Shown one piece after another: positions 1 through 64,000 of a stretch of 64,000 nt of DNA. The translations under genes and the position numbers were made by a program. This stretch comes from Candidatus Calidihabitans tengchongensis (GTDB taxonomy: Bacteria > Sysuimicrobiota > Sysuimicrobiia > Sysuimicrobiales > Kaftiobacteriaceae). Positions within the stretch are counted from its first letter, which is position 1. Each line of letters starts with the position of its first letter. The notes beneath the pieces were generated by a model. That model did no database searches and was not told the origin of the DNA. It saw only the letters and a list, made by a program, of their open reading frames with translations. The stretch is taken from positions 8,291 through 72,290 of the forward strand of contig JAVKIE010000009.1 in assembly GCA_031459615.1 (NCBI GenBank), in the 5' to 3' direction.

Positions 1-432
1 AACCCCCACTCAAACCCGACCGAAGACCTCCGCCGGTGGGACATGGCGCTCACCGCCCGCGGGCCTCAGGCGCCCGTCTGGGGGGTGGCGGTAGACGACT
101 GTCACCACGCCGGGCAGTTCGACCGGGGCTGGATCATGGTGAAGGTGCCGGCGGTGACCGCGGAGGCCCTGCGCGCGGCCCTGCTGGGCGGGGCGTTTTA
201 CGCGTCCACAGGGCTGTCGGGGGAAGTGACGGTGTCGGACGGGCGCATCGACGTCCGGGTGGACGAGCCCGCCCGGATCCGGTTTGTCGGCCGGGGAGGC
301 CGGCTCCTGGCGGAGGCGCGGGGAACGGCCGCCGGCTACCGTCCCGACGGGACGGAAGGCTACGTGAGGGTGGAGGCCACCTCCGGCGGACGGGCCCTGT
401 GGTCGCAACCGTTGTGGGTTGCGCCGGAGTGA
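1..432 (+). CDS. 3' end of a hypothetical protein; the gene begins upstream of the window. It may be a PHP/CehA-like metallohydrolase, which is uncertain.
   Basis: Frame 1 is open from base 1 to a TGA at 430-432. There is no recognisable conserved motif apart from His/Asp-rich stretches. Confidence 0.35.
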   Translation, partial: NPHSNPTEDLRRWDMALTARGPQAPVWGVAVDDCHHAGQFDRGWIMVKVPAVTAEALRAALLGGAFYASTGLSGEVTVSDGRIDVRVDEPARIRFVGRGGRLLAEARGTAAGYRPDGTEGYVRVEATSGGRALWSQPLWVAPE

Positions 433-537
433 GGATGTCTATGGCGGCCCGACGACCGGGCACCACCGGGAAGAGGATTTGCTCTCAGTGTGGGGAAACC
501 ACGGGGCAGGAACGGTGTGGGAAGGAGCATCCGCCCG

Positions 538-615
538 ATGATCGGACCTGAGGTGTACATTCTCCTGGGGCTGATCCTGCTGGTCTGGTTCATGCGTCAG
601 GCCGCGGGTGAATAG
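538..615 (+). CDS. Candidate 25-aa single-helix membrane mini-protein, MIGPEVYILLGLILLVWFMRQAAGE.
   Basis: ATG at 538 is preceded by GGAAGGAG with about 9 nt spacing, and a TAG stop lies at 613-615. The core is hydrophobic. The ORF is below the track's length cutoff. Confidence 0.3.
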   Translation: MIGPEVYILLGLILLVWFMRQAAGE

Positions 616-689
616 ACCCGACGGTCGCGCGTCGTCCTCCCACCGGCCCGTGCGCCTCTCGGTGAGGCCGCCTCTCACCGGTCCTCCGG

Positions 690-2258
690 ATGTCTGAAGC
701 CCCGCGCTCGTCCGTCTGGCCCGGGTGGTGGCTTGCGGCAGCCGTGGCTGTCCTGGCGGCGGGCCTGAATCTCCCCCTCACAGACGGCGATACGGCGCTG
801 TACGCCACGGTCGCCCGGGACGCGCTGGCCCGCGGAGAGTGGGTCGCCTACACCTTCCGGGACGGGCGCGTCTTCGACAAGCCGCCGCTGACCCTCTGGC
901 TGCTGCAGGTTTCCATCGCCGCGTTCGGGACGGCGGAGTGGGCGGTGCGGTTGTGGCATCTGGCGCTGGCGCTGGCGACCGCCGGCGCGACCTACCGGCT
1001 GGCGCGCCTGGTCCTTCCGGTGCGGGAGTCGCTGCTGGCCGCGGTGGTCCTGCTGACCTCGGCGCAGTTCTTCTACCAGGCCCTGGTCCCCCAGCAGGAC
1101 GTGCCGCTGACGCTGTTCGTGGCCCTGGCGGTGTACGGCTACCTGCGCTGGGAGGCGGACGGGCGCGTGGTCTGGGCCGTCGTGGCGGGGGTGGCGGCCG
1201 GGCTGGCCGTCCTGTCCAAGGGGCTGGTGGGGGTGGTGCTGCCGGCTCTGGTCGCGGGGACGCGGCTGGTCGTGGACCGTCCGCGGCCTCCCGCCCGGTG
1301 GCCGGTGGCGCTGGCCGTCGCGGCCGCCGCGTGCCTGGCGGTGGCCGCCCCGTGGTTTGTGGCGGCCGGACTGCGCCAGGGCCGGGAGTTTGTGGAGACG
1401 TTCTTCGGGGGCGGGACTCTGGGCGTGGGCCGCTTCTTCCGTCCGGCCCTGTCCGCGCCGGGGTGGGTGCCGGCTGCGGCCGGGCTGTTCGCCTACGCGG
1501 TCTTCCTGCCGCTGGGCCTGCTGCCCTGGACGGGGTGGCTGTGGCCGGCGCTGCGGGAGGGCCTCCGCGCGCGCGATCGCGTGCTGCGGGTGTGCTTTCT
1601 GTGGGTTGTGGCGGTGCTGGTCTTTCTGTCGGTGTCGCCGGGAGACAAGGTCATCCGGTTCCTGCTGCCGGTCTTTCCGCCGGCGTCCGTGCTGCTCGCC
1701 TCCGTCGTGTCCGACCCTCGCAGGATCCGGGGGGCGTCGGCGGTCTCGCTGGCGGCAGGGGGCCTGCTGACGGCGGCCCTGGTGACGCTGGCGGCGGCCC
1801 CGCTGCCGGCCGAAGTGACGCCGTTCCGGCCGGTGGCAGCCGCCCTGCTGCTGCCGCTGGCCGGGGGGCTGGCGGTGTCCTCGCTCCTCCTGCGGACGAG
1901 AGCCGGCCGCTCCGCAGTCCCCGCGCTGGCCGCGGCGGCGCTTGCCGGCTACAGCCTTCTCCTGGTGGCGACGGCCCGCCAGTGGGACCGGATGTCCCCG
2001 TGGAGGCCGGTGGCCAGGATGGTGGAAGTGGCGGCCGCCGAGGACACCCACGTCCTCGTCGAAGGCGAGCCGACACCGTTCGCCTGGTTCTACATCCGGC
2101 GGCCGGTGCGCTTTGTCTCCCGCGACGGGCTGGCGGCCGAGTGGACGAGCGGGCGGGTCGTGGCCGTCATGCCCGTGGACATGGTGGCCGCCCTGCCCGG
2201 TCCTCCGGTGGTGGTGGGCGGCGCCCCGGGCGGGCTGGTGGTGGTCAAGAACTACTAG
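690..2258 (+). CDS. GT39/GT83-type polyprenyl-phosphate-sugar transferase (ArnT/PMT family), a polytopic membrane protein.
   Basis: The 522-aa product has many TM helices. Its N-terminal region has the DxD...KPPL signature (DGDTALY...DKPPLTLW) typical of ArnT/PMT glycosyltransferases. Confidence 0.75.
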   Translation: MSEAPRSSVWPGWWLAAAVAVLAAGLNLPLTDGDTALYATVARDALARGEWVAYTFRDGRVFDKPPLTLWLLQVSIAAFGTAEWAVRLWHLALALATAGATYRLARLVLPVRESLLAAVVLLTSAQFFYQALVPQQDVPLTLFVALAVYGYLRWEADGRVVWAVVAGVAAGLAVLSKGLVGVVLPALVAGTRLVVDRPRPPARWPVALAVAAAACLAVAAPWFVAAGLRQGREFVETFFGGGTLGVGRFFRPALSAPGWVPAAAGLFAYAVFLPLGLLPWTGWLWPALREGLRARDRVLRVCFLWVVAVLVFLSVSPGDKVIRFLLPVFPPASVLLASVVSDPRRIRGASAVSLAAGGLLTAALVTLAAAPLPAEVTPFRPVAAALLLPLAGGLAVSSLLLRTRAGRSAVPALAAAALAGYSLLLVATARQWDRMSPWRPVARMVEVAAAEDTHVLVEGEPTPFAWFYIRRPVRFVSRDGLAAEWTSGRVVAVMPVDMVAALPGPPVVVGGAPGGLVVVKNY

Positions 2259-4578
2259 GGGACGACGCCGCGGGCCGGGGCAGCAGGGCCAGCACCTCCG
2301 CCGCGATCTGACTGACGGCTCCGGGGGGCCCCATCCGCTGCCGTCCTGCCTCGCCTCTGCGGGCCCGCTCGGCGGGATTTCCCAGCAGGCGCAGGACGGC
2401 CTCCGCGGCTTCGTCCCAGGAGCCCACCGCCACCACCGCATCTCCCAGGATGCGCTGCTGCAGCCGCAGGAACGGGCGCGTGAACTGGGGGCCGGGACCC
2501 GGGAACGCCACCACGGGTTTGCCCAGTCCCGCCGCCTGCTCGTTGGCGGTTCCGGCCAGCCCGACCACCACATCAGCGACGCGCACGGCCGCGCCGAAGG
2601 CGCCCGTCAGGCGCACGGCCGCCTCCGAAGAGCGCAGCACGTCTCCGTCCGCCTGCCACCCGGCCCGCACGGCTGTCGCGTGCACGCGGTCCAGGTCCAG
2701 AGACGGCGCCAGCGCGCACACGAGGTTGACCCGCTCCGTCCGGCCCACCCGGCCCGCCAGGGCCAGCAGCAGCTCCAGGTTGCCGTAGGCCTCCTGGCGG
2801 CTTCCCGGCAGCAGGAGTACCGTCGGCAGGCGCGGGTCCAGGCGGGGGTCCGTGCCGTCGGGGCCGATGGTGTCCATCAGGGGGTTGCCCACATGGCGCG
2901 CCGGGACGCCCCGGGCCGCCAGGGCCGAAGCGGTGAGGGCATCCCGGGCGAACACGACCGCGGGCAGCCGGCGCATCAGCCGCAGCTCCAGCCACTGGTG
3001 AGGCTCGCCGTGCTCGGATTTGGCCGTGGCGATGTAGACCACCGGCCGGCCGGCGTGGGCGGCCATCCACAGGCAGTAGAAGTCCCCAATCGCCACCACC
3101 GCGTCGAACCGGCCGCGGCACGCCCGCAGGGTGCGCCGCTGCTGCCACCACAGGCGCAGGACGCCGGCGCGCAGGTCGGCCAGCAGGCCCGGCAGGTGGT
3201 TGCGGAATCCGAACCCCCCCGAGGGCAGCGCGCGCCGGGGGTCCAGGAGCGGGATGTCGCGGTAGGCCGTGCCCAGGCCGACCAGGGGAAAGGCCGCCAC
3301 ATCTGCCGCCGGGCGCAAGGCCTGCGCCAGGACCATCCCCACGGCGTCCTCCCCGTGGCCGTTGCTGACCACCAGGACCGACGGCCGGCCCGCCAGCGGG
3401 GCCGGATCCCCGGAGACCGGGGCAGGCTGGCGATGTTGTGAGAATGCCGCCTGCACGGCGACCAGCATCCAGAACCCTGCCGCCACGTTGACGGTCATGA
3501 TTGTCCCGTCGAACTGCTCCCTCACCAGCAGGCCCACAAACGCCGCCAGCACCGCGGCGGCGAGGATCCGCTCCTCCCGCGTGGCCGCCGCGCGGCGCCA
3601 CCGGTAGCCGGCTGCCAGGGCGCCAGCGATCACGGCGACCAACGCCGCCAGCCCCACCAGTCCCCCTTCGGCCGCCGCGTTGAGGATGATATTGTGGGCG
3701 AACGCGCGGGGTATTGCATCGACCACGACGTAGTCCGGGTGCACCATCCAGAAAGTGTTCATCCCCGTCCCCACCAGCGGGTGGTCACGAAAGATGGCGA
3801 GGGCCGCCCGGGCCAGGGCGAGGCGGTCCTCGTTGGCGGCCGGATTGAAGATGGTGGCTGCCCGCTGCACAATCCCCGGTCCAGCCGAGGGGAACAGCAC
3901 CACCCAGACGGCGGCGGCGGCTGCCAGCGACACCAGTGCCGGTGCCACCCACCGTCCCCGCACCATCACGAGCAGTGCGACCACTCCCGCCGCGGCGCCC
4001 ACCCAGGACCCCCGGGAGTACGTGAGGGCGAGGGCGAGGACAGAGGTCGCTCCGGTCGCGGCGGCCAGCAGGCGGACCGCCCCCGCAGACGTCATCGCCA
4101 GGCCCAGGCTGAGGACGCACGCGATCATCAGCGTCGTCCCCAGCGGGTTTACCGACAGGGCCGGCAGCTCGGCCCGGCCGGTCAGCGGGGTACTGGCAAG
4201 GGTCCACACCGCCGCCCCCAGGCCGCCGGCGACCCACGCCCGGACCAGCGCCACCCCCAGCGAGGGCCTACCGCGCAGGTTCCGGTAGAAGGGGGCAAAT
4301 CCCGCCCACAGCACCAGGGCCGACAGCACGGCGGACCCCGTGGCGGTGCCGCGGTAGGGGGACGCCACCCCCGCCAGCAGAAACGCGGCGACAAATGCCG
4401 CCAGGGGCAGGTCCAGCGGGCTCCGCTCCCAGGGGATCCGCCGCGTCGCCAGGCCTTCTACGATGCCGAACACCAGCAGGAGGAACAGGCCCGCGGCCGC
4501 GTAGCCGGAGCTGAAGACCAGGGCGGTGCCCAGGATCAGCAGGCGTGTGAGGCGCGTCCACCAGGTCTCCTGGTTCAC
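2245..4578 (-). CDS. Fusion protein: an N-terminal O-antigen ligase (Wzy_C/WaaL-like) polytopic domain joined to a C-terminal lipid-A-disaccharide-synthase-related (LpxB-like, TIGR03492-type) glycosyltransferase domain.
   Basis: The 777-aa product starts at a GTG at 4578, overlapping the upstream gene's stop (GTGA). The N-terminal roughly 390 aa are TM-rich with a WaaL-like loop. The C-terminal roughly 380 aa (PSVLVVSNGHGED...) resemble LpxB-related proteins. Confidence 0.7.
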   Translation of the reverse strand: MNQETWWTRLTRLLILGTALVFSSGYAAAGLFLLLVFGIVEGLATRRIPWERSPLDLPLAAFVAAFLLAGVASPYRGTATGSAVLSALVLWAGFAPFYRNLRGRPSLGVALVRAWVAGGLGAAVWTLASTPLTGRAELPALSVNPLGTTLMIACVLSLGLAMTSAGAVRLLAAATGATSVLALALTYSRGSWVGAAAGVVALLVMVRGRWVAPALVSLAAAAAVWVVLFPSAGPGIVQRAATIFNPAANEDRLALARAALAIFRDHPLVGTGMNTFWMVHPDYVVVDAIPRAFAHNIILNAAAEGGLVGLAALVAVIAGALAAGYRWRRAAATREERILAAAVLAAFVGLLVREQFDGTIMTVNVAAGFWMLVAVQAAFSQHRQPAPVSGDPAPLAGRPSVLVVSNGHGEDAVGMVLAQALRPAADVAAFPLVGLGTAYRDIPLLDPRRALPSGGFGFRNHLPGLLADLRAGVLRLWWQQRRTLRACRGRFDAVVAIGDFYCLWMAAHAGRPVVYIATAKSEHGEPHQWLELRLMRRLPAVVFARDALTASALAARGVPARHVGNPLMDTIGPDGTDPRLDPRLPTVLLLPGSRQEAYGNLELLLALAGRVGRTERVNLVCALAPSLDLDRVHATAVRAGWQADGDVLRSSEAAVRLTGAFGAAVRVADVVVGLAGTANEQAAGLGKPVVAFPGPGPQFTRPFLRLQQRILGDAVVAVGSWDEAAEAVLRLLGNPAERARRGEAGRQRMGPPGAVSQIAAEVLALLPRPAASSPSSS

Positions 4579-5471
4579 TCTTTGAGGGCTCCTTCCAGGG
4601 TGTACAGGTAGTGGCGGTTCAGCACGCCGCGCAGCGCCAGGTCCGCCAGACCTCCCAGGCGGTGCCGTCTTAAGGCCGACGTCACGGCCCGGATGTTTTC
4701 GCGGGTCGTCAAGCCTCCTGCGGTCTGGAGCCAGTACAGCAGGCGGTGCAGCCGCGTGGCCTGGATGAGGATGCGGGTCTGAAAGGTGGGGTGCTTGCGG
4801 TAGAAGTGCACCGCGCTGCGGGCTCGGTCCTCTTCCTTCGCCAGGAGGGCATCCACATCGACGGGTCGGGCGGCCGGCGCCAGGTGGAACGCGACGGCCT
4901 GACGGCAGAACACCCGCCGCAGCCCCAGCCGCTGCAGCCGGAGCCCCAGCTCAAAGTCCTCCCACCCGTAGCCGGGGAAGTCCTCGTCAAACAGGCCCGC
5001 CCGCAGCAGAGCCGCTTTCTCCACGGCGGCGTTGGCGGTGGTCAGAAACGCCGGCGAGGGAGGGACCCACCGCAGCCGGGAGCGCCGGGCGGTGGCCGCG
5101 TCGGGCACGTCGACCACCGGCCCGCGGGAGACGACCCCCGGGCCGCGGCGGCGGTGGACGTCCAGGTGACGGTCGAGGAAATCGGGGCGGACCACGATGT
5201 CGCTGTCGATCAGGACCACCAGCGGCGCCGCCGCCTCCCGGATGCCGGCGTTGCGGGCGGCGCTGCGGCCGCGGTTGGACGGCAGCCGCACGGCGCGCAC
5301 CCGGGGGCTGAACTCCCGCAGCACGGCCGCCGTGTGGTCGGTGGACCCGTCGTCCACCACGATGACCTCGTAGCGGTCTGTGGGCAGCGTCTGGTCTACT
5401 AGCGACCGCAGGCACTCCCGCAGCAGCTCGGCCTGGTTGTAGGTGGGGACGACGACGGTCAGGTCAGGCAT
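4575..5471 (-). CDS. Family 2 glycosyltransferase.
   Basis: N-terminal VVVPTYNQAELL...VIVVDDGSTD is the classic GT2 signature. There is an 8-nt overlap with the upstream ABC exporter gene. Confidence 0.8.
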   Translation of the reverse strand: MPDLTVVVPTYNQAELLRECLRSLVDQTLPTDRYEVIVVDDGSTDHTAAVLREFSPRVRAVRLPSNRGRSAARNAGIREAAAPLVVLIDSDIVVRPDFLDRHLDVHRRRGPGVVSRGPVVDVPDAATARRSRLRWVPPSPAFLTTANAAVEKAALLRAGLFDEDFPGYGWEDFELGLRLQRLGLRRVFCRQAVAFHLAPAARPVDVDALLAKEEDRARSAVHFYRKHPTFQTRILIQATRLHRLLYWLQTAGGLTTRENIRAVTSALRRHRLGGLADLALRGVLNRHYLYTLEGALKE

Positions 5472-7203
5472 CGGGGGACGAGCGCGGGGAAACGTCCACC
5501 AGCTGCAGGCCGGCCAGCCGGGCGTAGACTCCGCCCCGGCGCAGCAGGTCTTCGTGGCGGCCTTCCTCCACGATGCGCCCGGCCTCCAGGACGACGATCC
5601 GGTCGGCCTTGCGCACCGTGGACAGCCGGTGGGCGATGATGAACGTGGTGCGGCCCTGCATCAGGCGGTCCAGGGCTTCCTGGATCAGGCGCTCGGACTC
5701 GGCATCCAGGGCCGAGGTGGCCTCGTCCAGGATGATGATGCGCGGGTCGGCCAGCACCGCGCGGGCGATGGCCAGGCGCTGGCGCTGCCCGCCCGAGAGC
5801 TCGACCCCGCCTTCGCCGACCATCGTGTCGTAGCCCCGGGGCAGGGCCAGGATGAAATCGTGGGCGTTGGCCACCTTGGCGGCCGCCACCACCTCCTCCT
5901 CGGACGCGTCGGGGCGGGCATAGGCGATGTTGTCGCGCACGGTGCCGACGAACAGCACCGTCTCCTGGGGGACCAGCCCCACCTGCCGGCGCAGCGACCG
6001 CAAGGTGACCGTCCGCAGGTCCCGACCGTCGATCTCCACCACGCCCCGGGTGGGGTCATAGAAGCGGGGGATCAGGTTGACCAGGGTGGACTTGCCGGCG
6101 CCGCTGGACCCCACGATCGCCACCCGCTCCCCGGCCCGCACGTCCAGCGACACGCCCCGCAGGACCATGTGGGAGCCGTCGTAGCTGAACCACACGTCCT
6201 GCATCCGCACGTCGCCCCGCACCGGCGGCAGGTCCTTGGCCTTTGGCGCGTCGGCCACACCCTCGGGTACCCGCAGCACCTCCATCACCCGGTCCAGCGC
6301 TCCCAGCCCCTGGCGCATCCCGGCGTACAGCCGGGACAGGGCGATGGCCGGCTCCACGGCGATCCCCGCATAGGCCAGGAACGACACCAGCGTCCCCGCC
6401 GTGATGGCGCCGGCGGTCACCATCCGCCCGCCCAGCCACAGGACGCCCACCAGGCCCAGAGCGGTGAAGAAGCTGACCACCGGCACCTGCACGGCCGTCA
6501 ACTGGCTGACCCGCAGGTTCTCGCGGAAGGTGCGCTCGTTCTCCTGGACGAACCGCCCGACCTCCCGCTCCTCCTGGACGAAGGCGCGGATGACCCGCGC
6601 GCCGCCGAACGCCTGGCGCAGCAGCGACGCCAGCCCGGCGACCCGCTCCTGGGCCCGCACCGAGACCCGCTGGATCTCCTGACCGAACGCGCGCGCGCTG
6701 CCCAGCAACAGCGGGACCACCACCAGCGTGTACAGGGCCAGCCGCCACTGAAGGATGAACAGCATCGCCGCAATGCCGACCAGCGTAAGAGCCGTGCCGA
6801 TGAAGTCCAGCAGACCCACCAGCAGGGCATTCTGCACCACCTGAGTGTCCTGCAGGCTGCGGGCAATGAGATCCCCGCTGGTCCATCCCGTGAACCGGTC
6901 CAGGGACCAGCGCTGGACCTTCTGGAAGATCATCCGCCGCAGGTCGGCGATCACCCGGTGGCCCAGGTACAGGCCGAAGTACAGCTGGCCGTACAGGAAC
7001 AGGCTGCGCAGGGCGAACGCCCCCAGCATGACCAGGGCGGCCTCGTCCAGCACCGCCAGGCTGCGCGTCCGGACGATGGCGTCGATGGTCAGCCCCGCAT
7101 AGCGCGGCACGAACAGCTGGGCCGCCGTGAGCAGGACCACGCACAGCACGCCCGCGCCCAGGTGGGGCCAGTAGGGGGCGATAAGGCGCGCCAGGCGTCT
7201 CAT
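5464..7203 (-). CDS. ABC exporter of the MsbA/lipid-flippase type, with a fused transmembrane and ATPase domain.
   Basis: Six-TM N-terminal half. The C-terminal half has Walker [10 protein letters not shown], signature LSGGQRQR and Walker [13 protein letters not shown]. The start codon forms an ATGA overlap with the stop of the lpxB-like gene. Confidence 0.85.
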
Positions 7204-8564
7204 GGCCGCCTCTCCGATCCCGCCGCCAGGGACAGGGCGCAGGCAGCGACCCGGTCGGCCGCCCCGGCCTCCGCCGGGTACAGCCGCCGCAGGTCAGCGG
7301 TGATGGCCGCCCGGCGGTCCCGGTCGGCCAGGAGGTCGGCCACCCGGCGCGCCAGGTCGGCCGGGCTGAACCGGCCGACCCACTCGGGTACGACCGCGCG
7401 GACGGCCCGGATGTTGGGCAGGGCCACCAGCCGCGGCCGGCGGAAATACCACGCCGCCGCGGCTCGCTTGAAGAGCCTGCCGACCCCGGGCAGCCGGCTG
7501 GCCCACTCCAGCAGACCTTCGGCCGGCGCGCGGTCAATGAGGTCGAGCGGAACGATGACGGCAAACGGCACGCCGAGCAGGGCGAGCTCCATGGTGTTGG
7601 TGCCCGGGATGGTCAGGACCAGATCGCTGTGCCTCAGGCTCTGCCAGGGCTCGCCGGCGACCCACCGCACCGGCAGGTGAGGCCAGCCCTCGCGCACCCG
7701 CCGCTGCAGGGATGCGACCAGGGCCGGGGAGAGGAACGGGGAGGCGACCACCTGGAACGTCACCCCGGGGCGCAGGCCGGCCAGAGCATCCGCGGCCCGC
7801 AGGAAGAAGGGGACCAGCTCCCGGGCAAACCGGTCCCGGCTGCCCGGCAGGATGGAAACCACTTCGCTTTCCCGCTCGTGACCGAAATCGCCGGCGCGGC
7901 CCGCTTCCGCGTGCGCCGCATCGGCCATCTGCGTCGTCCACCCGTCTCGGAGAGTATCGTCCCCCCCACCCTTCGCCTTCTGACTCCCCTCTCCCCTCCG
8001 GTCCTGACTCCCCTCTCCCCTCCGGGGAGAGGGCGAGGGTGAGGGGGCATGCAGGACCCCAGTCAGGGCGTCCGCCCGGGGATCCCCCGTCACCACCACC
8101 TTGCCCGCGGGGACCCCCAGGCCCACCAGGCGGCGGGCCAGGTCCTCGGAGGTGGCGCAGATGGTCTCAAACGCCGCATGCCGACGGGCCACCAGCGGCG
8201 TCTCCACCAGCGCGCAGGCGGGAACACGCAGCCGGCGGGCCAGCCGCGCGGAGAACCACAGGTCCCCGCCCAGGTGGACCACGGTGGCCTGCGGCACGAT
8301 GTCCAGCGGCTTCAGCCCCAGGGCCACCCGCACCGCCTCCGCCGGTTCCAGGATCCGGTCAAACAGCCCCCAGCTCCGCGCCACCGCCGGCTCGCGCCCG
8401 CCCGCAAACTGGGTGGGCGACAGGACCAGTGTCACCCGCAGCCCCGGCGGGCCCGCGCGACGGGCGGCGTCCGCCACCGGACGGATCCACCCCGCCAGTT
8501 CGCCGGGGCCGTTGCCGGCGAGGATGAGGTCGACGATGTCGGGCAGCGCCGATCCGTGCGGCAT
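7200..8564 (-). CDS. Lipid-A-disaccharide synthase family (GT19, LpxB-like) glycosyltransferase with a low-complexity insertion.
   Basis: N-terminus IVDLILAGNGPGELAGWIRP and the overall length fit the LpxB family. It is the first gene of a four-gene minus-strand operon. Confidence 0.65.
   Translation of the reverse strand: MPHGSALPDIVDLILAGNGPGELAGWIRPVADAARRAGPPGLRVTLVLSPTQFAGGREPAVARSWGLFDRILEPAEAVRVALGLKPLDIVPQATVVHLGGDLWFSARLARRLRVPACALVETPLVARRHAAFETICATSEDLARRLVGLGVPAGKVVVTGDPRADALTGVLHAPSPSPSPRRGEGSQDRRGEGSQKAKGGGDDTLRDGWTTQMADAAHAEAGRAGDFGHERESEVVSILPGSRDRFARELVPFFLRAADALAGLRPGVTFQVVASPFLSPALVASLQRRVREGWPHLPVRWVAGEPWQSLRHSDLVLTIPGTNTMELALLGVPFAVIVPLDLIDRAPAEGLLEWASRLPGVGRLFKRAAAAWYFRRPRLVALPNIRAVRAVVPEWVGRFSPADLARRVADLLADRDRRAAITADLRRLYPAEAGAADRVAACALSLAAGSERRP
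7981..8028 (-). repeat. Perfect in-frame 2 x 24-bp tandem duplication inside the lpxB-like CDS. It encodes RRGEGSQD/RRGEGSQK and is followed by a complementary GA-rich segment at 8029-8048.
   Basis: tgactcccctctcccctccggtcc followed by tgactcccctctcccctccgggga is seen directly in the sequence. Confidence 0.8.
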
Positions 8565-8568
8565 GCTT

Positions 8569-8574
8569 CACGAT
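8569..8574 (-). promoter_or_regulatory. Perfect TATAAT -10 hexamer on the minus strand, 4 bp upstream of the lpxB-like ATG. This would give a leaderless or near-leaderless transcript.
   Basis: The plus strand reads attata, which reverse-complements to TATAAT. No convincing -35 element was found. Confidence 0.25.
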
Positions 8575-8646
8575 TATAGTGTCCCCCCCGGCACGGCGAA
8601 AGAACCGGAGGAGGGAGGGGAGGAGGGGAACCGAACCTGTCGCGAT

Positions 8647-10218
8647 GTGGGCAGACGAACGCCTTTCGCGGTGTGCGTGGTCCTGACGGGCGCTCTGCTG
8701 ATTTCCCCAGGCACCGTTGCACGGGCCTCCGAAGGAGGACACGGGGCCTGCGGGGGTGCCGCCGCGCGCCTGGAGGGTGGCCGCGTGGCGTCGCCGGCGG
8801 TGTCCCCGGACGAGCTGACCGTCGAGGCGGATCGGATCGTCTACGACGATGCCGCCCGGACGGTGGAGGCCGTGGGACGGGTTACCCTCGCCTACCGCGG
8901 GATTGGTGTGCGGGCCGATGTGGTCCGCGTGGACCTGGACGCCGGACGCGTGGAGGCCCGCGGGCACGTCATCATCCTGGACTCCCAGGGACGGGAGATG
9001 CGGGGAGATGTCCTCGTCTATGACGCCCGGCACGAGGCCGCCGAGCTGGCGCCGGCCGAGACGATCGTCAGCGGCGTGTACGTGCGCGCCGCGCAGGTGC
9101 GGGCCACCCGCGAGCGCATCGAGGCCACCGACGCGACCCTCACCACCTGCCATCCCGCCGCGCCTCCCTACCGCGTCACCGCCCAGCGCCTGGAGGTCAT
9201 TCCCGACGACCGCGTGACGGCGTACGGGGCCACCTTGTGGGCGGGCCGCCACTGGCTCCTCGGCCTGCCGGTGCTGGTGGTGTCCCTGCGCAGCCCCCAG
9301 GAGACCGCGGGGAGCTTTCCGAGCGTCGGATACAACAACGTCGACGGGCTGTGGGCGGCCTACAGGTACGCCTTTCCCACGGGCACGCCGCGCGCTGATG
9401 TGTCCGCCGCCCTGGGGACCCTGGCCCAGCGGGTCGAAGGCGGCCTGAGCCTCTCCCCGCAGCCGCTGGCGGGATCATTCCTGTGGTCGGCCGCCGTCCG
9501 CTACGGGTGGCACCGGGAGCAGGGGACAGGCGTCGAGACGACCAGGTTGCGCTATGAGGCGGGCGTGCACCTTCCCCCTGTGGCGTTGGGCCCGACGACC
9601 GAGGCGAGGGCAGCCTGGACCTGGCGGCAGGCCACCTACGCCACCGGCGACCGCCTGGAGACGGCGGTGGCGGACGTGGCGGTCACCCACCGCCTGGGAC
9701 CGCAGGCGCTGCTGTCTTTGACCCACGCCCAACTGCGCCCGGCGGGAACGACGCCGCTGGCCGTGGATGTCGTCAATCCCGCGGACATCGTCGACCGCGT
9801 GACACTGGCCTATGAGACATCCGGCCTGCGGGACGGCACCGTGGCCACCAGGTTTTCCGCCTCGGCCTCCTATGACTTTCTCACGGAGACCCCGTCGGTC
9901 GGCGTGTCCTACGGTGAGCGGATCCCGGGCGCCTACCACTGGACGGTGGGTCCGGCCTACAATCTCACCACCCGCGCGACCACCCTGCGGGCCGACGTCG
10001 GATGGGCCCTGGGGACCGACGCCTACGTCACCGTTCGGGGGACATACAATACGACCACGGCGCTGTTCGAGGACCTGGATTATATCCTCACGGCGCAGGT
10101 CGAGGGCTGTTTTGAGCTCTCGGTCGAGTACCGCCAGGTCCGCCAGGAGCTGTGGGTCTCCCTGGGCCTGGCGGCGTTTCCCCAGGCTCAGATGCAGTTT
10201 CAGTTCCGGGGTCCCTGA
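8647..10218 (+). CDS. LptD/OstA-like protein with an OstA_N beta-jellyroll and a C-terminal beta-rich domain, carrying a signal peptide.
   Basis: The GTG start gives MGRRTPFAVCVVLTGALLISPGTVARA-SEGG, a signal peptide. The OstA-like segment ADRIVYDD...TLTTCHPAAPPYRVTAQRLEVIPDD matches LptD. The SD is weak, with the GGAGG run about 18 nt upstream. Confidence 0.55.
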   Translation: MGRRTPFAVCVVLTGALLISPGTVARASEGGHGACGGAAARLEGGRVASPAVSPDELTVEADRIVYDDAARTVEAVGRVTLAYRGIGVRADVVRVDLDAGRVEARGHVIILDSQGREMRGDVLVYDARHEAAELAPAETIVSGVYVRAAQVRATRERIEATDATLTTCHPAAPPYRVTAQRLEVIPDDRVTAYGATLWAGRHWLLGLPVLVVSLRSPQETAGSFPSVGYNNVDGLWAAYRYAFPTGTPRADVSAALGTLAQRVEGGLSLSPQPLAGSFLWSAAVRYGWHREQGTGVETTRLRYEAGVHLPPVALGPTTEARAAWTWRQATYATGDRLETAVADVAVTHRLGPQALLSLTHAQLRPAGTTPLAVDVVNPADIVDRVTLAYETSGLRDGTVATRFSASASYDFLTETPSVGVSYGERIPGAYHWTVGPAYNLTTRATTLRADVGWALGTDAYVTVRGTYNTTTALFEDLDYILTAQVEGCFELSVEYRQVRQELWVSLGLAAFPQAQMQFQFRGP

Positions 10219-10238
10219 CGATCTTGAGTCGTGGAGTT

Positions 10239-10283
10239 GATTGAGTAGATTGAGCCGATTGCGCAGATTGCGTAGATTGAATG
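10239..10283 (+). repeat. Five tandem copies of a 9-bp unit, GATTG(A/C)(G/A)(T/C)N, ending at the phosphomannomutase start codon.
   Basis: gattgagta gattgagcc gattgcgca gattgcgta gattgaatg. It is a relatively AT-rich patch in a 70% GC window. Confidence 0.8.
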
Positions 10284-11674
10284 TGGTGACCATCTCCCCG
10301 ACGATCTTCCGCGAATACGACATCCGCGGTGTGGCCGGGCGCGACATCACCCCCGAGGTCGCCGAGGCCATTGCCCGGGCGTATGCGTCCTACCTGCGCA
10401 CAGAGGGGGCACAGGAGCGCGAGACTCCGGTCCTGGTGGGCAGGGACAACCGCGAGAGCTCTCCGTGGATCCGCGACGCCGTGGTGCGCGGCCTGGTGGG
10501 AAGCGGATGCCGCGTGGTGGACATCGGCACGGTGATCACCCCGGTCTTCTACTTCGCCCGGGTGCACTACGGCATCGACGGCGGGGTGATGGTCACCGCC
10601 AGCCACAACCCGCCCGAGTTCAACGGCTTCAAGCTGGCCCACGGATTCGGCACCCTGTACGGCGAGCAGATCCAGCAGATCCGCCGGCTGACGGAGGCGG
10701 GGGAGTTTGTCGGGGGGGTCGGGTCCGTGGAGGCCCGCGACGTGATCCCCGCGTACCGGGCGATGCTCCGGGAAAAGGTCCGCCTGGGTCCGCGGCGGCT
10801 GCGGGTGGTGGTGGACTGCGGTAACGGCACCGCCAGCCTGGTGGCCCCCGACGCTCTGGAGGACCTGGGGGTGGAGGTCGTCCGCCTGTACTGCGAGTCC
10901 GACCCGCGCTTTCCCCACCACCACCCCGACCCGGTGCAGCCGGAGAACCTGCGCGACCTGATCGCCGCCGTGCGCCGCGAGGGCGCCGACGTGGGCTTCG
11001 GCTTTGACGGCGACGGGGACCGGCTGGGGGTGGTGGACGACCGGGGCGAGATCGTCTGGGGCGACATCCTGATGATCCTGTTCTGGCGGGAGATCCTGCC
11101 CCGCCACCCCGGGACGGTGGGGATCGTGGAGGTCAAGTGCTCCCAGGCGCTGTACGACGAGATCCAGCGCCTGGGCGGCCGGCCCATGTTCTACCGCACC
11201 GGCCACTCCCTCATCAAGGCCAAGATGCGCGAGGTGGGCGCCGTCTTCACCGGCGAGATGTCGGGCCACATGTTCTTCGCCGACGAGTACTACGGCTACG
11301 ACGACGCCGTCTACGCGGCGGCCCGGCTGCTGCGGATCCTCTCCCACACCGACCGGCCCCTGTCGGCGCTGCTGGCCGACGTGCCCCGCTACCCGGCCAC
11401 CCCCGAGGTCCGCGTGGACTGCCCCGACGAGGTGAAGTTCGAAGTCGTCCGCTCCCTCACCGAGCAGTTCAAGCGGGAGGGCTACCCGGTGATTGACGTG
11501 GACGGGGCCCGGGTGCTGTGTGCGGACGGGTGGGGCCTGGTGCGGGCCAGCAACACCCAGCCGGTCCTGGTCCTGCGGGCGGAGGCCCGGACGCCGGAGG
11601 GCCTGGAGAGGATCAAGCGCACCCTGGAGCAGGCGCTGTCCCGTTTCGCCGACGTCGGTCCCGTGCGCTGGTGA
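10283..11674 (+). CDS. Phosphomannomutase/phosphoglucomutase (alpha-D-phosphohexomutase family).
   Basis: TIFREYDIRGV, the active-site loop TASHNPPEFNGFK and the metal loop FGFDGDGDRLG are all present. The start could instead be TTG 10241 with a GGAG SD, which would make the repeats coding. Confidence 0.8.
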   Translation: MVTISPTIFREYDIRGVAGRDITPEVAEAIARAYASYLRTEGAQERETPVLVGRDNRESSPWIRDAVVRGLVGSGCRVVDIGTVITPVFYFARVHYGIDGGVMVTASHNPPEFNGFKLAHGFGTLYGEQIQQIRRLTEAGEFVGGVGSVEARDVIPAYRAMLREKVRLGPRRLRVVVDCGNGTASLVAPDALEDLGVEVVRLYCESDPRFPHHHPDPVQPENLRDLIAAVRREGADVGFGFDGDGDRLGVVDDRGEIVWGDILMILFWREILPRHPGTVGIVEVKCSQALYDEIQRLGGRPMFYRTGHSLIKAKMREVGAVFTGEMSGHMFFADEYYGYDDAVYAAARLLRILSHTDRPLSALLADVPRYPATPEVRVDCPDEVKFEVVRSLTEQFKREGYPVIDVDGARVLCADGWGLVRASNTQPVLVLRAEARTPEGLERIKRTLEQALSRFADVGPVRW

Positions 11675-11863
11675 CGGCCGGTCCGTCCGCCGGACGACGC
11701 GTGGGCGCCCCGGGCACTCCCGCGATCCGGTCCCGCCGCCTCACCCGGCACGCTGCTCAGGCGGCGGCCGCGGTGCCGCACCGGGCGGGGACCTGACGAC
11801 GCGGGGATGGACCTGGGTAGGCAGACAGGCCTGGAGGGCGGCCCGGGAGAATTTCTCACACCC

Positions 11864-12889
11864 GTGAAGGCCATCATCCCCGCCGCCGGGATGGGGACGC
11901 GGCTGCGGCCCCACACCTTCACCCAGCCCAAGGCCCTGCTGCCGGTGGCCGGGCGGCCGATCCTGGCCCACATCGTGGACGAGCTGTCCGCCTGCGGCGT
12001 CGACGAGGTCATCCTGGTGCTGGGCTACCTGGGCGAGCGGGTGATCGACTTCGCCCGCAGGCGCTATCCGCACCTGACCGTGCGCGCCGTCTGGCAGGAG
12101 CAGCCCCTGGGCAACGGCCACGCCGTCTACGTGGCCCGGGAGTACCTGGACGGCACGCCGGCGGTCATCATCTTCGGCGACACCATCGTCAAGGGCGACC
12201 TGGCCGCCCTGGTGCGCGGCCCGCACTCCCTGGCCGGGGTGAAGGAGGTGGCCGACCCCCGGCGGCTGGGGGTGGTGGAAGTGGACCGGGAGGGCTTGAT
12301 CCGGCGCATCGTGGAAAAGCCGGAGGTGCCGCCCAGCCGCCTGGCGGTGATCGGCGTCTACTACATCACCGACACCCTGGCCCTGCGCGAGGCGCTGGAG
12401 CGGCTGGTGGCCGAAGACCGCCGCCAGCGGGGGGAGTTCTGGCTGGCCGACGGGCTGCAGCTGATGCTGGACCGGGGGGTGCCGATGCGGCCGTTTGCGG
12501 TCGAGCGTTGGTACGACTGCGGGACCGTGGAGGCGTGGCTGCAGGCCAACCGGGACCTGCTGGCGCTGGACCCCCCGCCGGTCCCGGAGGGGCTGGGCGG
12601 GACGGTGATCCCCCCCTCCTACGTCAGTTCCTCGGCGACCCTCGAGGGGTCGGTGGTGGGCCCCCATGCGTGCGTGGGGGATGAGGTCCGGGTGGTGCAC
12701 TCCACGGTCCGGGACTCGATCCTCCTGCCGCGGGCGGTCGTGGAAGACGCCCACCTGACCGCCTCGGTGGTGGGCGAGGGCGCGGCGGTGCGCGGGGTGC
12801 GGGGACGGGTCAACATCGGCGATGCCTCGCGCGTGGAGGGCGCGTCTGGAGAGGCCGGCGGCGCGGGCAGAGACCCGATGCCGCCATGA
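11864..12889 (+). CDS. Sugar-1-phosphate nucleotidyltransferase with a C-terminal left-handed beta-helix (mannose-1-P guanylyltransferase / RmlA-GlmU-like).
   Basis: The GTG start gives VKAIIPAAGMGTRLRP, the NTP-transferase signature. Confidence 0.75.
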   Translation: MKAIIPAAGMGTRLRPHTFTQPKALLPVAGRPILAHIVDELSACGVDEVILVLGYLGERVIDFARRRYPHLTVRAVWQEQPLGNGHAVYVAREYLDGTPAVIIFGDTIVKGDLAALVRGPHSLAGVKEVADPRRLGVVEVDREGLIRRIVEKPEVPPSRLAVIGVYYITDTLALREALERLVAEDRRQRGEFWLADGLQLMLDRGVPMRPFAVERWYDCGTVEAWLQANRDLLALDPPPVPEGLGGTVIPPSYVSSSATLEGSVVGPHACVGDEVRVVHSTVRDSILLPRAVVEDAHLTASVVGEGAAVRGVRGRVNIGDASRVEGASGEAGGAGRDPMPP

Positions 12890-13821
12890 GGCACCGGCTG
12901 CCTGCTCTACCCGCCGCCCTCGCGATCCTGCTGGGTGGACTGCTCGCCCTCTCCGGGCCTGCCGGCGCCTCCTCCAGGGCACAGACGTACGTAGTTCGCC
13001 CGGGCGACACCCTGTGGGCCATCGGCGCCCGTCTGGGGGTGCCAGCCAACACCCTGGCGCAGGCCAACGGAATCTCGGATCCGGAACGACTGGTCCCCGG
13101 GCAGGTCCTGCGGGTGCCGGCGGGGCCGGCCTCGCGGCGGCCTCCTTCCTCCGGCACCCGGCCGGCCGCTGCATCACGGGGTCCGGCGCTGGTGGTCGCC
13201 GTCCACCGGGTGCGGTGGGGCGACACCCTGCTGGCCATCGCCCGCCGCTACCGCGTCCCCGTCGAGTGGATCGTCCGGGCCAACGGGCTGTGGTCGGACA
13301 GGATCCACCCCGGCCAGCGCCTGGCGATTCCCACCCGGCGGGGAGTGGAGGTGCTGGCGCGCCGCCACGGACCTCCCCCGCGCCCGATCCCGGTGCCCCC
13401 GGCCGCGTTCGCGCGCTCGGCGGCGGCCGGAACGGCGGCGTGGGATCTGGTCCAGCGGGCACGCCGGTACCTGGGCGTCCCCTACCGCTGGGGCGGCGAG
13501 TCGCCTGCGGGGATGGACTGCTCGGGGCTGGTGCACCGGGTCTTCGCCCCGTACCTGTCGGGGGTGGGGCGGCTGACCTCCTACGACTACTTCCGCCTCG
13601 GCCGGCCGGTCCGGCCGGAGGCGATCCTGCCGGGCGACGTGGTGTTTTTCACCACCGACGAGCCGGGGCCGTCCCACGTGGGGATCTTCATCGGCGCCGG
13701 CCTGTTCATCCACGCCTCCTCGGCCGCGGGCGAGGTCACCGTCACCTCCCTGGACGACCCGCTGTACCGGGAGCGCTTCCTCGGGGTGCGGCGCCTGGTC
13801 GACCTGTCGGCGCGCAATTGA
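12886..13821 (+). CDS. Secreted peptidoglycan hydrolase with two LysM domains and an NlpC/P60 domain.
   Basis: Signal peptide. Two copies of [13 protein letters not shown]...NGI; Cys/His catalytic region MDCSGLV ... SHVGIF. Confidence 0.85.
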
Positions 13822-13846
13822 CGGGGCGGGGGGTGGCCGGTACAAT
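13818..13846 (+). promoter_or_regulatory. Sigma-70-like promoter for rplM-rpsI: TTGACG, a 17-nt spacer, then TACAAT.
   Basis: ttgacg gggcggggggtggccgg tacaat, located 32 nt upstream of the rplM GTG. Confidence 0.5.
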
Positions 13847-13877
13847 GGTCCCCGCCGTGTCACGCAGCGCTGCACCT

Positions 13878-14357
13878 GTGAAAACCTTCCAGCCTGCTCC
13901 GGGCTCTGTCGTCCGCCGGTGGCACGTCGTCGACGCCGAGGGGATGGTCCTGGGCCGCCTGGCGAGCCGGGTGGCGACACTCCTGCGGGGCAAGCACAAG
14001 CCCGAGTTCAGCCCGCACATGGACGTGGGCGACGGGGTGATCGTCATCAACGCGGCCAAGGTGCGGCTGACCGGCCGCAAGGCCCAGCAGGAGAAGGTGT
14101 ACTGGCACACCGGCTATCCGGGCGGGCTCAAGCAGGCCACCCTGGGCCAGCTGCTGCGAACCGACCCGGAGCGGGTCATCACCGAGGCGGTCTGGGGGAT
14201 GCTGCCCAAGACCTCCCTGGGGCGCAAGATGCTGCGCCGGTTGAAGGTCTACCGGGGCAGCGAGCACCCTCACCGGGCGCAGAAGCCCGAAATGGCGGAC
14301 CTGCGGGACCGGCGATCAGCGGTCAGAGATCAGGGATCGGACGGGACGGAGACGTGA
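13878..14357 (+). CDS. rplM: 50S ribosomal protein L13.
   Basis: KTFQP...[28 protein letters not shown] is an L13 hallmark. It has a C-terminal extension of about 20 aa. Confidence 0.9.
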
Positions 14358-14362
14358 GCGCG

Positions 14363-14758
14363 ATGGCTGTGGAAGCGGTGGCGACCGCCACGGGGCGGCG
14401 CAAGGAAGCGGTGGCGCGGGTGCGCCTGCTGCCCGGCAGCGGGAAGATCGTGGTCAACGACCAGCCGGCCGAATCCTACTTCCCGCGGCCCACGCTGCAG
14501 AGCCTCGTCCGCCAGCCTCTGCAGCTGGCCAAGGCCGAGGGGCGGTTTGACGTGGTGGCCACGGTCGACGGCGGAGGGATTTCCGGACAGGCCGGGGCGC
14601 TGCGGCACGGCATCGCCCGGGCTCTGGCCAGCCTGGACGCATCCCTGCGCTCGCTGCTGCACAAGGCGGGCCTGCTGACCCGCGATCCCCGGATGAAGGA
14701 GCGCAAGAAGTACGGGCACAAGCGGGCGCGCAAGGCGTTCCAGTACTCCAAGCGCTGA
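14363..14758 (+). CDS. rpsI: 30S ribosomal protein S9.
   Basis: [11 protein letters not shown] ... [17 protein letters not shown] is the S9 C-terminal signature. Confidence 0.9.
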
Positions 14759-14850
14759 CTCTGGGCAGGGTCACGAAGTCCCTCACCCTGGCCCGCTCGC
14801 CAGGGAGAGGGTAGGTGAGCACACAGCGGGTACCAGCGGGAGAGGCGCAG

Positions 14851-14887
14851 GACGGCGGGACCTGTGGGTCCCGCCGTCGCGCTTTTG
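14851..14887 (+). terminator. Rho-independent terminator after rpsI.
   Basis: Perfect 12-bp stem gacggcgggacc/ggtcccgccgtc with a tgtg loop, followed by gcgcTTTTg. Confidence 0.6.
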
Positions 14888-14952
14888 CGGGGGGTCTAGG
14901 CGCGCGGCGGACGCGGGTACACACGTAGTACCGCAACCCCACCGATCCGCCG

Positions 14953-16119
14953 ATGCGCCTGGGCACCGTCTCCGCCGCCGCCGTCCTGGTGCTGGCGCTG
15001 GCGGGCCCGCTGGCCCCGCCGGCCCCGGCGTCGGCGTCGGCTCACGTGGTCCGGCCGGGCGAGACCCTGTACCGGATCGCCCTGCGCTACGGCGTGCCCG
15101 TGGACGCCCTGGCGGCGGCCAACGGGATCGCCGACCCCGCGCGCATCCGCGCCGGCCAGGTCCTGCGCATCCCGGCGGCCGGCGCCCGCCCGGTGCGGCC
15201 GTCTGCGGCCCCGCGCATTGCCCCCCCATCCGTCCAGACCTCTGCCCGCGGGCCGCGCGCCGACCTGGCCTCCGTTCAGGTCCGCCGCATCAGCCTGCGC
15301 TACACCGTCGGCCGCGGGGACACGCTGTACGGCATTGCCCGCCGGTTCGGCGTCACAGTCCACGCCCTGCGTGGCGCCAACGGATTGCGGTCGGACCTGA
15401 TCCACCCCGGCCAGAGGCTGGTGGTCCCCGGCGCCCGCGTCGTCGTGCGCATTCCTCCGCCCGGCCCGACCGTGCGCCTGCGCCTGCCGGTCCCCCAGCC
15501 CGCGCCCGCCCCGCAGATCCCTGACCTGGACACCGGCGATGAGATCAGCGCGCCCCGTCCCGTCCGCGTGCGCCGGGGCCCGGCGTCGTATTTCACCACC
15601 CTGGCCGTCGCCGCGGCTCAGACCCCGCTGCAGGTGGTCGGTCGCCGGGACGAGTGGTACGAGGTGCGCCTGCCCGACGACACCACCGGCTGGATCCGCG
15701 CCGCCGACCTGACCCCGCCGCCACCCATCCCCGCCTCTCCCCAGCCCGCCGCGGCGGTGGTCGTCCGGGAGGCGTTGCAGTACGTGGGCACCCGGTACGT
15801 CTGGGGAGGCGCGTCGGCAGGGGGGCTGGACTGCTCGGGGTTCGTCTACCTGGTCTTCTCGGCGTTCGCGCCCGAGCTGGCCCGCCTGCGCTCCTTTGAC
15901 TACTTCCGCCTGGGCGTCCCGGTGCCCCCGGGCCAGCTGCGGCCGGGCGACCTGGTCTTCTTCACCACCTACGCCCCCGGTGCGTCCCACGTCGGGATCT
16001 ACCTGGGCGACCGCCGCTTCATCCACGCCTCCAGCAGCGCCCGCCAGGTCACCGTCTCGTCCCTGGATGAGCCGTACTACGCCGCCCGCTACGTGGGCGC
16101 CCGGCGGCTGGCTCCCTGA
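14953..16119 (+). CDS. Second secreted peptidoglycan hydrolase, with two LysM domains, an SH3b-like domain and an NlpC/P60 domain.
   Basis: Signal peptide; two LysM repeats; WYEV...GWI SH3-like segment; LDCSGFV...SHVGIY catalytic core. Confidence 0.85.
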   Translation: MRLGTVSAAAVLVLALAGPLAPPAPASASAHVVRPGETLYRIALRYGVPVDALAAANGIADPARIRAGQVLRIPAAGARPVRPSAAPRIAPPSVQTSARGPRADLASVQVRRISLRYTVGRGDTLYGIARRFGVTVHALRGANGLRSDLIHPGQRLVVPGARVVVRIPPPGPTVRLRLPVPQPAPAPQIPDLDTGDEISAPRPVRVRRGPASYFTTLAVAAAQTPLQVVGRRDEWYEVRLPDDTTGWIRAADLTPPPPIPASPQPAAAVVVREALQYVGTRYVWGGASAGGLDCSGFVYLVFSAFAPELARLRSFDYFRLGVPVPPGQLRPGDLVFFTTYAPGASHVGIYLGDRRFIHASSSARQVTVSSLDEPYYAARYVGARRLAP

Positions 16120-16214
16120 CCTGCGCTGGACTGGCCCGCGCGCCGGTGCCAGGGTTTGACAGTCTTTGCACAGAACAAGGTCAGCAGGACAGTCCGACGC
16201 TTCTGGGAGCCCCG

Positions 16215-17621
16215 ATGCCCAGGACCACCGCCCGACGGCGCGCCCGGAGACCCCTGCGCGGCCTCGCGCGCCCGTCCCGCTCTGCACCCCCCACCCGGGT
16301 CATCATCCTGGGGGCGGGGGGACGCGACTTCCACAACTTCAACGTCGTGTACCGGGATCGGCCGGAGTACCGGGTGGTGGCGTTCACGGCCACCCAGATC
16401 CCCGAGATCGAGAACCGCATCTACCCTCCCGACCTGGCCGGGCCCCTGTACCCGGAGGGGATCCCCATCTACCCCGAGGAGGAGCTGGCCGACCTCATCC
16501 GCCGCCTGCGGGCGGACCAGGTGGTGTTTGCCTACAGCGACGTCTCCCACGAGCACGTGATGCACGTCAGCTCCCTGGCGCTGGCCGCCGGCGCCAGCGT
16601 GGTCCTGCTGGGCCCCCGGGCCACCATGCTGACGGCGCGGGTGCCGGTGGTGAGCATCGGCGCCGTGCGCACCGGCGCCGGCAAGAGCCCCGCCACTCGC
16701 CGGGTGGCCCAGATCCTGCGGGGCCTGGGGCTGCGGGTGGCCGTCGTCCGCCACCCGATGGCCTACGGCGACCTGGCCCGCCAGCGGGTGCAGCGGTTCG
16801 CCACCCTGGAGGACCTGGACCGGATCCCCGTGACCCTCGAGGAGCGGGAGGAATACGAGCCGCACCTGGCGGCGGGGACGGTGGTGTACGCCGGCGTGGA
16901 TTACCGGGAGGTCATCCGCCAGGCGCAGCGGGAGGCCCACGTGCTGGTGTGGGACGGCGGCAACAACGACTTCCCTTTCGTGCGCTCGGGCCTGCACATC
17001 GTGCTGGCCGATCCCCACCGGCCCGGCCACGAGCTCACCTACCACCCGGGGGAGACCAACCTGCGGATGGCCCAGGTGGTGGTCATCACCAAGGTGGACA
17101 CCGCCCGCCCCGACGACGTGGCGGCCGTGCGCGCCAACGTCGCGCGGGTGAATCCCCAGGCGGTGGTCATCGAGGCGGCCCTGCCCCTGGAGGTGGACCG
17201 TCCCGACCTGCTGGCGGGGCGGCGGGCGGTGGTGGTGGAGGACGGCCCCACCCTCACCCACGGCGAGATGTCCTACGGCGCGGGCGTGCTGGCCGCCCGG
17301 GCCCACGGCGCCACCTTGGTGGACCCGCGCCCGTATGCCGTGGGCTCCATCCGCGAGGTGTTCGCCCGCTACCCCCACCTGGGCGCGGTCCTGCCGGCCA
17401 TGGGCTACAGCCCGGCCCAGATTCGGGAACTGGAGCAGACCCTCGCCGCCGCCGACTGCGACGTGGTGGTCATCGGCACGCCCGTGGACCTGCGGCGGGT
17501 CATCGCCCTGCGGCATCCGGCGGTGCGGGTGCGCTACGAACTGCGGGAGCGGACCCGGCCCACCCTGGAGGAGATCCTGACCCGGTGGGTGCGGGAGGGC
17601 GCGCGGGCGGGGGGACAGTAG
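16215..17621 (+). CDS. DUF1611-type Rossmann/P-loop-like protein, of the family annotated as CPGS-like or DgcN-like.
   Basis: VIILGAGGRDFHNFN and SIGAVRTGAGKS motifs. The family assignment is from memory of DUF1611 architecture and is the least certain call in this operon. Confidence 0.45.
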   Translation: MPRTTARRRARRPLRGLARPSRSAPPTRVIILGAGGRDFHNFNVVYRDRPEYRVVAFTATQIPEIENRIYPPDLAGPLYPEGIPIYPEEELADLIRRLRADQVVFAYSDVSHEHVMHVSSLALAAGASVVLLGPRATMLTARVPVVSIGAVRTGAGKSPATRRVAQILRGLGLRVAVVRHPMAYGDLARQRVQRFATLEDLDRIPVTLEEREEYEPHLAAGTVVYAGVDYREVIRQAQREAHVLVWDGGNNDFPFVRSGLHIVLADPHRPGHELTYHPGETNLRMAQVVVITKVDTARPDDVAAVRANVARVNPQAVVIEAALPLEVDRPDLLAGRRAVVVEDGPTLTHGEMSYGAGVLAARAHGATLVDPRPYAVGSIREVFARYPHLGAVLPAMGYSPAQIRELEQTLAAADCDVVVIGTPVDLRRVIALRHPAVRVRYELRERTRPTLEEILTRWVREGARAGGQ

Positions 17622-17635
17622 CGGCGGAGGCGACC

Positions 17636-18562
17636 GTGGACCTGCGGGGCCGCGACCTGGTCAGCATGGACGACCTCTCCCCCGAGGAGGTGGCCTGGAT
17701 CCTCGACACCGCGGCCGACCTCAAGCGCCGGCGCGGGTCGCCCGACCACCCGCGGCCTCTGGCGGGCAAGGTGCTGGCCATGATCTTCGAAAAGCCCTCC
17801 CTGCGCACGCGGGTCACGTTCGAGGTGGCCATGCTGGAGCTGGGCGGGCACGCCGTGTACCTGGGCCCCCAGGACATCCAGATGGGGGTCCGGGAGAGCG
17901 TGCCCGACGTGGCCCGCAACCTCAGCCGCTGGGTGCACGGGATCATGGCCCGCACCTTCAGCCACCGCACGGTGGAGGTGCTGGCCGAACACGCCGCGGT
18001 GCCCGTGATCAACGGCCTGTCGGACCGGGAGCACCCCTGCCAGACCCTGGGAGACCTGCTCACCATCCGGGAGCGGTTCGGCCGTCTGGACGGCCTGCGG
18101 GTGGCCTGGGTGGGCGACGGCAACAACGTGTGCCACTCGCTGCTGCTGGGCGCCGCCAAGGTGGGCCTGTCGGTGACGGTGGCCACCCCGCCCGCGTATG
18201 CGCCCGACCCCGCCATCGTCTCCCGGGCCCGGCAGATCGCCACCCGGACGGGAGCGCGCCTGGAGGTGGGCACCGATCCCCAGGCGGCCGTCCGCGGGGC
18301 CGACGTGATCTATACCGACGTCTGGGTGAGCATGGGCCAGGAGGACCAGCGGGCGGGTAAGCTCGCTGCCTTCGCCGGCTACCAGGTGAACGCGGCCCTG
18401 GTGGCGCTGGCGGCTTCTCACGGGGTGGTCATGCACTGCCTGCCGGCCCACCGGGGGGAGGAGATCACCGACGACGTGCTGGACGGCCCCCGCTCGGTGG
18501 TCCTGGACCAGGCCGAAAACCGCCTGCACGCCCAGAAGGCGCTGCTGGCCCTGGTGCTGTGA
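17636..18562 (+). CDS. argF: Ornithine carbamoyltransferase.
   Basis: SLRTR, HPCQ, GDGNNV and HCLP motifs are all present. The GTG start has an upstream GGAGG. Confidence 0.85.
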   Translation: MDLRGRDLVSMDDLSPEEVAWILDTAADLKRRRGSPDHPRPLAGKVLAMIFEKPSLRTRVTFEVAMLELGGHAVYLGPQDIQMGVRESVPDVARNLSRWVHGIMARTFSHRTVEVLAEHAAVPVINGLSDREHPCQTLGDLLTIRERFGRLDGLRVAWVGDGNNVCHSLLLGAAKVGLSVTVATPPAYAPDPAIVSRARQIATRTGARLEVGTDPQAAVRGADVIYTDVWVSMGQEDQRAGKLAAFAGYQVNAALVALAASHGVVMHCLPAHRGEEITDDVLDGPRSVVLDQAENRLHAQKALLALVL

Positions 18563-18572
18563 CGGAGGACCC

Positions 18573-19385
18573 GTGCCGGAGATCCGCCCGCAGGACATCA
18601 TCGACATCCTCATCGTCACCCTGCTGGTCTACCAGCTGCTGCTGCTGATCCGGGGCACCCGGGCGGTGCAGCTGGTCATCGGGCTGGGAATTCTGGTGGC
18701 GGCCTACGCCGTCAGCCGGGCCCTGGGCCTGTACACGCTCCAGTCGGTCCTCCAGTACCTGGGCGTGGTGATCCCCATCGCCCTGCTGGTCATCTTCCAG
18801 CCCGAGCTGCGGCGCATGCTGGAGCAGCTCGGACGCGGCGGCGTGCTCATCAGCGGGCTCACACCCCACGCCCTGGGGCGGGAGGAGCGCATCCGGCTGG
18901 CCAACGACCTGGCCCGGGCCGCGCGCATCCTGGGGCTGCGCAAGATCGGCGCGCTGATCGTCCTGGAGCGGCAGACGGGGCTGGAGGACTTCATCGAGAC
19001 CGGCGTGCGGGTGGATGCGGTGGTCACCGTGCAGCTGCTCATCACCCTGTTCTTCCCCAATTCCCCGCTGCACGACGGGGCGGCCATCATCCGCGGCAAC
19101 CGGGTGGTGGCCGCCGGCTGCCTGCTGCCCCTGTCGGAGAACCCGTCCCTGGCCCGCCTCCTGGGCACGCGCCACCGGGCGGGGGTCGGGATCACCGAGC
19201 AGACCGACGCGGTGAGCCTGATCGTGTCCGAGGAGACCGGGACGATCAGCCTGGCCCGGGAGGGCGAGCTGATCCGGGGACTGTCGGAGGAACAGGTGAA
19301 GGCCGCCCTGCTGGAACTGACGGCGCCCGGCCCGGCGGCCGCCGTGGGCCCGTGGCGGTGGTGGAGGACGATCCGCCGCTCATGA
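18573..19385 (+). CDS. cdaA: Diadenylate cyclase (c-di-AMP synthase) with three N-terminal TM helices and a DAC domain.
   Basis: DAC-domain motifs DGA and RHR (within GTRHRAGVG) are present. The architecture and the downstream cdaR-glmM synteny match cdaA. Confidence 0.9.
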   Translation: MPEIRPQDIIDILIVTLLVYQLLLLIRGTRAVQLVIGLGILVAAYAVSRALGLYTLQSVLQYLGVVIPIALLVIFQPELRRMLEQLGRGGVLISGLTPHALGREERIRLANDLARAARILGLRKIGALIVLERQTGLEDFIETGVRVDAVVTVQLLITLFFPNSPLHDGAAIIRGNRVVAAGCLLPLSENPSLARLLGTRHRAGVGITEQTDAVSLIVSEETGTISLAREGELIRGLSEEQVKAALLELTAPGPAAAVGPWRWWRTIRRS

Positions 19386-20041
19386 AACTGCGCCGCCCTC
19401 TGCTCAGCGAGCAGCAGTTGCTCCTGCTCCTGTCGTTTCTCATCGCGGTGACCTCCTGGTATTATGTGGTGTCCACCCGCCCGCCCCGCGGCCCGCAGGT
19501 CACCTCCAAGGTGGTGGCCGTGATCCCCCGGATCGAGGGCGAGCCGGCCTACGGGTACAGCATGCTGGGCGTCCGGGTCACCCCGCCCACGGTCGTCGTG
19601 ACCGGCGTGGCCGAGCAGCTGGCCGCCCTGGACGCCGTGCGCACCGAGGCCGTGGACGTGACCGGGGCCACCCGGGATGTGGTGCGGGAGGTGGCGGTGG
19701 ACGCGCCGTCGGGAATGGCCCGCCCGGCCCGCGTGCGGGTGGCGGTGCAGGTGGTGCCGGCCATCGCGGCCCGGGTCGTCCCCGGCGTGCGGGTCCGGGT
19801 GCAGAACGTCCCGCCGGGGGTGGTGGCGCGCGTGGAGCCGTCCACCATCGCGGTGCAGGTGCAGGGGCCGGTGGCGGTGGTCAGCCGGCTCCGGCCCGAC
19901 GACCTGGTGGCGGTGGTGGACGGGGCCGACCTGTCCGAGGGGCGCCGGCGGGTGCGGCCCCAGGTGGTGGCGCCCGAGCAGGTGACGGTGGTCGACCTGC
20001 GGCCGGACATGGTGGTGGTGGTCGTCCGCCGGGGAGGATAG
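19382..20041 (+). CDS. cdaR: YbbR-domain regulator of CdaA.
   Basis: ATGA overlap with the cdaA stop. N-terminal TM helix followed by beta-rich YbbR-like repeats. The position between cdaA and glmM is conserved synteny. Confidence 0.7.
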   Translation: MKLRRPLLSEQQLLLLLSFLIAVTSWYYVVSTRPPRGPQVTSKVVAVIPRIEGEPAYGYSMLGVRVTPPTVVVTGVAEQLAALDAVRTEAVDVTGATRDVVREVAVDAPSGMARPARVRVAVQVVPAIAARVVPGVRVRVQNVPPGVVARVEPSTIAVQVQGPVAVVSRLRPDDLVAVVDGADLSEGRRRVRPQVVAPEQVTVVDLRPDMVVVVVRRGG

Positions 20042-20100
20042 CAGGTGCACGGGAGCATGTGCGCGGGCGGGCTGCAGGCGCCCGACCGGTGAGGGGCGCG

Positions 20101-21459
20101 GTGGGCCGTCTGTTCGGAACCGACGGCGTGCGCGGCGTCGCCAACGTGGACCTGACGCCCGAGCTGGCCCTGCGCCTGGGGCGGGCGGCGGCCCACCTGC
20201 TGAGTCCCGCCGGCGGCGGGCAGTTCCTGGTGGGCCGCGACACCCGCCTCAGCGGGCCGATGCTGGAGGCGGCGCTGGTGGCCGCCATCTGCTCGGCCGG
20301 CGGCCAGGCCCTGCGGGGCGGGATCCTGCCCACGCCTGCCGTGGCGTACCTCACCCGGCGGCTGGGGGCGACCGCCGGGGTGGTCATTTCGGCCTCCCAC
20401 AACCCGGTGGAGGACAACGGCATCAAGTTCTTCGGCCGCGACGGCTTCAAGCTGCCCGACGCCGTCGAGGACGCCATCGAGGCCCTGCTGGACTCGCCGG
20501 ACCTGCGGCGGGCCGTGGGCCTGCAGGTCGGGCGCGCCGAGGACATCCCCGAAGCCGCCGACCTCTACGTGGACCACCTGGCGGCCCTGGCCGTCGCCCC
20601 GGCGGCCGGGCTGCGGGTGGTGGTGGACTGCGCTCACGGCGCGGCCTGCCGCACCGTCCCTGCCCTGTGGGAGGCGCTGGGCGCCACGGTGATTCCCATC
20701 AACGACACGCCCGACGGCGCGCGGATCAATGTCCGCTGCGGCTCCACCCACCCCGATGTGGTGGCCCAGGCGGTGCGGGACCGCCGGGCGGACGTGGGAT
20801 TCGCCCACGACGGGGACGCCGACCGGGTCATCGCGGTGGACGAGACCGGCGCCGTGGTGGACGGGGACGGCCTGCTGGCCATTTGCGCCCTCCACCTGCA
20901 CGCCCGGGGACGGCTGCCCGGCGCGCGGGTGGTGGCCACCGTGATGTCCAACCTGGGTCTGGAACGGGCCCTGCGCCGGGCGGGAATCACCCTGGAGCGC
21001 ACCCGGGTCGGTGACCGCTACGTGCTGGAGCGGATGCGCCAGGTCGGGGCGACGGTGGGCGGCGAGCAGAGCGGGCACATCATCTTCCTGGACCACGCCA
21101 CGACCGGCGACGGCGCCCTGACGGCGGTGCAGGTGGTGAACGTGATGCTGCAGACCGGCAAACGTCTGTCGGAACTGGCCGCGGTGGTGGAGCGGCTGCC
21201 CCAGGTCCTGGTCAACGTGGCCGTGGCCGACCGCGCGGCTCTGGACACCCGCCCGGCCATCGCGCGCGCGGTGGCCGATGCGCAGCGGGCGCTGGGCGAG
21301 CGGGGGCGCGTGCTGGTGCGCGCCTCGGGCACCGAGCCCCTGGTGCGGATCATGGTGGAGGCGGAGGACGCCGCCCAGGCCGCGTCCCTGGCCGACCATC
21401 TGGCGGACGTGGTGGCCCGCGAGCTGGGCGGCCGCCGCCTGGAGGCCCCACGGGGTTAG
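20101..21459 (+). CDS. glmM: Phosphoglucosamine mutase.
   Basis: GRLFGTDGVRG and SASHNPVEDNGIKFF are present. Possible alternative start at 20059. Confidence 0.9.
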   Translation: MGRLFGTDGVRGVANVDLTPELALRLGRAAAHLLSPAGGGQFLVGRDTRLSGPMLEAALVAAICSAGGQALRGGILPTPAVAYLTRRLGATAGVVISASHNPVEDNGIKFFGRDGFKLPDAVEDAIEALLDSPDLRRAVGLQVGRAEDIPEAADLYVDHLAALAVAPAAGLRVVVDCAHGAACRTVPALWEALGATVIPINDTPDGARINVRCGSTHPDVVAQAVRDRRADVGFAHDGDADRVIAVDETGAVVDGDGLLAICALHLHARGRLPGARVVATVMSNLGLERALRRAGITLERTRVGDRYVLERMRQVGATVGGEQSGHIIFLDHATTGDGALTAVQVVNVMLQTGKRLSELAAVVERLPQVLVNVAVADRAALDTRPAIARAVADAQRALGERGRVLVRASGTEPLVRIMVEAEDAAQAASLADHLADVVARELGGRRLEAPRG

Positions 21460-21465
21460 CGCCCG

Positions 21466-22272
21466 GTGGCATCGGCCGCGCATCCTCCCGGCCGCGTTCC
21501 CGCCGACCGCGAGCCGCCCGCCTCCGAACTGCTGGGGGTTCGGGTCCACCACGTCACCCTGGACCAGGCGGTGGAGCGGGTGGCCGCCCTGATCGCCTCC
21601 GGCGGCCCGCATCAGGTGGTGACGGTCAACGGGGCGATGCTGGTGGCCGCCGCTCGGGATCCGGCCGTGCGCTCGATCCTGTCGCAGGCGTCGCTGGTGG
21701 TGCCCGACGGGGTCGGCGTGCTGGTGGCGGCGCGGATTCTGGGCCGCCCCCCCTTCGTGCGGGTGCCGGGCGTGGAGCTGGCCGAGCGTCTGTGCGCGGA
21801 GGCGGCCGCCGCCGGCTGGCGCGTGTTCCTGCTGGGGGCGGCGCCGGGGGTCGCCGACGACGCCGCGGAGGCGCTGCGCCGCCGCTATCCGGGCCTGCAG
21901 GTTGCCGGCGTCCACCACGGCTACTTCTCCGACGACGCTCCCGTCCTGGTCCAGATCCGGGCGGCCCGCCCGCACGTGCTGCTGGTCGCCCTGGGGTTTC
22001 CGCGCCAGGAGATGTGGATCGCCCGGCACCGGGCGGCGCTCGGCGTGCCGGTGAGCATGGGCGTGGGGGGGACGCTGGATGTGCTGGCGGGACGCGTGCG
22101 CCGCGCGCCGGCGTGGATGCAGCGGGCCGGGCTGGAGTGGGCGTACCGGATCGCCCGGGAGCCCCGGCGCCGGTGGCGGACGGCGGCGGCGCTCCCGCAC
22201 CTGATGGTGCTGGCGCTGAAGGCGCGGCTGCGCCGGGAGAGGGGAAAAGACCTCAATGGACAGGGATGCTAA
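21466..22272 (+). CDS. WecB/TagA/CpsF-family (GT26) glycosyltransferase, an N-acetylmannosaminyltransferase-like enzyme.
   Basis: LLGVRVHHVTLDQAV ... VVPDGVGVL ... LLGAAPGV ... GFPRQEMWI are family motifs. Confidence 0.8.
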   Translation: MASAAHPPGRVPADREPPASELLGVRVHHVTLDQAVERVAALIASGGPHQVVTVNGAMLVAAARDPAVRSILSQASLVVPDGVGVLVAARILGRPPFVRVPGVELAERLCAEAAAAGWRVFLLGAAPGVADDAAEALRRRYPGLQVAGVHHGYFSDDAPVLVQIRAARPHVLLVALGFPRQEMWIARHRAALGVPVSMGVGGTLDVLAGRVRRAPAWMQRAGLEWAYRIAREPRRRWRTAAALPHLMVLALKARLRRERGKDLNGQGC

Positions 22273-22344
22273 AGTGTGGTCTACTGAGAGGGCCCGCCGG
22301 CACCCGTGCGGGCGGGGGAGGTGAGAGCAAGCCGCAGGTCAGGT

Positions 22345-22610
22345 GCCGCAGCGCCAGGCCCCTGGCGCGGAAGGCGGGTTGTGCGGGGCGGACCGGTGGA
22401 CCAGACGCCCTCGTCCGCAGTCTCACGCCAGGGGTGACGAGGGAGGGGATCTCGGACGGCCCGCCCGGTCATCGGCGTGATGATCCGGGCGGTGACCGCA
22501 TCGGCGGGTGACCCTAGGCCGGTGGTCCCGGCCTGCACCCCTCCGACGCCCGTCGGAGGCAAGGCAGCCGCCAAACCCCGGAGGCAACTCCGGCCCAGAA
22601 GGCTGCCAGG
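22345..22610 (+). ncRNA. Candidate glmS ribozyme (GlcN6P-responsive self-cleaving leader). The boundaries are approximate.
   Basis: It sits in the 456-bp leader of glmS. It has A/GCGCCAG with a local hairpin (ccagg cccc tgg), then GACGAGG and an AUCGGCGGGUGACC segment resembling the conserved core CGGCGGAUGCC. It is longer than the canonical ribozyme, which is a caveat. Confidence 0.5.
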
Positions 22611-22728
22611 ACCAGGTCGCACACACGAATGGATCCCGCGGCGCCGTCGGCGCGCCGCGCGGGTCTTGTGCGGCCGGAGCTGACATCCGGTCTGTCCATT
22701 CGGGGAACAGTGTCCGCAGGAGGGCATC

Positions 22729-24648
22729 ATGTGCGGCATCATGGGATACATCGGCCGGCAGAGCGCGCTGCCGGTCCTGCTGGACGGTTTGAAACGGCTG
22801 GAGTACCGTGGCTACGATTCGGCGGGCGTGGCGGTCCTGGCCGACGGCCGCATCGAGGTGCGCAAGACGGCGGGCAAGCTCAGCCGCCTGGAGGAGATCA
22901 CCCGGCAGCCTCCTCTCCCCGAGGGAACGGTGGGTATCGGCCACACCCGCTGGGCCACCCACGGCCTGCCCACCGACGCCAACGCGCATCCCCACACCGA
23001 CTGTCGCGGGCGGGTGGTGGTGATCCACAACGGGATCATTGAGAACTTCCTCCCCCTCAGGGAGGAGCTGCAGGCGCGGGGCCACACCTTCCGGTCGGAC
23101 ACCGACACCGAGGTGCTGGCCCACCTGATCGAGGAAGAACTGGCGGGGCCGCCCGGGCGGGAGGGCGACGACCCGGCGGGAAGCGGCGCGGCGCCGCCGG
23201 GCACCCGCCAGGCGGTGGTGGACCGCCGCCTCCGCCTTCCCCTGGACGAGGCCGTCCGCCGGGCGGTGGCGCGCACCCGGGGAGCGTACGCCATCGTGGT
23301 GATGAGCGCCGACGCCCCCGACCAGATTGTGGCCGTCCGGCAGATCAGCCCGCTGATCGTGGGGATCGGCCAGGGCGAGACCGTCCTGGCGTCGGACATC
23401 CCGGCGCTGCTGCCCTACACCCGGGACGTGCTGGTGATCGAGGACGGCGAGCTGGCCGTGCTGACGGCGGGCGGCGTGCGCATCCAGCGCCTGGACGGCA
23501 CCCCGGTGCGGCGGCAGCCGGTGCACATCACCTGGGACGCGCAGATGGCCGAGCGGGGAGGCTACCCCCACTTCATGCTCAAGGAGATCTTCGAGCAGCC
23601 GCGGGCCCTGCAGGAGACCATGATGGGCCGGCTGGACGTCCCCGGGGTGGTGGAGCTGGACGGGGTGGGGTACACCGACGCCTTCGTCCGGGACCTGCGC
23701 GCGGTCTGGATCACGGCGTGCGGCACGGCCTACCACGCCGGCCTGGTGGGGCGGTGGCTGATCGAGCACTGGGCGCGGATCCCCGCCGAGCCGGAGCTGG
23801 CCTCCGAACTGCGGTACCGCGATCCGCTCATCGGTCCCCACAGCCTGGCGGTGGCCATCAGCCAGTCGGGAGAGACGGCCGACACCCTGGCGGCGGTGCG
23901 GGAGCTGCGCCGGCGGGGCGCGCGGGTGGTGGCCGTCACCAACGTGGTCGGCAGCACCCTCAGCCGCGAGGCCGACGACGTCCTGTACATCCGGGCCGGC
24001 CCGGAAATCGCCGTGGCCAGCAGCAAGGCATACGTCTCCATGCTGGTGGCTCTGCAGATGCTGGCGCTGGACCTGTCCCTGCGCCGCGGGGTCCTGGCGC
24101 GGGAAGAGGCGCTGGCGCTGGTGGCCGCCATGAAGGCGCTGCCCGCCCAGGCTCAGCAGGTGCTGGACCGGGCGCCGCAGGTGGAGGCGCTGGCCCGCCG
24201 GATCGCGGACCGAGAGCACGTCTTCTTCATCGGGCGGGGCCTGGACTACGCGGTGGCCCTGGAGGGCTCGCTGAAGCTCAAGGAGATCTCCTACGTGCAC
24301 TCCGAGGCTCTGGCCGCCGGCGAGCTCAAGCATGGCACCCTGGCCCTGGTGGCGCCGGGCGTGCCGGTGGTGGCCCTGGCGACCCAGCGGCACGTGTACG
24401 ACAAGACCCTGTCCAACATTGAGGAGGTCAAGGCGCGGGGCGGCGAGGTGATCGCGGTGGCCTACGATGACGACGGCGAGATCGACAAGCACGCCCACAC
24501 CGTGGTGCGGATCCCGCCGACCCGGGACGAGCTGGCGCCGGTGCTGGCCATCATCCCCCTGCAGCTGCTGGCCTACTACGTGGCCCGGGAACGGGGGAAC
24601 GACATCGACCAGCCGCGAAATCTCGCCAAGAGCGTGACCGTGGAGTGA
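22729..24648 (+). CDS. glmS: Glutamine--fructose-6-phosphate aminotransferase.
   Basis: MCGIMGYIG, the N-terminal nucleophile Cys2, followed by SIS domains. Confidence 0.95.
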
Positions 24649-24657
24649 GGAGGGCCC

Positions 24658-24819
24658 ATGATCGACGAGGAGCTGCTGAAGATCCTGGCCTGCCCGCTGG
24701 ACAAGGCGCCGGTGGAGCTGCGCGGGGACCGCATCGTCTGCACCCGTTGCGGGCGGCGGTACCCGATCCGCGACGGCATTCCGGTCATGCTGATTGACGA
24801 GGCGGAACTGCCTGGATGA
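24658..24819 (+). CDS. Trm112/UPF0434-like zinc-ribbon mini-protein.
   Basis: LACPLDKAPV ... CTRCGRRYPIRDGIPVML is the Trm112-like Cys4 ribbon. Confidence 0.6.
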   Translation: MIDEELLKILACPLDKAPVELRGDRIVCTRCGRRYPIRDGIPVMLIDEAELPG

Positions 24820-24875
24820 CCGCGGCGACCGGGGGTCCGGGCGGCGCGGGTCAGGGGAAAGCGGAAGGAGCGCCG

Positions 24876-25277
24876 ATGGTGGTCTGCGGCGTGGGCGTGG
24901 ACTTGGTGGAGGTCAGGCGCGTGGAGCGCGCCCTGGCCCGGTGGGGCGACGCGTTTGCGCGCCGGGTGTTCACCGCCGCCGAACTGGAGCGCGCCCGCGC
25001 GCCCCGCGCCCGCAGCATGCGCCTGGCGGCGCGGTTTGCCGCCAAGGAGGCGGTCATGAAAGCGCTGGGGTTGGGGTGGAGGACGATGGGGTGGCGGGAG
25101 ATTGAGATCCTCCATGATCCCCTGGGCAAGCCGGTGGTGGCCCTCCACGGACACGCCCGCGCCGCCGCCGACCGGCAGGGCGTGGCCCACGTGCTCGTCA
25201 GCCTCGCTCACACCCGCCACCTGGCCCTGGCCAGCGCGGTCGCCCTCGCCCCGCCCACCCCCGCCTCGATGCCGTAG
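24876..25277 (+). CDS. acpS: Holo-[acyl-carrier-protein] synthase.
   Basis: MVVCGVGVDLVEV...FAAKEAVMKALG. The ATG has an upstream GGAAGGAG. The track ORF starts earlier at 24816. Confidence 0.8.
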   Translation: MVVCGVGVDLVEVRRVERALARWGDAFARRVFTAAELERARAPRARSMRLAARFAAKEAVMKALGLGWRTMGWREIEILHDPLGKPVVALHGHARAAADRQGVAHVLVSLAHTRHLALASAVALAPPTPASMP

Positions 25278-25366
25278 GTCACGTCCCCTGTTGGAGTGAT
25301 CGCCCGATCAGGCGACGTGCCCACGACCTCCCTGCGCGCGAGTATATAGCTTATACGCTCCTGGCT

Positions 25367-25381
25367 CGGTGACTGTCACCG
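25367..25381. promoter_or_regulatory. 15-bp palindrome cGGTGACtGTCACCg (operator candidate), immediately downstream of the only TATATA box in the region at 25343-25348.
   Basis: Perfect 6-bp inverted repeat GGTGAC/GTCACC with a 1-nt spacer. Confidence 0.45.
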
Positions 25382-25453
25382 TGTCTTCCCCCGACCGGGG
25401 GACTTGTCGTTGCCCAGGGGGAGGTGGTGTTCTAAATGGTTGCCCCACGCTGA

Positions 25454-25468
25454 GGGTGACTGTCACCG
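25454..25468. promoter_or_regulatory. Second copy of the same 13/15-bp palindrome, gGGTGACtGTCACCg, 87 bp from the first.
   Basis: The core is identical to the site at 25368-25380. Confidence 0.45.
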
Positions 25469-25549
25469 CGGCGGGGCGGCAGGAGATTCCCGCGGGCGCA
25501 CCGAAAAACCTGGTAAACGTTTTCCACCGGCGGCGCGGGAGGGGAGACG

Positions 25550-26590
25550 GTGGCGACGATCCGGGACGTGGCCCGGCGGGCCGGGGTGTCGGTGGCCACC
25601 GTCTCCCGGGTGGTCAACCACAGCGCCCACCGGGTGAGCCCCCAGACCCGCCGGCGGGTCCTGGAGGCCGTCCGGGCCCTGGGCTACCAGGCGAACGTCA
25701 TCGCCCAGAGCCTGAAAAAGCGGGCCTCCCGCACCGTGGCCCTCATCGTCCCCGACATCAGCAACCCCTTTTTCCCGGCCATCGCCCGCGGCATTGAGGA
25801 CGTCGCCAGCCAGCACGGGTATGCGGTCCTTCTGTGCAACACCTACGAGGACCTCGCCCGGGAGCGCGCCTACCTGGACCTGCTGCGCAAGCGGTGGGTG
25901 GACGGGGTGATCTTTGCCACGGCCGGCACCAACACCGCGCACCTGCGGGCGCTGCGCCGCGAGGGCCGGCCGGTGGTCCTGGTGGCCCGCGACGTGGACG
26001 GGGTGCGCATCGACGCGGTCCTGGTGGACAACTACCACGGGGCCTACGAGGCCACCGCGCACCTGCTGCGGCTGGGCCACCGGCGCATCGCCCACATCGC
26101 CGGACCGGCGTCGGTCCGGGTGGCGCAGGAGCGGCGACGCGGCTACGAGCAGGCGCTTGCCGACGCGGGTCTGCCCCGCGATGGCGCCCTGGTCGGCGAG
26201 GGGGACTTCACCGCCGACGGCGGCCGGCGGGCGGTGGAGGCGTGGCTCCGGCGGCGAGCGGACATCACGGCCATCGTGGCCGCCAACGACCTCATGGCCA
26301 TCGGGGCCCTGGAGGTTCTGCGCGCGGCCGGCCGGCGGGTGCCCGAGGATGTGGCGGTGGTGGGATTTGACGACATCACGTTCGCCTCTCTGGTGTCGCC
26401 GGCTCTGACCACCGTGGCGCAGCCGAAGTACCGCATGGGCCAGCTGGCCATGCAGCGCCTGCTGGAGCTGATGGCCGGAGAGTCCCCGGCGGGCCGGCGC
26501 ATCGTCCTGGAGCCACAGCTGATCGTCCGGGATTCCTGCGGGGCTCGCCGGGCGGTGATCATCCCGCCCGGCGGGAGAACGCGGGCGTGA
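25550..26590 (+). CDS. LacI-family transcriptional regulator.
   Basis: N-terminal HTH ATIRDVARRAGVSVATVSRVVN followed by a periplasmic-binding-protein-like sugar-binding domain. Confidence 0.85.
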   Translation: MATIRDVARRAGVSVATVSRVVNHSAHRVSPQTRRRVLEAVRALGYQANVIAQSLKKRASRTVALIVPDISNPFFPAIARGIEDVASQHGYAVLLCNTYEDLARERAYLDLLRKRWVDGVIFATAGTNTAHLRALRREGRPVVLVARDVDGVRIDAVLVDNYHGAYEATAHLLRLGHRRIAHIAGPASVRVAQERRRGYEQALADAGLPRDGALVGEGDFTADGGRRAVEAWLRRRADITAIVAANDLMAIGALEVLRAAGRRVPEDVAVVGFDDITFASLVSPALTTVAQPKYRMGQLAMQRLLELMAGESPAGRRIVLEPQLIVRDSCGARRAVIIPPGGRTRA

Positions 26591-26618
26591 GCGTGGCGCC
26601 CCACACGGAGGAGGGATC

Positions 26619-27788
26619 ATGAAAGCACTGGTGCTGACAGCCGAGTGGGATCCCCGGCCGGGATACCGGCTGACCGAATGGGAGAAGGCCACCCGCACCG
26701 CCATCACCGGCAGCAGCGTCTGGCGGCGGCCGCGGGTGAGCCTGGAGACGCTGCCCGATCCGGTGCCGGGCCCCAAGGACGTGGTCATCCGGCCCCGGGC
26801 CTGCGGGATCTGCGGCTCCGACGTGCACTTCTATGAGACCGACCCCGACGGCTACATGTTGTACCCGGGGCTCACGCGCTTTCCCGTGGTGATCGGGCAC
26901 GAGTTCAGCGGCGAGGTGCTGGAGGTCGGCCGGGAGGTGCGGGACCTGCGGCCCGGGGACATGGTCACCTGCGAGGAGATGATCTGGTGCGGCGAGTGCG
27001 TCCCCTGCCGCAACGGCTATCCCAACCAGTGCCAGCGCCTGGAAGAGATCGGCTTTACCATCAACGGCGCCCAGGCCGAGCGGATCGTCATCGGGGCCAA
27101 GTACTGCTGGAAGATCAACGCCCTGGCCGAGCGGTACGGCAGCGTCGAGCGGGCCTACGAGGCCGGCGCGCTGTGCGAGCCCACCAGCGTCGCCTACAAC
27201 GCCATGTTCACCCGCGCCGAGGGGTTCAAGCCCGGCGGCCACGTGGTGGTCTTCGGCACGGGGCCGATCGGCTTTGCCGCCATCGCCCTGGCCCGGGCCG
27301 CGGGCGCGGCGAAGATCATCGCCTTCGAAGTGAGTCCGGTGCGCCAGGACCTGGCGCGCCAGGTGGGGGCGGACGTCGTGCTGAACCCCGTGGAGCTGGA
27401 GCGCCAGGGGACATCCCCCCGGGAAGCGATCCTGGACCTCACCGAGGGCGAGGGGGCGGCCCTGCACGTGGAGGCCGCCGGGGCGCCGGCCCGGACCATC
27501 CCGGAGATGGAGGCGTCGCTGGCGGTGGGCGGCAAGATCGTCATGATCGGCCGGGCCGCCGAGCGCACCCCCGTGTACCTGGAGCACTTCCAGACCCACG
27601 CGGCCCAGATCTACGGCGCCCAGGGGCACTCGGGCTACGGCAACTTCCCCAACGTGATCAAGCTCATGGCCGCGGGGCGCATTGACCTGACGCCGATCAT
27701 CACCAGCCGGTTCCCCCTGGATCGGGCCGTGGAGGCCCTGCAGAAGGCCACCCGGCGCGAGGACGGCAAGATCATGATCCGGGGGTGA
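26619..27788 (+). CDS. Zinc-dependent polyol dehydrogenase (MDR family, sorbitol-dehydrogenase-like).
   Basis: GICGSDVHFY, GHEFSG and the structural-zinc Cys cluster CGECVPCRNG are present. Confidence 0.85.
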   Translation: MKALVLTAEWDPRPGYRLTEWEKATRTAITGSSVWRRPRVSLETLPDPVPGPKDVVIRPRACGICGSDVHFYETDPDGYMLYPGLTRFPVVIGHEFSGEVLEVGREVRDLRPGDMVTCEEMIWCGECVPCRNGYPNQCQRLEEIGFTINGAQAERIVIGAKYCWKINALAERYGSVERAYEAGALCEPTSVAYNAMFTRAEGFKPGGHVVVFGTGPIGFAAIALARAAGAAKIIAFEVSPVRQDLARQVGADVVLNPVELERQGTSPREAILDLTEGEGAALHVEAAGAPARTIPEMEASLAVGGKIVMIGRAAERTPVYLEHFQTHAAQIYGAQGHSGYGNFPNVIKLMAAGRIDLTPIITSRFPLDRAVEALQKATRREDGKIMIRG

Positions 27789-27862
27789 GGCCGGCGGGCC
27801 GACCGCTGAAGGGGGGTGAGCGCGGAGGGAGTGACGTGAGATCAGTTCGAGGAGGCGAGAGG

Positions 27863-29167
27863 ATGCGTGGGAGAATGGCCAGGATGGTTGTGTTACTTGT
27901 CGGTGCGCTGGCGGTGGCCTCCACCGCTGTCGCCGCACCGGGGCTGCCGCCCAAGCCCGCCAAGCTCACCATGGCCGTGGTGGCCGGGGGTGAGACCAAG
28001 GGGCTGAAGGCAATCCTGCCCATGTGGGAACGGGAGATGGGGGTGAAAGTCGAGCTCGTCGAATTCCCCTACCCGACCCTGTACGAGAAGCTGGTGACGG
28101 CCTTCCAGGCCAACGCGCCCACCTTCGACCTCCTGATCGCTGACGATCCGTGGATGCCGAAGTTCGGGTCCGAGGGCTGGCTGGTGCCCCTGGATCAGAC
28201 CTTCGGGTACCAGCGGGACCCGGACATCTTCCCGGTGGTTTACGACCTGGGGTCCTGGCCGCCGCCTCGGGGTCCGATTCCGCCCGGGGAAGCGGGCAAG
28301 CCGCGCCGGCTGTATGCGATCACGCTGGTGGGCAACGTCGAATTCTTCATGTACCGCAAGGACCTGCTGCCGGCGCCTCAGACCTGGGATGACGTCATTG
28401 CCAATGCCCGCAAGGTCCACGATCCCAGCAAGCCCTTCTACGGGTTCGTGATCCGCGGCGCCAAGGGGAACCCGGTCATCTCCGAGTTCACGCCGGTCCT
28501 GCTGTCGTTCGGGGCGCGGATCTTTGACAACAACTGGCGGGTGGTGCTCAACTCCAAGGAAGCGGTGGATGCGCTGCGGTTCTTCGCCGTGGAACTGAAG
28601 AAGTACGCGCCGCCGGGTGTGGCCAACTATGATGCCGCCGAGCGGGCGCGGGAGGTCGCCACCGGGCGGGCGGCGCAGGGGTTCATCTGGCCGGCAGAGA
28701 TCACCGACATCGTCGAGAACCCGGCCGTGTCCACGGTCATCGGCAAGATGGGTTACACGCTGGCCCCGCGGGGACCGGGAGGCAAGCACGCTCCCCTGAT
28801 GGGGAACTGGCTATTGGCCATTCCCAAAGCGAGCCGCAACCAGCGGTGGGCATACGAGTTCATCCTGTGGGCCACCAGCGCCCGCGTGCAGCGGCCGTAC
28901 GCCCTGGGCGGTGGCATTCCGTTCCGGCGGTCCATTCTGCAGGACGCGGACCTGAACCGCCGCTTCCCGTTCTTCAAGGCCATGGCCGACTCGCTGGCCG
29001 CCCCGGCCGAGTGGAGGCCCCGGACACAGGAGTGGTTTGCGGTGGAAGCCATCCTGGGCACCCACGTGAACGCCGCGCTGGCGGGTATCGAGACACCCGA
29101 GGAAGCCATCACCAAGGCCGCCCGGGAAATCGAGCGTCACATGAAGGAGGCCGGCTACTATCGGTGA
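27863..29167 (+). CDS. CUT1-type ABC sugar substrate-binding protein.
   Basis: Signal peptide MRGRMARMVVLLVGALAVASTAVA with an upstream GAGGAGG. The fold resembles MalE/UgpB. Confidence 0.8.
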   Translation: MRGRMARMVVLLVGALAVASTAVAAPGLPPKPAKLTMAVVAGGETKGLKAILPMWEREMGVKVELVEFPYPTLYEKLVTAFQANAPTFDLLIADDPWMPKFGSEGWLVPLDQTFGYQRDPDIFPVVYDLGSWPPPRGPIPPGEAGKPRRLYAITLVGNVEFFMYRKDLLPAPQTWDDVIANARKVHDPSKPFYGFVIRGAKGNPVISEFTPVLLSFGARIFDNNWRVVLNSKEAVDALRFFAVELKKYAPPGVANYDAAERAREVATGRAAQGFIWPAEITDIVENPAVSTVIGKMGYTLAPRGPGGKHAPLMGNWLLAIPKASRNQRWAYEFILWATSARVQRPYALGGGIPFRRSILQDADLNRRFPFFKAMADSLAAPAEWRPRTQEWFAVEAILGTHVNAALAGIETPEEAITKAAREIERHMKEAGYYR

Positions 29168-29173
29168 GGTCGG

Positions 29174-29200
29174 GGCCCGGGGGCTGATCGCCCCCGGGCC
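29174..29200 (+). promoter_or_regulatory. Intercistronic stem-loop directly after the SBP stop codon.
   Basis: Perfect 11-bp stem ggcccgggggc/gcccccgggcc with a tgatc loop and no U-tract. Confidence 0.5.
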
Positions 29201-29243
29201 TCTGTCCACACGTCTGGGGCGTCGGCTGACCCCCTACCTGCTG

Positions 29244-30080
29244 GTGGCGCCGCCCGTGGCCCTGCTGGCCGCGCTGGTGGTGTACCCGCTTCTGTATAAC
29301 GTCGGCCTCAGCCTGCGCAACTACCGCACGGGAGAGTTCGTCGGCCTGCACAATTTTGCCCGGGCGCTGGAGGACCCGCAGTTCTTTGCATCCCTGCGGG
29401 CGACGGGGGTGTACGTCTCGGCGGCCCTGGCCACCGAGCTCACCCTGGGACTGGCACTGGCGCTGCTGGTCCATCGGACCATCCACAGCGGCTGGGCCCG
29501 GGCGCTGGTCTACGTGCTCTTCCTGATCCCGATGGTCACTCCGCCAGTGGCCGCCGGTGTGATCGCGCGGCTGATCTACACCCCCACCTACGGCATCCTC
29601 AACGTCCTGCTGCTCCGCCTGGGGGCCATTTCGTCAGACGTTCTGTGGCTCTCAGAACCAGCCACGGCCATGTTCGCCGTGCTGAGCGTCGACGTGTGGC
29701 AGTGGATGCCCTTTGTCTTCCTGGTGTGCTTTGCAGGACTGCAGGCGGTTCCGGCCGACACGGTGGAAGCGGCGCGGGTGGACGGAGCCGACGGTTGGCG
29801 GCTGTTCTGGCATATCGAGTTCCCGTACCTGCAGTCGCTGCTGCTGCTGGTCCTGGTGTTTCGGTTCACCGACACCTTTCGCGTCTTCGACCACGTGCAG
29901 GTCCTGACCGCGGGGGGACCGGGGGCCACCACCGAGTTCCTCAGCCTGTACCTGTACCGCGTGGCCTTCAAGTTCTTCAACCTGAGCTACGCGGCCGCCC
30001 TGTCTCTGTTCGTCCTGCTGGTGACCTCGCTGGCCTTTGCGGTTCTGGGACGGTACCTGGTGCGCGAGGTGAGCGCGTGA
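29244..30080 (+). CDS. ABC sugar permease (MalF/UgpA type).
   Basis: The EAA loop is present. The GTG start is the first start codon after the stem-loop, so the conserved N-terminus may begin at a non-canonical codon upstream. Confidence 0.7.
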   Translation: MAPPVALLAALVVYPLLYNVGLSLRNYRTGEFVGLHNFARALEDPQFFASLRATGVYVSAALATELTLGLALALLVHRTIHSGWARALVYVLFLIPMVTPPVAAGVIARLIYTPTYGILNVLLLRLGAISSDVLWLSEPATAMFAVLSVDVWQWMPFVFLVCFAGLQAVPADTVEAARVDGADGWRLFWHIEFPYLQSLLLLVLVFRFTDTFRVFDHVQVLTAGGPGATTEFLSLYLYRVAFKFFNLSYAAALSLFVLLVTSLAFAVLGRYLVREVSA

Positions 30081-30919
30081 GCCGGGTGGGTCTGTGGCGC
30101 ATGGTGACGGGGGCCGTCCTGGCCGTTCTGACGGCCGTGTACCTGTTTCCCTTTTACTGGATGGTGGTGACCGCCCTCAAACCGCTGCCGGAGTTCTACC
30201 GGTTCCCTCCCACGTTGCTGCCCCTTGATGCCACCGTGGCCGCGTTCAGATCGGTCATGCTGCAGCGGGGATTTCTGGTCCTCCTGCGCAACAGTCTGGC
30301 GGCGTGCCTGGCTGCCGTCGGGGCAGCCCTGGTGGTCGCCATGCTCATCGCCTACCCGGTGACGCGGTTGCCGGTGTCGCCCGCGTTCCGCCGCGGGCTC
30401 CTCAACTGGATTTTGAGCCTGCGTTTTCTGCCGCCCATCGTGGTCGTCATCCCGTTCTTCGATATCGTCCGGCGGCTGGGACTGTACGACAGCCTGGGAG
30501 CCCTGGTGCTCCTGTACACCGTGTTCAGCCTGCCCTTTGCCACCTGGATGCTGCGAGGATTCTTGCTGGAAGTGCCCATGGAGATCGAAGAGGCGGCGCT
30601 GGTGGATGGCGCCACCCGCTGGTACGCATTCTTCGTCGTCCTCCTCCCCCAGCTGGCGCCGGCGCTGCTGGCCACGGCCGTCATCACCTTCGCCCTCGCC
30701 TGGAGCGAGTTCATGTTCGCGTTCATCCTGACGGCCACGCCGCGGTCGCAGACCTTCCCCATCGGCGTGGCCAGCCTGGTGACCCAGTTCGAGATCATCT
30801 GGAATGAGATGGCGGCGGTGGGGACCATCGCGGCCGTGGTCCCGATCCTGCTGCTGGTCTTCGCGCGCCGGTACGTGATCGGAGCCCTGACCTTTGGAGC
30901 GGTGCGTGAGAAGGCGTGA
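30077..30919 (+). CDS. ABC sugar permease (MalG/UgpE type).
   Basis: GTGA overlap with the preceding permease; EAALVDGA EAA motif. Confidence 0.8.
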   Translation: MSRVGLWRMVTGAVLAVLTAVYLFPFYWMVVTALKPLPEFYRFPPTLLPLDATVAAFRSVMLQRGFLVLLRNSLAACLAAVGAALVVAMLIAYPVTRLPVSPAFRRGLLNWILSLRFLPPIVVVIPFFDIVRRLGLYDSLGALVLLYTVFSLPFATWMLRGFLLEVPMEIEEAALVDGATRWYAFFVVLLPQLAPALLATAVITFALAWSEFMFAFILTATPRSQTFPIGVASLVTQFEIIWNEMAAVGTIAAVVPILLLVFARRYVIGALTFGAVREKA

Positions 30920-31698
30920 GCGCATCCGGGGGAGGGGAACTGTGTCCCTGCCTGGACGCCCTGTGGGCCGGACGGCCCGCCGAGCCGGCGCTGGGGCTGC
31001 TGGCCGAAGAGGGCTTCCGGCTGGTGGAATTCTGGGACTGGCGGGAGCGGAACATCGACCATCTGGCCGCGCAGCTAGAGAACCTGGGGATGTCGGCGGT
31101 GGCCTTCAGCGGCACGACCTTTGAGGAGCCCCTGCTGGATCCCGCCGGCCACGAGGCGGCCCTGGCGCACCTGCGCACGTCCCTGGAGGTGGCACGGCGC
31201 CTGGGCACGCGGCTGCTGGTGGTGCACGTGGGGTACGCCCGCTCCGACCGCCCCCGGTCTGCACAGTGGGAGGCGGCGGTCGTGGGGCTGCGGCGGGCCG
31301 CCGATCTGGCCCAGGCGGCCGGGGTGAGGCTGCTGGTGGAGCCGTTGAACTCCGTCCTGGACCATCCGGGCTACTTCCTGGACAGCCTGCCCGATGCCCT
31401 GGCGCTACTGGAGGACGTCGGCCATCCGGCGGTGGGATTGCTGCTGGATGTGTACCACATGTGGGTGACGCACGACGACCTGCTGGACCGGCTGGAGGGC
31501 GCCGCGGCTCGGGCGGGGCACGTGCATGTGGCCGACGTGCCCGGCCGCGGCGAGCCCGGCAGCGGGGTGATCCCCTGGCGCGCGGTGCTCGACCGCCTGC
31601 GCGCCGGCGGCTACCGCGGGGCGCTGGGCCTGGAGTGCTGGCCGACCGCCGACGTCCGCGGCGCGCTGCGGCGCTGCCGGGAGGTGCTGGACGCCTGA
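30916..31698 (+). CDS. Sugar-phosphate isomerase/epimerase (xylose-isomerase-like TIM barrel; Hyi/IolI-like).
   Basis: LLVEPLN...GLLLDVYHM...HVHVAD is a TIM-barrel metal-ligand pattern. Confidence 0.75.
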   Translation: MSASGGGELCPCLDALWAGRPAEPALGLLAEEGFRLVEFWDWRERNIDHLAAQLENLGMSAVAFSGTTFEEPLLDPAGHEAALAHLRTSLEVARRLGTRLLVVHVGYARSDRPRSAQWEAAVVGLRRAADLAQAAGVRLLVEPLNSVLDHPGYFLDSLPDALALLEDVGHPAVGLLLDVYHMWVTHDDLLDRLEGAAARAGHVHVADVPGRGEPGSGVIPWRAVLDRLRAGGYRGALGLECWPTADVRGALRRCREVLDA

Positions 31699-32522
31699 TG
31701 CCGAGATTCGGGCTGAACGGAGCCACTACGGGACCGGCCGACCTGCTGACCGACGTGCGGGCGGCCCGGGAGGCCGGCTACCAGGCGCTGGAGATCCGGG
31801 ACACCAAGCTGCAGGCGTACCTGGACGGCGGCGGCACCCTGTACGCCCTGCGCCAGCAGGTCGCCGACGCCGGGCTGGAGGTGGCCAGCCTGAACGCCCT
31901 GGAGAAGTCCACGCTGGCCGCGGGGGCGGCGCGGGAGGCCGTGCTGCGCCGCTGCCGCATCCTGTGCGAGTGGGCGGCGGCGCTGGACTGCCCCTACGTG
32001 GTGGCGGTGCCCAGTCCGCGGGCGGACGCGCCCGACCCGGACCAGATCGAGGCGCTGACGGTGGACGCCCTGCGCGCCCTGGCCGAGGTGGCCGAGCGCT
32101 ACGGGGTGCGGGTGGGGTTCGAGTTTCTGGGGTTTGCCGACTGCTCGGTGAACACCCTGGCGGCCGCCCGGCGCATCGTGGACGCGGTGGCCCACCCCGC
32201 CGTGGGTCTGGTCCTGGACGCCTTCCACTTCTACGTGGGAGGATCGACGTGGGAGATGCTGGAGGGGCTGTCGGCCGACCGCCTGTACGTTGTGCACCTG
32301 GACGACGCCGAACCGGGCCCCCGGCAGGCCCTCACCGACGCCCACCGGCTGCTGCCGGGGGACGGGGTGATCCCCCTGCGGGAGCTGGTCCGGCGGCTGG
32401 AGGCGCTGGGCTACCGCGGCGTGTACTCGGTGGAACTGTTCCGGCCGGAGTACTACCGGTGGGACCCGGTGGAGCTGGCCCGCGCGGCGCGGGCGAAGAT
32501 GGAGGCGCTGTTTGGAGACTGA
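31698..32522 (+). CDS. Sugar-phosphate isomerase/epimerase (xylose-isomerase-like TIM barrel).
   Basis: TGATG overlap with the upstream gene; GFEFLGF ... LVLDAFHF ... VVHLDD. Confidence 0.8.
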   Translation: MPRFGLNGATTGPADLLTDVRAAREAGYQALEIRDTKLQAYLDGGGTLYALRQQVADAGLEVASLNALEKSTLAAGAAREAVLRRCRILCEWAAALDCPYVVAVPSPRADAPDPDQIEALTVDALRALAEVAERYGVRVGFEFLGFADCSVNTLAAARRIVDAVAHPAVGLVLDAFHFYVGGSTWEMLEGLSADRLYVVHLDDAEPGPRQALTDAHRLLPGDGVIPLRELVRRLEALGYRGVYSVELFRPEYYRWDPVELARAARAKMEALFGD

Positions 32523-32549
32523 CCCCTCGGGGGGAGAAGGGAGGACCGT

Positions 32550-33569
32550 ATGCCGGTGCGGGTGGGGATCCTGGGGTGCGGATTCATCGGCCGCCTTCAC
32601 GCCCTCAACCTGAAGGCCGACCCGCGGGCCCAGCTGGTGGCCGTGGCGGACGCGGTCCCTCAGGCCGCCCAGCGGCTGGCCGCCGAGGTCCAGGCCCGCC
32701 CCCTCGGGTCGCTGGACCAGTTGCTGGGGGAGGGGCTTGACGCCCTGTACGTGTGCACGCCCAACACCGCCCACGTGGAGCCGGTCCTGCGCGGCCTGGC
32801 GGAGGGGCTGCACGTCTTCTCGGAGAAGCCCATGGCCACCACGCTGCCGGACGCCTGGCGCATCCGCGAGGCGGCCCGGCGGTCCCGGGGCATCTACCAG
32901 CTGGGCTTCAACCGCCGCTTCGCCAACGTCTACCGCTTTGCCCGCCGCCTGATTGACGAGGGGAAGATCACGCCGTTGCTGGCCCAGATGAAGCACAATC
33001 GCGGGGAGTTGCAGCAGCCCCCCTGGACCTCCGACCCCTCCGTCACTGGCGGCTACCTGTACGAGACCCCGGTCCACCTGTTCGACATGGGCCGGTTCCT
33101 GTTCGGGGAGGTGGAGGAACTGGCGGGGTGGGCCCGCCAGAGCGTCTACCGGGAGCTGGACGGCTTTGTGGTCCTGCTGCGCTACCGCAGCGGGGTCATC
33201 GCGTCGCTGACCAGCGTCGCCCACACCAGCTGGCTGTTCCCCTACGAGCGGGTGGAGATCTACGGGGAGCACAAGACGGTGGTGACCGAGGAACTGGAGC
33301 GGGCGTGGTTTTCGCCGGGAGCGCGGGAGCAGGTGGAGGCGGTGGACTGCTTCCAGATGCCTGTGGAGCGCAAGTGGGGCTACGTGGCCGAGGACCGGCT
33401 GTTCATCGACGCGTGCCTGGGCGAGCGGCCGCCCGCCGTGACCGCCGACGACGGCTACCGGGCCACCGAGCTGGTGGAGGCCACCTACCGGGCGGTGCGC
33501 ACCGGCCAGCCCGTCCGCCTGCCGCTGGAAGAACCGCGGGACTCCGCCCCCGCCCGGGAGGCGCGGTGA
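32550..33569 (+). CDS. Gfo/Idh/MocA-family NAD(P)-dependent oxidoreductase (inositol/sugar dehydrogenase-like).
   Basis: VGILGCGFIGRLHA Rossmann N-terminus and an EKP motif. Confidence 0.85.
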   Translation: MPVRVGILGCGFIGRLHALNLKADPRAQLVAVADAVPQAAQRLAAEVQARPLGSLDQLLGEGLDALYVCTPNTAHVEPVLRGLAEGLHVFSEKPMATTLPDAWRIREAARRSRGIYQLGFNRRFANVYRFARRLIDEGKITPLLAQMKHNRGELQQPPWTSDPSVTGGYLYETPVHLFDMGRFLFGEVEELAGWARQSVYRELDGFVVLLRYRSGVIASLTSVAHTSWLFPYERVEIYGEHKTVVTEELERAWFSPGAREQVEAVDCFQMPVERKWGYVAEDRLFIDACLGERPPAVTADDGYRATELVEATYRAVRTGQPVRLPLEEPRDSAPAREAR

Positions 33570-34501
33570 GCGGGCGCGCACAGCCTCCCCCCAGGGTGGT
33601 CGCCACGGGCGCTGGGCCGGCGGGGACTCCGGAGCCGGGGGAAGGCGGCGCGCCCCGCTACCGCCTGGTGGTGGCCGACATCGACGGCACGCTGGTGACC
33701 AGCACGCGGGAGATCACCCCCCGGGTCCGGGCGGCGGTGCAGGCGGCGCGGCGGCGGGGCGTGCGGGTGTGCCTGGCCACCGGGCGCATGTGGCCGTCGG
33801 CGGAACCCTACGTCCGGCGCCTGGGCGCCGACCCGCCGATCATCCTGTACAACGGCGGCCTGGTCTACGACTTCGCCACCGGCACCGTCCTGCGCCGCGT
33901 CCCGCTGGACGTCGACCACGCCCGGGCGGTGCTGGACGTCCTGCGGGAGCACCCGGAGGTCCAGCCCCACCTGTACGTGAACGACCGGGTGTACACGGCC
34001 CGGCCCAGCGAGATCACCGACCAGTACCGGCGCAAGGACGGCATCCCCGTGGAGGTGGTGGGCGACCTGCGGGCCGTCCTGTCCGCGCCGCCGATGAAGA
34101 TCCTCATCATCGGGGCGCGGCCGGACCTGGAGCGGGTGCGCGCGCGGATCCGCCAGCTGCCCCGGCAGATCCACACGGTGTTCTCCGAGGACACCTACCT
34201 GGAAGTGCTGCCCCAGGGCTCGTCCAAAGGCGCGGCGCTGCAGTGGATGGCCCGCCACCTGGGGATCCCGCTGGAGCAGGTGGTGGCCGTGGGCGACAAC
34301 CTCAACGATCTGGAGATGATCCAGGTGGCGGGGCTGGGCGTGGCCATGGGCAACGCGCCCGCCGATCTGAAGGCCGCGGCGGACGTGGTCACCGCCTCCA
34401 ACGACGAGGAGGGGCTGGCGGAGGTCATCGAGCGGTGTGTGCTGCAGGGCACAGGACAGGACACGGCGCCGCCGCAGCCCGGGGCTGCGGCGGGATCCTG
34501 A
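33566..34501 (+). CDS. Cof-type HAD-IIB phosphatase.
   Basis: VVADIDGTL (motif I), GDNLNDLEM (motif IV). GTGA overlap with the preceding gene. Confidence 0.8.
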   Translation: MSGRAQPPPRVVATGAGPAGTPEPGEGGAPRYRLVVADIDGTLVTSTREITPRVRAAVQAARRRGVRVCLATGRMWPSAEPYVRRLGADPPIILYNGGLVYDFATGTVLRRVPLDVDHARAVLDVLREHPEVQPHLYVNDRVYTARPSEITDQYRRKDGIPVEVVGDLRAVLSAPPMKILIIGARPDLERVRARIRQLPRQIHTVFSEDTYLEVLPQGSSKGAALQWMARHLGIPLEQVVAVGDNLNDLEMIQVAGLGVAMGNAPADLKAAADVVTASNDEEGLAEVIERCVLQGTGQDTAPPQPGAAAGS

Positions 34502-34514
34502 AGGAGGGGGAAAT

Positions 34515-35537
34515 ATGCGCAGAGGGGCAGCACTGCTGGCCGTCATCCTGGGGGTGCTGACGCTGGCGGGCACCGCCGCCACCGCCCCGGCCCCCCGCCT
34601 GGTGGTGTACTCGGCGCTGCCGGACCTGGAGACGTCGCTGATCCACCGGGAGTTCACCCGCCGCACCGGCATCCAGGTGGACGCCCTGGTGGTCCCCGCG
34701 GCGGGCACGCTGCAGGCGCGGATCCGCACCGAGAAGGACCGCCCGCGGGCCGACGTGTTCGTGGGGGGATCCCGGGACTTCCACATCCCGCTGGCCCGGG
34801 AGGGGCTGCTGCTGCCGTACCGGTCGCCGGTGGCGGCCCAGGCCAAGATCAACCCGGCCTACCTGGACCCCGACGGCTACTGGCACGGGTGGTACCTGGG
34901 GGCTCTGGCCATCATCGTCAACACCGAGCGGTTCGAGCGGGAGCTGGCGCCCCGCGGCGTGCGCAAGCCCGCCACGTGGGACGACCTGATCCGGCCCGAG
35001 TTCCGCGGCCACTTTGTGATGCCCAGCCCCGTCACCACCGGGGGAGGGTACATCTTCGTGGCGGCCCAGATCTTCCGGCTGGGCGAGGAGCGCGCGTGGG
35101 CGTACCTGAGGGCCCTCAACGCCAACGCCTCCCAGTACACCCCCACCGCGCCGGGGACCATCACCCTGCTGGAGCGGGGAGAGGCCATCGTGGGGATGAT
35201 GTGGGCCCACGAGGCCATCGGCGCCCGGGTGCTGCGGGCCGCCCCCCTGGAGGTGACGGTGCCGCCGGACACCGGCTATGAGGTGGGCGCGGTGTCCATC
35301 GTCAAGGGCGGCCCCAACCCCGAGGGCGCCAAGGCCTACGTGGACTTCCTGATGACCCGGGTGCCCCAGGACATCAACGCCCGCTACGGATTCCGCTACC
35401 CCGTGCGGGCGGACGTCCCCGTGCCCATGGGGGCCACGCCGTTCGAGCAGCTGAAGTTCGTCGCCTACGACCTGGACTGGGCGATCCAGAACCAGGCGCG
35501 CGTCCGCGAGCGGTGGACGCGGGAGATCGGCCGGTAG
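34515..35537 (+). CDS. FbpA/AfuA/ThiB-family ABC substrate-binding protein. This is the Fe3+-type fold, and the substrate is uncertain.
   Basis: Signal peptide, an upstream AAGGAGG, and VVYSALP...FVGGS...GYWHG are family features. Confidence 0.75.
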   Translation: MRRGAALLAVILGVLTLAGTAATAPAPRLVVYSALPDLETSLIHREFTRRTGIQVDALVVPAAGTLQARIRTEKDRPRADVFVGGSRDFHIPLAREGLLLPYRSPVAAQAKINPAYLDPDGYWHGWYLGALAIIVNTERFERELAPRGVRKPATWDDLIRPEFRGHFVMPSPVTTGGGYIFVAAQIFRLGEERAWAYLRALNANASQYTPTAPGTITLLERGEAIVGMMWAHEAIGARVLRAAPLEVTVPPDTGYEVGAVSIVKGGPNPEGAKAYVDFLMTRVPQDINARYGFRYPVRADVPVPMGATPFEQLKFVAYDLDWAIQNQARVRERWTREIGR

Positions 35538-35543
35538 AGGGCC

Positions 35544-35583
35544 GGGCGGGCCGGCGTCTGCTGTCCGGGACGCCGGCCCGCCC
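35544..35583 (+). promoter_or_regulatory. Strong intercistronic stem-loop between the SBP gene and the permease gene.
   Basis: Perfect 15-16-bp stem gggcgggccggcgtc/gacgccggcccgccc with a 10-nt loop and no U-tract. Confidence 0.55.
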
Positions 35584-35605
35584 GTTGCCCGATGTGTGAG
35601 ACGAG

Positions 35606-37243
35606 GTGGAGTGCGTGGCTGTCCTGCGCTGGCAGGAGGTCCGCCGACAGGCCGCCGACCCGGGGCTGCTGCTGATGCTGCTGGGCACGGCCGTCGCGCT
35701 GGGGGCGTTCGTCCTGTACCCGGCGCTGCGGGTGCTCACCTACCCGACCCTCAGAGACTACCTGGGGATTCCCCACAGCCTGCGCTGGCTGCAGGCGGCG
35801 CGCAACAGCCTGATCATGATGGTCCTGTCCACCGCCACCGCCACGGGGGTGGGCCTGATCTTCGCCTTCGCCGTCACCCGGGAGGATATGCCGGGGCGGC
35901 GGCTGTTCCGGACGCTGGCGCTGCTGCCGCTGTTCGCCCCGCCGTTCATGGTGGCCTTCGCCTACATCCTCCTGTTCGGCCGCCAGGGGCTGATCACCCG
36001 CGGCCTGCTGGGGCTGGACGTGAACATCTTCGGCTGGCCGGGCCTGTGGCTGGTGCAGACGGTGGCGTTCTTCCCCCTGGCCATGCTGATCATCGCCGGC
36101 GTGCTGGAGTCCATCGCCCCCAGCCTGGAGCAGGCGGCCCGCAACCTGGGGGCGGACGAGTGGGCCGCGCTGCGCAGCGTCACCCTGGCCCTGGCGCGGC
36201 CCGGGGTGGCCGGGGCCATGCTGGTGGTTGCCATCTCCGTCCTGGCCGACTTCGGCAACGCCGTCCTCATCGCCGGGGGCTTTCCGCTGCTGGCCACCGA
36301 GGCGTGGTTCCGCATGGAGGGGATGGGCGACCTGACGGGGGCGGCGGTGGTGGTGGCGATGCTGCTGGTGCCGACCACGGCGCTGTTCTTCCTGGAGCGG
36401 TACTGGGTCAGCCGGCGGCTGTACGTGACCGTGACCGGCCGCGGCACGCGGCTGGACCGCCCGCCCCTGCCGGCGCCGCTGCGGGCGGCCCTGGTGGCGG
36501 TGTGCGCCCTGGTCAGCCTGCTGGTGGTCCTGGTGTACCTGGGAGTGGTGGCCGGGGCGTTCACGGCCGTGTGGGGGCGGGACTGGTCGCTGACGTTCGA
36601 CCACTGGCACCTGGCCTGGGAGCGCGCCGGCACGCTGCTGACCAGCCTGAAGATCGGCGCCCTGGCCGGAGCCATCACGGCCGTGGTGGGGGTGGTGGCC
36701 GCCTTCCTCACGTCCCGGGCCGTCCCCCTGCGCCGCGCCCTGGACTTCCTGGCGGTCCTGCCGGGGGCGATGCCCGGCGTCTTCGTGGGCGTGGGGTTCG
36801 TGCTGGCCTTCAACCGCACCCCCCTGGGCGGCACGCCCTGGCTGGTGGCCCTGGCGCTGGCCTTCTGGCACCTGCCCATGGGCTATCAGGCGGCGGCGGC
36901 GCGGCTGCGGCAGATCGAGCGGGCCATCGAGGAGGCCGCCATGAACCTCGGCGCCGGCGGCGTGCGGGTCCTGCTGGACGTGTACGTGCCGCTGCTGCTG
37001 CGCGGGCTGGTGGAGGCGTTCGCCGTCTCGTTCATCCGGGCGGTGACCAACGTCAGCATCGTGGTCTTCCTGGTGGCGCCGGGAACGATGGTGGCCACCT
37101 TCGTCATCCTGGGGCTGATCCAGAGCAACACCTGGGGTGCCGCCGCGGCGCTGACCACCATGCTGCTGGCGGTCACCTTCGCCGCCGTGGGGCTGACCGG
37201 CCTCGCGGTGGGCCGGGCGCTGCGGGGCCAGCCGGTGGGGTGA
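35606..37243 (+). CDS. Fused two-domain ABC permease (FbpB/ThiP type).
   Basis: About 12 TM helices with two EAA loops. Confidence 0.8.
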   Translation: MECVAVLRWQEVRRQAADPGLLLMLLGTAVALGAFVLYPALRVLTYPTLRDYLGIPHSLRWLQAARNSLIMMVLSTATATGVGLIFAFAVTREDMPGRRLFRTLALLPLFAPPFMVAFAYILLFGRQGLITRGLLGLDVNIFGWPGLWLVQTVAFFPLAMLIIAGVLESIAPSLEQAARNLGADEWAALRSVTLALARPGVAGAMLVVAISVLADFGNAVLIAGGFPLLATEAWFRMEGMGDLTGAAVVVAMLLVPTTALFFLERYWVSRRLYVTVTGRGTRLDRPPLPAPLRAALVAVCALVSLLVVLVYLGVVAGAFTAVWGRDWSLTFDHWHLAWERAGTLLTSLKIGALAGAITAVVGVVAAFLTSRAVPLRRALDFLAVLPGAMPGVFVGVGFVLAFNRTPLGGTPWLVALALAFWHLPMGYQAAAARLRQIERAIEEAAMNLGAGGVRVLLDVYVPLLLRGLVEAFAVSFIRAVTNVSIVVFLVAPGTMVATFVILGLIQSNTWGAAAALTTMLLAVTFAAVGLTGLAVGRALRGQPVG

Positions 37244-37247
37244 AGCG

Positions 37248-38303
37248 ATGGCGCGGGTGCGGCTGGAGGGCGTGAGCAAGCGCTTCGGCTCCACGGTGGC
37301 CGTGCGCGACGTGACCCTGGACGTCCCCGAAGGCTGCTTCTTCACCCTGCTGGGGCCCAGCGGGTGCGGCAAGACCACCACCCTGCGCATCGTGGCGGGG
37401 TTCCACCTGCCCGATCAGGGGGAGGTGTACATCGACGAGCAGCGGGTGACCCATCTCCCGCCCCACCGGCGGCGGACCGCCATGGTGTTCCAGGAGTACG
37501 CCCTGTTCCCGCACATGACCGTCTTCGAGAACGTGGCCTACGGCCTGCGGATGCGCCGCGTGCCCGAGGACCAGGTGCGGGCCCGGGTGGCCGCCGCCCT
37601 GGAGCTGGTGGGCCTCCCCGGACTGGGGCGCGCGTTTCCCTCCCAGCTGTCCGGCGGCCAGCAGCAGCGGGTCGCCCTGGCCCGGGCGCTGGTGGTGGAG
37701 CCCGACGTGCTGCTGCTGGACGAACCGCTGAGTAACCTGGACGCCAAGCTGCGGGTGCGGGTCCGGGGGGAGATCCGCCAGCTGCAGCGCCAGCTGGGCA
37801 AGACGGTCCTGTATGTGACCCACGACCAGGAGGAAGCCCTGGCCATCTCGGACCGCATCGCGGTCATGGAGGCGGGGCGCGTCCTGCAGGTGGGCACCCC
37901 GGTGGAGATCTACCACCGGCCCGCCCACCGGTTCGTGGCCGACTTTGTGGGCCTGGCGAACTTCCTCGACGGGGAGGTGATCGGTCCCGACGCCGTCCGC
38001 TGCGCGGGCGTGGTGGTCCGGCTGCGCGGGGACGGACTGTCGCCGGGGCGCGTGACGGTGATGCTGCGGCCCGAGGCCCTGCGCCTGCACCGCCAGCCGC
38101 CGCCGTCGGGAACCGTCCTGCCGGGCCGCATCACCGCCAGTAGCTTCCTGGGCACCCTGGCCCGGTACTGGGTGGCGGCCGGCGGGATCACCTGGATCGT
38201 GGACGTGCCGGCGCCGGGCGAGACGGTCTACGAAGGGGAGGTGTTCCTGGAGATTCCCCCGGAGCGGGTGCACGTGCTCCGGGACGACACCGCCAGCGCC
38301 TAA
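37248..38303 (+). CDS. ABC ATPase (FbpC/PotA type).
   Basis: GPSGCGKTT, LSGGQQQR, LLLDEPLSNLD. Confidence 0.9.
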   Translation: MARVRLEGVSKRFGSTVAVRDVTLDVPEGCFFTLLGPSGCGKTTTLRIVAGFHLPDQGEVYIDEQRVTHLPPHRRRTAMVFQEYALFPHMTVFENVAYGLRMRRVPEDQVRARVAAALELVGLPGLGRAFPSQLSGGQQQRVALARALVVEPDVLLLDEPLSNLDAKLRVRVRGEIRQLQRQLGKTVLYVTHDQEEALAISDRIAVMEAGRVLQVGTPVEIYHRPAHRFVADFVGLANFLDGEVIGPDAVRCAGVVVRLRGDGLSPGRVTVMLRPEALRLHRQPPPSGTVLPGRITASSFLGTLARYWVAAGGITWIVDVPAPGETVYEGEVFLEIPPERVHVLRDDTASA

Positions 38304-38327
38304 TCGCATCAGGGAGGAGGGCGACCG

Positions 38328-39293
38328 ATGGGCAAGTGGCAGCTGCCGCCGCCGGGCGGCCACATGGACAAACGCACCGGCATCTACCTGCAGACCATGA
38401 CCATGCGCGATGTGGAAGAACGCCTGAAGACCAACGACGTGCTGATCGTGCCGCTGGGATCTACCGAAGCCCACGGCCCCAACGCGCCCCTGGGGGAGGA
38501 CATCTTCCTGGTGACGCGCATGGCCGAGCTCGTGGCCGAGCGCACCGGGTGCACCGTCAGCGAGCCGCTGTGGTTCGGCTCGCACCCCTACCACCACATC
38601 GGCATGCCGGGCACCGTGCCGATTCCCGAAGACGTCTTCACCGCCTTCGTGCGGGCCATGATCGCCGGCTTCTGGAACATGGGGTTCCGCAAGCAGATCC
38701 TGCTCAACGGCCACGGCCAGGAGTACGTGATCCCCACCGCCATCCACCAGTTCGCCAAGCGCTACCGGGTGCCGGCGCTGATCGTGAACGTGAACTGGTA
38801 CCACGCCATCCCCGACCACTTCCGGCTGCGGGCGGAGGGCGGACCGTACGAGACCCCGTTCATCCACGCCGACGAGGTGGAGACCAGCTGGTGCCTGGCC
38901 CTGTTTCCGGAACTGATGAAGCAGGAGTGGGCGGTGGACAACACGCCGTTCGGCTTCCTGCCCGAAGGGCACGTGGACAAGGCCGGCAACCTCCTGCGGC
39001 GGCCCATCGCCTGGTACGGCCACGTGGGCGCCGGACCCATCGAAGTGAAGGCCTATCTGGAGGGGGTCGTGGGCCGGCCCACCCTGGCCCGGGCCGAGAA
39101 GGCCCTGCCGGGGGTGGAGGCCCTGCTGGACTACCTGGAGCGGCTGGTCACCGACATCCTGCAGAAGTTCCCGCCCGGCCAGCTGCCTCCCGCGCACCTG
39201 CTGACCGAGCGGGACGAGAGGGAGCTGGAGGAGATCCTCAAGGGGCCCGCCCGCGGGGGGAAGAGCATCTACAGCCTGGGGTGGCCGCCGTAG
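38328..39293 (+). CDS. Creatininase-family amidohydrolase.
   Basis: LIVPLGSTEAHGPNAPLGED is the creatininase-fold metal-binding motif. Confidence 0.8.
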   Translation: MGKWQLPPPGGHMDKRTGIYLQTMTMRDVEERLKTNDVLIVPLGSTEAHGPNAPLGEDIFLVTRMAELVAERTGCTVSEPLWFGSHPYHHIGMPGTVPIPEDVFTAFVRAMIAGFWNMGFRKQILLNGHGQEYVIPTAIHQFAKRYRVPALIVNVNWYHAIPDHFRLRAEGGPYETPFIHADEVETSWCLALFPELMKQEWAVDNTPFGFLPEGHVDKAGNLLRRPIAWYGHVGAGPIEVKAYLEGVVGRPTLARAEKALPGVEALLDYLERLVTDILQKFPPGQLPPAHLLTERDERELEEILKGPARGGKSIYSLGWPP

Positions 39294-39410
39294 GGAGGAG
39301 AGCAACGGGATCGGGGATCCGGAATCTGGGATGAGGGAGTGGGGATCCGGGGACCGGTCCGCCGACAGCCGCTGGTCCCGGGTCCCGGATGACCGACGCC
39401 GGCAGAGGCC

Positions 39411-40226
39411 GTGAAGATCAGCCTGGTGATCTCCGTCGAGGAGACCTCGTTCGCCGCCGTGGCGGCGCAGGCGGACTGGGCCCGGGCCATCGAGCGGGCA
39501 GCCGCGCTGGGCTACGACGGGGTGGAGCTGGCAGTGCGCGACCCCCAGGCGGTGGATGCCGACGCGCTGTGGGAGCGCACGCGCCAGGCCGGCCTCACCG
39601 TCCCCGCCCTGGGCACCGGGCAGGCCTACCTGGCCGACGGGCTGAGCCTCACCGCCCGGGATCCCGGCATCCGCCGGCGGGCCGTGGAGCGCCTGCGGGC
39701 GCACCTTGACCTGGCGGCCCGGTGGGGGGCCCTGGTGATCGTGGGCCTGGTGCGCGGGCGGATCGAGGACGGGCGGGAGAGCGCCGACCGCCGCCTGGAG
39801 GAGGCGCTACAGCGCCTGCTGCCCGACGCCGAGCGGCTGGGGGTGCGACTGGCCATCGAGCCCATCAACCGGTACGAGACCGACTACCTGGCCACGGTGG
39901 GCGAGGTCCTGCAGCTCCTGGACCGGGTCAGGTCGCCCCGGGTGGGGGTGCTGGCCGACACCTTCCACATGAACATCGAGGAGGTCTCCATCGAGGATGC
40001 CCTGCGCCACGGCCGGGACCGGCTGTTCCACGTCCACGTGGCCGACAGCAACCGGCGGGCGCCGGGGTGGGGGCACCTGGACTTCCGGAGGATCCTGGGC
40101 GTGCTGGAGGAGATCGGGTACGGCGGGTTTCTGTCGGCGGAGATCCTGCCCCTGCCCGATCCGGAGCAGGCGGCGGCGCAGGCGGTGCGCTACCTGCGGG
40201 CCCTGCGCGCGACCGCACCATCCTGA
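39411..40226 (+). CDS. Sugar-phosphate isomerase/epimerase (xylose-isomerase-like TIM barrel).
   Basis: LAIEPINRYE ... LADTFHMNIEE ... HVHVADSNR. Confidence 0.8.
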   Translation: MKISLVISVEETSFAAVAAQADWARAIERAAALGYDGVELAVRDPQAVDADALWERTRQAGLTVPALGTGQAYLADGLSLTARDPGIRRRAVERLRAHLDLAARWGALVIVGLVRGRIEDGRESADRRLEEALQRLLPDAERLGVRLAIEPINRYETDYLATVGEVLQLLDRVRSPRVGVLADTFHMNIEEVSIEDALRHGRDRLFHVHVADSNRRAPGWGHLDFRRILGVLEEIGYGGFLSAEILPLPDPEQAAAQAVRYLRALRATAPS

Positions 40227-40239
40227 AGGAGGGGAGACG

Positions 40240-41253
40240 ATGAGACGGATCGTGGTGGCGGTTCTGGCCGTGCTGCTGGCGTCGCTGGCCGGGCACGCGG
40301 CGCCGGCGGGGAAGGTGACGGTGCTGTGCAGTCCCAACGTGGAGTGGTGCGACCTGATCCGGGCCGAATTTCCCAAGGCCACGGGCATCGCGCTGGAGTT
40401 CGTGCGCCTCAGTTCCGGCGAGGCCCTGGCCCGGCTGCGGGCCGAGCGGGCCAACCCGGTGTTCGACGTGTGGTTCGGCGGCACCGGCGACCCGCACATC
40501 GTGGCCAACGAGGAGGGGCTGACCGAATTCTACCGGCCCCGGGCGTGGGCGGACCTGCGGCCCGAGCTGCGGGAGGCGGTGGCCGGCAAGTACATCCCGC
40601 TGTACGCCGGCATTCTGGGATGGGCCATCAATCCCTCGCTGCTGCGGGAGAAGAACATCCCCGAGCCCCGGCGGTGGGAGGACCTGGCCGACCCGCGGCT
40701 GCGGGGGCTGGTGGCGTATCCCAACCCCAACACCTCCGGGACCGGGTACACCATGCTGGCCACGGTGGTCCAGCTGTTCGGGGAGGAGAAGGCCTTTGAT
40801 CTCCTCAAGCGGATCCACCGCAACGTGGCCCAGTACACCCGGGGAGGTGCCGATCCCGGCGTGCTGACCGGGCGCGGGGAGGTGGCGGTGGGCGTCACGT
40901 TCGTCCACGACGCGGTCCTGCAGGTGCTGCGGGGGTTCCCCATCACCTACGGGGCAGCCCGGGACGGCACCGGCTACGAGATCGGAGGGCTGAGCCTGGT
41001 CAAGGGTGCGCCCAACCGCAGTCACGGCATCACCTTCATCGAGTGGGCCCTCACCCCCGCCGCCCAGGCTCTGGCGGCGCAGGCGGGCTCCTACCAGATC
41101 CCGTCCAACTCCAAGACGCCGGTTCCGTCGGTGGCGCCGCGGTTTGAGGCGTTCAACGTGATCAAGTACGACTTCCTGAAGTACGGGAAGGCGTCGGTGC
41201 GGGACGGGCTGGTCAACCGGTGGACGAAGGAGGTCTTCCCCCTGCCCAAGTAG
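40240..41253 (+). CDS. Second FbpA/ThiB-family ABC substrate-binding protein, a paralog of the one at 34515.
   Basis: Signal peptide; the same fold and length as the SBP at 34515-35537. Confidence 0.75.
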   Translation: MRRIVVAVLAVLLASLAGHAAPAGKVTVLCSPNVEWCDLIRAEFPKATGIALEFVRLSSGEALARLRAERANPVFDVWFGGTGDPHIVANEEGLTEFYRPRAWADLRPELREAVAGKYIPLYAGILGWAINPSLLREKNIPEPRRWEDLADPRLRGLVAYPNPNTSGTGYTMLATVVQLFGEEKAFDLLKRIHRNVAQYTRGGADPGVLTGRGEVAVGVTFVHDAVLQVLRGFPITYGAARDGTGYEIGGLSLVKGAPNRSHGITFIEWALTPAAQALAAQAGSYQIPSNSKTPVPSVAPRFEAFNVIKYDFLKYGKASVRDGLVNRWTKEVFPLPK

Positions 41254-41265
41254 GGGGAGCGGTCC

Positions 41266-43494
41266 ATGGCCCAGGTGCTGGTCGCTCCCGCCCGTCCGGC
41301 CGTCCGGGTCGTGCCGTCCCTGACGGCGTGGGGGGCGCTGGCGGCCCTGGCCGCCCTGGCCCTGCCGTGGGCGCGCGTGGGGCGCGACCTGGGGGTTTTC
41401 GTCCCGCAGACTCTCGGCCTGGACCTGGTGGGACGGGACTGGCGGGTGGCCGTGGCGGTGGCAGCCGGGGCGCTGGCCGCAGTCGCCGGCGGCGCCCCGC
41501 TGCCCCTGGCCGCCCGCGGGCGGGCGGCACTCATCCTGGCCGCGGTCGGGCTGGCCGCGACGGCCCTCGCGGTGGGGCAGCGGGGTGCGCCCATGGGGCC
41601 GGCGGCCTGGGCGGCGATCCTGGGCTACCTGGCCCTGGCCGGCGCCGCGCTGTCCGCGGCGGGATACCTCCACGCCGACCCGTTCATCGCCGTCGGGATC
41701 CTCTGGGCGTGGGGGTTCGTGGCGGCGTTCATCGTGTACCCGCTGGTGGCCGTGCTGCAGGCCAGCGTGGTGGTGCGCGGACATCTCACCCTGGAGGTGG
41801 TCCGGGAGACGGTCCGCTCGCCGATCTTCCTGATGGTCAACAACCCCGCCACCCCCGTCCACGAAGGACGCCTGGCGGCCGGGGTGGGCGCGGCGGCCGG
41901 CACCGCGGCCGCCCTGGCCGCCGCAGGGTTGCGCCGCGGCGGCCGGACCGCGCTGGCCTGGGGGCTGCGGGCGGGGGTGGGCGTGGGGGCGCTGGCGGCG
42001 CTGTACCTGGGGTTCGGGGCGGTGCGCAACAGCGTCCTGCTGGCGGTGGTGGTCAGCACCATCTCCACCGGGCTGGGCTTTCTGTTTGCCCTGCTGGCCG
42101 AGCGATCCCGGCTGCCGCTGCGCCGGCTGTTCGGACCTGTGTCCATCCTGCCGATCATCACGCCGCCGTTCGTCCTGGGGCTGGCCATCATCTACCTGTT
42201 CGGGCGGCGGGGGTTCATCACGCACCGGGTGCTGGGGCTGTCCACCGCGGCGTTCTTCGGCCCCCTGGGGGTGGCGCTGGCCCAGATCCTGGCCTACACC
42301 CCCATCGCCTTCCTGGTCCTGCAGGGGGTGGTGCGGGCGCTGGACATCTCGCAGGAGGAGGCCGCCGAGACCCTGGGCGCTCCCCGCTGGCACGTCCTGC
42401 GCACGGTGATCTGGCCGCTGGCGCGCCCGGGGCTGGCCAACGCCTTCCTGCTGGTGGCCATCGAGAGCCTGGCCGACTTCGGCAACCCCATCGTGGTGGG
42501 AGGCGACAAGCCCTACCTGGCCACCGAGGTGTTCTTCTCCCTGGTGGGCCGGTACAACCCCCACGAAGCGGCGGTGTTCGGCGCGACGCTGCTCCTGATG
42601 ACGTTTGCCATCTTCTTCCTCCAGCAGCGGTGGATCGGGCGGGCTGGCTACGTCACCGTGACCGGGCGCCCCACCGCCGGATACCGGCGGCCCCTGCCGG
42701 CGGGTCTGGAGTACGGCGGCAACGCCCTGTTCCTCCTGTGGATCCTGCTGACCGCGGTGCTGTACGGCTCGGTGGCCGTGGGCAGCCTCACCAAGTTGTG
42801 GGGGTTTGACTATACCCTGACGGCCGCCCACTACCGGGGACTGTCGCCCACCGGGTGGGCGGTGTTCCGCACGTCCGCGGTGCTGGCGGCGATCGCCGCC
42901 GTCCCCTCCACGGCGGTCGGGTTCGGGATCGGCTATCTCGTGACCCGCTATGCGTTTGTGGGCCGGCGGGCCCTGGAGGTGGCGTCGATGCTGTCCTTCG
43001 CCACGCCCGGCACCGTGATGGGGATCGGCTACATCCTGGCCTTCAACCAGGGCCCTCTGCTGCTGACCGGCACCGAGCTCATCATTATCCTGGCGTTCGT
43101 ATTCCGCAACATGCCGGTGGCGCTGCGGGCGGGGGTGGCGGCGGTCCTGCAGATCGACCGGTCCCTGGAAGAAGCCTCCACCGTCCTGGCGGCCGGCGCG
43201 GCGACCACCCTCCGACGGGTGGTGGTGCCGCTGGTGTGGCCGGCCCTGCTGGCGGGCGCGGTGTTCAGCTTCGTCCGGGCGATGACCGCCATCAGCCAGG
43301 TCATCTTCCTGATCACGCCGCGCACCAACCTGGCCACCACCCAGATTCTCTCCTACGTGAACTACGGCACCGTGGGCCTGGCCGCCGCCCTGTCGTGGGT
43401 GCTGGTGGTCTTCATGGCGGCCGTCATCGTGGCCCTGTACCTGGCGACCCAGCGGCTGGGCGCGCGCCACGTGGGGGTGGTGCCGACCCTGTGA
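41266..43494 (+). CDS. Fused two-domain ABC permease (FbpB type, 742 aa).
   Basis: Many TM helices and two EAA-like loops. Confidence 0.8.
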   Translation: MAQVLVAPARPAVRVVPSLTAWGALAALAALALPWARVGRDLGVFVPQTLGLDLVGRDWRVAVAVAAGALAAVAGGAPLPLAARGRAALILAAVGLAATALAVGQRGAPMGPAAWAAILGYLALAGAALSAAGYLHADPFIAVGILWAWGFVAAFIVYPLVAVLQASVVVRGHLTLEVVRETVRSPIFLMVNNPATPVHEGRLAAGVGAAAGTAAALAAAGLRRGGRTALAWGLRAGVGVGALAALYLGFGAVRNSVLLAVVVSTISTGLGFLFALLAERSRLPLRRLFGPVSILPIITPPFVLGLAIIYLFGRRGFITHRVLGLSTAAFFGPLGVALAQILAYTPIAFLVLQGVVRALDISQEEAAETLGAPRWHVLRTVIWPLARPGLANAFLLVAIESLADFGNPIVVGGDKPYLATEVFFSLVGRYNPHEAAVFGATLLLMTFAIFFLQQRWIGRAGYVTVTGRPTAGYRRPLPAGLEYGGNALFLLWILLTAVLYGSVAVGSLTKLWGFDYTLTAAHYRGLSPTGWAVFRTSAVLAAIAAVPSTAVGFGIGYLVTRYAFVGRRALEVASMLSFATPGTVMGIGYILAFNQGPLLLTGTELIIILAFVFRNMPVALRAGVAAVLQIDRSLEEASTVLAAGAATTLRRVVVPLVWPALLAGAVFSFVRAMTAISQVIFLITPRTNLATTQILSYVNYGTVGLAAALSWVLVVFMAAVIVALYLATQRLGARHVGVVPTL

Positions 43495-43504
43495 GGGAGA
43501 TGCC

Positions 43505-44566
43505 GTGACAGCCACAGACCAGGCCGTCCGCGTCCGCCTGGACGGGGTGACCAAGACATTCGGCCCGGTGGTGGCGGTGGACCGGGTGACCCTGGACATC
43601 CCGCCGGGGCGTCTGGTCACGCTCCTGGGCCCGTCGGGGTGCGGGAAGACCACCACCCTGCGGATCATCGCGGGGCTGGAGAAGCCCACCGCGGGGCGCG
43701 TGTACATCGGCGAGGAGGACGTCACCCCGCTGCCGGCGGCCAGCCGGGGAGTGACCCTGGTCTTCCAGGCCTACGCCCTGTTCCCGCACCTCACGGTCTT
43801 CGAGAACGTCGCCTACGGCCTGCGGGTACGGCGCCTGCCCGAGTCCGAGATCCGCCGGCGGGTGGCGGAGGCGATGGCCCTGGTGGGACTGCCAGGGCTG
43901 GAAGACCGCTACCCGGCCCAGCTGTCCGGCGGCCAGCAGCAGCGGGTGGCGGTGGCCCGGGCCCTGGTGATGCAGCCCCGCGTGCTGCTGTTCGACGAGC
44001 CGCTGTCTAACCTGGACGCCAAGCTGCGCAAGCGGGTGCGGGCGGAGATCCGCGACCTGCAGCGGCGGCTGGGCATCACCACCATCTATGTCACCCACGA
44101 CCAGGCCGAGGCCCTGGCCCTGTCGGACGTGGTGGTGGTGATGAACCAGGGAAAGGTGGAGCAGGTGGGCACGCCCGAGGAGCTGTACCGGCGGCCGGCC
44201 AGCCGCTTTGTGGCCGACTTCATCGGAGAGGCCAACCTCCTGCCCGGCCACTACCACGACGGCCAGGTGACCCTGGGGCCGTACCGCTTCGCCTTCCGGC
44301 AGGAGGGCGCACCGTCCGGGGCGGTCACAGTGATGGTCCGCCCGGAAGCGGTCGCCATCGCCACCGACGGGGAGGGCCTGCCCGGCCGGGTGCGGGCGGG
44401 GTTCTTCATGGGCATGACGCTGGAGTACCTGGTCGAGACCCTCCTGGGCGAGGTGACGGCGGTCGAGCCGCTGTCCGAGCGGGGCCTGCTGCCGCCGGGG
44501 ACGTCGGTGGTCCTGCGGATGAGGCCGGCGGGTGTGTACCTGCTGCCGGGGGAGGATAGACCGTGA
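43505..44566 (+). CDS. ABC ATPase (FbpC/PotA type).
   Basis: GPSGCGKTT, LSGGQQQR, LLFDEPLSNLD. Confidence 0.9.
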   Translation: MTATDQAVRVRLDGVTKTFGPVVAVDRVTLDIPPGRLVTLLGPSGCGKTTTLRIIAGLEKPTAGRVYIGEEDVTPLPAASRGVTLVFQAYALFPHLTVFENVAYGLRVRRLPESEIRRRVAEAMALVGLPGLEDRYPAQLSGGQQQRVAVARALVMQPRVLLFDEPLSNLDAKLRKRVRAEIRDLQRRLGITTIYVTHDQAEALALSDVVVVMNQGKVEQVGTPEELYRRPASRFVADFIGEANLLPGHYHDGQVTLGPYRFAFRQEGAPSGAVTVMVRPEAVAIATDGEGLPGRVRAGFFMGMTLEYLVETLLGEVTAVEPLSERGLLPPGTSVVLRMRPAGVYLLPGEDRP

Positions 44567-45678
44567 GGCGCGGTGCGCGGGCGCGGACCAGGGGCCCGTC
44601 GGCCGGACAGCAGGGCCCCCTGGGTGCACCAGGGAGGGTGGCCGGCCGCACGGCCGGGGGCGCGGCGTTCTCCCCCGACGCGTTTCTTCCCCCCGCAGCC
44701 GTCGCCCGCATCACCGACGTCCGCATTCAGCGGCCGCAGGTGGTGGAGGAGGAGGCCGCCGCCCGGCGGCGGCGGGAGCAGATCGCGCCCGACGGGCGCC
44801 TGGTCCTGCTGGCCGCCGACCACCCGGCGCGCGGCGTCCTGCGGGCCGGGGCGGACCCGCTGGCCATGGGCAGCCGCCGGGCGCTGCTGGCCCGCATCCT
44901 CCGGGTCCTGATCGGCCGGGCGGACGGCGTGATGGCCACCCCGGACATCCTGGAGGAGCTGATGATCCTCCAGCGGCTCGACAAGGAGCGCGGCGGGCCG
45001 GGCTTTCTGGACCACAAGGTGCTGGTCGGGTGCATGAACCGGGGCGGGCTGCACGGCAGCGCCTTCGAGCTGGACGACCGCATGACGGCCTTCACCCCCG
45101 AGCGCATCGCCTCCCTGGGGCTGGACGGGGCCAAGGTCATGGTGCGGGTGGACCTCTCCGATCCGGCCACCCTGCGGACCCTGGAGGCCTGCGCCCGGGC
45201 GGTGACCGCCTGCCACCAGCGGGGGCTGCCGGTGTTCCTGGAGGTGATGATGGTCGCCCGCGGCCGGGAGGGCTACCGGGTGGTCCGGACGCCGGAAGCG
45301 CTGGTGACGGTGGTGAACATCGCCACCGGTCTGGGGGCCTCCTCTGCGCGGACGTGGCTGAAGGTGCCCTACTGCCCGCAGTTCGAGCGGGTGGCGGAGG
45401 CCACCACGTGCCCCCTGCTGCTGCTGGGCGGCGAGACGCGGGGGGCGCCGGGTCCCCTGCTGGAGGAGGTGGCCGCGGCGATGCGGGCCGGCCCGTCGGT
45501 GCGGGGAGTCCTGGTGGGCCGCAGCCTCACCTACCCCGGTCCCGAAGACCCCTACGCCGCCGCCGAGGCCCTGTGGGCGGTGGTGCACGAGAAGGCCTCG
45601 GTGGACGAGGCCCTGGCGAGGATGGCGGAGGCCCGCGGGCGCCATATGGACCGCTTCGCCCACCTGGCGGCGACCTAG
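44563..45678 (+). CDS. Class-I aldolase superfamily protein (DeoC/FbaB/LacD or DUF2090-like TIM barrel).
   Basis: Weak family-level resemblance only; the long Arg-rich N-terminus is unusual. GTGA overlap with the ATPase gene. Confidence 0.45.
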   Translation: MRRGARARTRGPSAGQQGPLGAPGRVAGRTAGGAAFSPDAFLPPAAVARITDVRIQRPQVVEEEAAARRRREQIAPDGRLVLLAADHPARGVLRAGADPLAMGSRRALLARILRVLIGRADGVMATPDILEELMILQRLDKERGGPGFLDHKVLVGCMNRGGLHGSAFELDDRMTAFTPERIASLGLDGAKVMVRVDLSDPATLRTLEACARAVTACHQRGLPVFLEVMMVARGREGYRVVRTPEALVTVVNIATGLGASSARTWLKVPYCPQFERVAEATTCPLLLLGGETRGAPGPLLEEVAAAMRAGPSVRGVLVGRSLTYPGPEDPYAAAEALWAVVHEKASVDEALARMAEARGRHMDRFAHLAAT

Positions 45679-45716
45679 CCGTGGCCGCCCGACCTCAGAG
45701 GGAAGGAGGGACGACG

Positions 45717-46505
45717 GTGCTGCGGTTTTCCGCGAACCTGACCATGCTGTTCACCGAGCGCCCGTTCCTGGAGCGCTTCGAAGCTGCCGCCCGCGCCGGG
45801 TTCCGGGCGGTGGAGTACATGTTCCCCTACCAGGAGGACACCGACGCCATCGCCCGCGCCCTGCGGGAGCTGCGGCTGGAGCAGGTCCTGTTCAACCTGC
45901 CGGCCGGAGACTGGGCCCGGGGCGACCGGGGGATCGCCACCGACCCCGCCCGGCGCGCCGAGTTCCGGGAGGGGGTGGAGCGGGCGGTGGACCTGGCGCG
46001 CCGGTTCGGCTGCCGGCGCCTGAACTGCCTGGTGGGCCGCCGGCTGGCCGAGGTCCCCGCCGACGAGCAGTGGCGGTGCCTGGTGGACAACCTGCGGCAT
46101 GCGGCCCAGGCGCTGGCGCCCCACGGCATCACGCTGCTGGTGGAGCCCATCAACACCTACGACATCCCCGAGTTCTTCCTGACCACCTCCGCCCAGGCCA
46201 TCCGCCTGCTGGACGAGGTGGGCGCGCCCAACGCGGCGTTGCAGTACGACGTCTACCACATGCAGCGCATGGAGGGGAACCTCGTGCACACCCTGCGCCG
46301 CCTGCACGGGCGCATCGGCCACGTGCAGGTGGCCGACTCCCCGGACCGCCACGAGCCCGGCACCGGCGAGATCCACTACCCGTACGTGCTGCGCCAGCTG
46401 GAGGCGCTGGGCTATGCGGGATTCGTGGGGCTGGAGTACCGGCCCAGCCGGACCACGGAGGAGAGCCTGGGGTGGATCGAAGCGATGGGGTTCAGCCGGG
46501 GCTGA
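45717..46505 (+). CDS. hyi: Hydroxypyruvate isomerase / 2-oxo-tetronate isomerase family.
   Basis: LRFSANLTMLF ... LLVEPIN ... QYDVYHMQ ... HVQVAD. The GTG start has an upstream GGAAGGAGG. Confidence 0.8.
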   Translation: MLRFSANLTMLFTERPFLERFEAAARAGFRAVEYMFPYQEDTDAIARALRELRLEQVLFNLPAGDWARGDRGIATDPARRAEFREGVERAVDLARRFGCRRLNCLVGRRLAEVPADEQWRCLVDNLRHAAQALAPHGITLLVEPINTYDIPEFFLTTSAQAIRLLDEVGAPNAALQYDVYHMQRMEGNLVHTLRRLHGRIGHVQVADSPDRHEPGTGEIHYPYVLRQLEALGYAGFVGLEYRPSRTTEESLGWIEAMGFSRG

Positions 46506-46645
46506 CGCTCCGGCCAGCGGGCCCCCCGCCGCCCGGGCCCCGGCGGCGCCGGGCCGGGGGTGCGCGGGCGGCCGGGACGGCGATGCCAGGACTCCCCACG
46601 GGGGGAGGCAGAACTCCAGCAGAGGAGGTGAGGAGGGTGGCCATC

Positions 46646-47986
46646 ATGCGTGGGATAGCCGCGGCCGGTCTGGTGCTGGCGCTGCTGGTGCTCGCTCCGG
46701 CCTATGCACAGCAGGCGGTGACCCTCACCGCCTGGACCATCGGTCCGGACAACCCGTCGGTGACCCGCTTTTCCAACCTGCAGGCGGCGGCGGAGCGGCT
46801 CAACGCCGACCTGCGGCGGGAGGGCGCGGGGGTCCAGGTCAAGGTGGAGGGGTTCTTCGATACGACCGACTGGGATCCGTTCCTGCGCCGGGTCCTGCTG
46901 GCGTTCCAGGGCGGGAACCCTCCCGACATCATCCAGGCGTCGCACCCGCTGACCACCACCTGGGCGGCGGCCGGGTACATCATCGCCCTGGACGACCAGA
47001 TCCCCCGCTACCGGCAGTTCGCCGACGTGGTGGAGTCCCTGTGGGACGCGGTGCGCTACCGCGGCAAGATCTACGGCATCCCCCAGGACACCGAAGCGCG
47101 CCCCCTGTACTTCAACAAGACGCTGCTCCGGCAGCTGGGGTGGACCGACCAGCAGATCGCCGCCCTGCCCCAGCGCATCGTCCGGGGCGAGTTCACCTGG
47201 GAGGACGTGCTGGCCACCGCCCGGGAGGCCGTGCAGAAGAAGGTCGTGGAATCCGGCAAGGGCTACTACCACCGGCCGCGCCCGGGCCCGGACTTCCTGC
47301 AGTGGTACCGGTCCTTCGGGGGACGCGACTTTGACGCCGCCAGCGGCAAGCTGGTCTTCACCCGGGAGGCAGCCCTGCGCTACTTCCGCTGGCTGCGCGC
47401 GGCCGTGGACGCCGGGGTGCTGGAACGCAACCGGCTGGACGGTGACTGGAACCGCTTCCACCAGACCGTCACCGACGGCAAGGTGCTGTTCTTCTCAGGC
47501 GGGACGTGGAACTGGGCCGAGTGGGAGCAGCAGTGGGTGACCCGCAAGGGCGGACAGGAGTGGCTGTTCGCCAACTTCGGCTTCGCCCCCCACCCCACCT
47601 GGCGGCAGGGCGGGCGGCCCATCACCCTCTCCCAGCCCCAGGCCTACATGGTTTCCTCCGCGTCCAAGAACAAGGCGCTGGCGGTGCGGCTGCTGGCCTA
47701 CACCACGGTACCGGACCTGGACGCCAAGCACGCGGTGGGCAGCGCCCACCTGCCGGTGCTGAAGACCACCGCCCGGCTGATCGGCGACCGCTTCCTGAAG
47801 GAGGTGAGCTACCTGCTCACCTACACCTCTTTCCAGCCGCCCCATCCCGACCTGCCCCGCTGGAATGACGCCCTGTTCCGGGGCGTCTCGGCGGTGGAGT
47901 CCGGGCAGGTGACGCCCGAGCAGGCGGTGGAGGTGGTGGCCACCGAGATGCAGCGGGCCCTGCGGGACCAGATCATCGTCGAGTAA
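46646..47986 (+). CDS. CUT1-type ABC substrate-binding protein, in a glycerophosphodiester/G3P-like context.
   Basis: Signal peptide with an upstream GAGGAGG. Co-operonic with the GDPD genes. Confidence 0.8.
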   Translation: MRGIAAAGLVLALLVLAPAYAQQAVTLTAWTIGPDNPSVTRFSNLQAAAERLNADLRREGAGVQVKVEGFFDTTDWDPFLRRVLLAFQGGNPPDIIQASHPLTTTWAAAGYIIALDDQIPRYRQFADVVESLWDAVRYRGKIYGIPQDTEARPLYFNKTLLRQLGWTDQQIAALPQRIVRGEFTWEDVLATAREAVQKKVVESGKGYYHRPRPGPDFLQWYRSFGGRDFDAASGKLVFTREAALRYFRWLRAAVDAGVLERNRLDGDWNRFHQTVTDGKVLFFSGGTWNWAEWEQQWVTRKGGQEWLFANFGFAPHPTWRQGGRPITLSQPQAYMVSSASKNKALAVRLLAYTTVPDLDAKHAVGSAHLPVLKTTARLIGDRFLKEVSYLLTYTSFQPPHPDLPRWNDALFRGVSAVESGQVTPEQAVEVVATEMQRALRDQIIVE

Positions 47987-47991
47987 CCCGG

Positions 47992-48017
47992 GCGGGTGCG
48001 GGCAATTCCGCACCCGC
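47992..48017 (+). promoter_or_regulatory. Intercistronic stem-loop immediately after the SBP stop codon.
   Basis: 10-12-bp stem gcgggtgcgg/ccgcacccgc with a gcaatt loop. Confidence 0.5.
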
Positions 48018-48028
48018 TCCCTCGCCCC

Positions 48029-48997
48029 ATGGCGGAGTCGGACCGGATCGCAGCCCAGGCGGAGGCCGAGGTCGCACCCGCTCGGGTGGCCGCGGGGGCG
48101 CGGGTGGCGCGCGCGGCCACGCCGGCTCTGTTCCTGCTGCCGGCCGGCGTGCTGATCGCGCTGTTCTTCCTGGTGCCCGTGGCGACCACCCTGTACCTCT
48201 CCCTCACCGACATCTCCACCCTGACCTTCCGCCAGCCCCGGTGGGTGGGGCTGGCCAACTACCGGGACCTGCTCACGGATCCGTTTCTGCCCCGGATCCT
48301 GCTGAATACGGTCCGCTACGTGGTCCTGACGCTGCTGTTCAACGTCGGGATGGGGCTGACGCTGGCCGTGCTGACCACCGCCGTGCGGCCGGGGATCGGC
48401 AACCAGGCGCGGGCCCTGTGGCTGCTGCCCCGCATCCTGCCGCCGGTGGTGTACGTGCTGGTGTGGCAGGGGATCAGCCGGGAGGCACCGTACGGGCTGC
48501 TGGGCATCCTCACCGGCAGCTCCCGGGGGTGGATCACCAGCCATCCGTGGGCCACGGTGGTCCTGGCCAACGGGCTGGTGGGGGCGTCGTTCGGCATGCT
48601 GATCTTCACGTCGGCGATCCGGTCCATCTCCCCCGAGCTGTTCTACGCGGCGGCGGTGGACGGGGCCACCACCTGGCAGACGGTGCGGCGGGTGGTCCTG
48701 CCGCTCCTGCGCTGGCCCATCCTGTTCGTCACCGCCTACCAGACCCTGTCCCTGCTGACGTCCTTTGAGTACATCCTCCTGCTCACCGACGGCGGCCCGG
48801 GTTTTTACACCACCACCGTGTGGTCGCTGCACGCCTACAAGCTGGCCCTGTCCAATTACTACGGCAACGTCCAGTTCGGCCTGGGCGCCGCCATGGCCGC
48901 CGTCCTGGTCGTGGTCGGGGTGGTGGTGTCGGTGGTGTACCTGCGGGTGTTCAACTTCCGTCAGCTGGTGGGCGAGCCCAGGATCGAGGTGTCCTGA
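48029..48997 (+). CDS. ABC permease (UgpA/MalF type).
   Basis: The ATG is the first start after the hairpin. TM helices and an EAA loop are present. Confidence 0.8.
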   Translation: MAESDRIAAQAEAEVAPARVAAGARVARAATPALFLLPAGVLIALFFLVPVATTLYLSLTDISTLTFRQPRWVGLANYRDLLTDPFLPRILLNTVRYVVLTLLFNVGMGLTLAVLTTAVRPGIGNQARALWLLPRILPPVVYVLVWQGISREAPYGLLGILTGSSRGWITSHPWATVVLANGLVGASFGMLIFTSAIRSISPELFYAAAVDGATTWQTVRRVVLPLLRWPILFVTAYQTLSLLTSFEYILLLTDGGPGFYTTTVWSLHAYKLALSNYYGNVQFGLGAAMAAVLVVVGVVVSVVYLRVFNFRQLVGEPRIEVS

Positions 48998-49821
48998 TGC
49001 CCCTGCTGCCTCCCCGGTGGCGCCTGCTGGTGGCCGCTCTGGCCCTCCTGAGCCTGCCCATCGTCGCCGGGGTGCTGTGGCTGTTGCTGACCGGGTGGTT
49101 TGACCGGGTGCACGGCCTGCTGCCCGTGGGCGGGTGGTCGCCGGGAAACTGGCGGTTTCTGTGGCAGCCCGTGGGCGGCCGGCCGCCTCTGCGGGTCCCG
49201 CTGGTGAACTCCCTGGTCTTCGCCGTCGTGGTGGCCGGCCTGGAGGTGGTGGTGGCGTCCCTGGCCGCCTACGCCATCTCCCGGATGTCGTTTCCCGGAC
49301 GGCGGGCGTTTCTGGGACTGGTCCTGGTCCTGCACGCCTTTCCGGCGGTGAGCCTGCTGATCGCCATCTTCTACATCCTGCGGCTGCTGGGACTGTTCGA
49401 TACCCTGGTGGGGGTCATCCTGGTCAAGGTGGCCCTGGAGCTGCCGCTGGGGATCTGGCTGATGAAGGGCTTTTTCGACTACCTGTCCTGGGAGATCGAA
49501 ATGGCCGCCCTGGTGGACGGCATGTCCCGGTGGGGCGTGTTCTGGCGGATCGCCCTGCCCCTGGTGCGGCCGGGACTGCTGGCCCTGGGCACCTTCGCGC
49601 TGCTGTCGGCGTGGGGCGAGTTCATCCTGCCGTTCACCCTGATCGTCAGCAGCCAGCGGTGGACCATGGCCATGTACATGCAGAGCTTCCTCAGCGAGGC
49701 GTTCACCGATTTCGGAATGATGGCCGCCGTGGGGCTGACCTACGCGGCCCCGGTGCTGGTCCTGTTCGTCCTGGGCCAGCGCTACCTGCTGAGCATCTAC
49801 GCAGGGGGCGTCAAAGGGTGA
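48997..49821 (+). CDS. ABC permease (UgpE/MalG type).
   Basis: TGATG overlap with the preceding permease; EMAALVDG EAA loop. Confidence 0.85.
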   Translation: MPLLPPRWRLLVAALALLSLPIVAGVLWLLLTGWFDRVHGLLPVGGWSPGNWRFLWQPVGGRPPLRVPLVNSLVFAVVVAGLEVVVASLAAYAISRMSFPGRRAFLGLVLVLHAFPAVSLLIAIFYILRLLGLFDTLVGVILVKVALELPLGIWLMKGFFDYLSWEIEMAALVDGMSRWGVFWRIALPLVRPGLLALGTFALLSAWGEFILPFTLIVSSQRWTMAMYMQSFLSEAFTDFGMMAAVGLTYAAPVLVLFVLGQRYLLSIYAGGVKG

Positions 49822-50864
49822 AGGGCATCCGACTACGGTTGGAGCGGCTGAGCAAACGCTTTGGCCGGGTGGTGGCGGTGCACGCTCTGGACCTCGAGGT
49901 CGGGGCCGGGGAACTGGTGGCGTTTCTGGGACCCTCCGGATGCGGCAAGACCACCACGCTGTTGATGATCGCCGGCATCTACCAGCCCACCAGCGGAGCC
50001 ATCTATTTTGACGACCGCCGGGTGGACCACCTGCACCCCCGGGACCGGGACGTGGGGATGGTCTTCCAGTCCTACGCCCTGTATCCCCACCTGACCCTGT
50101 TTGAGAACATCGCCTTCCCCTTGCGGCTGAAGCGGCTGCCCGCCGGCGAGGTGGCCGCCCGGGTCCGGCGCACCGCCGAGCTGCTCGGCATCGCACCCCT
50201 GCTGGACCGCTACCCCGCCCAGGTGTCCGGCGGCCAGCAGCAGCGGGCCGCGCTGGCCCGGGCCCTGGTCAAAGAGCCGCAGGTCCTCCTCCTGGACGAG
50301 CCGCTGTCCAACCTGGACGCCCAGATCCGGGTGCAGGCCCGGGGGGAAATCCGCCGGCTGCAGCAGGAGCTGGGGGTGACCACCATCCTGGTGACCCACG
50401 ACCAGGCCGAGGCGCTGGCCATGGCCGATCGGGTGGCGGTGTTTTCCACGGGCCAGCTGCTCCAGGTGGCCTCTCCCGACGAGCTGTACCGCCGGCCCGC
50501 CACCACGTTCGTCGCGCGGTTTGTGGGCCACCCGCCCATGAACCTGCTGGACGGGACGTTCGCCGACGGCCAGTTCATCGCCGGGGGTCGCCGCCTGCCC
50601 CTGCCGGTGCGGATCCCGCCGGGCCCGGGATATCTGGGGGTACGGCCCGAGGACCTGCACCTTCAGGGGGACCTGGCGGGCCGGGTGGTCGTGGTGGAAT
50701 CCCTGGGCCGCCAGGCGCTGGTGACGGTGGACCTGGACGGAGTGGAGCTGAAGGTCCTGGTGGACCAGGCCCGGCGCCCGGCGGTGGGAGCCCGGGTCGG
50801 CGTAGGGGTGGAGGTCGACCGGGTGCACCTCTTCGACGCGTCCGGCGTCCGGATCGGCCCATGA
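49818..50864 (+). CDS. ABC ATPase (UgpC/MalK/MsmX type) with a C-terminal TOBE domain.
   Basis: GPSGCGKTT, VSGGQQQRAALARAL, LLLDEPLSNLD. It is the only CUT1-type ATPase in the window. Confidence 0.9.
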   Translation: MKGIRLRLERLSKRFGRVVAVHALDLEVGAGELVAFLGPSGCGKTTTLLMIAGIYQPTSGAIYFDDRRVDHLHPRDRDVGMVFQSYALYPHLTLFENIAFPLRLKRLPAGEVAARVRRTAELLGIAPLLDRYPAQVSGGQQQRAALARALVKEPQVLLLDEPLSNLDAQIRVQARGEIRRLQQELGVTTILVTHDQAEALAMADRVAVFSTGQLLQVASPDELYRRPATTFVARFVGHPPMNLLDGTFADGQFIAGGRRLPLPVRIPPGPGYLGVRPEDLHLQGDLAGRVVVVESLGRQALVTVDLDGVELKVLVDQARRPAVGARVGVGVEVDRVHLFDASGVRIGP

Positions 50865-51775
50865 CGCTGCCCGGGGGCCTGTTCTGGCGGGGCCGGCGGG
50901 TCCTGCTCAAGTACCACAAGCTGCTGTCGGGCACCGGCCGTCACCCGCCCAACAGCCTGTCCGCCCTGCGGGAAGTCCTGGACGGCGGAGCGGAGGTCAT
51001 CGAGTTCGACATCCAGCCCCTGGCCGACGGGGACTACGCCGTGCTCCACGATGAGCGGCTGGAGTCTGAAACCACCGGATGGGGGCCGGTCCGGGCATGC
51101 GCGCGCGCGGACCTGAAGACGCTGCGCCTGCGCGGCTCCGACGAACCCCCGGCCACGCTGTCAGACGTGGTCGAGGTGCTGGCCGCCGTCCGGCGGCCGG
51201 TGAAGGTCCAGGTGGACTGCAAGGAGTGGCGGCCGTGGTCGGAAGAGCGCGCCCGACACCTCCTGGGGGCGCTGGAGCCCCTGCGGCGCGTCCCCGCCCT
51301 GCGCGTGGTGGTGGGCTGCTTGGGCGACTGGAACCTGCGGTTGCTGCGCCGGCTGGATCCGACGGTGGCGGTGGGACTGGACTGGATGTTCTATCTGGAC
51401 GGCCCTGCGGACGAGCACGCACGGCTGCCCACCCGCGTCAACGCCTACGGCTACCTGGACGATCACCCCCTGGGCTTCCGCCGGATCCTGCCCCCCGCTG
51501 CCTACCTGGCCGACCGGGTGGACAGCCTCTGCCGCCTGGTGGAGGGGGCGCAGGAGGTCTACCTGCGCAAGGAGTTCCTGCTGCAGGCGCTGGCCGACGG
51601 CTTTAACCCGGTCCCGTTCCTGCGGCAGCGCCTGGGCCGGCCCGTGGTGGTGGACGTCTGGACCCTCAACGAGGGGCCCGACAGTCAGAACGACCTGCGG
51701 GCGGTGCTGGAGGCCGGCGTGGACCAGGTCACTACCGACACCGCCGTCCAGCTGGCCGCCCGCGTGCCCCCATGA
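50861..51775 (+). CDS. Glycerophosphodiester phosphodiesterase family protein (divergent).
   Basis: EFDIQ...DGDYAVLHDERL is a GDPD-like HD...E.D pattern. ATGA overlap with the ATPase gene. Confidence 0.7.
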   Translation: MTLPGGLFWRGRRVLLKYHKLLSGTGRHPPNSLSALREVLDGGAEVIEFDIQPLADGDYAVLHDERLESETTGWGPVRACARADLKTLRLRGSDEPPATLSDVVEVLAAVRRPVKVQVDCKEWRPWSEERARHLLGALEPLRRVPALRVVVGCLGDWNLRLLRRLDPTVAVGLDWMFYLDGPADEHARLPTRVNAYGYLDDHPLGFRRILPPAAYLADRVDSLCRLVEGAQEVYLRKEFLLQALADGFNPVPFLRQRLGRPVVVDVWTLNEGPDSQNDLRAVLEAGVDQVTTDTAVQLAARVPP

Positions 51776-52509
51776 GCGCGTGGCTGCGGGCCGGGCGTCT
51801 GCTGGTGATCGCCCACCGGGGGGCGTCGGCCGCAGCGCCGGAGAACACCCTGGCGGCGTTCCGGCGGGCGGCCGACGACGGCGCCGACGGCATCGAGCTG
51901 GACGTGCGCGCCACCTCCGACGGCCATCTGGTCGTCCTCCACGACGCCGACGTCTCCCGGACCACCGACGGCGCCGGTGCGGTGGCCGCGCTGACCCTGG
52001 CCCAGCTGCGGCGGCTCGACGCCGGGTCGTGGTTCGGCCCGGCGTTTGCCGGAGAGCGGGTGCCCCTGCTGGAGGAGGTCCTGGGGTGGGCCCGCGGCCG
52101 CCTGCTGGTGGACGTGGAGGTCAAAGCGGCCGGGCTGGAAGACGCCCTGGTGGAGGTGGTCCGCCGGACCGGGACGGCGGATCAGGTGCTGGTCTCCGCC
52201 TTCGATCCTCAGATTCTGGTGCGCACCCGCGAGCGGGCGCCAGACCTTCCTCTCGGCCTGCTGCAGGTCCTCCCCGATCCCGACGCGGCCGCCGCCCTGG
52301 GGGTGCCCGTGTGGCTGCCCGCGGTGGCCGCGCTCACCGACGGGCTTCTGCGGCGGTCCCGGGAGCGGGGACTGCGGGTCATCCCCTGGACGGCGCACAC
52401 CGAAGCGGATCTGCGCCGCGCCGCCGCCCTCGGAGTGGACGGGATCATCGTGAACGACCCGGCGTGGGCCCGCCGGGTGCTCACTTCTCGGGTTCCACCA
52501 GCCCCTTGA
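51772..52509 (+). CDS. Glycerophosphodiester phosphodiesterase.
   Basis: IAHRGASAAAPENTLAAF...GIELDVRATSDGHLVVLHD is the canonical GDPD active site. Confidence 0.85.
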   Translation: MSAWLRAGRLLVIAHRGASAAAPENTLAAFRRAADDGADGIELDVRATSDGHLVVLHDADVSRTTDGAGAVAALTLAQLRRLDAGSWFGPAFAGERVPLLEEVLGWARGRLLVDVEVKAAGLEDALVEVVRRTGTADQVLVSAFDPQILVRTRERAPDLPLGLLQVLPDPDAAAALGVPVWLPAVAALTDGLLRRSRERGLRVIPWTAHTEADLRRAAALGVDGIIVNDPAWARRVLTSRVPPAP

Positions 52510-53272
52510 CGAACCACCGCTGCATGATCACCACCACCGCCACCGGCGGCAGCATGGCCAGCAGGGCCGTGGCCATGATCAGGGGCCAGTCCACCAGGGC
52601 CTCCCCCGTCCCGATCATGCGGGTGATGCCGATGACCACGGTCTCCATCTGCTGGCCGGTGGTGACCAGCAGGGGCCACAGGTACTGGTTCCACCCGTAG
52701 ATGAACAGGATGACGAACAGGGCGGCCGTGGTGGTCGAGGACAGCGGCAGGGCCACGCTCCAGAAGAACCGCATGGGGGTCGCCCCATCCACCTTGGCGG
52801 CGTCCACCAGCTCGTCGGGGATGGTGAGGAAGAACTGGCGGAAGATCAGGGTGGCGGTGGCAGACGCGATCAGGGGGATGGTCAGGCCGGGAAACGTGTT
52901 GACCAGCCCCAGGTCGGCCACCACCTTGTAGGTGGGGATGATGCGGACCTCCACGGGCAGCATGAGGGTGATGAAGATCATCCAGAACAGGGCCATCCGC
53001 AGGGGGAACTCGAAGAACACCACCGCGAACGCCGACAGCAGGGAGATGGCGATCTTGCCGGTGGCAATGGTCAGGGCCATGATCAAGCTGTTGCGCATCA
53101 TCCGCCGCACCGGGGGAGCCTGGACCCGCTCGCCGGTGCCGGTGCGCCACGCCCGCCCGTAGGTGTCGACCAGGTGGGGGCCCGGCCGCAGGCCCATCTC
53201 GCCCCGGGCCACGGTGCCCAGGTCGTGGGTGGACCCCACAAACGCCACGTAGACCGGGAAGGCGAAGACCAT
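52481..53272 (-). CDS. ugpE: sn-glycerol-3-phosphate ABC permease UgpE. It is an orphan: no ugpA, ugpB or ugpC is adjacent.
   Basis: About 65% identical by eye to enterobacterial UgpE over the whole length. The start may lie about 60 nt further upstream, overlapping the glpP fragment. It converges on the GDPD gene with a 29-nt overlap. Confidence 0.75.
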   Translation of the reverse strand: MVFAFPVYVAFVGSTHDLGTVARGEMGLRPGPHLVDTYGRAWRTGTGERVQAPPVRRMMRNSLIMALTIATGKIAISLLSAFAVVFFEFPLRMALFWMIFITLMLPVEVRIIPTYKVVADLGLVNTFPGLTIPLIASATATLIFRQFFLTIPDELVDAAKVDGATPMRFFWSVALPLSSTTTAALFVILFIYGWNQYLWPLLVTTGQQMETVVIGITRMIGTGEALVDWPLIMATALLAMLPPVAVVVIMQRWFVKGLVEPEK

Positions 53273-53577
53273 CACCCCCACCAGCAGCGTGAGGTGGGGG
53301 TGCTGATGACGCCGGCGATCCCGGGGATGGAGCGGACGAACTGCACCGCCGCGCGGTCCGCCGCCAGGCCTTCGGTCAGGTCCATGTGGATCAGCACCAT
53401 CTTGCCGGCCCCCGACAGGCGGCCCACCAGGGCGGGTAGGGAGAGGACCGATCCGGTCAGCAGGAAGGCCGTGGAGACGGGCGAGGCCGCGGCCACGCCC
53501 GCGGCGGCCTCGCTGCGAACGGCGGCGATGACCGGGCGGGCTCGCAGCGGCGCCCAGGGATCGGCAGGTGAGGCCAT
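53272..53577 (-). pseudogene. Truncated glycerol-3-phosphate-responsive antiterminator (GlpP family). Only the first roughly 100 of about 185 residues remain, ending at the ugpE junction.
   Basis: PVIAAVRSE...LLTG.VL.L..LV...AGK.VLIHMDL.EGL..D.AAVQF...GIAGVISTPTS matches the GlpP N-terminal half. The C-terminal half is absent in all frames. It has its own GAGG SD. Confidence 0.55.
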
Positions 53578-53696
53578 GACGGGGCCTCATTTCGGGGCGG
53601 GCGCACGCCCTTCCTGTGCGGCGCAGGAGATGCGGCGACGGGGGCCGAAACCATCCCGCGCAGGTAGTCGCACGTGGCAGGACGGAGTCGCGGAGA

Positions 53697-53737
53697 CAGT
53701 CCTGCCGGCCGGAGTGCCGGCGGCCGGCAGGACTTTT
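53697..53737 (+). terminator. Orphan intrinsic-terminator-like hairpin in the 320-bp gap between the glpP fragment and the GH31 gene.
   Basis: 13-bp perfect stem agtcctgccggcc/ggccggcaggact with an 11-nt loop, then TTTTg. The nearest plus-strand gene ends about 1.2 kb upstream. Confidence 0.45.
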
Positions 53738-53897
53738 GCATGCCCGTCCGGACCGCCAGGGCGCGCGGCCGGTGTCGCCTGTTCGCCGGGAGCACCGCGG
53801 GCCGCCGGGGTGGGCAACCTGCCCGGTGCTGGCGGCGGAGGCCGGGGTATCCGTTGCGGGAGATGGCGGTCATGCAGGCCTACACCAGGGTCCGGGG

Positions 53898-56279
53898 ATG
53901 AGTGCGCGGCGCCACTCGCTGGATCCGGGCGCGATATTTGACGACCCCCAGCGGACGTTTCTTCCCCTGGGGCGGGTGGTGGCGGTCCGTCCGCGGCGTG
54001 ACGGCGCGGACCTGCGCGTCCAGGTGGGCGGGCAGGAGATCGCCGCCCGCATCGCGTGCGTCAGCGACGAGATCGTCCGCCTCCGCATTCCGGTCGTCGC
54101 ACGGCCGTCGGCCCTGCTGGCGGAGCCTGTGGCGCAGGCCCGGGTGCGGACCCGGGTGGACCGGCGAACGGTCTCGGTCCACACTGCGGCCCTGACGGTG
54201 GAACTGGAACGCGCGCCGTGGCGGCTGCGGGTGCTGGACCGCCGGGGCCGGCCGGTGTTTTCCGAGCTGGCCGACCGGGACTTTGACGGCTACATCACCT
54301 CTCCCACCGGGCTGGCCGTCCACCAGCCCTCCGGCGCCCGGCACGCGTACCTGACGTTCGCCCTGGGCGCCGCCGAGGAGTTCGTCGGTCTGGGCGAGCG
54401 CTACGGCCCCATCGGCCGGCGGGGGCTGCGGACCGTGCTGTGGTGCACCGACACCCACGGGACCAACTCCACGGACCTGGTCTACACGCCCGTGCCGTTC
54501 GTCATGAGCACGGCGGGCTACGGGATGTTCATCCACACCACCGCCCGCACGGTGGTGGACCTGGGCGCCTATTCGGTGGTGTCGGGGTGGGCCTACGTGG
54601 AGGAGCCGTGCCTGGATGTCTTCCTCATCTACGGTCCCACCCTGGCCGAGATCCTCCGCCGCTACCTGGACCTGACGGGACGCCCGGCGCTGCCGCCCCG
54701 CTGGTCGTTCGGGGTGTGGATGTCCCGGTGCATGTACCGGTCCCGGCGCGAGGTGGAGCAGGTGGTCCGCCAGGCCCGCCGGCGGGGATTTCCCCTGGAC
54801 GTGGTGCACCTGGACCCTCTGTGGCTGGCCGGCCGGTCCGCCCGCGACTACGACAGCTGCGACCTGCGCTGGGATGAGCGGGCCTTCCCCCGGCCGGGGG
54901 AGTTCATCCGCTGGCTGCGCCGCCAGGGCGTGCGGCTGTCCCTGTGGGAGAATCCGTACTTTCCCATGGACAGCCCCCGCTACGCCCCGGCGGCCCGGCG
55001 CGGCTACTTCCTGCGCACCACCCGGGGGGAGGTGGCGCGCTTCCGCGGGCGGGAGGCGGCCATCGTGGACTTCACCCACCCGGGGGCCCGGCGGTGGTAC
55101 GCGGGGCTGCACCGGCCGCTGCTGCGGGCGGGCGTGGCCGTCTTCAAGACCGACTACGGGGAGGAGGTGCCCGAGGACGCCATCGCCCACGACGGCACCC
55201 CCGGCGCGCTCCTCCACAACGTCTACCCGCTCCTGTACACCCGCACGGTCTTCGAGGCGACCGCGGAGGTCAGCGCGCAGCCCCTGGTCTGGGCCCGCAG
55301 CGGGTGGGCGGGGTCCCAGCGGTACCCGGTCCACTGGTCGGGGGACGCCCCCTCGCGCTGGGATGTGCTCCCGGCGGTGATGGGCAGCGGGCTGTCGCTG
55401 GCCCTGTCGGGGTTTGCCTTCTGGAGCCACGATATCGGCGGCTTCTACGGCTTGCGCGACCCGGACCTGCTGGTGCGGTGGGCCCAGCTGGGGTTGCTGT
55501 CCAGCCACGCCCGCTTTCACGGCACCGAGCCGCGGGAGCCGTGGCGGTACGGCCCGCGCGCCTTCCGGATCATCCGCCGCTACGCCCGGCTGCGGATGCG
55601 GCTGCTGCCGTACCTGTACACCGAGGCGGCGGCGGCGGTGGCGGCGGGGGCGCCGCTGATGCGCCCGCTCATCCTGGACTTCCAGGACGATCCCACCACC
55701 TGGCGCATCAGCGACCAGTACCTGCTGGGCCGGTCGCTGCTGATCGCTCCGGTCCTCACCCCCGACGGACGGCGGTGGGTCTACCTGCCCTCCGGACAGT
55801 GGTGGGACTTCTGGCGCCACACGCGTCACAGCGGCCCGCGGTGGGTGCACCTGGAGGTCCCGCTGGAGGAGGTTCCCGTCTTTGTCCGGGACGGAACGAT
55901 CGTGCCCCTGGGGCCGGAGGTGGAGCACTCCGGGCAGGCCGACCACCCGCTGACCTTCCAGGTGCGCCTGACGGACGCGGCCTCCGGCGAGGTGCTGACC
56001 ACCCGCGGGCGCGTGGCGGTGGCCGCGCGCGCCGTGGGGGACCGCCTGGAGGCGGCGGTGCGCGGCGGGCGGGGCGACCACGTGCTGGTGTGGGTCGGCG
56101 CGCGGGCCGCCGGGGCGCGGCTGACCGGGCGGGGCCGCCTGGTGGGGGTGCGGCAGCGACCGGAGGGAACCGAGGTGGCCGTCCGCGCCGCGGGCCCGTA
56201 CCGGGTGATCCTCACCGCCCGCCGCGGGATCGAGGCGGCCCCGTCAGGGAGCGGCGGGGCGCGGCGCGAACGCGCCTGA
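53898..56279 (+). CDS. Glycoside hydrolase family 31 (alpha-glucosidase / alpha-xylosidase-like).
   Basis: The catalytic-region motifs GVWMS, VFKTDYGE and WSGD are present, and the length fits GH31. Confidence 0.85.
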   Translation: MSARRHSLDPGAIFDDPQRTFLPLGRVVAVRPRRDGADLRVQVGGQEIAARIACVSDEIVRLRIPVVARPSALLAEPVAQARVRTRVDRRTVSVHTAALTVELERAPWRLRVLDRRGRPVFSELADRDFDGYITSPTGLAVHQPSGARHAYLTFALGAAEEFVGLGERYGPIGRRGLRTVLWCTDTHGTNSTDLVYTPVPFVMSTAGYGMFIHTTARTVVDLGAYSVVSGWAYVEEPCLDVFLIYGPTLAEILRRYLDLTGRPALPPRWSFGVWMSRCMYRSRREVEQVVRQARRRGFPLDVVHLDPLWLAGRSARDYDSCDLRWDERAFPRPGEFIRWLRRQGVRLSLWENPYFPMDSPRYAPAARRGYFLRTTRGEVARFRGREAAIVDFTHPGARRWYAGLHRPLLRAGVAVFKTDYGEEVPEDAIAHDGTPGALLHNVYPLLYTRTVFEATAEVSAQPLVWARSGWAGSQRYPVHWSGDAPSRWDVLPAVMGSGLSLALSGFAFWSHDIGGFYGLRDPDLLVRWAQLGLLSSHARFHGTEPREPWRYGPRAFRIIRRYARLRMRLLPYLYTEAAAAVAAGAPLMRPLILDFQDDPTTWRISDQYLLGRSLLIAPVLTPDGRRWVYLPSGQWWDFWRHTRHSGPRWVHLEVPLEEVPVFVRDGTIVPLGPEVEHSGQADHPLTFQVRLTDAASGEVLTTRGRVAVAARAVGDRLEAAVRGGRGDHVLVWVGARAAGARLTGRGRLVGVRQRPEGTEVAVRAAGPYRVILTARRGIEAAPSGSGGARRERA

Positions 56280-56329
56280 GAGGGCCTCTCGCGCATGCGG
56301 GAGGAGATGACGGTCGAGGAGGGTGGAAC

Positions 56330-57229
56330 GTGAACCGCGAGCGCATCGGATTCATCGGGCTGGGGATCATGGGCAAGCCCATGGCCCGCAACCTGCTGCG
56401 GGCGGGGTTCCCGCTGACCGTGCACAATCGCAGTCGCGCGCCGGTGGAGGAGATGGTGGCGGCCGGCGCCCGGGACGGCGGCTCGCCCCGCGGGGTGGCC
56501 GAGGCCAGCGACATCGTCATCACCATGCTGCCGGATTCCCCGGACGTGCAGCAGGTGGTCCTGGGTCCCGACGGCGTGCTGGAGGGGCTGCGGGCGGACG
56601 GCGTGCTGGTGGACATGAGCACCATCTCGCCCCTGGTGACCCGCGAGATCGCCCAGGCGGTGCGCGCACGCGGCGCCCACATGCTGGACGCGCCGGTCAG
56701 CGGCGGCGAACGCGGCGCGATCGAGGCCACCCTGTCCATCATGGTGGGCGGGCCGGCGGAGGTGGTGGCCCGCGTGCGGCCGGTCTTCGAGGCGTTGGGC
56801 AAGAACATCGTGCACATCGGCGACATCGGGGCCGGGCAGGTGGCCAAGGCGTGCAACCAGATCGTGGTGGCGCTGACCATCCAGGCGGTAAGCGAGGCCC
56901 TCACCCTGGCGGCCAAGGCGGGGGTGGATCCCGCCCGGGTGCGCCAGGCGCTGCTGGGCGGGTTCGCCCAGAGCCGCGTCCTGGAACTGCACGGCCAGCG
57001 GATGCTGGACCGCAACTTCACCCCGGGGTTCCGGGTGCGCCTGCACCAGAAAGACCTGAACATCGCCCTGTCGGCGGGCAAGTCCCTGGGCGTGCCGCTG
57101 CCGGCCACCGCGGTGGTGCAGGAAGCCTTCACGGCGCTGCGGGGGCTGGACCGCAGCGACTGGGACCACTCGGCGCTGGTGACCCTGCTGGAGACCCTGG
57201 CGGGGGTGGAGGTGCGGGCCCCGTCCTGA
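56330..57229 (+). CDS. NAD(P)-dependent beta-hydroxyacid dehydrogenase (2-hydroxy-3-oxopropionate reductase / 3-hydroxyisobutyrate dehydrogenase family).
   Basis: IGFIGLGIMGKPMARNL Rossmann N-terminus and the family-typical C-terminal domain. Confidence 0.8.
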   Translation: MNRERIGFIGLGIMGKPMARNLLRAGFPLTVHNRSRAPVEEMVAAGARDGGSPRGVAEASDIVITMLPDSPDVQQVVLGPDGVLEGLRADGVLVDMSTISPLVTREIAQAVRARGAHMLDAPVSGGERGAIEATLSIMVGGPAEVVARVRPVFEALGKNIVHIGDIGAGQVAKACNQIVVALTIQAVSEALTLAAKAGVDPARVRQALLGGFAQSRVLELHGQRMLDRNFTPGFRVRLHQKDLNIALSAGKSLGVPLPATAVVQEAFTALRGLDRSDWDHSALVTLLETLAGVEVRAPS

Positions 57230-57545
57230 GGCGGGCGAACACGAGAGGCGCGGTCGGCCGCGGCGTTTCACCGTCTTCGGCCGCGCCGCCGGTTCTTACT
57301 GCCTGCAGCTCCTCTCCGGGATTACTCCCGAAGTGAAGTCCTGCGGCTGTCAGAGTCCACGTGCGGCGGCGTTTGAGTCGGCTACTTTGCCGCGCTCTCC
57401 GCGCCTCTCGCCGTCACGCTACCACCGCTGCCGGTGCCGGTCAATCGGGAACGGCTGTTTTGAGCCTGTGGATAGTGTGCGCGGTGTGGACGGCTGGCGA
57501 TCCTGCCAGGAGACGGCCGCGGCCAGCGAGAACAGCCCGGGCGGG

Positions 57546-59114
57546 ATGCACGTCGCCACCGCCGCGGAGATCGCCGAGCTGGACCGCCGGGCCGCCCAGC
57601 AGTTCGGGGTGACGGTGTCCCAGCTGATGGACGCCGCCGGGCGGCGGGTGGCCCAGCTGGTCGCGGAGATGCTCCGCCAGCGCGGAGGCCGGACGGTGGT
57701 CGTCCTGGCCGGGCGGGGGCACAACGGCGGAGACGGCCTGGCCGCGGCCCGCCACCTGCGCGCGGCCGGGGCGGACGTGGCGGTGGTGCTGGCGGCTCCG
57801 GCCCGGGACTTCCAGGGGGAACCGGCCCGCATGCTGGAGGCGGCCGTCGGCGCGGGCGTGGCGGTGCGCGAGGCCACGGATGTGTCCGTGGACGCGGTCC
57901 TCGCCTCCGGCGACCTGGTGGTGGACGCCCTGACCGGCACGGGGTTCCGCGGCCCGGCCCGGGGCGTGGTGGCATCGCTGATCGAGGCTGCCGGGCGCTG
58001 CCGGGCGCCCGTGGTGGCCGTGGACGTGCCCTCGGGCGTGGACGCCGATACCGGACGCTGCGACGGTCCGTGCGTGCGGGCGGCGGCCACCGTCACCATG
58101 GGGTGGCTCAAGCCCGGCCTGCTCCTGTATCCGGGCGCGGAGATGGCCGGGGACGTGTACGTGGCCGACATCGGCTACCCGGAGCCTCTGCGCCGCGATC
58201 CGGGCCTGCGCACTCACCTGGTGGATAGCGCCATGGTCCGCGCCCTGCTGCCGCCGCGCCGGCCCGACTCTCACAAGGGCACCTACGGCCGGGTTCTGGT
58301 GGTGGCCGGATCGGTGGGCTTCACCGGGGCCGCCGTGCTGGCCACCCGGGGAGCCCTGCGCGCGGGGGCGGGGCTGGTGACCGTCGCCGTGCCGCAGTCG
58401 GTCTATCCCATCGTGGCCTCTCAGGTGACCGAGGGGATGCCGACGCCGCTGGCCGACGAGGGCGGCGCCCTGGGTCCGGCCTGTCTGGTCCGCCTGGAGG
58501 AGCTGGCCGACGCCGCGGACGTCGTGGCCGTCGGACCGGGACTGTCGCGGACGGCCGGCGTGGCGGCGGTTGTGGAGTTCCTTCTGGGATGCGGGCGGCC
58601 GCTGGTCGCCGACGCCGACGCGCTCAACGTCCTGGCCGGGAGGGCGGAGGCGCTGGCCCGGGCCCGGGGGCCGCTGGTCATCACCCCGCATCCCGGAGAA
58701 CTGGGACGCCTGGTGGGGCGGTCCGCGGCGGAGATCCAGCGGGATCGCCTGGGATCGGCCCGGTCGGCCTCCGAGAGGTTCCGCTGTGTGGTGGTGCTGA
58801 AGGGCGCCCGCACGGTGGTCGCCGCCCCGGACGGACGCGCGTGGATCGTGCCGACGGGCAACCCCGGGATGGCCACGGGGGGGATGGGCGACGTCCTGAC
58901 CGGCGCGGTGGCGGCGCTGCTGGGCCAGGGGCGCGATCCCGCCGAGGCCGCCTACGGCGCCGCCTACCTGCACGGGCTGGCGGCCGACCTCCTGGCCGCC
59001 GGGCGCGGCCAGGCGGGGATGCTGGCGTCGGAGGTGGCCGACGGGCTGCCCGCCGCCATCGCCGCGGTGCAGGCCGGCCGGGTCGCGGATCCGGTGCGGG
59101 TGCTGGACGACTGA
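57546..59114 (+). CDS. nnr: Bifunctional NAD(P)H-hydrate repair enzyme (YjeF-N epimerase plus YjeF-C dehydratase).
   Basis: LAGRGHNGGDGLAAAR (N domain) and KGTYGRVLVVAGS...GMATGGMGDVLTG (C-terminal carbohydrate-kinase-like domain). Confidence 0.85.
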   Translation: MHVATAAEIAELDRRAAQQFGVTVSQLMDAAGRRVAQLVAEMLRQRGGRTVVVLAGRGHNGGDGLAAARHLRAAGADVAVVLAAPARDFQGEPARMLEAAVGAGVAVREATDVSVDAVLASGDLVVDALTGTGFRGPARGVVASLIEAAGRCRAPVVAVDVPSGVDADTGRCDGPCVRAAATVTMGWLKPGLLLYPGAEMAGDVYVADIGYPEPLRRDPGLRTHLVDSAMVRALLPPRRPDSHKGTYGRVLVVAGSVGFTGAAVLATRGALRAGAGLVTVAVPQSVYPIVASQVTEGMPTPLADEGGALGPACLVRLEELADAADVVAVGPGLSRTAGVAAVVEFLLGCGRPLVADADALNVLAGRAEALARARGPLVITPHPGELGRLVGRSAAEIQRDRLGSARSASERFRCVVVLKGARTVVAAPDGRAWIVPTGNPGMATGGMGDVLTGAVAALLGQGRDPAEAAYGAAYLHGLAADLLAAGRGQAGMLASEVADGLPAAIAAVQAGRVADPVRVLDD

Positions 59115-59190
59115 GGGCGTTTCCCGCCCCAAACCACCTTCGGCCATGGGACTTCACCCGTGGGTACCTTCACCCGTCAACCCTGAGCCT

Positions 59191-60372
<1,182 letters not shown>

Positions 60373-60524
60373 CAGGATGTCCTGTTCGCTCCCGTCCCCG
60401 CCGCTCCCGCCGGAGGAGACGCCCCGCCGGAGAAGAATACTCCCGGTGGATTTCCCGACTGCCACGCGTGACAACGACGCGCCCGCGCGCGGTCGACACA
60501 GACGAGAGGGGGGAGTGTCCGCCT

Positions 60525-61787
60525 ATGGGACGCAGAAGCCTGCTCTCCGGCGTGGTCAGTGTCGTGGTCCTGGCCGTCCTCCTGGGCGGCCTGCCGGTCG
60601 CCCGGGCCGGGCCGGCCGCCAAGCTGGAAATCTTCTCCTGGTGGACCACCGGCGGGGAGGCGGCGGGCCTGCTGAAGCTGTTCGACCTCTACCGCAAGCA
60701 GTACCCCGGCGTGGAGATCATCAACGCCACCGTGGCCGGCGGCGCCGGCTTCGAGGCCAAGCCGGCGCTGAAGGCACGGATGCTGGGCGGTGACCCGCCG
60801 GACTCCTTCCAGGTCCACATGGGGCGGGAACTGATCGACACCTGGGTGGTCACCGGGTACATGGAGCCCCTGGACGACCTGTACCGCTCCGAGGGGTGGG
60901 AGCGGGTGTTCCCCCGGGGCGTGCTGGAGCTGCTGCGCTACCGCGCCAGCTACTGGTCGGTGCCGGTCAACATCCACCGGGCCAACGTCCTGTGGTACAA
61001 CCGGAAGGTCTTCCAGGCCAACGGCTGGCGCCCGCCGACCACCTTCGACGAGTTCTTCGCCCTGGCCGAGCGGATGAAGGCCAAGGGCATCACCCCCCTG
61101 GCCCTGGGCGATGTGGGGATCTGGGCGTCGGTGCACCTGTTTGAGGTGGTCCTGGCGGGGTCCATGAGCCCCCAGGCCTACAAGGGGCTGTGGACCGGCG
61201 CCACCAGCTGGACCGGCCCGGAGGTGCGCCGGGCGCTGCAGACCATGGCCCGCATGCTGCAGTACGTGAATCCCGACCACGCGGCCCTGTCCTGGGACCA
61301 GGCCAACGACCTGGTGATCCAGGGCAAGGCGGGCATGACCATCATGGGGGACTGGGTGGACGCCGACAACCTGGCCAAGGGATTCAAGGACTCCGGATGG
61401 GCGCCTCCGCCCGGCACCCGCGGGGTGTTCGTGGCCCTGTCGGACACCTTCGGGCTGCCCAAGAAGGCCCCCCACCGCGTCCAGGCCGTCAACTGGCTGC
61501 GGCTGGTGGGCAGCAAGGCCGGCCAGGAGGCGTTCAACCCGGTCAAGGGGTCCATCTGCGCCCGCAGCGACTGCAACCCGCAGCTGTTCGGCCCCTACCT
61601 GCGCTCGGCGATGCAGGACTGGGCCAAGGACGCCATCGTGCCCAGCCTGGCCCACGGCGCCGCCGCATCGGAGACGTGGGTGACGATGATCAACGACGTG
61701 ATGACCGCCTTCGTCAACGACCGGGACGTGGCCAAGGCCCAGGCCGGGTTTGCCAAGGCCTGCCGGGACGCCGGCGTGTGCAAGTAG
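60525..61787 (+). CDS. CUT1-type ABC sugar substrate-binding protein.
   Basis: Signal peptide MGRRSLLSGVVSVVVLAVLLGGLPVARA with an upstream purine-rich SD. Confidence 0.8.
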   Translation: MGRRSLLSGVVSVVVLAVLLGGLPVARAGPAAKLEIFSWWTTGGEAAGLLKLFDLYRKQYPGVEIINATVAGGAGFEAKPALKARMLGGDPPDSFQVHMGRELIDTWVVTGYMEPLDDLYRSEGWERVFPRGVLELLRYRASYWSVPVNIHRANVLWYNRKVFQANGWRPPTTFDEFFALAERMKAKGITPLALGDVGIWASVHLFEVVLAGSMSPQAYKGLWTGATSWTGPEVRRALQTMARMLQYVNPDHAALSWDQANDLVIQGKAGMTIMGDWVDADNLAKGFKDSGWAPPPGTRGVFVALSDTFGLPKKAPHRVQAVNWLRLVGSKAGQEAFNPVKGSICARSDCNPQLFGPYLRSAMQDWAKDAIVPSLAHGAAASETWVTMINDVMTAFVNDRDVAKAQAGFAKACRDAGVCK

Positions 61788-61810
61788 GCCCGCCGGCGGA
61801 CCCGGACGCG

Positions 61811-61843
61811 GGAAGGCGGCCCCACAGGGCCGCCTTCCGTTTT
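61811..61843 (+). terminator. Intrinsic terminator or attenuator between the SBP gene and the permease genes.
   Basis: Perfect 12-bp stem ggaaggcggccc/gggccgccttcc with a caca loop, then gTTTTcc. Confidence 0.65.
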
Positions 61844-61860
61844 CCGCGAAGAAGACCACC

Positions 61861-62841
61861 ATGCGTCTGTCGGACCGGGCGGTGGCCTGGGCCCTGATCG
61901 TGCCCTCCCTGGCGGCGGTGGGGGTGTTCGTCTACGGTTTCATCGGCTGGACCGCGTGGGTGTCCCTGACCAACTGGGCCGGGCTGCGCCCCCAGCTGGC
62001 ATGGGTGGGGGTGGCCAACTACCTCAGCCTGTTCCAGACTGCGCGATTTCAGATCGACCTGCGCAACACCGTGGTGTTCACGATCCTGCTGGTAGCGGCC
62101 TGCATGACCCTGGGGCTGGGCCTGGCCATCCTGCTGGACCGGGGCGTGCGGGGAGAGGGCGTCTTCCGGACCCTGTACCTGTTTCCCCTGGCCATCTCGT
62201 TCATCGTGACCGGGGTCGCCTGGCGGTGGCTGCTGGCCCCGGGCGACCCGGCCACCGGACGCCTGACCGGGATCAACGTCCTGCTGGCCCGGGTGGGGCT
62301 CCCGCCCCTGCGGTGGTATACGGACCCCACCATCCTGCACATCCACCCCGACAGCGCCGTGGGCCGGCTGCTGGACCAGATCGGTCTGGGAGGGCTGGCC
62401 AGCCCTCTGTGGGGCATCCCGGTGGCCATGCTCTCGGTGGTCATCGCTGCCACCTGGCAGATGTCCGGCTTCGTGATGGCCCTGTACCTGGCGGCCCTGC
62501 GCAGCGTGCCCGACGAACTGCGGGAGGCGGCCCGCATCGACGGGGCCAGCGAGTGGGCGGTCTACCGGTTCGTGCTGCTGCCGTCCATCCGCCCGGTCAC
62601 CCTCAGCGCCCTGATCGTGCTGGGGCACATCTCCCTGAAGATCTTCGACCTGGTGGCCGCCATGAGCAAGCGGGGGCCGGGGTTCGCCACCGACGTGCCG
62701 GCCTACTTCATGTTCGAGGCCACCTTCCACGGCGACCAGTACGCCCTGGGAGCCTCCATCGCCATCGTCATGCTGGTGGCCGTCAGCCTGCTGACCGTCC
62801 CCTACCTGGTCTCGGGAGCCCGGCGGGAGGTGCAGCCGTGA
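61861..62841 (+). CDS. ABC sugar permease (MalF/UgpA type).
   Basis: TM helices; EAARIDGA EAA loop. Confidence 0.85.
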   Translation: MRLSDRAVAWALIVPSLAAVGVFVYGFIGWTAWVSLTNWAGLRPQLAWVGVANYLSLFQTARFQIDLRNTVVFTILLVAACMTLGLGLAILLDRGVRGEGVFRTLYLFPLAISFIVTGVAWRWLLAPGDPATGRLTGINVLLARVGLPPLRWYTDPTILHIHPDSAVGRLLDQIGLGGLASPLWGIPVAMLSVVIAATWQMSGFVMALYLAALRSVPDELREAARIDGASEWAVYRFVLLPSIRPVTLSALIVLGHISLKIFDLVAAMSKRGPGFATDVPAYFMFEATFHGDQYALGASIAIVMLVAVSLLTVPYLVSGARREVQP

Positions 62842-63776
62842 GGCGGCCGGCCGGCCCGGCGCCGGCGGCGACCCTGTCGCCCGCGGCGGTCATCCCCCGG
62901 ATGGCGGCCGGGGCCCTGGGCCGCGCGCTGGTGTACCTGCCCCTGCTGGCGGCGGCGGCGTTCTACGCCCTGCCGGTCTACCTGCTGCTGATCACGGGCC
63001 TGAAGTCCTACGCCGAGGCGGGGCTGGACCGCATGTGGCACCTGCCGTCCACCGTCAGCCTGGACAGCTTCCGGCAGGCCTACCGGCAGCTCCAGCCCCA
63101 CGTGCTGAACAGCGTGGCGCTGACCGTGCCGGCGTCGGTGATCTCCTCCTTCGTGGGATCCCTCAACGGCTTCGTGCTGGCCAAGGGCCGCCTGCGGGGA
63201 TCGGACCTGATCTTCCCCCTGCTGCTGTTCGGGATGTTCATCCCCTACCAGAGCATCCTCATTCCCCTCGTGCGGACCCTGCAGCGGGTCAACGCGCTGG
63301 CGGAGGCTGTGGGCGTCCCCCCGGGCCTGAGCGGGCTGGTGCCGGGGTATGGGTCTATCGCAGGGCTGGCGTTCGTGCACATCGTCTACGGCATTCCCAT
63401 CACGACCTTGATCTTTCGGAACTACTACGCCACAATTCCCGACGAGCTGGTGGATGCCGCCCGGGTGGACGGCGCCGGCCTGCTGGGCATCTACGGCCGG
63501 GTGCTGCTGCCGCTGTCCCTGCCCGCGTTCGCGGTGGTCCTGATCTGGCAGTTCACCTCCATCTGGAACGAGTTTCTGTTCGCCGTGGTCCTGACCCAGA
63601 AGCCGGCCGTGCGGCCGGTGACGGTGGCCCTGTACAATCTGGCGGGCAGCTACATCGTGGAGTGGAACGTGCAGATGGCGGGAGCGCTGCTGGCCGCGCT
63701 GCCGACGCTGCTGGTCTACATCCTGCTGGGCCGTTACTTCCTCCGCGGGCTGCTGGCGGGAGCCCTGCGGGGATAG
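62838..63776 (+). CDS. ABC sugar permease (MalG type).
   Basis: GTGA overlap with the preceding permease; DAARVDGAG EAA loop. Confidence 0.85.
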   Translation: MRRPAGPAPAATLSPAAVIPRMAAGALGRALVYLPLLAAAAFYALPVYLLLITGLKSYAEAGLDRMWHLPSTVSLDSFRQAYRQLQPHVLNSVALTVPASVISSFVGSLNGFVLAKGRLRGSDLIFPLLLFGMFIPYQSILIPLVRTLQRVNALAEAVGVPPGLSGLVPGYGSIAGLAFVHIVYGIPITTLIFRNYYATIPDELVDAARVDGAGLLGIYGRVLLPLSLPAFAVVLIWQFTSIWNEFLFAVVLTQKPAVRPVTVALYNLAGSYIVEWNVQMAGALLAALPTLLVYILLGRYFLRGLLAGALRG

Positions 63777-63803
63777 CCGGGCCCGGGCACGGAGGCGCCG
63801 ACC

Positions 63804-64000
<197 letters not shown>

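What the first reader, a model, noticed from the sequence alone, without database searches (positions are those of the whole stretch)
690..10218. Self-contained outer-envelope glycolipid assembly locus with two LpxB-family paralogs and no lpxA/C/D
The block contains, all overlapping in one minus-strand operon: a GT39 ArnT/PMT-like transferase; a divergent operon of an LpxB-family GT19 protein, an MsbA-like flippase, a GT2 transferase and an O-antigen-ligase::LpxB-related fusion; and an LptD/OstA-like secreted protein. Downstream are phosphomannomutase and sugar-1-P nucleotidyltransferase genes for donor supply. The window lacks the acyltransferases and deacetylase that make lipid A. The rest of the window looks Gram-positive-like (cdaA-cdaR-glmM, a glmS ribozyme, LysM-NlpC/P60 hydrolases). 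Together this points to either a diderm member of an otherwise monoderm lineage or a non-canonical lipid-A-independent glycolipid pathway built on GT19 paralogs.
Basis: partly seen in the sequence, partly recalled or inferred. Interest (0 to 1): 0.65.

Follow-up and report, generated by a model that had tools for sequence, protein, structure and literature searches.

The report
Lipopolysaccharide assembly locus, candidate phylum CSP1-3
This is a real, strongly conserved gene cluster of an uncultivated high-GC bacterium (candidate phylum CSP1-3/Sysuimicrobiota) that most likely finishes, flips and exports a lipopolysaccharide-type outer-membrane glycolipid; it uses two uncharacterised LpxB-related glycosyltransferases and a shortened LptD, and it is not good evidence for a lipid-A-free pathway.

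Summary
The ArnT-like GT-C gene is on the + strand, convergent with the operon. The glmS ribozyme is not confirmed. The window is from an 'Armatimonadota bacterium' MAG whose relatives are CSP1-3/Sysuimicrobiota. The core arrangement PGM <- LptD-like <-|-> LpxB-like, ABC exporter, GT2, (Wzy_C), TIGR03492 recurs in about 20 diverged genomes. The secreted protein is a true LptD homologue, with an OstA jellyroll, a conserved Cys pair and a barrel of only about 18 strands. Neither GT19-like protein is an orthodox LpxB. However, orthologues of both, and of the ABC exporter, sit inside canonical lipid A clusters in other lineages (lpxC-fabZ-lpxA-lpxI-lpxB-[LpxB-like]-[ABC]-[TIGR03492]-lptB-lptFG). 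The module therefore belongs to the LPS pathway, downstream of LpxB. The most likely reading is a late-stage LPS locus covering core glycosylation, flipping, ligation and outer-membrane insertion, with lpxA/C/D/B elsewhere in the genome. I could not test that last point. A lipid-A-independent glycolipid remains possible (about 0.15). The interest lies in the two unnamed or uncharacterised GT19-like families, which may replace LpxK/WaaA, and in the Wzy_C::TIGR03492 fusion.

The parts
690..2258 (+). GT-C glycosyltransferase, ArnT-like (PMT_2), 522 aa, multi-pass membrane protein. It is convergent with the operon and overlaps the operon's last gene by 14 nt.
   Evidence: GC3 0.92. Pfam PMT_2 75.5 bits, PMT 41.8 bits. 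ArnT equivalog NF009784 scores 107.7 bits against a cut-off of 567. Best PDB match is ArnT 5ezm, E=1.3e-23. It is conserved next to the cluster in L005, L007, L008, L017, L031 and L032.
2245..3393 (-). C-terminal domain of the fusion protein (about aa 396-777): a TIGR03492 'lipid-A-disaccharide synthase-related' GT-B glycosyltransferase, inferred to be cytoplasmic.
   Evidence: TIGR03492 scores 315.7 bits against a cut-off of 219.2, over aa 402-764. It is a separate gene in most relatives. There is no significant PDB sequence match. hhalign against the LpxB-like family gives 98%.
3394..4578 (-). N-terminal domain of the fusion protein (about aa 1-395): a Wzy_C / O-antigen-ligase-family polytopic membrane domain.
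   Evidence: Pfam Wzy_C 68.8 bits, GA 31.7. Weak IctB-family hit. Arg189 of the 'SRG' motif is invariant, and the 'AHN...EGG' loop motif is in the family consensus (and read directly from the sequence). The domain is fused to TIGR03492 in the window species, in P0002, in P0003 and in L017. It is a separate gene or absent elsewhere.
4575..5471 (-). GT2 (GT-A) glycosyltransferase, 298 aa, with no predicted transmembrane segment.
   Evidence: Pfam Glycos_transf_2 118 bits. The hydropathy scan finds no TM segment. Orthologues with 54-68% identity occupy the same position in all relatives.
5464..7203 (-). ABCB-type half-transporter (6 TM + NBD), 579 aa; the proposed MsbA-type lipid-linked glycan flippase.
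   Evidence: ABC_membrane + ABC_tran. TIGR02204 MsbA_rel 507 bits and TIGR02203 MsbA 478 bits, both below their cut-offs. PDB matches: TM288 380, Sav1866 373, MsbA 340-366 bits. It is the most conserved gene of the cluster, at 65-94% identity. Orthologues (41-48% identity) lie between lpxB and lptB in canonical clusters.
7200..8564 (-). LpxB-like GT-B glycosyltransferase, 454 aa, first gene of the operon. It belongs to an unnamed GT19-like family distinct from LpxB and from TIGR03492. Aa ~172-230 form a species-specific disordered insert.
   Evidence: TIGR00215 scores 39.8 bits against a cut-off of 190. The family profile hits E. coli LpxB at E=6e-15, but only the C-terminal half. The AF2 model has pLDDT 87 and a GT-B fold. 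A CSP1-3-only HMM hits the gene next to canonical lpxB over its full length (191-272 bits), whereas canonical LpxB scores 58-72 bits.
8565..8646 (.). 82-bp divergent intergenic region between the LpxB-like operon and the lptD-like gene. It presumably carries both promoters.
   Evidence: Coordinates and sequence. The divergent arrangement is conserved in every CSP1-3-type locus that holds both genes.
8647..10218 (+). Short LptD homologue, 523 aa: signal peptide, OstA/LptA-type beta-jellyroll (aa ~58-213) and a beta-barrel of about 18 strands (aa ~226-508). Cys168 and Cys488 are invariant.
   Evidence: The family profile hits LptD 8h1r at E=1.3e-9 and LptA at about 1e-4. The AF2 model has pLDDT 81.7. 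The top 15 Foldseek hits are all full-length LptD, E=1e-17 to 6e-13. Invariant residues are listed.
10241..11674 (+). Phosphoglucomutase/phosphomannomutase (PgmG-like), immediately downstream of the lptD-like gene.
   Evidence: All four PGM_PMM domains. NF046027 PgmG 508.8 bits. Orthologues with 64-87% identity occupy the same position in all CSP1-3-type loci.
11807..12889 (+). Sugar-1-phosphate nucleotidyltransferase (RmlA-long/GlmU-like N-terminal domain), the probable supplier of NDP-sugar donors.
   Evidence: NTP_transferase 105 bits. TIGR01208 187.8 bits, below its cut-off. Homologues with 60-73% identity lie near the cluster in L016, L017, L026 and L027. A homologue with 44-47% identity lies between lpxC and fabZ in L054 and L060.

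Best explanation
The block is the late-stage lipopolysaccharide (LPS-type glycolipid) assembly and export locus of a diderm bacterium of candidate phylum CSP1-3/Sysuimicrobiota.

Proposed order of events:
1. On the cytoplasmic face of the inner membrane, a lipid A-type anchor, made by Raetz-pathway genes located elsewhere in the genome, is glycosylated by the LpxB-like GT-B enzyme, the GT2 enzyme and the TIGR03492 GT-B domain. The NDP-sugars come from the adjacent PGM and nucleotidyltransferase.
2. The MsbA-type ABCB exporter flips the product.
3. On the periplasmic face, the Wzy_C (WaaL-family) domain, here fused to TIGR03492, ligates or extends a polyprenol-linked glycan. The ArnT-like GT-C adds a sugar from a polyprenyl-phosphate donor.
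4. An Lpt bridge delivers the molecule to the short LptD, which inserts it into the outer leaflet.

Shown here: the identity of the families, the operon structure, the conserved synteny, and the embedding of the orthologous LpxB-like/ABC/TIGR03492 trio between lpxB and lptB in other lineages.

Inferred: the substrate, the order of the steps, the sidedness of each step, and the presence of lpxA/C/D/B elsewhere in this genome.

A further inference is that the two GT19-like enzymes start a Kdo-independent inner core, occupying the place of LpxK/WaaA.
For: 1. The LptD homologue is real. Profile match to LptD 8h1r E=1.3e-9; AF2 pLDDT 81.7 with jellyroll plus barrel; the top 15 fold hits are all LptD; Cys168 and Cys488 are invariant, and Cys168 aligns with the conserved N-terminal-domain Cys of solved LptD.
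2. The divergent pair lptD-like | LpxB-like-ABC-GT2-(Wzy_C)-TIGR03492, with PGM downstream of lptD, is conserved in about 20 non-redundant loci, down to 31% LptD identity.
3. In L052-L054, L059, L060, L062 and L067 the order is lpxC-fabZ-lpxA-lpxI-lpxB-[LpxB-like]-[ABC]-[TIGR03492]-(GT2)-lptB-lptFG. LpxC, LpxA, LpxB, TIGR03492 and LptB all score above NCBIfam cut-offs. L077 has lpxD-lpxC/fabZ-lpxA-lpxB-TIGR03492-Wzy_C-lptB-lptFG.
4. HMMs built only from CSP1-3 sequences recognise those neighbours over their full length (LpxB-like 191-272 bits; TIGR03492 296-358 bits). Canonical LpxB in the same loci scores 38-72 bits, over the C-terminal half only.
5. The window ABC is 41-48% identical to the ABC inside those clusters.
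6. The Wzy_C::TIGR03492 fusion occurs in four lineages. LpxB-like, ArnT-like, ABC, TIGR03492 and Wzy_C also co-occur in low-GC lineages.
7. Armatimonadetes, used as the outgroup closest to CSP1-3, carry lpxA-D (PMC5007114).
Against: - In this phylum the module is never physically linked to early lipid A genes.
- The genome of this MAG could not be searched.
- The LptD barrel has about 18 strands rather than 26, so its cargo could differ.
- LptD homologues exist in LPS-free Borrelia (bioRxiv 10.1101/2022.12.21.521298).
- The ABC exporter is no closer to MsbA than to Sav1866 or TM288 and is below the MsbA equivalog cut-off.
- No member of the LpxB-like or TIGR03492 family has a known activity. 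Two literature searches found nothing.
Confidence: 0.65

Rival explanations
1. Lipid-A-independent outer-membrane glycolipid. CSP1-3 would have lost the Raetz pathway. The LpxB-like and TIGR03492 enzymes would then build a glycolipid on another lipid, such as diacylglycerol. That glycolipid would be flipped by the ABC exporter, decorated, and inserted by a reduced LptD.
For:
- The N-terminal (acceptor) domain of the LpxB-like protein is not alignable with LpxB.
- The LptD barrel is reduced to about 18 strands.
- An LptD homologue works in LPS-free Borrelia.
- A Gemmatimonadota MAG carries TIGR03492, LpxB-like, ABC and GT2 next to Wza without an adjacent lptD.
Against: - Orthologues of all three core genes lie between canonical lpxB and lptB in at least six lineages.
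- Strong purifying selection on six LPS-associated genes would be odd after loss of lipid A.
- The neighbouring phylum Armatimonadetes has lpxA-D.
- The sampled DNA is only a small fraction of the genomes.
- The apparent loss of the lipid A-binding basic ring in the ABC exporter is equally seen in ABCs inside canonical clusters, so it is not diagnostic.
Confidence: 0.15
2. The 454-aa LpxB-like protein is itself the lineage's strongly diverged lipid A disaccharide synthase. On this reading the locus holds lpxB-msbA-core GT-waaL as in classical LPS clusters, and only lpxA/C/D are elsewhere.
For: - It is the first gene of the operon, directly upstream of the MsbA-type ABC.
- LpxB is its best PDB sequence match (E=6e-15 for the family profile).
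- All 38 family members scanned hit TIGR00215.
- No orthodox LpxB was seen in any CSP1-3 locus.
Against: - In other lineages the orthologous family sits next to an orthodox LpxB in the same operon (284 bits on TIGR00215 in L067). It is therefore a separate function there.
- Scores on TIGR00215 are 40-55 bits against a cut-off of 190. A control LpxB scores 345 bits.
- The N-terminal acceptor domain does not align with LpxB.
Confidence: 0.1
3. The operon makes an exopolysaccharide or capsule, or glycosylates proteins, and is unrelated to outer-membrane lipid. On this reading its position next to lptD is coincidental.
For: - GT2, Wzy_C, PMT_2 and ABC exporters are all common in polysaccharide loci.
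- Wza, Wzc and Wzi genes flank the cluster in L007 and L028, and a Wzi-like gene lies about 7 kb beyond the window start.
Against: - The lptD-like gene is the divergent neighbour in every CSP1-3-type locus, down to 31% identity.
- The orthologous trio is inserted between lpxB and lptB in other lineages.
- Wzy_C is the dispensable part of the cluster; it is absent in L008, L016, L023 and L026.
Confidence: 0.05

Closest known systems
Late LPS pathway of Proteobacteria (core glycosyltransferases, MsbA, WaaL, ArnT, LptD/E)
   Same: The same logic and the same families: cytoplasmic GTs, an ABCB flippase, a Wzy_C-family ligase, an ArnT-like GT-C and an LptD with an OstA jellyroll.
   Different: No WaaA, LpxK or heptosyltransferases were seen; two GT19-like GT-Bs stand in their place. 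The ligase is fused to a GT-B. The LptD barrel has about 18 strands rather than 26, and no LptE is known in Terrabacteria (10.1101/2021.05.31.446380). All the genes sit in one divergent locus.
The 'diderm' LPS/OM gene cluster of Negativicutes and Halanaerobiales (Antunes et al. 2016, PMC5007114)
   Same: A Terrabacteria-type LPS cluster with lpxC-fabZ-lpxA-lpxI-lpxB, an MsbA-like ABC, lptB and a single lptF/G. The metagenomic loci L054-L067, which contain orthologues of the window's genes, have this layout.
   Different: Diderm Firmicutes carry lpxK/waaM/waaA/kdsABCD. The L054-L067 clusters show the LpxB-like and TIGR03492 genes there instead, with no LpxK, WaaA or Kds within ±10 kb. The CSP1-3 locus has lost physical linkage to the lpx and lptBFG genes and has gained lptD.
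LpxB, lipid A disaccharide synthase (GT19; TIGR00215, PF02684; PDB 5w8s)
   Same: GT-B fold, and a homologous C-terminal nucleotide-sugar domain carrying the LPGSR, GT(A/N)xE and LPN motifs.
   Different: Neither window protein reaches the equivalog cut-off (39.8 bits and no hit, against 190). The N-terminal acceptor domains are not alignable. The LpxB-like family coexists with orthodox LpxB in the same operon in other lineages.
TIGR03492 'lipid-A-disaccharide synthase-related protein' (NCBIfam hypothetical equivalog, function unknown)
   Same: The C-terminal half of the 777-aa protein is a member (315.7 bits against a cut-off of 219.2). The family is widespread: more than 600 pattern matches and 497 confirmed relatives in the metagenome scan.
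   Different: Here it is fused to a Wzy_C membrane domain; it is a stand-alone gene in most genomes. No paper in the searched library mentions the family.
LptD of E. coli and relatives (26-strand barrel plugged by LptE), and the divergent LptD of Veillonella parvula (PMC5491611)
   Same: A signal peptide, an N-terminal OstA jellyroll, a C-terminal barrel, and a conserved Cys after the jellyroll that aligns with the conserved Cys of solved LptD and with recalled E. coli C173. As in Veillonella, the gene is hard to recognise with standard models; the Pfam LptD hit is only E=0.008.
   Different: About 520 aa and about 18 strands. It lies next to glycolipid synthesis genes, whereas in Veillonella lptD is outside the LPS cluster.
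Borrelia burgdorferi LptD homologue (bioRxiv 10.1101/2022.12.21.521298)
   Same: It shows that an LptD-family protein can serve a cargo other than LPS. This is the precedent for the lipid-A-free rival explanation.
   Different: Borrelia lacks LPS genes altogether. Here the LptD homologue is coupled to MsbA-like, WaaL-like, ArnT-like and GT19-like genes.

Membership tests
LpxB (GT19, TIGR00215 equivalog), tested on the 454-aa protein | Score at or above the curated equivalog cut-off (190.25 bits) over the full length | tested here: not met
   39.8 bits, covering aa 226-337 only. The best of 38 family members reaches E=4.5e-15. Control LpxBs P0103 and L067 score 345 and 284 bits.
LpxB (GT19), tested on the 454-aa protein | GT-B fold with an LpxB-type C-terminal UDP-sugar domain | tested here: met
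LpxB (GT19), tested on the 454-aa protein | It is the single-copy disaccharide synthase of the lipid A operon | tested here: not met
   Its orthologues lie immediately downstream of an orthodox lpxB in L053, L054, L059, L060, L062 and L067.
LpxB (GT19), tested on the 454-aa protein | Catalyses UDP-2,3-diacyl-GlcN + lipid X -> disaccharide-1-phosphate | not testable with these tools
   This needs an enzyme assay.
TIGR03492 (LpxB-related protein), tested on aa ~396-777 of the fusion | Score above the curated cut-off (219.2 bits) over the full model | tested here: met
   315.7 bits, model positions 1-394 of 396.
LptD, tested on the 523-aa protein | N-terminal OstA/LptA-type beta-jellyroll behind a signal peptide | tested here: met
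   Signal peptide MGRRTPFAVCVVLTGALLISPGTVARA. The profile matches the LptD 8h1r jellyroll and junction at E=1.3e-9, and LptA at 1.8e-4. Strands span aa 58-213.
LptD, tested on the 523-aa protein | C-terminal 26-strand beta-barrel | tested here: inconclusive
   A barrel is present, and the top 15 Foldseek hits are LptD. However, DSSP shows only about 18 strands, and TM-scores are 0.33-0.45.
LptD, tested on the 523-aa protein | Conserved Cys residues for the inter-domain disulfide (E. coli C173 with C725; residue numbers recalled from memory) | tested here: met
   Cys168 and Cys488 are invariant in 34 sequences. The equivalence of the C-terminal Cys rests on motif resemblance seen by eye only.
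LptD, tested on the 523-aa protein | Works with LptE, and with LptA/C and LptB2FG | not tested
   No lptA/B/C/E/F/G gene occurs in the window or in any CSP1-3 locus.
MsbA (TIGR02203 equivalog), tested on the 579-aa ABC | Score above the cut-off (602 bits) | tested here: not met
   477.6 bits. It is equally close to Sav1866 and TM288. The ABC inside the canonical cluster of L067 is also below the cut-off, at 540.7 bits.
MsbA, tested on the 579-aa ABC | Gene neighbourhood with lipid A and Lpt genes | tested here: inconclusive
   Orthologues with 41-48% identity lie between lpxB and lptB in other lineages. In CSP1-3 the gene is next to lptD but not next to lpx genes.
MsbA, tested on the 579-aa ABC | Basic ring R78/R148/R296/K299 that binds the lipid A phosphoglucosamines (PMC8660845) | tested here: not met
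   Only R78 is kept: R148->G, R296->E, K299->I/V. The feature is not diagnostic, because ABCs inside canonical lipid A clusters also lack it.
WaaL / O-antigen ligase family (Pfam Wzy_C), tested on aa 1-395 of the fusion | Pfam gathering score, plus the conserved Arg and the periplasmic-loop His motif | tested here: met
   68.8 bits against GA 31.7. Arg189 is invariant, and 'FAHN...EGG' is in the family consensus. Ligase versus polymerase activity cannot be told from sequence.
ArnT (NF009784 equivalog), tested on the 522-aa GT-C | Score above the cut-off (567 bits) | tested here: not met
   107.7 bits. It is a member of the broader PMT_2 GT-C family (75.5 bits against 26.1). The best PDB match is ArnT.
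Canonical Raetz pathway in this organism | lpxA, lpxC, lpxD, lpxH/I/G, lpxB, lpxK and waaA present in the genome | not testable with these tools
   All are absent from the 64 kb window and from all CSP1-3-type loci fetched.

The most novel reading that the evidence does not exclude
CSP1-3 bacteria have an outer membrane whose outer-leaflet glycolipid is not lipid A. Two LpxB-derived glycosyltransferases (the unnamed LpxB-like family and TIGR03492) would build a glycolipid on a different lipid. That glycolipid would be flipped by an MsbA-type exporter and inserted by an 18-strand LptD without LptE. This would be an Lpt pathway retooled for a non-lipid-A cargo in a free-living phylum. A milder version, which I rate at about 0.4, is that these two families are the long-missing Kdo- and LpxK-independent inner-core initiators of LPS in Terrabacteria.
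Probability: 0.15. Interest if true: 0.8.

Novelty: new variant of a known kind. Interest (0 to 1): 0.45.

Why it matters
No paper found in the searched library discusses the cell envelope of CSP1-3/Sysuimicrobiota, a widespread uncultivated phylum of soils and hot springs. The two phylum papers do not mention outer membrane, LPS or Gram type. This locus gives direct genetic evidence that the phylum is diderm and exports an LPS-type lipid.

More generally, the analysis picks out a recurrent trio: the LpxB-like family, an MsbA-type ABC exporter and TIGR03492. In several lineages the trio sits exactly where lpxK/waaA are found in classical clusters. Neither GT19-like family has a known activity, and one has no family model at all.

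If these enzymes start a Kdo-independent core on lipid A, that would explain how some Terrabacteria build LPS without WaaA. It would also give a testable handle on LPS diversity and on how the diderm envelope evolved. The short LptD, which has no known lipoprotein partner, also bears on how LPS translocons worked before LptE.

Tried and rejected
1. MsbA basic-ring argument. The CSP1-3 ABC keeps only R78 of R78/R148/R296/K299, which at first seemed to argue against a lipid A cargo. I dropped the argument because ABCs inside canonical lipid A clusters lack the same residues.

2. Whole-genome test for lpxA/C/D. The single genome-contig scan, run with the LpxB-like alignment, returned 15 loci but not the window's own MAG. 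Canonical LpxB hits P0103 and P0105 turned out to come from unrelated lineages. A look-up of a gene at the window's far end found nothing.

3. Literature. No paper mentions TIGR03492 or 'lipid-A-disaccharide synthase-related'. The Sysuimicrobiota supplements held as text contain no lpx gene names or KO numbers, and no accession of this MAG. The Nat Rev Microbiol Terrabacteria review is not held.

5. P0020, a 621-aa 'long' LpxB-like protein, looked like a possible fusion. Its N-terminal 200 aa look like an over-extended ORF rather than a domain.

They behaved as expected on positive controls (L029, L067, L110). Negative results with them are nonetheless backed by real sequences taken from L029, L067 and L110.

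Full report
**What is in the sequence**

The window has 73% G+C, so raw ORF lists are full of shadow frames. A third-position GC filter leaves one clear gene map:
- 690-2258(+): a 522-aa polytopic GT-C protein.
- Four tightly coupled genes on the minus strand: 7200-8564 (454 aa), 5464-7203 (579 aa), 4575-5471 (298 aa) and 2245-4578 (777 aa). Their start/stop overlaps are 4, 8 and 4 nt.
- On the plus strand, a secreted protein ending at 10218, followed by 10241-11674 and 11807-12889.

Pfam and NCBIfam identify these as follows:
- An ArnT-like PMT_2 glycosyltransferase.
- An LpxB-related GT-B protein (Pfam LpxB 28.9 bits; TIGR00215 39.8 bits against a cut-off of 190).
- An ABCB-type exporter (MsbA-related models 478-507 bits, below their cut-offs).
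- A GT2 enzyme.
- A fusion of a Wzy_C/O-antigen-ligase membrane domain with a TIGR03492 'lipid-A-disaccharide synthase-related' domain (315.7 bits against a cut-off of 219.2).
- A phosphogluco/phosphomannomutase and a sugar-1-phosphate nucleotidyltransferase.

Four details need correction:
- The GT-C gene is on the plus strand and converges on the operon, with a 14-nt overlap.
- The 8101-10218 ORF is over-long. GTG 8647 gives a typical signal peptide and matches the N-termini of homologues.
- The two 'LpxB paralogs' share no BLASTP similarity.
- No Rfam family reaches its threshold in the window. Upstream of glmS there is only a 15-bit partial glmS ribozyme match.

The rest of the window holds rplM-rpsI, two LysM-NlpC/P60 genes, cdaA-cdaR-glmM-wecG/tagA, glmS, acpS, and sugar uptake and catabolism genes. 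No lipid A gene was found.

**Whose genome it is**

The fusion protein is 99% identical to a protein of NCBI MAGs labelled 'Armatimonadota bacterium'. The window is the reverse complement of part of contig JAVKKM010000008.1 of GCA_031458495.1.

Relatives of the LpxB-like protein carry names such as 'Candidatus Segetimicrobium genomatis / Terrabacteria bacterium ANGP1', 'Cyanobacteria bacterium 13_1_20CM', 'Elusimicrobia bacterium RBG_16_66_12' and 'Armatimonadetes bacterium RBG_19FT_COMBO_69_19'. To my knowledge this set of labels corresponds to candidate phylum CSP1-3, recently named Sysuimicrobiota. That phylum branches within the Terrabacteria next to Armatimonadota (PMC11604079). The assignment rests on those names, not on a phylogeny made here.

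Neither of the two phylum papers mentions outer membrane, LPS, Gram type or diderm/monoderm. Armatimonadetes were reported to carry the four core lipid A genes (PMC5007114).

**Conservation**

Gene neighbourhoods were recovered by exact-protein look-ups, by a scan of species-representative genomes and by a metagenome scan. I compared them by tblastn and by HMMs built from CSP1-3 sequences.

Every CSP1-3-type locus long enough to show it has the same divergent arrangement: PGM <- LptD-like <-|-> LpxB-like, ABC, GT2, (Wzy_C), (second GT2), TIGR03492. That is about 20 non-redundant loci, with LptD-like identity falling to 31%. The ArnT-like gene often converges on the end of the operon.

The ABC exporter is the most conserved component (65-94% identity). 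PGM follows at 64-87%. Wzy_C is dispensable, being absent in L008, L016, L023 and L026. It is fused to TIGR03492 in four lineages: the window species, P0002, P0003 and L017.

Wza, Wzc and Wzi genes, which are outer-membrane capsule export components, flank the cluster in L007. A Wzi-like gene lies about 7 kb beyond the window start.

**The secreted protein is a short LptD**

- A profile of 34 homologues matches solved LptD (8h1r) at E=1.3e-9, across the jellyroll and the jellyroll-barrel junction. It matches LptA structures at about 1e-4.
- The AlphaFold model (pLDDT 81.7) shows a jellyroll at aa ~58-213 and a barrel of about 18 strands at aa ~226-508.
- The 15 best Foldseek matches in the PDB are all full-length LptD, with E=1e-17 to 6e-13.
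- Two cysteines are invariant. Cys168 aligns with the conserved Cys of solved LptD 8h1r. Cys488 lies in a 'C-[FY]-x-[IL]-x-V-x-Y' motif that resembles, by eye, the motif around E. coli Cys724/725.
- An exhaustive HMMER search found 76 representatives at E<=1e-30 and 1495 at E<=1e-10. These mix 450-530-aa proteins with 630-815-aa proteins that match only the jellyroll and junction. Some are labelled LptD/OstA by JGI.

LptD is known to be divergent and hard to find in Terrabacteria (PMC5007114; PMC5491611). Lpt in Terrabacteria is thought to lack lipoprotein partners. A small, unplugged barrel therefore fits the clade.

**The two GT19-like proteins**

The 454-aa protein belongs to a family of roughly 400-aa proteins. 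Of these, 93 clusters were found, almost all unnamed or called 'hypothetical'.
- The family profile hits E. coli LpxB at E=6e-15, but only over LpxB residues 169-381, the nucleotide-sugar domain.
- All 38 members scanned hit TIGR00215, but far below its cut-off. A control LpxB scores 345 bits.

The TIGR03492 domain has no significant PDB sequence match. It is related to the LpxB-like family at profile level, in the C-terminal domain (98%, E=2.4e-13).

So both proteins are GT19-like, neither is an orthodox LpxB, and they represent two different families.

**The decisive context**

The metagenome scan with the TIGR03492 alignment found more than 600 pattern matches, of which 497 were confirmed relatives.

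In at least six lineages unrelated to CSP1-3 (GC 38-56%; loci L052-L054, L059, L060, L062, L067) the gene order is: ABC-ATPase, lpxC, fabZ, lpxA, lpxI, lpxB, [LpxB-like], [ABC exporter], [TIGR03492], (GT2), lptB, lptF/G.

In L067 the following all exceed their curated cut-offs:
- LpxC: 213 against 187.
- LpxA: 348 against 226.
- LpxB: 284 against 190.
- TIGR03492: 296 against 219.
- LptB: 364 against 240.

An LptF/G protein, a DUF3084 protein and an SLH-domain protein follow.

HMMs built only from CSP1-3 sequences recognise the gene next to lpxB over its full length (191-272 bits). The orthodox LpxB in the same loci gets 58-72 bits, in its C-terminal half only.

L077 shows bamA, lpxD, lpxC/fabZ, lpxA, lpxB, TIGR03492, Wzy_C, lptB, lptFG.

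No LpxK, WaaA, KdsA or KdsB homologue lies within ±10 kb of these clusters. By contrast, diderm Firmicutes carry lpxK/waaM/waaA/kdsABCD at that place.

Low-GC lineages (L064, L070, L074) combine LpxB-like, ArnT-like, an ArnC/PgfS-like GT2, ABC, TIGR03492 and Wzy_C. A Gemmatimonadota MAG has TIGR03492, GT2, LpxB-like, ABC and GT2 next to Wza.

The trio LpxB-like / ABC / TIGR03492 is therefore a recurrent module that is physically part of bona fide lipid A-LPS clusters. The LpxB-like protein is an additional enzyme acting beside LpxB, not a substitute for it.

**Mechanism proposed**

What is shown: the family identities, translational coupling of the four-gene operon, the conserved divergent pairing with lptD, the linkage of PGM and the nucleotidyltransferase, and the module's embedding between lpxB and lptB in other lineages.

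What is inferred:
1. A lipid A-type anchor is glycosylated on the cytoplasmic face by the LpxB-like, GT2 and TIGR03492 enzymes. They use NDP-sugars supplied by the neighbouring PGM and nucleotidyltransferase. A homologue of that nucleotidyltransferase, 44-47% identical, even sits between lpxC and fabZ in L054 and L060.
2. The ABCB exporter flips the product.
3. The Wzy_C domain ligates or extends a polyprenol-linked glycan on the periplasmic side. Its C-terminus, and hence the fused GT-B domain, should be cytoplasmic if it has the WaaL topology.
4. The ArnT-like GT-C adds a sugar from a polyprenyl-phosphate donor.
5. The short LptD inserts the molecule into the outer leaflet.

Because the module stands where lpxK/waaA stand in classical clusters, I suggest that the two LpxB-derived enzymes begin a Kdo-independent inner core on the lipid A disaccharide. 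This is a hypothesis based on synteny alone.

**What remains open**

I could not examine the rest of this genome. In this phylum the module has been uncoupled from those genes, or the genes are absent.

The lipid-A-free reading therefore cannot be excluded, and an LPS-free bacterium with an LptD homologue exists (Borrelia). I give that reading 0.15. My reasons are the module's context elsewhere, the strong purifying selection on six LPS-associated genes, and the presence of lpxA-D in the neighbouring phylum.

An argument from missing lipid A-binding arginines in the ABC exporter was withdrawn after a control showed the same pattern in exporters inside canonical clusters.

**Novelty and interest**

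Read this way, the locus is a variant of a known kind of system, LPS assembly and export, in a phylum whose envelope is not described in the papers I could search.

What is new or unexplained:
- A GT19-like family with no family model.
- Its partnership with TIGR03492 and an MsbA-type exporter across phyla, apparently in the place of LpxK/WaaA.
- The Wzy_C::TIGR03492 fusion.
- An 18-strand LptD encoded head-to-head with the synthesis operon.

These make a worthwhile, testable lead for LPS biochemists and for work on envelope evolution in Terrabacteria. The evidence does not support the more dramatic claim of a self-contained, lipid-A-independent pathway. I score the interest at 0.45.

Noticed in passing
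window 22541-22607 (+), upstream of glmS (22729-24648): There is only a partial, sub-threshold match to the glmS ribozyme: 15.1 bits, E=0.37, model positions 89-157 of 167, against a gathering score of 37. It is on the right strand and in the right place. It could be a diverged or degenerate ribozyme; the catalytic 5' half was not detected.
   Followed up: partly
window ~7875-8051 (-), aa ~172-230 of the LpxB-like protein: A species-specific low-complexity insert (PSPSPSPRRGEGSQDRRGEGSQKAKGGGDD...) lies between the two Rossmann domains. It is predicted disordered (pLDDT below 50). It is absent from the roughly 400-aa homologues, and it contains a short tandem duplication (RRGEGSQ x2).
   Followed up: partly
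window 8647-8784 (+): The public annotation starts the LptD-like gene at 8785 (477 aa), which removes the signal peptide. GTG 8647 gives a 523-aa precursor with a typical signal peptide, and homologues align through this region.
   Followed up: yes
L001 19373-20716 (about 7 kb beyond the window start); L007 7201-11805: A Wzi-like gene lies near the cluster in this species. A full Wzc-Wzi-Wza capsule export set lies directly next to the ArnT-like gene in a relative. This is independent evidence for an outer membrane and for a Wzy-dependent polysaccharide that the Wzy_C domain might handle.
   Followed up: partly
L054 ~1556-2600 and L060 ~2262-3300: In lineages with canonical lipid A clusters, a homologue of the window's sugar-1-phosphate nucleotidyltransferase (11807-12889), 44-47% identical, sits between lpxC and fabZ. 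No LpxD was detected in those loci.
   Followed up: no
window 5464-7203 (-) and its orthologues: The ABC exporter is far more conserved across CSP1-3 (65-94% identity) than its operon partners (LpxB-like 37-71%, LptD-like 31-60%). An invariant Glu replaces E. coli MsbA Arg296.
   Followed up: partly
P0186 (688 aa, from the exhaustive search): This LptD-like relative carries an extra N-terminal region of about 190 aa. By eye it resembles an AMIN-type domain of the kind found in PilQ or AmiC. I did not check this with a domain search.
   Followed up: no
L028 (Gemmatimonadota MAG) 6176-13907: A distant variant of the module: TIGR03492, DUF2334, a GT2 with a Glyco_transf_21 match, a 283-aa protein, LpxB-like, ABC and GT2. 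A Wza gene lies 3 kb downstream, and there is no adjacent LptD-like gene.
   Followed up: partly
window 18573-22272 (+): cdaA, cdaR (YbbR) and glmM are followed directly by a WecG/TagA-family (GT26) glycosyltransferase, as if in one operon. Rather than standing apart, rplM-rpsI lie at about 13.9-14.9 kb, between the two LysM-NlpC/P60 genes.
   Followed up: no
L074 2834-12313 (GC 31%, unidentified lineage): This low-GC locus carries LpxB-like, a CehA/McbA-type metallohydrolase, ArnT-like, an ArnC/PgfS-like polyprenyl-phosphate glycosyltransferase, ABC, TIGR03492 and Wzy_C in one stretch. The same gene set therefore recurs at very different base composition.
   Followed up: partly

Follow-up and report, generated by a model that had tools for sequence, protein, structure and literature searches.

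Our analysis shows that a single gene in the window, i.e. the whole 64,000-nucleotide stretch of DNA analysed here, encodes one polypeptide in which an N-terminal membrane domain of the Wzy_C/WaaL type is covalently joined to a C-terminal glycosyltransferase domain of the family TIGR03492 (table 1). On balance, we favour the reading that the fusion is real and of natural origin and unites two enzymes of a single envelope-glycolipid pathway, most probably that of lipopolysaccharide (LPS), which would act via the mechanism proposed below. The claim of a single polypeptide, originally made from the open reading frame, is borne out, since the frame runs without a stop and both domains are matched by profiles; so is the statement that no standard model with this architecture is known, no description of it having been found in the literature searched.

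Table 1. Coordinates of the fusion gene, its parts and its neighbours in the window.
Feature	Residues	Position	Strand	Remarks
ArnT/PMT_2-type GT-C protein		690..2258	+	522 aa; convergent
Fusion gene		2245..4578	-	777 aa; GTG start; no internal stop
GT-B domain, TIGR03492	aa 400-765	2284..3381	-	motifs SNGHGED, PSGGF, TAKS, GNPLMD, LLPGSR, GTANEQAAGLGKPVV
Interdomain linker	aa 383-399	3382..3432	-	Pro/Gly-rich; low pLDDT; predicted cytoplasmic
WaaL/Wzy_C-type domain	aa 1-382	3433..4578	-	12 transmembrane (TM) helices; GT-C fold
Large loop TM9-TM10	aa 229-296	3691..3894	-	predicted periplasmic; R252, H295-N296 (motif HN-x9-G-xx-G)
GT2 glycosyltransferase		4575..5471	-	298 aa; no TM segment; orthologue of 'GT2a' of split operons
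MsbA-like half-transporter ABC exporter		5464..7203	-	579 aa; ABC_membrane + ABC_tran; candidate flippase
'LpxB-like 2'		7200..8564	-	454 aa; first operon gene; second LpxB paralogue

That the fusion might be an artefact, i.e. a sequencing or assembly error joining adjacent genes or a spurious long frame in a 73% GC genome, is suggested by the origin of the window from a metagenome-assembled genome and by the many long spurious open reading frames in high-GC genomes. We give this reading almost no credence, however, because the coding signal is uniform over the junction: GC3 is 0.83-0.95 over the full fusion frame versus 0.48-0.65 at codon position 2, and since it stays high along the whole frame nothing points to a shift of frame where the domains meet. 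Moreover, the identical protein, with the same neighbouring genes, occurs in three separate NCBI assemblies of metagenome-assembled genomes, and other samples yield fused orthologues at 50-62% identity. Together, these observations exclude a chimera as well as the undetected frameshift or stop that could have undone the original prediction. In alignments to split orthologues the two halves also meet cleanly, end to end, through a linker of 11-17 aa, the standalone counterparts of aa 6-382 and aa 394-762 of the fusion being a 394-aa Wzy_C protein and a 381-aa TIGR03492 protein, respectively. Coding signal, the three assemblies and the split-orthologue alignment thus already refute an artefact.

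For the N-terminal half, the predicted Wzy_C/WaaL homology is confirmed by profile search, with Pfam Wzy_C (PF04932) matching aa 177-313 (E=6e-19; 68.8 bits versus a gathering threshold of 31.7). As in WaaL, the fold has 12 TM helices, of which TM9 and TM10 are linked by a large outer loop. In the alignment, WaaL R191, R265 and H313 correspond to R189 (outer end of TM8), R252 and H295, the window residues being assigned by counting from a printed alignment and the roles of this active-site Arg/Arg/His set being those described in PMC12800693. Relatives keep R189 and R252 in 28 of 28 cases each and H295 in 25 of 28. By these sequence features the N-terminal half appears to be a WaaL-type ligase domain, with predicted ligase activity on lipid A-core. 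Identity to the WaaL of Cupriavidus metallidurans (PDB 7TPG/7TPJ) and to E. coli RfaL is approximately 15%, and since a plain phmmer search with the whole protein found no match among PDB sequences, profiles were needed. Whereas the solved WaaL chain (approx. 400-410 residues) and the standalone relatives stop after the last TM helix, the window protein runs on into a 380-aa GT-B domain that is predicted to be cytoplasmic.

Wzy_C domains are found not only in ligases but also in polymerases and protein O-oligosaccharyltransferases, and the Wzy_C half could instead act as a Wzy-type polymerase or such an O-oligosaccharyltransferase, or serve chiefly to anchor the GT-B domain in the membrane. 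Consistent with this are the scores of the enterobacterial RfaL equivalog model (9.3 bits versus 277) and of the TfpM model, both at 9-10 bits, a best NCBIfam match to the functionally unclear IctB family (TIGR00947; 53.5 bits, under the cutoff of 366.4), and split operons without any Wzy_C gene (L005, L091). We regard a non-ligase function as improbable and retain the WaaL-type ligase as the preferred assignment.

The C-terminal half had been described as related to lipid-A-disaccharide synthase (LpxB), and this assignment holds: profile positions 1-394 of 396 of TIGR03492 align to aa 402-764 (E=3.5e-94; 315.7 bits versus a cutoff of 219.2), and the invariant motifs are present, with the window residue fitting all 42 invariant columns of a 31-sequence alignment. 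The label 'GT19-like' is right only in part. Paralogous to LpxB, the domain has homology at the superfamily level over its full length when aligned to ten canonical LpxB sequences (hhalign 99.3%, E=4.6e-20, 342 columns), but it is not LpxB itself, as neither Pfam LpxB (PF02684) nor TIGR00215 matches the fusion protein at E<=1 in Pfam or NCBIfam, and its closest solved structure is not LpxB either, with UDP-GlcNAc 2-epimerases, GT1 enzymes, PimA and MurG all scoring higher. Structurally, this half is a generic GT-B domain. It has the GT-B fold and the LLPGSR, G(H/N)PL(L/M)D and GTA-x-E motifs in common with LpxB (GT19; PDB 5W8S), whereas the N-terminal motif is SNGHGED in TIGR03492 and AGEASGD in LpxB. 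TIGR03492 is therefore a family distinct from LpxB, and canonical LpxB coexists with it in the same loci, as in the clusters of Bacillota metagenome-assembled genomes.

This family is widespread: the word index yields more than 1500 matches, and 551 loci were confirmed in species-representative genomes; the genome scan used an alignment of the C-domain, the mixed full-length alignment (A1) having no sufficiently conserved stretch. In the literature searched, we found neither a paper mentioning TIGR03492 nor biochemistry for any of its members. Across phyla, its genes lie in LPS clusters: in a set of 80 species-level loci, an LpxB-like gene of the same orientation lies no more than 3.5 kb away in 32 and an MsbA-like gene in 26, the latter directly adjacent in 20 of the 26, and curated models applied to 132 neighbouring open reading frames from 24 loci identified LpxB 15 times, ABC_membrane 11 times, LptF/LptG six times and LpxI three times. 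TIGR03492 is also fused to true LpxK (P0276), to GT2 domains (P0179, P0240, P0265) and to a UshA-like metallophosphatase (P0275), i.e. as in the window it shares one polypeptide with a further enzyme of envelope glycolipids. The metallophosphatase was considered as LpxH but resembles the N-domains of UshA/SoxB-type nucleotidases. All these partners have only soluble-type domain matches, from which they are taken as cytoplasmic, and only the Wzy_C fusion is predicted to pair TIGR03492 with an active site across the membrane.

As originally stated for described systems, each domain is usually a protein of its own. The fusion is rare (3 of 150 among the best-scoring 50%-identity clusters); a few orthologues, at 62%, 51% and 52% identity to the window protein, are fused, and nearly all other relatives are split. 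An apparent standalone relative of 75% identity (P0013) is cut by a contig end next to the same convergent PMT_2 gene and is probably a fused orthologue. In sister Armatimonadota (L092, L004) separate genes are arranged as LpxB-like-2, MsbA-like, GT2a, Wzy_C, GT2b and TIGR03492. The window has the same gene order, with identities of 40-45% for Wzy_C, 56-59% for TIGR03492 and 55-61% for GT2a, but the intervening GT2b is missing from the fused lineage, and here the frames are joined; we infer that the fusion arose by loss of this gene and joining of the two reading frames. In a second Wzy_C-TIGR03492 fusion (P0200), the closest relatives of each half are standalone proteins; the same join was made independently in this unrelated lineage, giving at least two origins.

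In the window, the fusion gene is the last of an operon in which it follows the LpxB-like-2, MsbA-like exporter and GT2 genes, and its GTG start shares bases with the TGA stop codon of the GT2 gene (GTGA). The convergent ArnT/PMT_2-type gene, which is conserved beside all fused orthologues, has its last 14 nt in common with the end of the fusion gene. Rfam and tRNA searches of the window gave no matches. The first operon gene aligns to canonical LpxB (hhalign E=2e-33) and scores 28.9 bits with Pfam LpxB and 39.8 bits with TIGR00215 (cutoff 190); LpxB itself was rejected as its identity, canonical LpxB in Bacillota loci reaching 304-306 bits. The exporter scores 507 bits with MsbA_rel and 478 bits with MsbA_lipidA, both under the equivalog cutoffs.

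According to the original prediction, the GT-B half hands the acceptor directly to the ligase half. The predicted topology, which combines a model of 12 helices with the positive-inside rule and addresses the accompanying question of which side each domain faces, does not support this. In the model, Arg and Lys are rich on the cytoplasmic side (loops aa 46-55 and 207-210, plus R104; the arginines at 326-337 sit in the cytoplasmic TM10/TM11 turn), and the short outer loops hold only one such residue. The loop with the WaaL-type Arg189/Arg252/His295 site is thus predicted to lie on the outer, periplasmic face, and the GT-B domain, coming after helix 12, to be cytoplasmic and membrane-tethered. 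With the halves facing opposite sides, direct hand-off is unlikely, and the GT-B product would have to be flipped before the ligase half meets its substrate; the MsbA-like exporter encoded two genes upstream is probably the link between them.

We propose, therefore, that the GT-B half would glycosylate a lipid A-type precursor at the inner leaflet, that the exporter would flip the product, and that the WaaL-like half would then move an undecaprenyl-diphosphate-linked glycan onto the flipped lipid at the outer face. That the GT-B half makes the acceptor of the ligase is plausible from the LPS-cluster context. Also in favour of an LPS pathway, Armatimonadetes carry LpxA-D homologues (PMC5007114). 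The fusion would not channel substrate directly; rather, it may anchor an otherwise peripheral GT-B enzyme at the membrane and set a 1:1 ratio of two enzymes that work in succession on the same lipid. Against an LPS explanation speak the sub-cutoff scores of the exporter and the first operon gene, the structural distance of the C-domain from LpxB, the breadth of Wzy_C, and the lack of any identified canonical lpxA/C/D/B/K or waaA among those open reading frames of the window that were scanned. Alternatively, the GT-B half could build the donor, extending an undecaprenyl-(di)phosphate-linked glycan at the cytoplasmic face like MurG, with the exporter flipping it like PglK and Wzy_C transferring or polymerizing it outside. 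This we consider unlikely, because the homology of TIGR03492 to LpxB extends along the entire domain, because the family fuses to true LpxK, and because the genes found beside it across phyla are those for LpxB, LpxI and LptF/G, not O-antigen initiation genes.

The proposed acceptor pathway has a parallel in E. coli, where cytoplasmic GT-B core glycosyltransferases are co-transcribed with a ligase acting on the periplasmic side (gmhD-waaF-waaC-waaL) and MsbA flips the substrate between core glycosylation and ligation. Unlike in the window, these are separate proteins, and the glycosyltransferases belong to GT9 rather than to the LpxB superfamily.

More widely, and only tentatively, the missing cytoplasmic glycosyltransferase that adds the first core sugar to lipid A in cyanobacteria, diderm Firmicutes, Armatimonadota and related diderms may be TIGR03492, which would then match WaaA, the Kdo transferase, in function. 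To our knowledge, the core-attachment enzymes of cyanobacteria are unidentified. The source of the fusion is a hot-spring Armatimonadota bacterium. Cyanobacteria have only lpxA/C/D/B and LPS without Kdo, heptose and phosphate (PMC3087551). If TIGR03492 is such a counterpart, the Armatimonadota fusion would couple core initiation at the inner leaflet to O-antigen ligation at the outer leaflet. By its predicted topology, the fusion protein is unusual in that one chain carries glycosyltransferase sites on either side of the inner membrane. The two fusion origins, the LpxK fusion and the neighbourhood of LpxB, LpxI, MsbA and LptFG genes suggest, by guilt-by-association, that this LpxB paralogue acts on the lipid of the O-antigen ligase. 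The fusion thus ties the unstudied TIGR03492 family to lipopolysaccharide assembly, and one step of this assembly outside the enterobacteria, cyanobacteria included, becomes directly testable.

The window has a GC content of about 73%, which makes long spurious ORFs frequent. In the frame of the fused gene, third-position GC is 0.83–0.95 in each 300-nt slice and unchanged across the domain junction. Its GTG start codon and the TGA stop codon of the upstream gene overlap as GTGA, and at its 3' end it shares 14 nt with the convergent gene; despite the high-GC surroundings this is a genuine gene. Its N-terminal half matches Wzy_C at residues 177–313 (Pfam; E=6e-19, 68.8 bits versus a cutoff of 31.7), and its C-terminal half, at residues 402–764, matches the entire TIGR03492 profile, whose NCBIfam title is 'lipid-A-disaccharide synthase-related protein' (E=3.5e-94, 315.7 bits versus 219.2). 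Both affiliations put forward in the original prediction are thus borne out by profile search and, with third-position GC steady across the junction, the frame is one ORF and not two genes hiding a frameshift or stop; the fused architecture is therefore real, and an artefact hardly credible. Each domain comes from a known family, and a database entry for the protein already exists under a name reflecting one half only; the fusion of the two is a variant architecture that has not been described.

Fusions of this kind are rare. A protein with 99% identity (P0001), labelled by NCBI as from an Armatimonadota MAG, occurs as an exact sequence with identical gene order in three assemblies (GCA_031458495.1, GCA_031458505.1 and GCA_031296425.1), and three further fused proteins (P0002, 774 aa; P0003, 798 aa; P0172, 775 aa) share 50–62% identity with the window protein and among themselves, P0002 and P0003 also being flanked as in the window by an upstream GT2 gene and a convergent PMT_2 gene. 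When 1.84 billion representative proteins were searched exhaustively with HMMER, 463 clusters reached E<1e-30, and among the best 150 of these only P0001, P0172 and the distant P0200 (795 aa, 34% identity) contain both halves, all others matching one half only. P0200 lies on a contig of 68% GC, unlike the window in composition, next to a different neighbour gene, and its C-half is nearest to a standalone protein (P0206, 54%), its N-half to unrelated Wzy_C proteins (29%); the fusion has therefore arisen independently at least twice. Genes adjoining two fused orthologues (table) suggest a sulfated or exported polysaccharide, as well as an outer membrane, in these lineages.

Relatives are found both fused and split, at least 1504 standalone relatives of the C-half (370–390 aa) being known, many from Armatimonadota. 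In the nearest split operons Wzy_C and TIGR03492 are separate genes: L092 reads LpxB-like, ABC exporter, GT2a, Wzy_C (394 aa), GT2b (the second GT2 gene) and TIGR03492 (381 aa), L004 has the same gene order, and L005 and L091 are without the Wzy_C gene. The fusion aligns end to end with the split proteins, residues 6–382 with Wzy_C residues 5–384 (45% identity) and residues 394–762 with TIGR03492 residues 2–370 (59%), and the window GT2 is orthologous to GT2a (61%), not GT2b (39%). We infer that GT2b was lost and that both frames were joined via a Pro/Gly-rich linker of 11–17 residues.

The C-half offers a view of a family of which we found no mention in the literature searched. In a profile–profile comparison against ten canonical LpxB sequences from the loci analysed, TIGR03492 matched LpxB with 99.3% probability (E=4.6e-20, 342 columns), and both have the motifs LLPGSR, G(H/N)PL(L/M)D and GTA-x-E; by these sequence criteria it is a genuine paralogue of LpxB and not an LpxB. 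A scan of species-representative genomes gave 551 relatives, from Armatimonadota, many Bacillota MAGs (including Limnochordales, Halanaerobiales and Negativicutes), Cyanobacteria, Margulisiibacteriota, Saganbacteria, Brevinematales, Synergistia, WOR-3, Omnitrophota and a Deinococcus MAG. Among the best 80 of the 551 loci, none of them a Wzy_C fusion, same-strand neighbours within 3.5 kb were LpxB-like in 32, MsbA-like exporters in 26 (20 directly adjacent), GT2 in 25, ArnT/PMT_2-like in eight and Wzy_C in six (plus three on the opposite strand), all lower bounds because many contigs stop near the gene. Curated Pfam models applied to 132 neighbouring ORFs from 24 diverse loci yielded 17 ABC_tran, 15 LpxB, 11 ABC_membrane, eight Glycos_transf_2, six LptF_LptG and three LpxI members. 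TIGR03492 is also fused to true LpxK (TIGR00682, 217 bits versus a cutoff of 92), to GT2 domains in either order and to a UshA/SoxB-like metallophosphatase domain (P0276, P0275, P0179, P0240, P0265; L066:7015-10200); a separate metallophosphatase gene lies directly upstream of TIGR03492 in L062, L076 and L081. Antunes et al. reported LpxA-D homologues from Armatimonadetes, and MsbA homologues within LPS clusters of diderm Firmicutes (PMC5007114). The family thus sits in clusters for making and exporting lipid A/LPS.

An AlphaFold2 model from a 79-sequence alignment (mean pLDDT 84.9; above 93 in the C-domain, about 45–52 in the outer loop at roughly residues 270–300) has twelve transmembrane helices (6–23, 27–45, 56–72, 76–103, 105–133, 143–163, 166–185, 189–206, 211–228, 297–330, 334–357 and 362–382), a 68-residue helical loop between TM9 and TM10 and, after TM12, a linker (383–399) and a two-lobed Rossmann-type domain. 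Basic residues concentrate on the predicted cytoplasmic side (three in loop 46–55, R104, two in loop 207–210, two in the linker, and arginines at 326–337 in the TM10/TM11 turn), and the short outer loops have a single Arg/Lys in total. Twelve helices would leave the segment past TM12 cytoplasmic, and helix count and basic residues together predict a WaaL-type site towards the periplasm and a GT-B domain towards the cytoplasm. WaaL itself has both termini in the cytoplasm. The direct hand-off of a glycolipid acceptor between modules, as originally proposed, conflicts with active sites predicted on opposite faces of the bilayer.

Two domains of predicted opposite orientation, an operon and a family-wide LPS association are thus demonstrated. 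We lean slightly towards a model in which a lipid A-type precursor would be glycosylated by the GT-B half while in the inner leaflet, flipped by the MsbA-like exporter and, at the outer face, joined to an Und-PP-linked glycan by the WaaL-like half, with the convergent ArnT-like GT-C protein perhaps contributing more periplasmic decoration. The fusion would then provide a membrane anchor for a peripheral enzyme and a fixed stoichiometry, and could not channel product between active sites across the bilayer. The proposed arrangement resembles that of E. coli, where the waaF-waaC-waaL operon encodes GT-B enzymes for core synthesis in the cytoplasm together with a periplasmic ligase, MsbA acting between them. 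The same exporter could be a PglK-type flippase if the GT-B half made the Und-PP-linked donor, which we regard as unlikely; that the Wzy_C half acts as a polymerase, an O-OTase or mainly an anchor seems quite improbable.

The first operon gene represents a third paralogous line beside LpxB and TIGR03492, LpxB-like 2, with members of about 400–470 aa. Against TIGR00215 and TIGR03492 alike it reaches only about 40 bits, versus 304–306 bits on TIGR00215 for real LpxB from Bacillota loci, and it matches LpxB at E=2e-33 (hhalign). It is flanked by canonical lpxB and an msbA-like gene in Bacillota MAGs, and is the operon's sole LpxB-type gene in the Armatimonadota loci examined. The window's LpxB-like 2 ORF contains a perfect palindrome, CCCTCTCCCCGGAGGGGAGAGGG, and after it a direct repeat of GGAGGGGAGAGGGGAGTCAG; the element, perhaps a small repeat that was inserted here, is single-copy in the window and encodes the low-complexity insert SPSPSPRRGEGSQDRRGEGSQ, and P0003 ends with a similar peptide, PSPSPSPPARGEGGNEP.

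Elsewhere in the window, Pfam gives the divergent 477-aa ORF no match above threshold and only LptD below it (E=0.004, 16.9 bits); the N-terminal sequence pattern is OstA-like, and the ORF could encode a divergent LPS-assembly outer-membrane protein; L088, L091 and L092 have an unannotated gene of 477–530 aa at the equivalent position. The 491-aa ORF matches no family above threshold, its sole match being sub-threshold, to the LpxK P-loop region (E=0.0014, aa 163–201). The 1.1 kb separating the two LysM-NlpC/P60 genes contain no ORF passing the coding filter. The cdaA cluster has the layout of the c-di-AMP cyclase operon of Firmicutes, with an inserted WecG/TagA gene; neither a glmS ribozyme nor another Rfam family was detected upstream.

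Features in the window and in loci of relatives (L-numbers)
Feature	Location	Strand	Remarks
Fusion gene	window 2245..4578	-	GTG start, 777 aa
LpxB-like 2	window 7200-8564	-	
Palindrome	window 8008-8031 (within 7950-8035)	-	
477-aa ORF	window 8785-10218	+	divergent from fusion operon
LysM-NlpC/P60 hydrolase gene	window 12886-13821	+	cell wall; paralogous to next
LysM-NlpC/P60 hydrolase gene	window 14953-16119	+	with SH3 domain
491-aa ORF	window 16146-17621	+	
cdaA cluster	window 18573-24648	+	cdaA (DAC), ybbR, glmM, WecG-TagA-family glycosyltransferase, glmS
Other LpxB-like 2 members	L023:5107-6528; L029:5778-7100; L004:2085-3293		
Tandem TIGR03492 paralogues	L062:8983-10125; L062:10169-11344		Synergistia MAG; LpxB-like and metallophosphatase genes upstream
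TIGR03492 fusion	L066:7015-10200		
ATP-sulfurylase, APS kinase, phosphodiesterase-family genes	L001:4290-7517		adjoin fused orthologue
Wzz/Wzi/Wza-type polysaccharide export set	L003:7201-11805		adjoins fused orthologue

Cyanobacteria have only lpxA/C/D/B and an LPS without Kdo, heptose and phosphate (PMC3087551). It is a tentative and rather doubtful proposal that TIGR03492 supplies, in its lineages, cyanobacteria included, the missing transferase for the first core sugar of LPS. The main value of the fusion lies in the evidence that it provides on the function of the unstudied TIGR03492 family.

Follow-up and report, generated by a model that had tools for sequence, protein, structure and literature searches.

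A lineage-specific 9-bp tandem repeat, probably recent and non-coding, upstream of a PMM/PGM gene in the uncultured phylum CSP1-3/Sysuimicrobiota

An array of short direct repeats was noticed between an LptD-like gene and a PMM/PGM gene, where it fills the 67-bp spacer. The genes that frame it in the window (by which we mean the whole 64-kb stretch of DNA analysed) are the following:

8647..10218, plus strand: LptD-like gene for a large protein, with its stop codon TGA at 10216-18 (weak Pfam match to LptD, E=0.005, short of the curated cutoff)
10286..11674, plus strand: PMM/PGM (alpha-D-phosphohexomutase) gene, likeliest start GTG 10286, with GTG 10283 equally possible
7200-8564, minus strand: LpxB-like gene, further upstream on the opposite strand

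The PMM/PGM product carries the PGM_PMM domains I-IV (PF02878, PF02879, PF02880 and PF00408), all above cutoffs, and has thousands of homologues; downstream come genes for an NTP-transferase and a LysM/NlpC-P60 protein, and the locus is a cell-envelope neighbourhood. In the case of the LptD-like gene, the annotation of the sister assemblies places the start at 8785 (477 aa), which is probably too far downstream; a start at GTG 8647 would add VGRRTPFAVCVVLTGALLISPGTVARA, signal-peptide-like in appearance, and a purine tract, GGAGGAGGGAGGGGAGGAGGGGA, lies upstream of the gene at 8608-8630. The LpxB-like gene contains an exact 24-bp tandem duplication, CTGACTCCCCTCTCCCCTCCGGTC, at 7980-8025 (1.9 copies, 100% matches), which on the minus strand encodes a repeated RRGEGSQ segment.

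Within the spacer and at the start of the PMM frame, the features are:

10239..10283, unstranded: five in-phase 9-bp units, GATTGAGTA, GATTGAGCC, GATTGCGCA, GATTGCGTA and GATTGAATG, the unit written as a pattern being GATTGNNNNGATTG
10220..10238, unstranded: degenerate repeat-like copies GATCTTGAGTC and GTGGAGTT, after the stop codon of the LptD-like gene and upstream of the units with a perfect core
10233..10236, plus strand: GGAG, a possible Shine-Dalgarno (SD); from it to TTG 10241 are 4 nt, and to the GTG starts 46-49 nt
10241..10243, plus strand: TTG, the first in-frame start after the in-frame TGA 10238-40, disfavoured

After the upstream stop codon, the spacer reads cgtGGAGttGATTGAGTA GATTGAGCC GATTGCGCA GATTGCGTA GATTGAATG tgGTGACC or, taken from the possible SD onwards, ...GGAG TTGA TTGAGTAGA TTGAGCCGA TTGCGCAGA TTGCGTAGA TTGAATGTG GTG ACC.... 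The GATTG core, with its starts exactly 9 bp apart, begins at 10239, 10248, 10257, 10266 and 10275; it is invariant, while the remaining 4 of the 9 positions vary between copies. All five of these starts had been given by an earlier note on this DNA and are confirmed to the nucleotide, and its other coordinates hold as well: GGAG is at 10233-36, TTG 10241 comes as the first start behind the in-frame TGA, and GTG 10283 is in frame. TRF agrees (10234-10280, period 9, 5.2 copies, 81% matches, score 52) and ranks the array among the five highest-scoring of the window. GATTG is depleted in the window as a whole, with 25 sites vs. 54 +/- 6 expected, and 5 of these 25 scarce sites fall in the 41 bp of the array, all in phase, so that the array is a duplication and not the work of chance. 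The AT-enriched island that the same note described is also there, given that the GC content is 0.47-0.50 at 10190-10279 vs. about 0.70 in the flanks; the host genome has 70% GC, and the array core is AT-rich by comparison. Farther upstream, 10230-10244 is a degenerate copy with 73% identity to the reference copy and, by inspection, GATCTTGAGTC at 10220-30 is a further one; since these degenerate copies run up to the stop codon, nearly all of the 67-bp spacer is repeat-derived. A mini-ORF of six codons including the stop (GTG GAG TTG ATT GAG TAG, 10231-10248) shares sequence with both the GGAG and the first repeat unit; its frame is not that of PMM, and it is probably meaningless.

The same five units were found unchanged in 8 other assemblies of the same species (99.6-99.95% nucleotide identity). 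The only polymorphism of the spacer within the species is T/C at 10225, in the degenerate copies, with 0 indels; only 0.28 segregating sites would be expected in the array, and 0 were seen, so its identity within the species is uninformative on constraint. Its copy number is not visibly unstable, with five copies in the window and in each of the 8 assemblies. In the databases, the sequences nearest to it belong to MAGs with the label Armatimonadota (accession block JAVK...), and these MAGs have relatives named Candidatus Sysuimicrobiota or Fervidifonticultor (phylum CSP1-3, Tengchong hot springs).

Beyond the species, the array disappears. A contig search yielded 80 species-level loci, with a best match of 79% among the matches listed and the window's own species not among them; the upstream DNA of the 22 closest among the matches listed is free of the array, and a count over the loci compared gave each of the 80 at most one GATTG-N4-GATTG match, with more than one only in the same-species assemblies. 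Two-copy matches in two of the loci (L004 and L005) are coincidental, lying within a conserved coding region. The array is likewise absent from a relative with a 90%-identical PMM (L084/L085), which carries a HEPN/MNT insert at the same junction; from an 85% relative (L082), whose 152-bp spacer is unrelated and comes with a strong SD, GGGAGAGGGAGGG, and an ATG start; and from an 81% relative (L083), with a 232-bp spacer. The insert is a HEPN/nucleotidyltransferase (MNT) toxin-antitoxin pair of GCA_037440005.1 (L084 2279-2993, L085 158-872), inserted exactly in the gap that separates PMM from the LptD-like gene. The order LptD-like to PMM is kept in 13 relatives, and in the syntenic ones the distance from stop to start varies between a 4-nt overlap (ATGA) and 232 nt. 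From these varied spacers and inserts it follows that the junction is plastic, the array being the form that it takes in one lineage; the junction is also an insertion hot spot. Close relatives with an otherwise identical gene, where the earlier note had proposed to look for absence of the array, all keep it, and it is missing only at 90% protein identity and below. Taken together, the array is a real, lineage-specific, imperfect repeat in a plastic spacer, of an ordinary and known kind.

The period of the array is a multiple of three, and the earlier note had left two readings undecided, a non-coding array of regulator-binding iterons or a translated (S/R)RL x4 extension of the enzyme. In the latter, the product from TTG 10241 would begin MSRLSRLRRLRRLNVV, with MSRLSRLRRLRRLN as its 14-residue extension. 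In the PMM frame there is a GTG at 10283 and a second one at 10286; the NCBI annotation of the sister MAGs starts PMM at GTG 10286 (462 aa, MTISPT...), and another gene caller chose GTG 10283. Counted back from the conserved F of IFREYDIRG, the start in the syntenic relatives is 6-13 codons away and often the sole possible one. In 124 of 125 homologues there are 1-15 residues before this F (mode 9), and the outlier, with 37, carries an internal Met where the start usually falls; the window would have 7 residues from GTG 10286, 8 from GTG 10283, and 22 from TTG 10241. Not one of the 125 homologues has an R/L repeat extension. A protein search with the first 100 residues including the extension, aimed at contig-end fragments or extended gene calls in intermediate relatives, gave only 9 matches, all at 72% identity or below, and added nothing to this. 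Pfam domain I starts at residue 7 of the 462-aa form, with the extension outside it.

The composition of the array points the same way. The 14 extra codons are TTG (five times), AGA (three times), AGT, AGC, CGA, CGC, CGT and AAT, and 12 of the 14 each make up 3% or less of their own synonymous family, TTG being 3% of the Leu codons and AGA 0.6% of the Arg codons in the genes. Their GC3 is 0.50 vs. 0.92 in genes, and their codon score is below that of all 10,705 14-codon gene windows, so that the array does not look like coding sequence. As to the spacing, the SD-led relatives have 5-8 nt between GGAGG and the start vs. 4 nt in GGAG-TTG 10241.

It is unlikely, then, that the array is translated into a PMM with an Arg/Leu-rich extension, even though this alternative has its own arguments. 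It would have ribosomes terminate at TGA 10216-18 or be recruited by GGAG 10233-36, and the expansion would be tolerated, the PMM frame running open through the 9-bp unit. Indeed, no stop interrupts this frame from TTG 10241 on, which comes right behind the in-frame TGA; the GGAG stands 4 nt upstream of this TTG, while the GTGs have no SD; the PMM frame alone is without stop codons, the other two being closed; and 3 of 5 differences between copies are synonymous (AGT/AGC, CGC/CGT, AGA/CGA), which is not significant (estimated P about 0.12). Rare codons, moreover, speak against an old coding sequence and not against the translation of a recent expansion, and TTG with an SD can initiate translation in mycobacteria (PMC4633059). 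Against this, TTG is a rare start codon, the SD is nearer to it than in any of the SD-led relatives, the extra codons are rarer than those of any gene window, both gene callers chose a GTG, none of the 125 homologues has an extension of this type, and the extension falls outside the enzyme's first domain. Comparison and composition lean clearly to a non-coding array and a canonical-length N-terminus from GTG 10286 or 10283. Of the two readings in the earlier note, the non-coding one is thus the better founded as far as the N-terminus goes (rare codons, short SD spacing, TTG start, homologues), without its iteron label. The remark that either outcome would be unusual for this enzyme family was overstated, with a highly plastic spacer upstream of PMM and 9-bp GATTG repeats common in metagenomes.

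The iteron label leads to the next alternative, in which the array would be an operator of five phased 9-bp sites, each with a GATTG core, for a putative regulator of PMM, DNA-binding or, should the array be transcribed, RNA-binding, and control of PMM would set the sugar-nucleotide supply for the envelope. The array does lie immediately upstream of the gene start in an AT-rich island, and its core is invariant with four variable spacer positions (P = 0.015 with five units, 0.085 with four full units); this invariance is marginally unusual and could hint at constraint. Ribbon-helix-helix regulators bind operator arrays, for instance the heptad arrays bound by Omega of pSM19035, and, like these and like iterons, the present array has several phased direct repeats with a conserved core near what may be a promoter region. 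Iterons, however, are usually 17-22 bp long and are found at an origin beside a rep gene, whereas here the unit is 9 bp, there is no origin context and no rep gene among the neighbours, and the locus is a chromosomal one that keeps its gene order in relatives. The search for further arrays that the earlier note had proposed gave no second GATTG-N4-GATTG site in the 64-kb window (by estimate about 2-3% of the genome), nor was a cognate binding protein found there; the motif is not at other promoters of the window, nor upstream of orthologues at 90% identity and below, whose bearers regulate PMM without it. A GATTG pair near 3845-3873 is located within a long ORF and has no bearing on this. The 9-bp period is off the helical repeat, and no regulator gene adjoins the array.

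Readings at the RNA level fare no better, since no RNA motif or structure was found: the fold of the array region has z = +0.83, that is, no structure, and Rfam has no family at the array, the only match being gyrA RNA (E = 0.39), outside it. TRAP, HutP, CsrA and Hfq have known site periodicities that differ from the triplet spacing of the array, and binding of these types was discarded for this unfit spacing together with the lack of structure or Rfam match. A metagenome scan for at least four GATTG at a 9-bp period returned at least 120 stretches with GC contents of 0.15-0.76, showing how common unrelated repeats of this kind are; those listed are generic, mostly perfect 9-bp repeats of unrelated organisms, none of them resembling our unit or coming from this lineage, and the scan is therefore silent on a regulon. 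With no second array in the window, with absence below about 99% identity, and with a core invariance that is only marginal, an operator role is improbable, and regulator-binding iterons find no support.

Finally, phase variation is typically found at tandem repeats upstream of surface genes, as in the contingency loci of Neisseria and Haemophilus, and a repeat upstream of an envelope-polysaccharide gene, where slipped-strand change in copy number would alter promoter geometry or SD distance and switch PMM, is its classic setting, but this reading is very improbable in view of the exactly five copies, without indels, in 9/9 sequences (the window plus 8 assemblies, a MAG consensus that would hide minority variants) and of the imperfection of the copies (81% matches, 4/9 positions differing), because of which slippage is suppressed.

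The reading that we prefer is that the array is non-coding and stems from a recent 9-bp duplication in one species-level lineage, with PMM translated from GTG 10286 (or 10283), for which we estimate a probability of about 0.65. An imperfect tandem duplication would have arisen recently in this lineage and would now take up almost the whole of the 67-bp spacer. If the array is collapsed to one unit, what is left is GGAG-TTGA-TTGAATGTG-GTG, an ordinary ribosome-binding region, and the repeat probably grew by slippage from such a single unit in the ancestral region, in-frame slippage of the 9-nt unit being a process that would yield the present array. Its only service, we infer, would be as an AT-rich, unstructured 5' region of the PMM message. 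Among known systems, the array is close to the VNTR- or minisatellite-like intergenic repeats of bacteria, sharing with them a short unit repeated head to tail, restriction to one lineage, a variable spacer, and slippage as the most plausible origin; it differs in having no copy-number polymorphism (9 sequences) and in a core that is unusually AT-rich for a 70% GC genome.

A direct repeat of 14 nt, with 13/14 matching, has the array and the first three codons of PMM between its arms, which are 83 bp apart:

10212..10225, plus strand: upstream arm TCCCTGACGATCTT, spanning the upstream stop codon
10295..10308, plus strand: downstream arm TCCCCGACGATCTT, in PMM codons 4-8

It may be the scar of a remodelling of the junction by duplication, as a weak hint. 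We rejected it as proof of an insertion, its P being only about 0.04 (the share of Markov-simulated 321-nt sequences with such a repeat).

With the non-coding array goes the question of how PMM would be transcribed and its translation begun, given that no SD was found directly upstream of GTG 10283 or 10286. Two hexamers of the array come into play here:

10250..10255, plus strand: -35-like hexamer TTGAGC, created by the repeat and paired with TAGATT over a 17-nt spacer
10273..10278, plus strand: -10-like hexamer TAGATT, ending 7 nt before GTG 10286

With 8/12 consensus matches, TTGAGC-N17-TAGATT is the best pair in the array, and the 17 nt between a -35-like TTGNNN and a -10-like NAGATT follow from the repeat itself because 2 x 9 + 5 = 23. 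Pairs with 8/12 matches number 15 in the window vs. 11.4 +/- 3.8 in Markov simulations and are not enriched, so a promoter at the array is something that we infer; a promoter scan at a threshold of 9/12 found none at the array, nor was a terminator found. Tentatively, and with more doubt than confidence, the pair may be a weak sigma-70-type promoter giving a leaderless or near-leaderless PMM transcript. Alternatively, the message could come by read-through from the upstream gene, with PMM initiation in the unstructured tract without an SD.

Several neighbouring and related starts bear on this. One relative (L001) has TATAAT 7 nt before its GTG start, and others have TACAAT-type -10 boxes 25-35 nt upstream of PMM, from which we take a promoter of its own for PMM to be usual in this group. 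In the same window, TACGAT lies 9 nt before GTG 22828. The minus-strand LpxB-like gene can start at one ATG only; an in-frame stop lies one codon before this ATG, and a perfect TATAAT stands 8 nt upstream of it (8564-8580). By these signs the gene is a strong leaderless candidate in this uncultured phylum. Just after the LysM/NlpC-P60 gene, at 13818-13880, a strong sigma-70-like promoter TTGACG-N17-TACAAT (10/12) is found upstream of an L13-like ORF (GTG AAA ACC TTC), whose short leader is without an evident Shine-Dalgarno, so that SD-independent initiation may be common here. Leaderless starts in this group are plausible, judging from such motifs.

A leaderless GTG works well in mycobacteria and poorly in E. 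coli (PMC4633059), and the leaderless genes of mycobacteria, Deinococcus and Thermus have their -10 box about 7 nt upstream of the ATG or GTG (PMC4633059). The present locus is like them in the TAGATT that ends at this distance from a GTG without an SD, and in the TATAAT near the LpxB-like ATG; it is unlike them in that the hexamers are weak (8/12), and in that -35 and -10 would both be by-products of one repeated unit. A bolder proposal is that the five-fold unit built a working module, either a self-assembled promoter with a leaderless GTG, in which each unit would bring a -35-like TTG and a -10-like AGATT into register by the same arithmetic, or a five-site operator for an envelope-sugar regulator; we regard this as a long shot.

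The value of these findings is mainly one of annotation, the likely start of PMM/PGM being GTG 10286 or 10283 and not TTG 10241. Beyond this, the LptD-like/PMM junction is a rearrangement hot spot in the lineage, with an overlap, varied spacers, a toxin-antitoxin insertion and the array itself. If the promoter reading were true, it would mean a promoter made de novo by tandem duplication, a modest result, and it would provide the first evidence of leaderless genes in the uncultured CSP1-3/Sysuimicrobiota.

Follow-up and report, generated by a model that had tools for sequence, protein, structure and literature searches.

The question raised by this locus is whether the spacer upstream of glmS harbours a glmS ribozyme that the standard Rfam model fails to recognise. 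The window (the entire 64-kb stretch of DNA analysed here) carries, in this order, cdaA (18573-19385; Pfam DAC and CdaA_N), ybbR/cdaR (19352-20041; Pfam), glmM (20059-21459; Pfam PGM_PMM I-IV), wecG for a WecG/TagA-family glycosyltransferase (21466-22272; Pfam) and the regulated gene, glmS (22729-24648); these genes, as well as all RNA elements described below, lie on the plus strand. The glmS product, glutamine-fructose-6-phosphate aminotransferase, starts with MCGIMGY, bears the Pfam domains SIS (198 bits, two domains), GATase_6 and GATase_7, and is 89% identical to the protein encoded at L001, a near relative. The wecG-glmS spacer, hereafter the leader, is 456 nt long (22273-22728), exactly as a first-pass annotation of this DNA had described it, and a scan of the leader for a promoter and a terminator found neither. 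The same annotation had proposed a glmS ribozyme in the leader and, given cdaA and glmM upstream, a joint control of glucosamine-6-phosphate (GlcN6P) supply by c-di-AMP and the ribozyme. The Pfam assignments bear out the position of cdaA and glmM upstream of glmS, with wecG lying between glmM and the leader. The joint control itself finds no support in the sequence, the neighbourhood being the usual synteny: the cdaA-cdaR-glmM(-glmS) order is ordinarily conserved in the manner of Bacillota, and the documented link leads from GlmM to the activity of CdaA, not from c-di-AMP to glmS.

The whole 64-kb window gave no match to RF00234, the Rfam model of the glmS ribozyme, at its gathering score of 37 bits. 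A permissive search restricted to the leader returned a local match of 15.1 bits (E 0.37) at 22541-22607, corresponding to model positions 89-157 (the P3-P4 half), in which the model took P3x, an additional hairpin described below, for P3. In the first-pass annotation, the lack of a significant match to RF00234 was to be among the grounds for abandoning the ribozyme; the search indeed came back empty, yet a true finding would have been wrongly discarded on that basis. The failure of RF00234 on the window is a false negative. The score falls below the gathering score because of three expansions at the periphery of the ribozyme, and we dropped the reading of the null result as absence because of the comparative analysis presented below.

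A GlmS-based scan of species-representative genomes yielded 80 loci, the nearest of which belong to MAGs labelled Armatimonadota or Ca. Fervidifonticultor/Sysuimicrobium, i.e., to Ca. Sysuimicrobiota, a phylum previously called CSP1-3, followed by those of Bacillota. Several of the relatives are hot-spring MAGs. Directly upstream of glmS, RF00234 reached at least the gathering score in 32 of the 40 loci tested (41.7-113 bits); the near relatives that did not pass were L001, L002, L003, whose contig is truncated in P1, and L009, which has no leader. A scan of metagenomes with a motif specific to the sub-clade added 63 loci. The Rfam-positive leaders match the window block for block. For instance, L012 (46.3 bits) and the window agree in 139 of 171 core columns, where core columns are those common to the two. 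L002 amounts to L012 plus, mainly, a 34-nt loop insertion, and it scores 34.6 bits over the full RF00234 model. The Rfam-positive ribozymes of Ca. Sysuimicrobiota include L012, L006 and L016 (sub-clade A) as well as L018-L027 (group C). Their core blocks UGACGAGGGAGGGGAnCUCG and UCGGCGGGUGACCCUAGG are near-identical to those of the window, and the GGAGGUGA box and the wecG-glmS context are common to all of them, while the P3x/P0 insertion is common to sub-clade A. Unlike the window, these members possess short P1 loops and/or lack the loop hairpin, and for this reason they reach 42-86 bits with RF00234. Group C differs from the window in having neither P3x nor P0, but it always carries a short stem in the P2.1-P2.2 loop.

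The pairs of the window were mapped from the Rfam consensus and a pairing scheme based on crystal structures (PMC7125110). In this scheme, P2.1 consists of C28-A30 paired with U43-G45, and P2.2 consists of C2-C5 and G7 paired with C52-G56, with A6 bulged and nucleotides 47-50 forming the loop (PMC7125110). For P3/P3.1, the IL4 loop and the way in which the L4 tetraloop docks on P1, we followed PMC11602151. On this map, the whole ribozyme occupies about 22342-22614 (about 265-275 nt), and every defining helix, namely P1, P2, P2.1, P2.2, P3, P3.1, P4 and P4.1, is intact together with the GNRA loop. Its 3' end (22614) and the ATG of glmS (22729) are on the same strand, which places the element in the 5' UTR of glmS. 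The first-pass annotation had let the element end at 22610, which is slightly short, as the P3.1 strand at 22609-22614 sets the boundary.

The blocks A|GCGCCAG (22350-22357), GACGAGG (22436-22442) and UCGGCGGGUGACC (22501-22513) all stand where the first-pass annotation had put them. The first of these is the cleavage-site block, in register with that of Rfam-positive L012 and L016, and also with that of L002; the consensus is followed in full, as A22350|G22351-C-G-C-C22355, bulged A22356 as N6, and G22357. The predicted cleavage falls on the bond between A22350 and G22351. The same bond had been proposed previously, and the alignment of the relatives and our model R2 (see below) agree on it. 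The 5' strand of P2.2 lies in this block, with pairs C22352-G22506, G22353-C22505, C22354-G22504, C22355-G22503 and G22357-C22502. P1 (22358-22435) has a 10-bp base formed by GCCCCUGGCG (22358-67) and CGCCAGGGGU (22426-35) and closes just before the invariant GACGAGG, of which C22438-G22439-A22440 constitutes the 5' strand of P2.1, i.e., the active-site strand. In the adjoining segment (22444-22454), the 5' strand of P2, AGGG (22444-47), G22448 and AUC are succeeded by the 3' strand of P2.1, UCG (22452-54), giving three P2.1 pairs (C22438-G22454, G22439-C22453 and A22440-U22452). The core block UCGGCGGGUGACCCU (22501-22515) supplies the 3' strands of both P2.2 (CGGCG, 22502-06) and P2 (CCCU, 22512-15). 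P2 has four pairs, from A22444-U22515 through G22447-C22512; its fifth, innermost position is a G.A (G22448/A22511), which is common to all clade members including the Rfam-positive ones. UCGGCGGGUGACCCU, AGCGCC and GACGAGG are unchanged in the window, and UCGGCGGGUGACCCU and GACGAGG are invariant in the clade alignments.

The 3' half is equally complete. P3 is a 7-bp hairpin, AGGCCGG-UGGUC-CCGGCCU (22516-22534; 22516-22 paired with 22528-34), and the P3.1 pseudoknot joins its loop, UGGUCC (22523-28), to GGACCA (22609-14), the strand that forms the 3' boundary of the ribozyme. The P4 domain (22563-22607) comprises the 7-bp P4, GGCAGCC/GGCUGCC (22563-69 paired with 22601-07), the IL4 internal loop GCCAAAC(C)/CCCAGAA and P4.1 (22578-83 paired with 22588-93), which is capped by the GNRA loop GCAA (22584-87); the roles of IL4 and L4 are taken from PMC11602151. 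This domain was aligned by both RF00234 (locally, model positions 111-157) and our model R1.

All nested helices are also recovered by minimum free energy (MFE) folding of 22340-22620, which gives P1 with its arm, P2, the loop arm, P3, P3x, P4 and P4.1. Two rival hairpins sequestering the P2.2 strand can be drawn, GCGCCAG/CUGGCGC (22351-57/22363-69) and GGUGC/GCGCC (22342-46/22351-55). The former, as a conserved local fold GCGCCAG-GCCC-CUGGCGC, was rejected, as it is missing from the relatives and the long P1 wins in MFE folding. Thus, the hairpin ccagg-cccc-tgg of the first-pass annotation can be drawn, but by the comparative data CCCCUGGCG (22359-67) belongs to the 5' strand of the long P1 and pairs with CGCCAGGGG (22426-34). 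A comparable correction applies to the CCUCC/GGAGG partners, which are present and paired at 22540-44/22555-59 but form P3x rather than P2; the latter is AGGG/CCCU (22444-47/22512-15).

We built two custom covariance models from the relatives. R1 (193 positions, 39 pairs) was derived from 24 Rfam-positive relatives that included neither the window nor any of L001-L003, and its sole strong match in the 64 kb covers 22421-22621, from the core to the 3' end (86.2 bits, E about 5e-22). We rejected the 5' end of this match, which put CACGCC at 22421-22432 in the place of AGCGCC with P1 collapsed; this placement leaves C|A at the scissile position and no P1, it has no counterpart in L001, and both the alignment of L001, L002, L012 and L016 and R2 give 22350|22351. 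R1 collapsed P1 and put its 5' block on the CACGCC within the P1 3' strand because its training set contained only short P1 loops. R2 covers the 5' half only, from the 5' strand to the 3' strand of P0 (a helix described below), and was trained on 25 sub-clade members, among them natural variants with a long P1 or a loop insert but neither the window nor L001. It aligned globally to 22337-22541 (56.4 bits, E about 1e-10). In this alignment, A|GCGCC falls at 22350|22351 and the cleavage-site block fills model positions 13-20; both arms were handled as simple insertions, that in the P2.1-P2.2 loop as a single one, and no non-canonical pair occurred, the P0 helix included. R2 behaved likewise on L001 (39.9 bits). 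Minus-strand matches of 16-18 bits to R1 and R2 at about 38.6-38.8 kb were regarded as spurious, being antisense to a creatininase-family gene and lacking GACGAGG and CGGCGGGUG.

The comparison with L001 separates the core from its periphery. Identity between the two is 91% in the core (156/171) and 62% in the arms (57/92), and the differences in the core helices are compensatory: in P3, C22519-G22531 is replaced by U-A and G22521-C22529 by U.G; in P4.1, A22582-U22589 is replaced by G-C; and in P4, C22569-G22601 is replaced by U.G. A core that is kept better than the arms, together with compensation in P3, P4 and P4.1, bears the mark of continuing purifying selection on structure. When 56 relatives were aligned to R1, with both core pseudoknots included, 94.5% of the positions were paired, against 36-47% with the partners slid out of register; 40 of 47 pairs were changed on both sides, and none of 500 shuffles reached the observed values. 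Among these relatives, covariation was found at all nine modelled P1 pairs, at all P3 pairs and in P4 and P4.1, whereas P2.2 is near-invariant and P2 is 100% paired, with its first pair alternating between A-U and G-C. P3.1 covaries across lineages, occurring as GGUCC:GGACC, GUUCC:GGAAC, ACCGGC:GCCGGU and CCC:GGG.

What sets the window element apart is its size of about 265-275 nt, where canonical forms have about 150-170 nt, so that the GC-rich insertions beyond canonical length claimed in the first-pass annotation are real. They amount to about 125 extra nt in total at three sites. The first is a GC-rich arm of 58 nt on P1 (22368-22425; -45.6 kcal/mol, z -2.36). The second, a hairpin of 42 nt (22457-22498; -29.5 kcal/mol, z -3.67), occupies the P2.1-P2.2 pseudoknot loop, which has 4 nt in the canonical core; none of 200 shuffles folded equally well. 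The third is P3x, an 8-bp hairpin of CCUCCGAC-GCCC-GUCGGAGG (22540-22559; -14.7 kcal/mol, z -3.34), which sits between P3 and the J3/4 linker, directly after GCACC (22535-39). Every expansion is therefore a self-contained hairpin, more stable than its dinucleotide shuffles (z about -2.3 to -3.7), and the non-homologous arms at the matching sites of L001 and L002 likewise beat dinucleotide shuffles. We ruled out dispersed repeats or MITEs as the nature of the arms, as no second copy was found in the window or in the 143 loci.

At the first two sites, variation is natural among the relatives. The length of the P1 segment is anywhere between 19 and 104 nt and the distance from GACGAGG to CGGCGG between 24 and 84 nt, with many of these leaders passing Rfam. 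A stem in the P2.1-P2.2 loop is also present in L001, L002, L004 and all relatives of groups B and C, with differing sequences. P3x occurs in all of sub-clade A, where its sequence differs but stays self-complementary, and in another form in group B, and it is absent from group C and the Bacillota loci. In our survey of the sub-clade, long P1 arms were found in about 31 of 72 sequences and the loop hairpin in about 13; six, namely the window, L001, L099, L137, L140 and L142, possess both, and L140 passes RF00234 in spite of them. By their position, the GC-rich additions point away from the core, and a plausible role for them is to stabilise folding or guide it. Arms of this size could also slow the folding of the ribozyme.

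Two further elements lie upstream of the scissile bond. GGUGC (22342-22346, positions -9 to -5 relative to G1) is complementary to GCACC (22535-22539) just after P3, and the two may form a 5-bp helix, P0, with pairs from G22342-C22539 through C22346-G22535. The sub-clade shows no variation in GUGC (-8 to -5) or in the GCAC after P3 to which it is complementary, and the pair flanking GUGC:GCAC covaries: among 36 distinct sequences it is G:C in 15, C:G in 12, U:A in 2 and unpaired in 7. P0 positions are paired in 89.8% of cases in register against 12-51% when slid (permutation p<2e-4). On these grounds, the support coming mainly from the one covarying pair, we consider it somewhat probable that P0 is real. 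In group B, an upstream UGGG(U) is complementary to the loop (A)CCCA of the group's own extra hairpin and is invariant there; group C is without P0.

Further upstream, a stand-alone Shine-Dalgarno (SD)-like box, GGAGGUGA (22317-22324; extended as GGGGGAGGUGAG, 22314-22325), starts 33 nt before A22350. Of 53 distinct upstream sequences from the sub-clade, 51 contain an exact match of at least 7 nt to AAGGAGGUGAUC, the complement of the 16S 3' end, as compared with about 4% of random 43-mers from the window. The box is also present in groups B and C and was not seen in the Bacillota loci, and no start codon occurs at a conserved spacing after it in the upstream sequences of the sub-clade. As a hypothesis, the box may be an accessory element serving as a 5' stabiliser of the STAB-SD type. 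The STAB-SD of Bacillus thuringiensis cryIIIA (Agaisse and Lereclus 1996), as far as it is portrayed in PMC3997798, is likewise a strong SD-like sequence in a 5' UTR with no start codon. The window box differs in being upstream of a ribozyme cleavage site, and we offer the analogy as a hypothesis. As the box is upstream of the scissile bond, cleavage by the ribozyme would detach it from the mRNA.

The glmS leader very likely encodes a working glmS ribozyme-riboswitch whose catalysis is of the ordinary type and whose periphery is expanded. This assignment is based on homology, the intact core, the presence of all helices, compensatory evolution and the genomic context, and the identity proposed in the first-pass annotation is upheld by (i) the Rfam-positive ribozymes at the orthologous locus, (ii) the matches to R1 and R2, (iii) the intact pairings, and (iv) the compensatory changes and covariation. 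The class is a known one, and it is the enlarged architecture of its periphery that is unusual. With the glmS ribozymes represented in RF00234 (B. subtilis, B. anthracis and T. tengcongensis), the window element shares the 5' UTR site, A|GCGCC with a bulged sixth nucleotide and G7, P1, GACGAGG/P2.1, P2, CGGCGG(A/G)UG/P2.2, P3 with the P3.1 pseudoknot, P4/P4.1, the A-rich internal loop and the GNRA tetraloop. Unlike them, the window element has the 58-nt P1 extension, the 42-nt loop hairpin, P3x and a probable P0, together with the G.A at the innermost P2 position and a score below gathering.

As to function, we infer the dependence on GlcN6P, the chemistry and site of cleavage, the route of decay and whatever role the additions may have. 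Accumulated GlcN6P would bind the double-pseudoknot core (P2, P2.1 and P2.2) and act as the cofactor for self-cleavage at A22350|G22351. Cleavage would cut the 5' leader off the glmS message and leave a 5'-OH end, which, in organisms with RNase J, may be open to 5'-to-3' decay, so that less GlmS would be made (negative feedback). In Bacillus, RNase J1 degrades the 5'-OH product of glmS cleavage (PMC3997798). Regulation of this kind is itself the expected feedback control of GlcN6P synthesis.

Could the leader instead be a decaying relic, descended from a glmS ribozyme and inactivated by insertions, with glmS regulated by other means or expressed constitutively? The score below the RF00234 threshold would fit such a history, as would the co-occurrence of three expansions, which is rare even within the sub-clade, and the alternative hairpins might trap the P2.2 strand. 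Nevertheless, the invariant core nucleotides and the helices are all intact, the core is much better kept than the arms in the comparison with L001, with compensatory changes in P3, P4 and P4.1, and the arms, rather than disrupting the element at random, are ordered hairpins placed at sites that permit them. Members with a double expansion also recur (L099, L137, L140 and L142), one of which, L140, passes Rfam. We therefore regard decay as improbable. A chance resemblance in a GC-rich spacer, with no ribozyme at all, is hardly conceivable: the missing gathering-score match to RF00234 is all that speaks for it, and it is already refuted by the E values of the custom models (about 5e-22 and 1e-10), the block-for-block alignment with Rfam-positive orthologous leaders and the presence of all helices.

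Another explanation accepts the cleavage but alters its read-out, in that removal of a 5' protective module, made up of the SD-like box and perhaps the leader tethered by P0, would replace or add to decay by RNase J, or the arms would bring in a further input, for instance temperature. The conserved SD-like box and the covarying P0, both upstream of the scissile bond, are consistent with the former, and 5'-proximal stabilisers of the STAB-SD type are established in Bacillus, to the extent that the work cited in PMC3997798 is reported there; the hot-spring MAGs among the relatives could be taken to favour the latter. On the other hand, P0 owes its support essentially to one covarying pair, and this explanation extends the ordinary glmS ribozyme rather than excluding it. 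We judge a modified read-out to be very improbable.

The glmS ribozymes of the sub-clade might constitute a structurally distinct subclass that has incorporated the 5' leader into both its fold and its regulatory logic, through P0 and an SD-like stabiliser; we put this forward tentatively and are inclined to doubt it. If it were so, P0, made of leader positions -9 to -5 and the insertion after P3, beside P3x, would bridge the scissile phosphate, and the SD-like box about 30 nt upstream would be a ribosome-binding stabiliser severed by self-cleavage. As an alternative, pairing of the GUGC strand with G1-C4 could produce an OFF conformer. If P0 and the SD-like box are functional, they would be the first instance in which the sequence on the 5' side of the glmS cleavage site is of consequence.

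For the ordinary glmS ribozyme that we favour, the window element shows how much peripheral RNA load is tolerated by the glmS core, which is useful for structure-function studies and engineering. It also exposes a gap in annotation. RF00234 has poor coverage across a whole lineage of an uncultivated phylum that is globally common in soil and hot springs, and glmS regulation in the sub-clade would therefore be mis-annotated as absent. The paper on the phylum Sysuimicrobiota makes no mention of riboswitches. This blind spot can be cured by adding sequences of the sub-clade to the seed alignment of RF00234. The gap extends beyond the window, as 14 of 20 other sub-clade members tested with RF00234 failed and 6 passed, and at least 17 of 32 sub-clade members tested fell below the threshold.

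The blind spot of the Rfam glmS ribozyme model, RF00234, is lineage-wide. At its gathering score, the model gave no match in 14 of the 20 additional sub-clade members (taken from the metagenome loci L081-L143), and the ribozymes of the window, its nearest relative L001 and L002 were likewise missed. Some of the members that escape the model, for instance L081, have short arms.

Upstream of the ribozyme, the window carries a stand-alone Shine-Dalgarno-like box, GGGGGAGGUGAG (22314-22325). The box is conserved upstream of Sysuimicrobiota ribozymes, being also present in L001-L035 and L081-L143 at ~29-51 nt 5' of the cleavage site, and is absent upstream of the ribozyme in the Bacillota loci. No start codon was found at a conserved spacing downstream of the box. 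By analogy, it may serve as a STAB-SD-like 5' stabiliser that is lost on self-cleavage. Directly 5' of the box, we noticed by eye a GC-rich hairpin, CCCGCC...GGCGGG (22290-22316). An extended -10-like TGcTAAAGT (22267-22275), overlapping the wecG stop codon, was likewise picked out only by eye. A consensus promoter scan of the leader returned no match.

A probable 5-bp helix, P0 (GGUGC:GCACC, window 22342-22346 with 22535-22539), spans the scissile bond and has a counterpart in the sub-clade A loci. Judging from the sequences, P0 probably forms across the scissile bond in both the window and these loci, and covariation was observed at the pair flanking the P0 core. The GUGC of P0 is also complementary to G1-C4 of the cleavage-site strand, allowing an alternative hairpin; as this hairpin is drawn in the MFE fold, the prediction suggests a possible OFF conformer. 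The cleavage-site strand has another potential partner, confined to the window and L001: its GCGCCAG (22351-22357) is complementary to CUGGCGC (22363-22369) of the P1 5' strand. The local hairpin described in the first-pass annotation corresponds to this pairing, a 7-bp competitor of helices P2.2 and P1. Such a rival hairpin could form first during transcription.

The group B relatives have a different gene as the first one after the ribozyme, namely that for a class-V fructose-1,6-bisphosphatase (Pfam FBPase_3, 524 bits). In L013, the ribozyme (1483-1673) is followed by this gene at 1765-2946 (+) and by glmS at 3001, and L014, L015, L017 and L019 share this layout, with the ribozyme ~1.3 kb upstream of glmS. 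The group B ribozyme would control an fbp-glmS bicistron, coupling the supply of F6P, the GlmS substrate, with GlmS.

Elsewhere in the window, 38596-38791 (- strand) weakly matched both custom models built from the relatives (16.4 and 17.9 bits). These matches lie opposite a gene of the creatininase family (38328-39293 +, Pfam 166 bits), in antisense orientation. Neither GACGAGG nor CGGCGGGUG is present there, and we judged the matches spurious.

The long P1 arms of the metagenome relatives L085 and L102 contain short tandem-like repeats, UAGGUCGUAGGUCAUAGGUCGUAGGUCAU, which suggests that P1 arms grew via local duplication.
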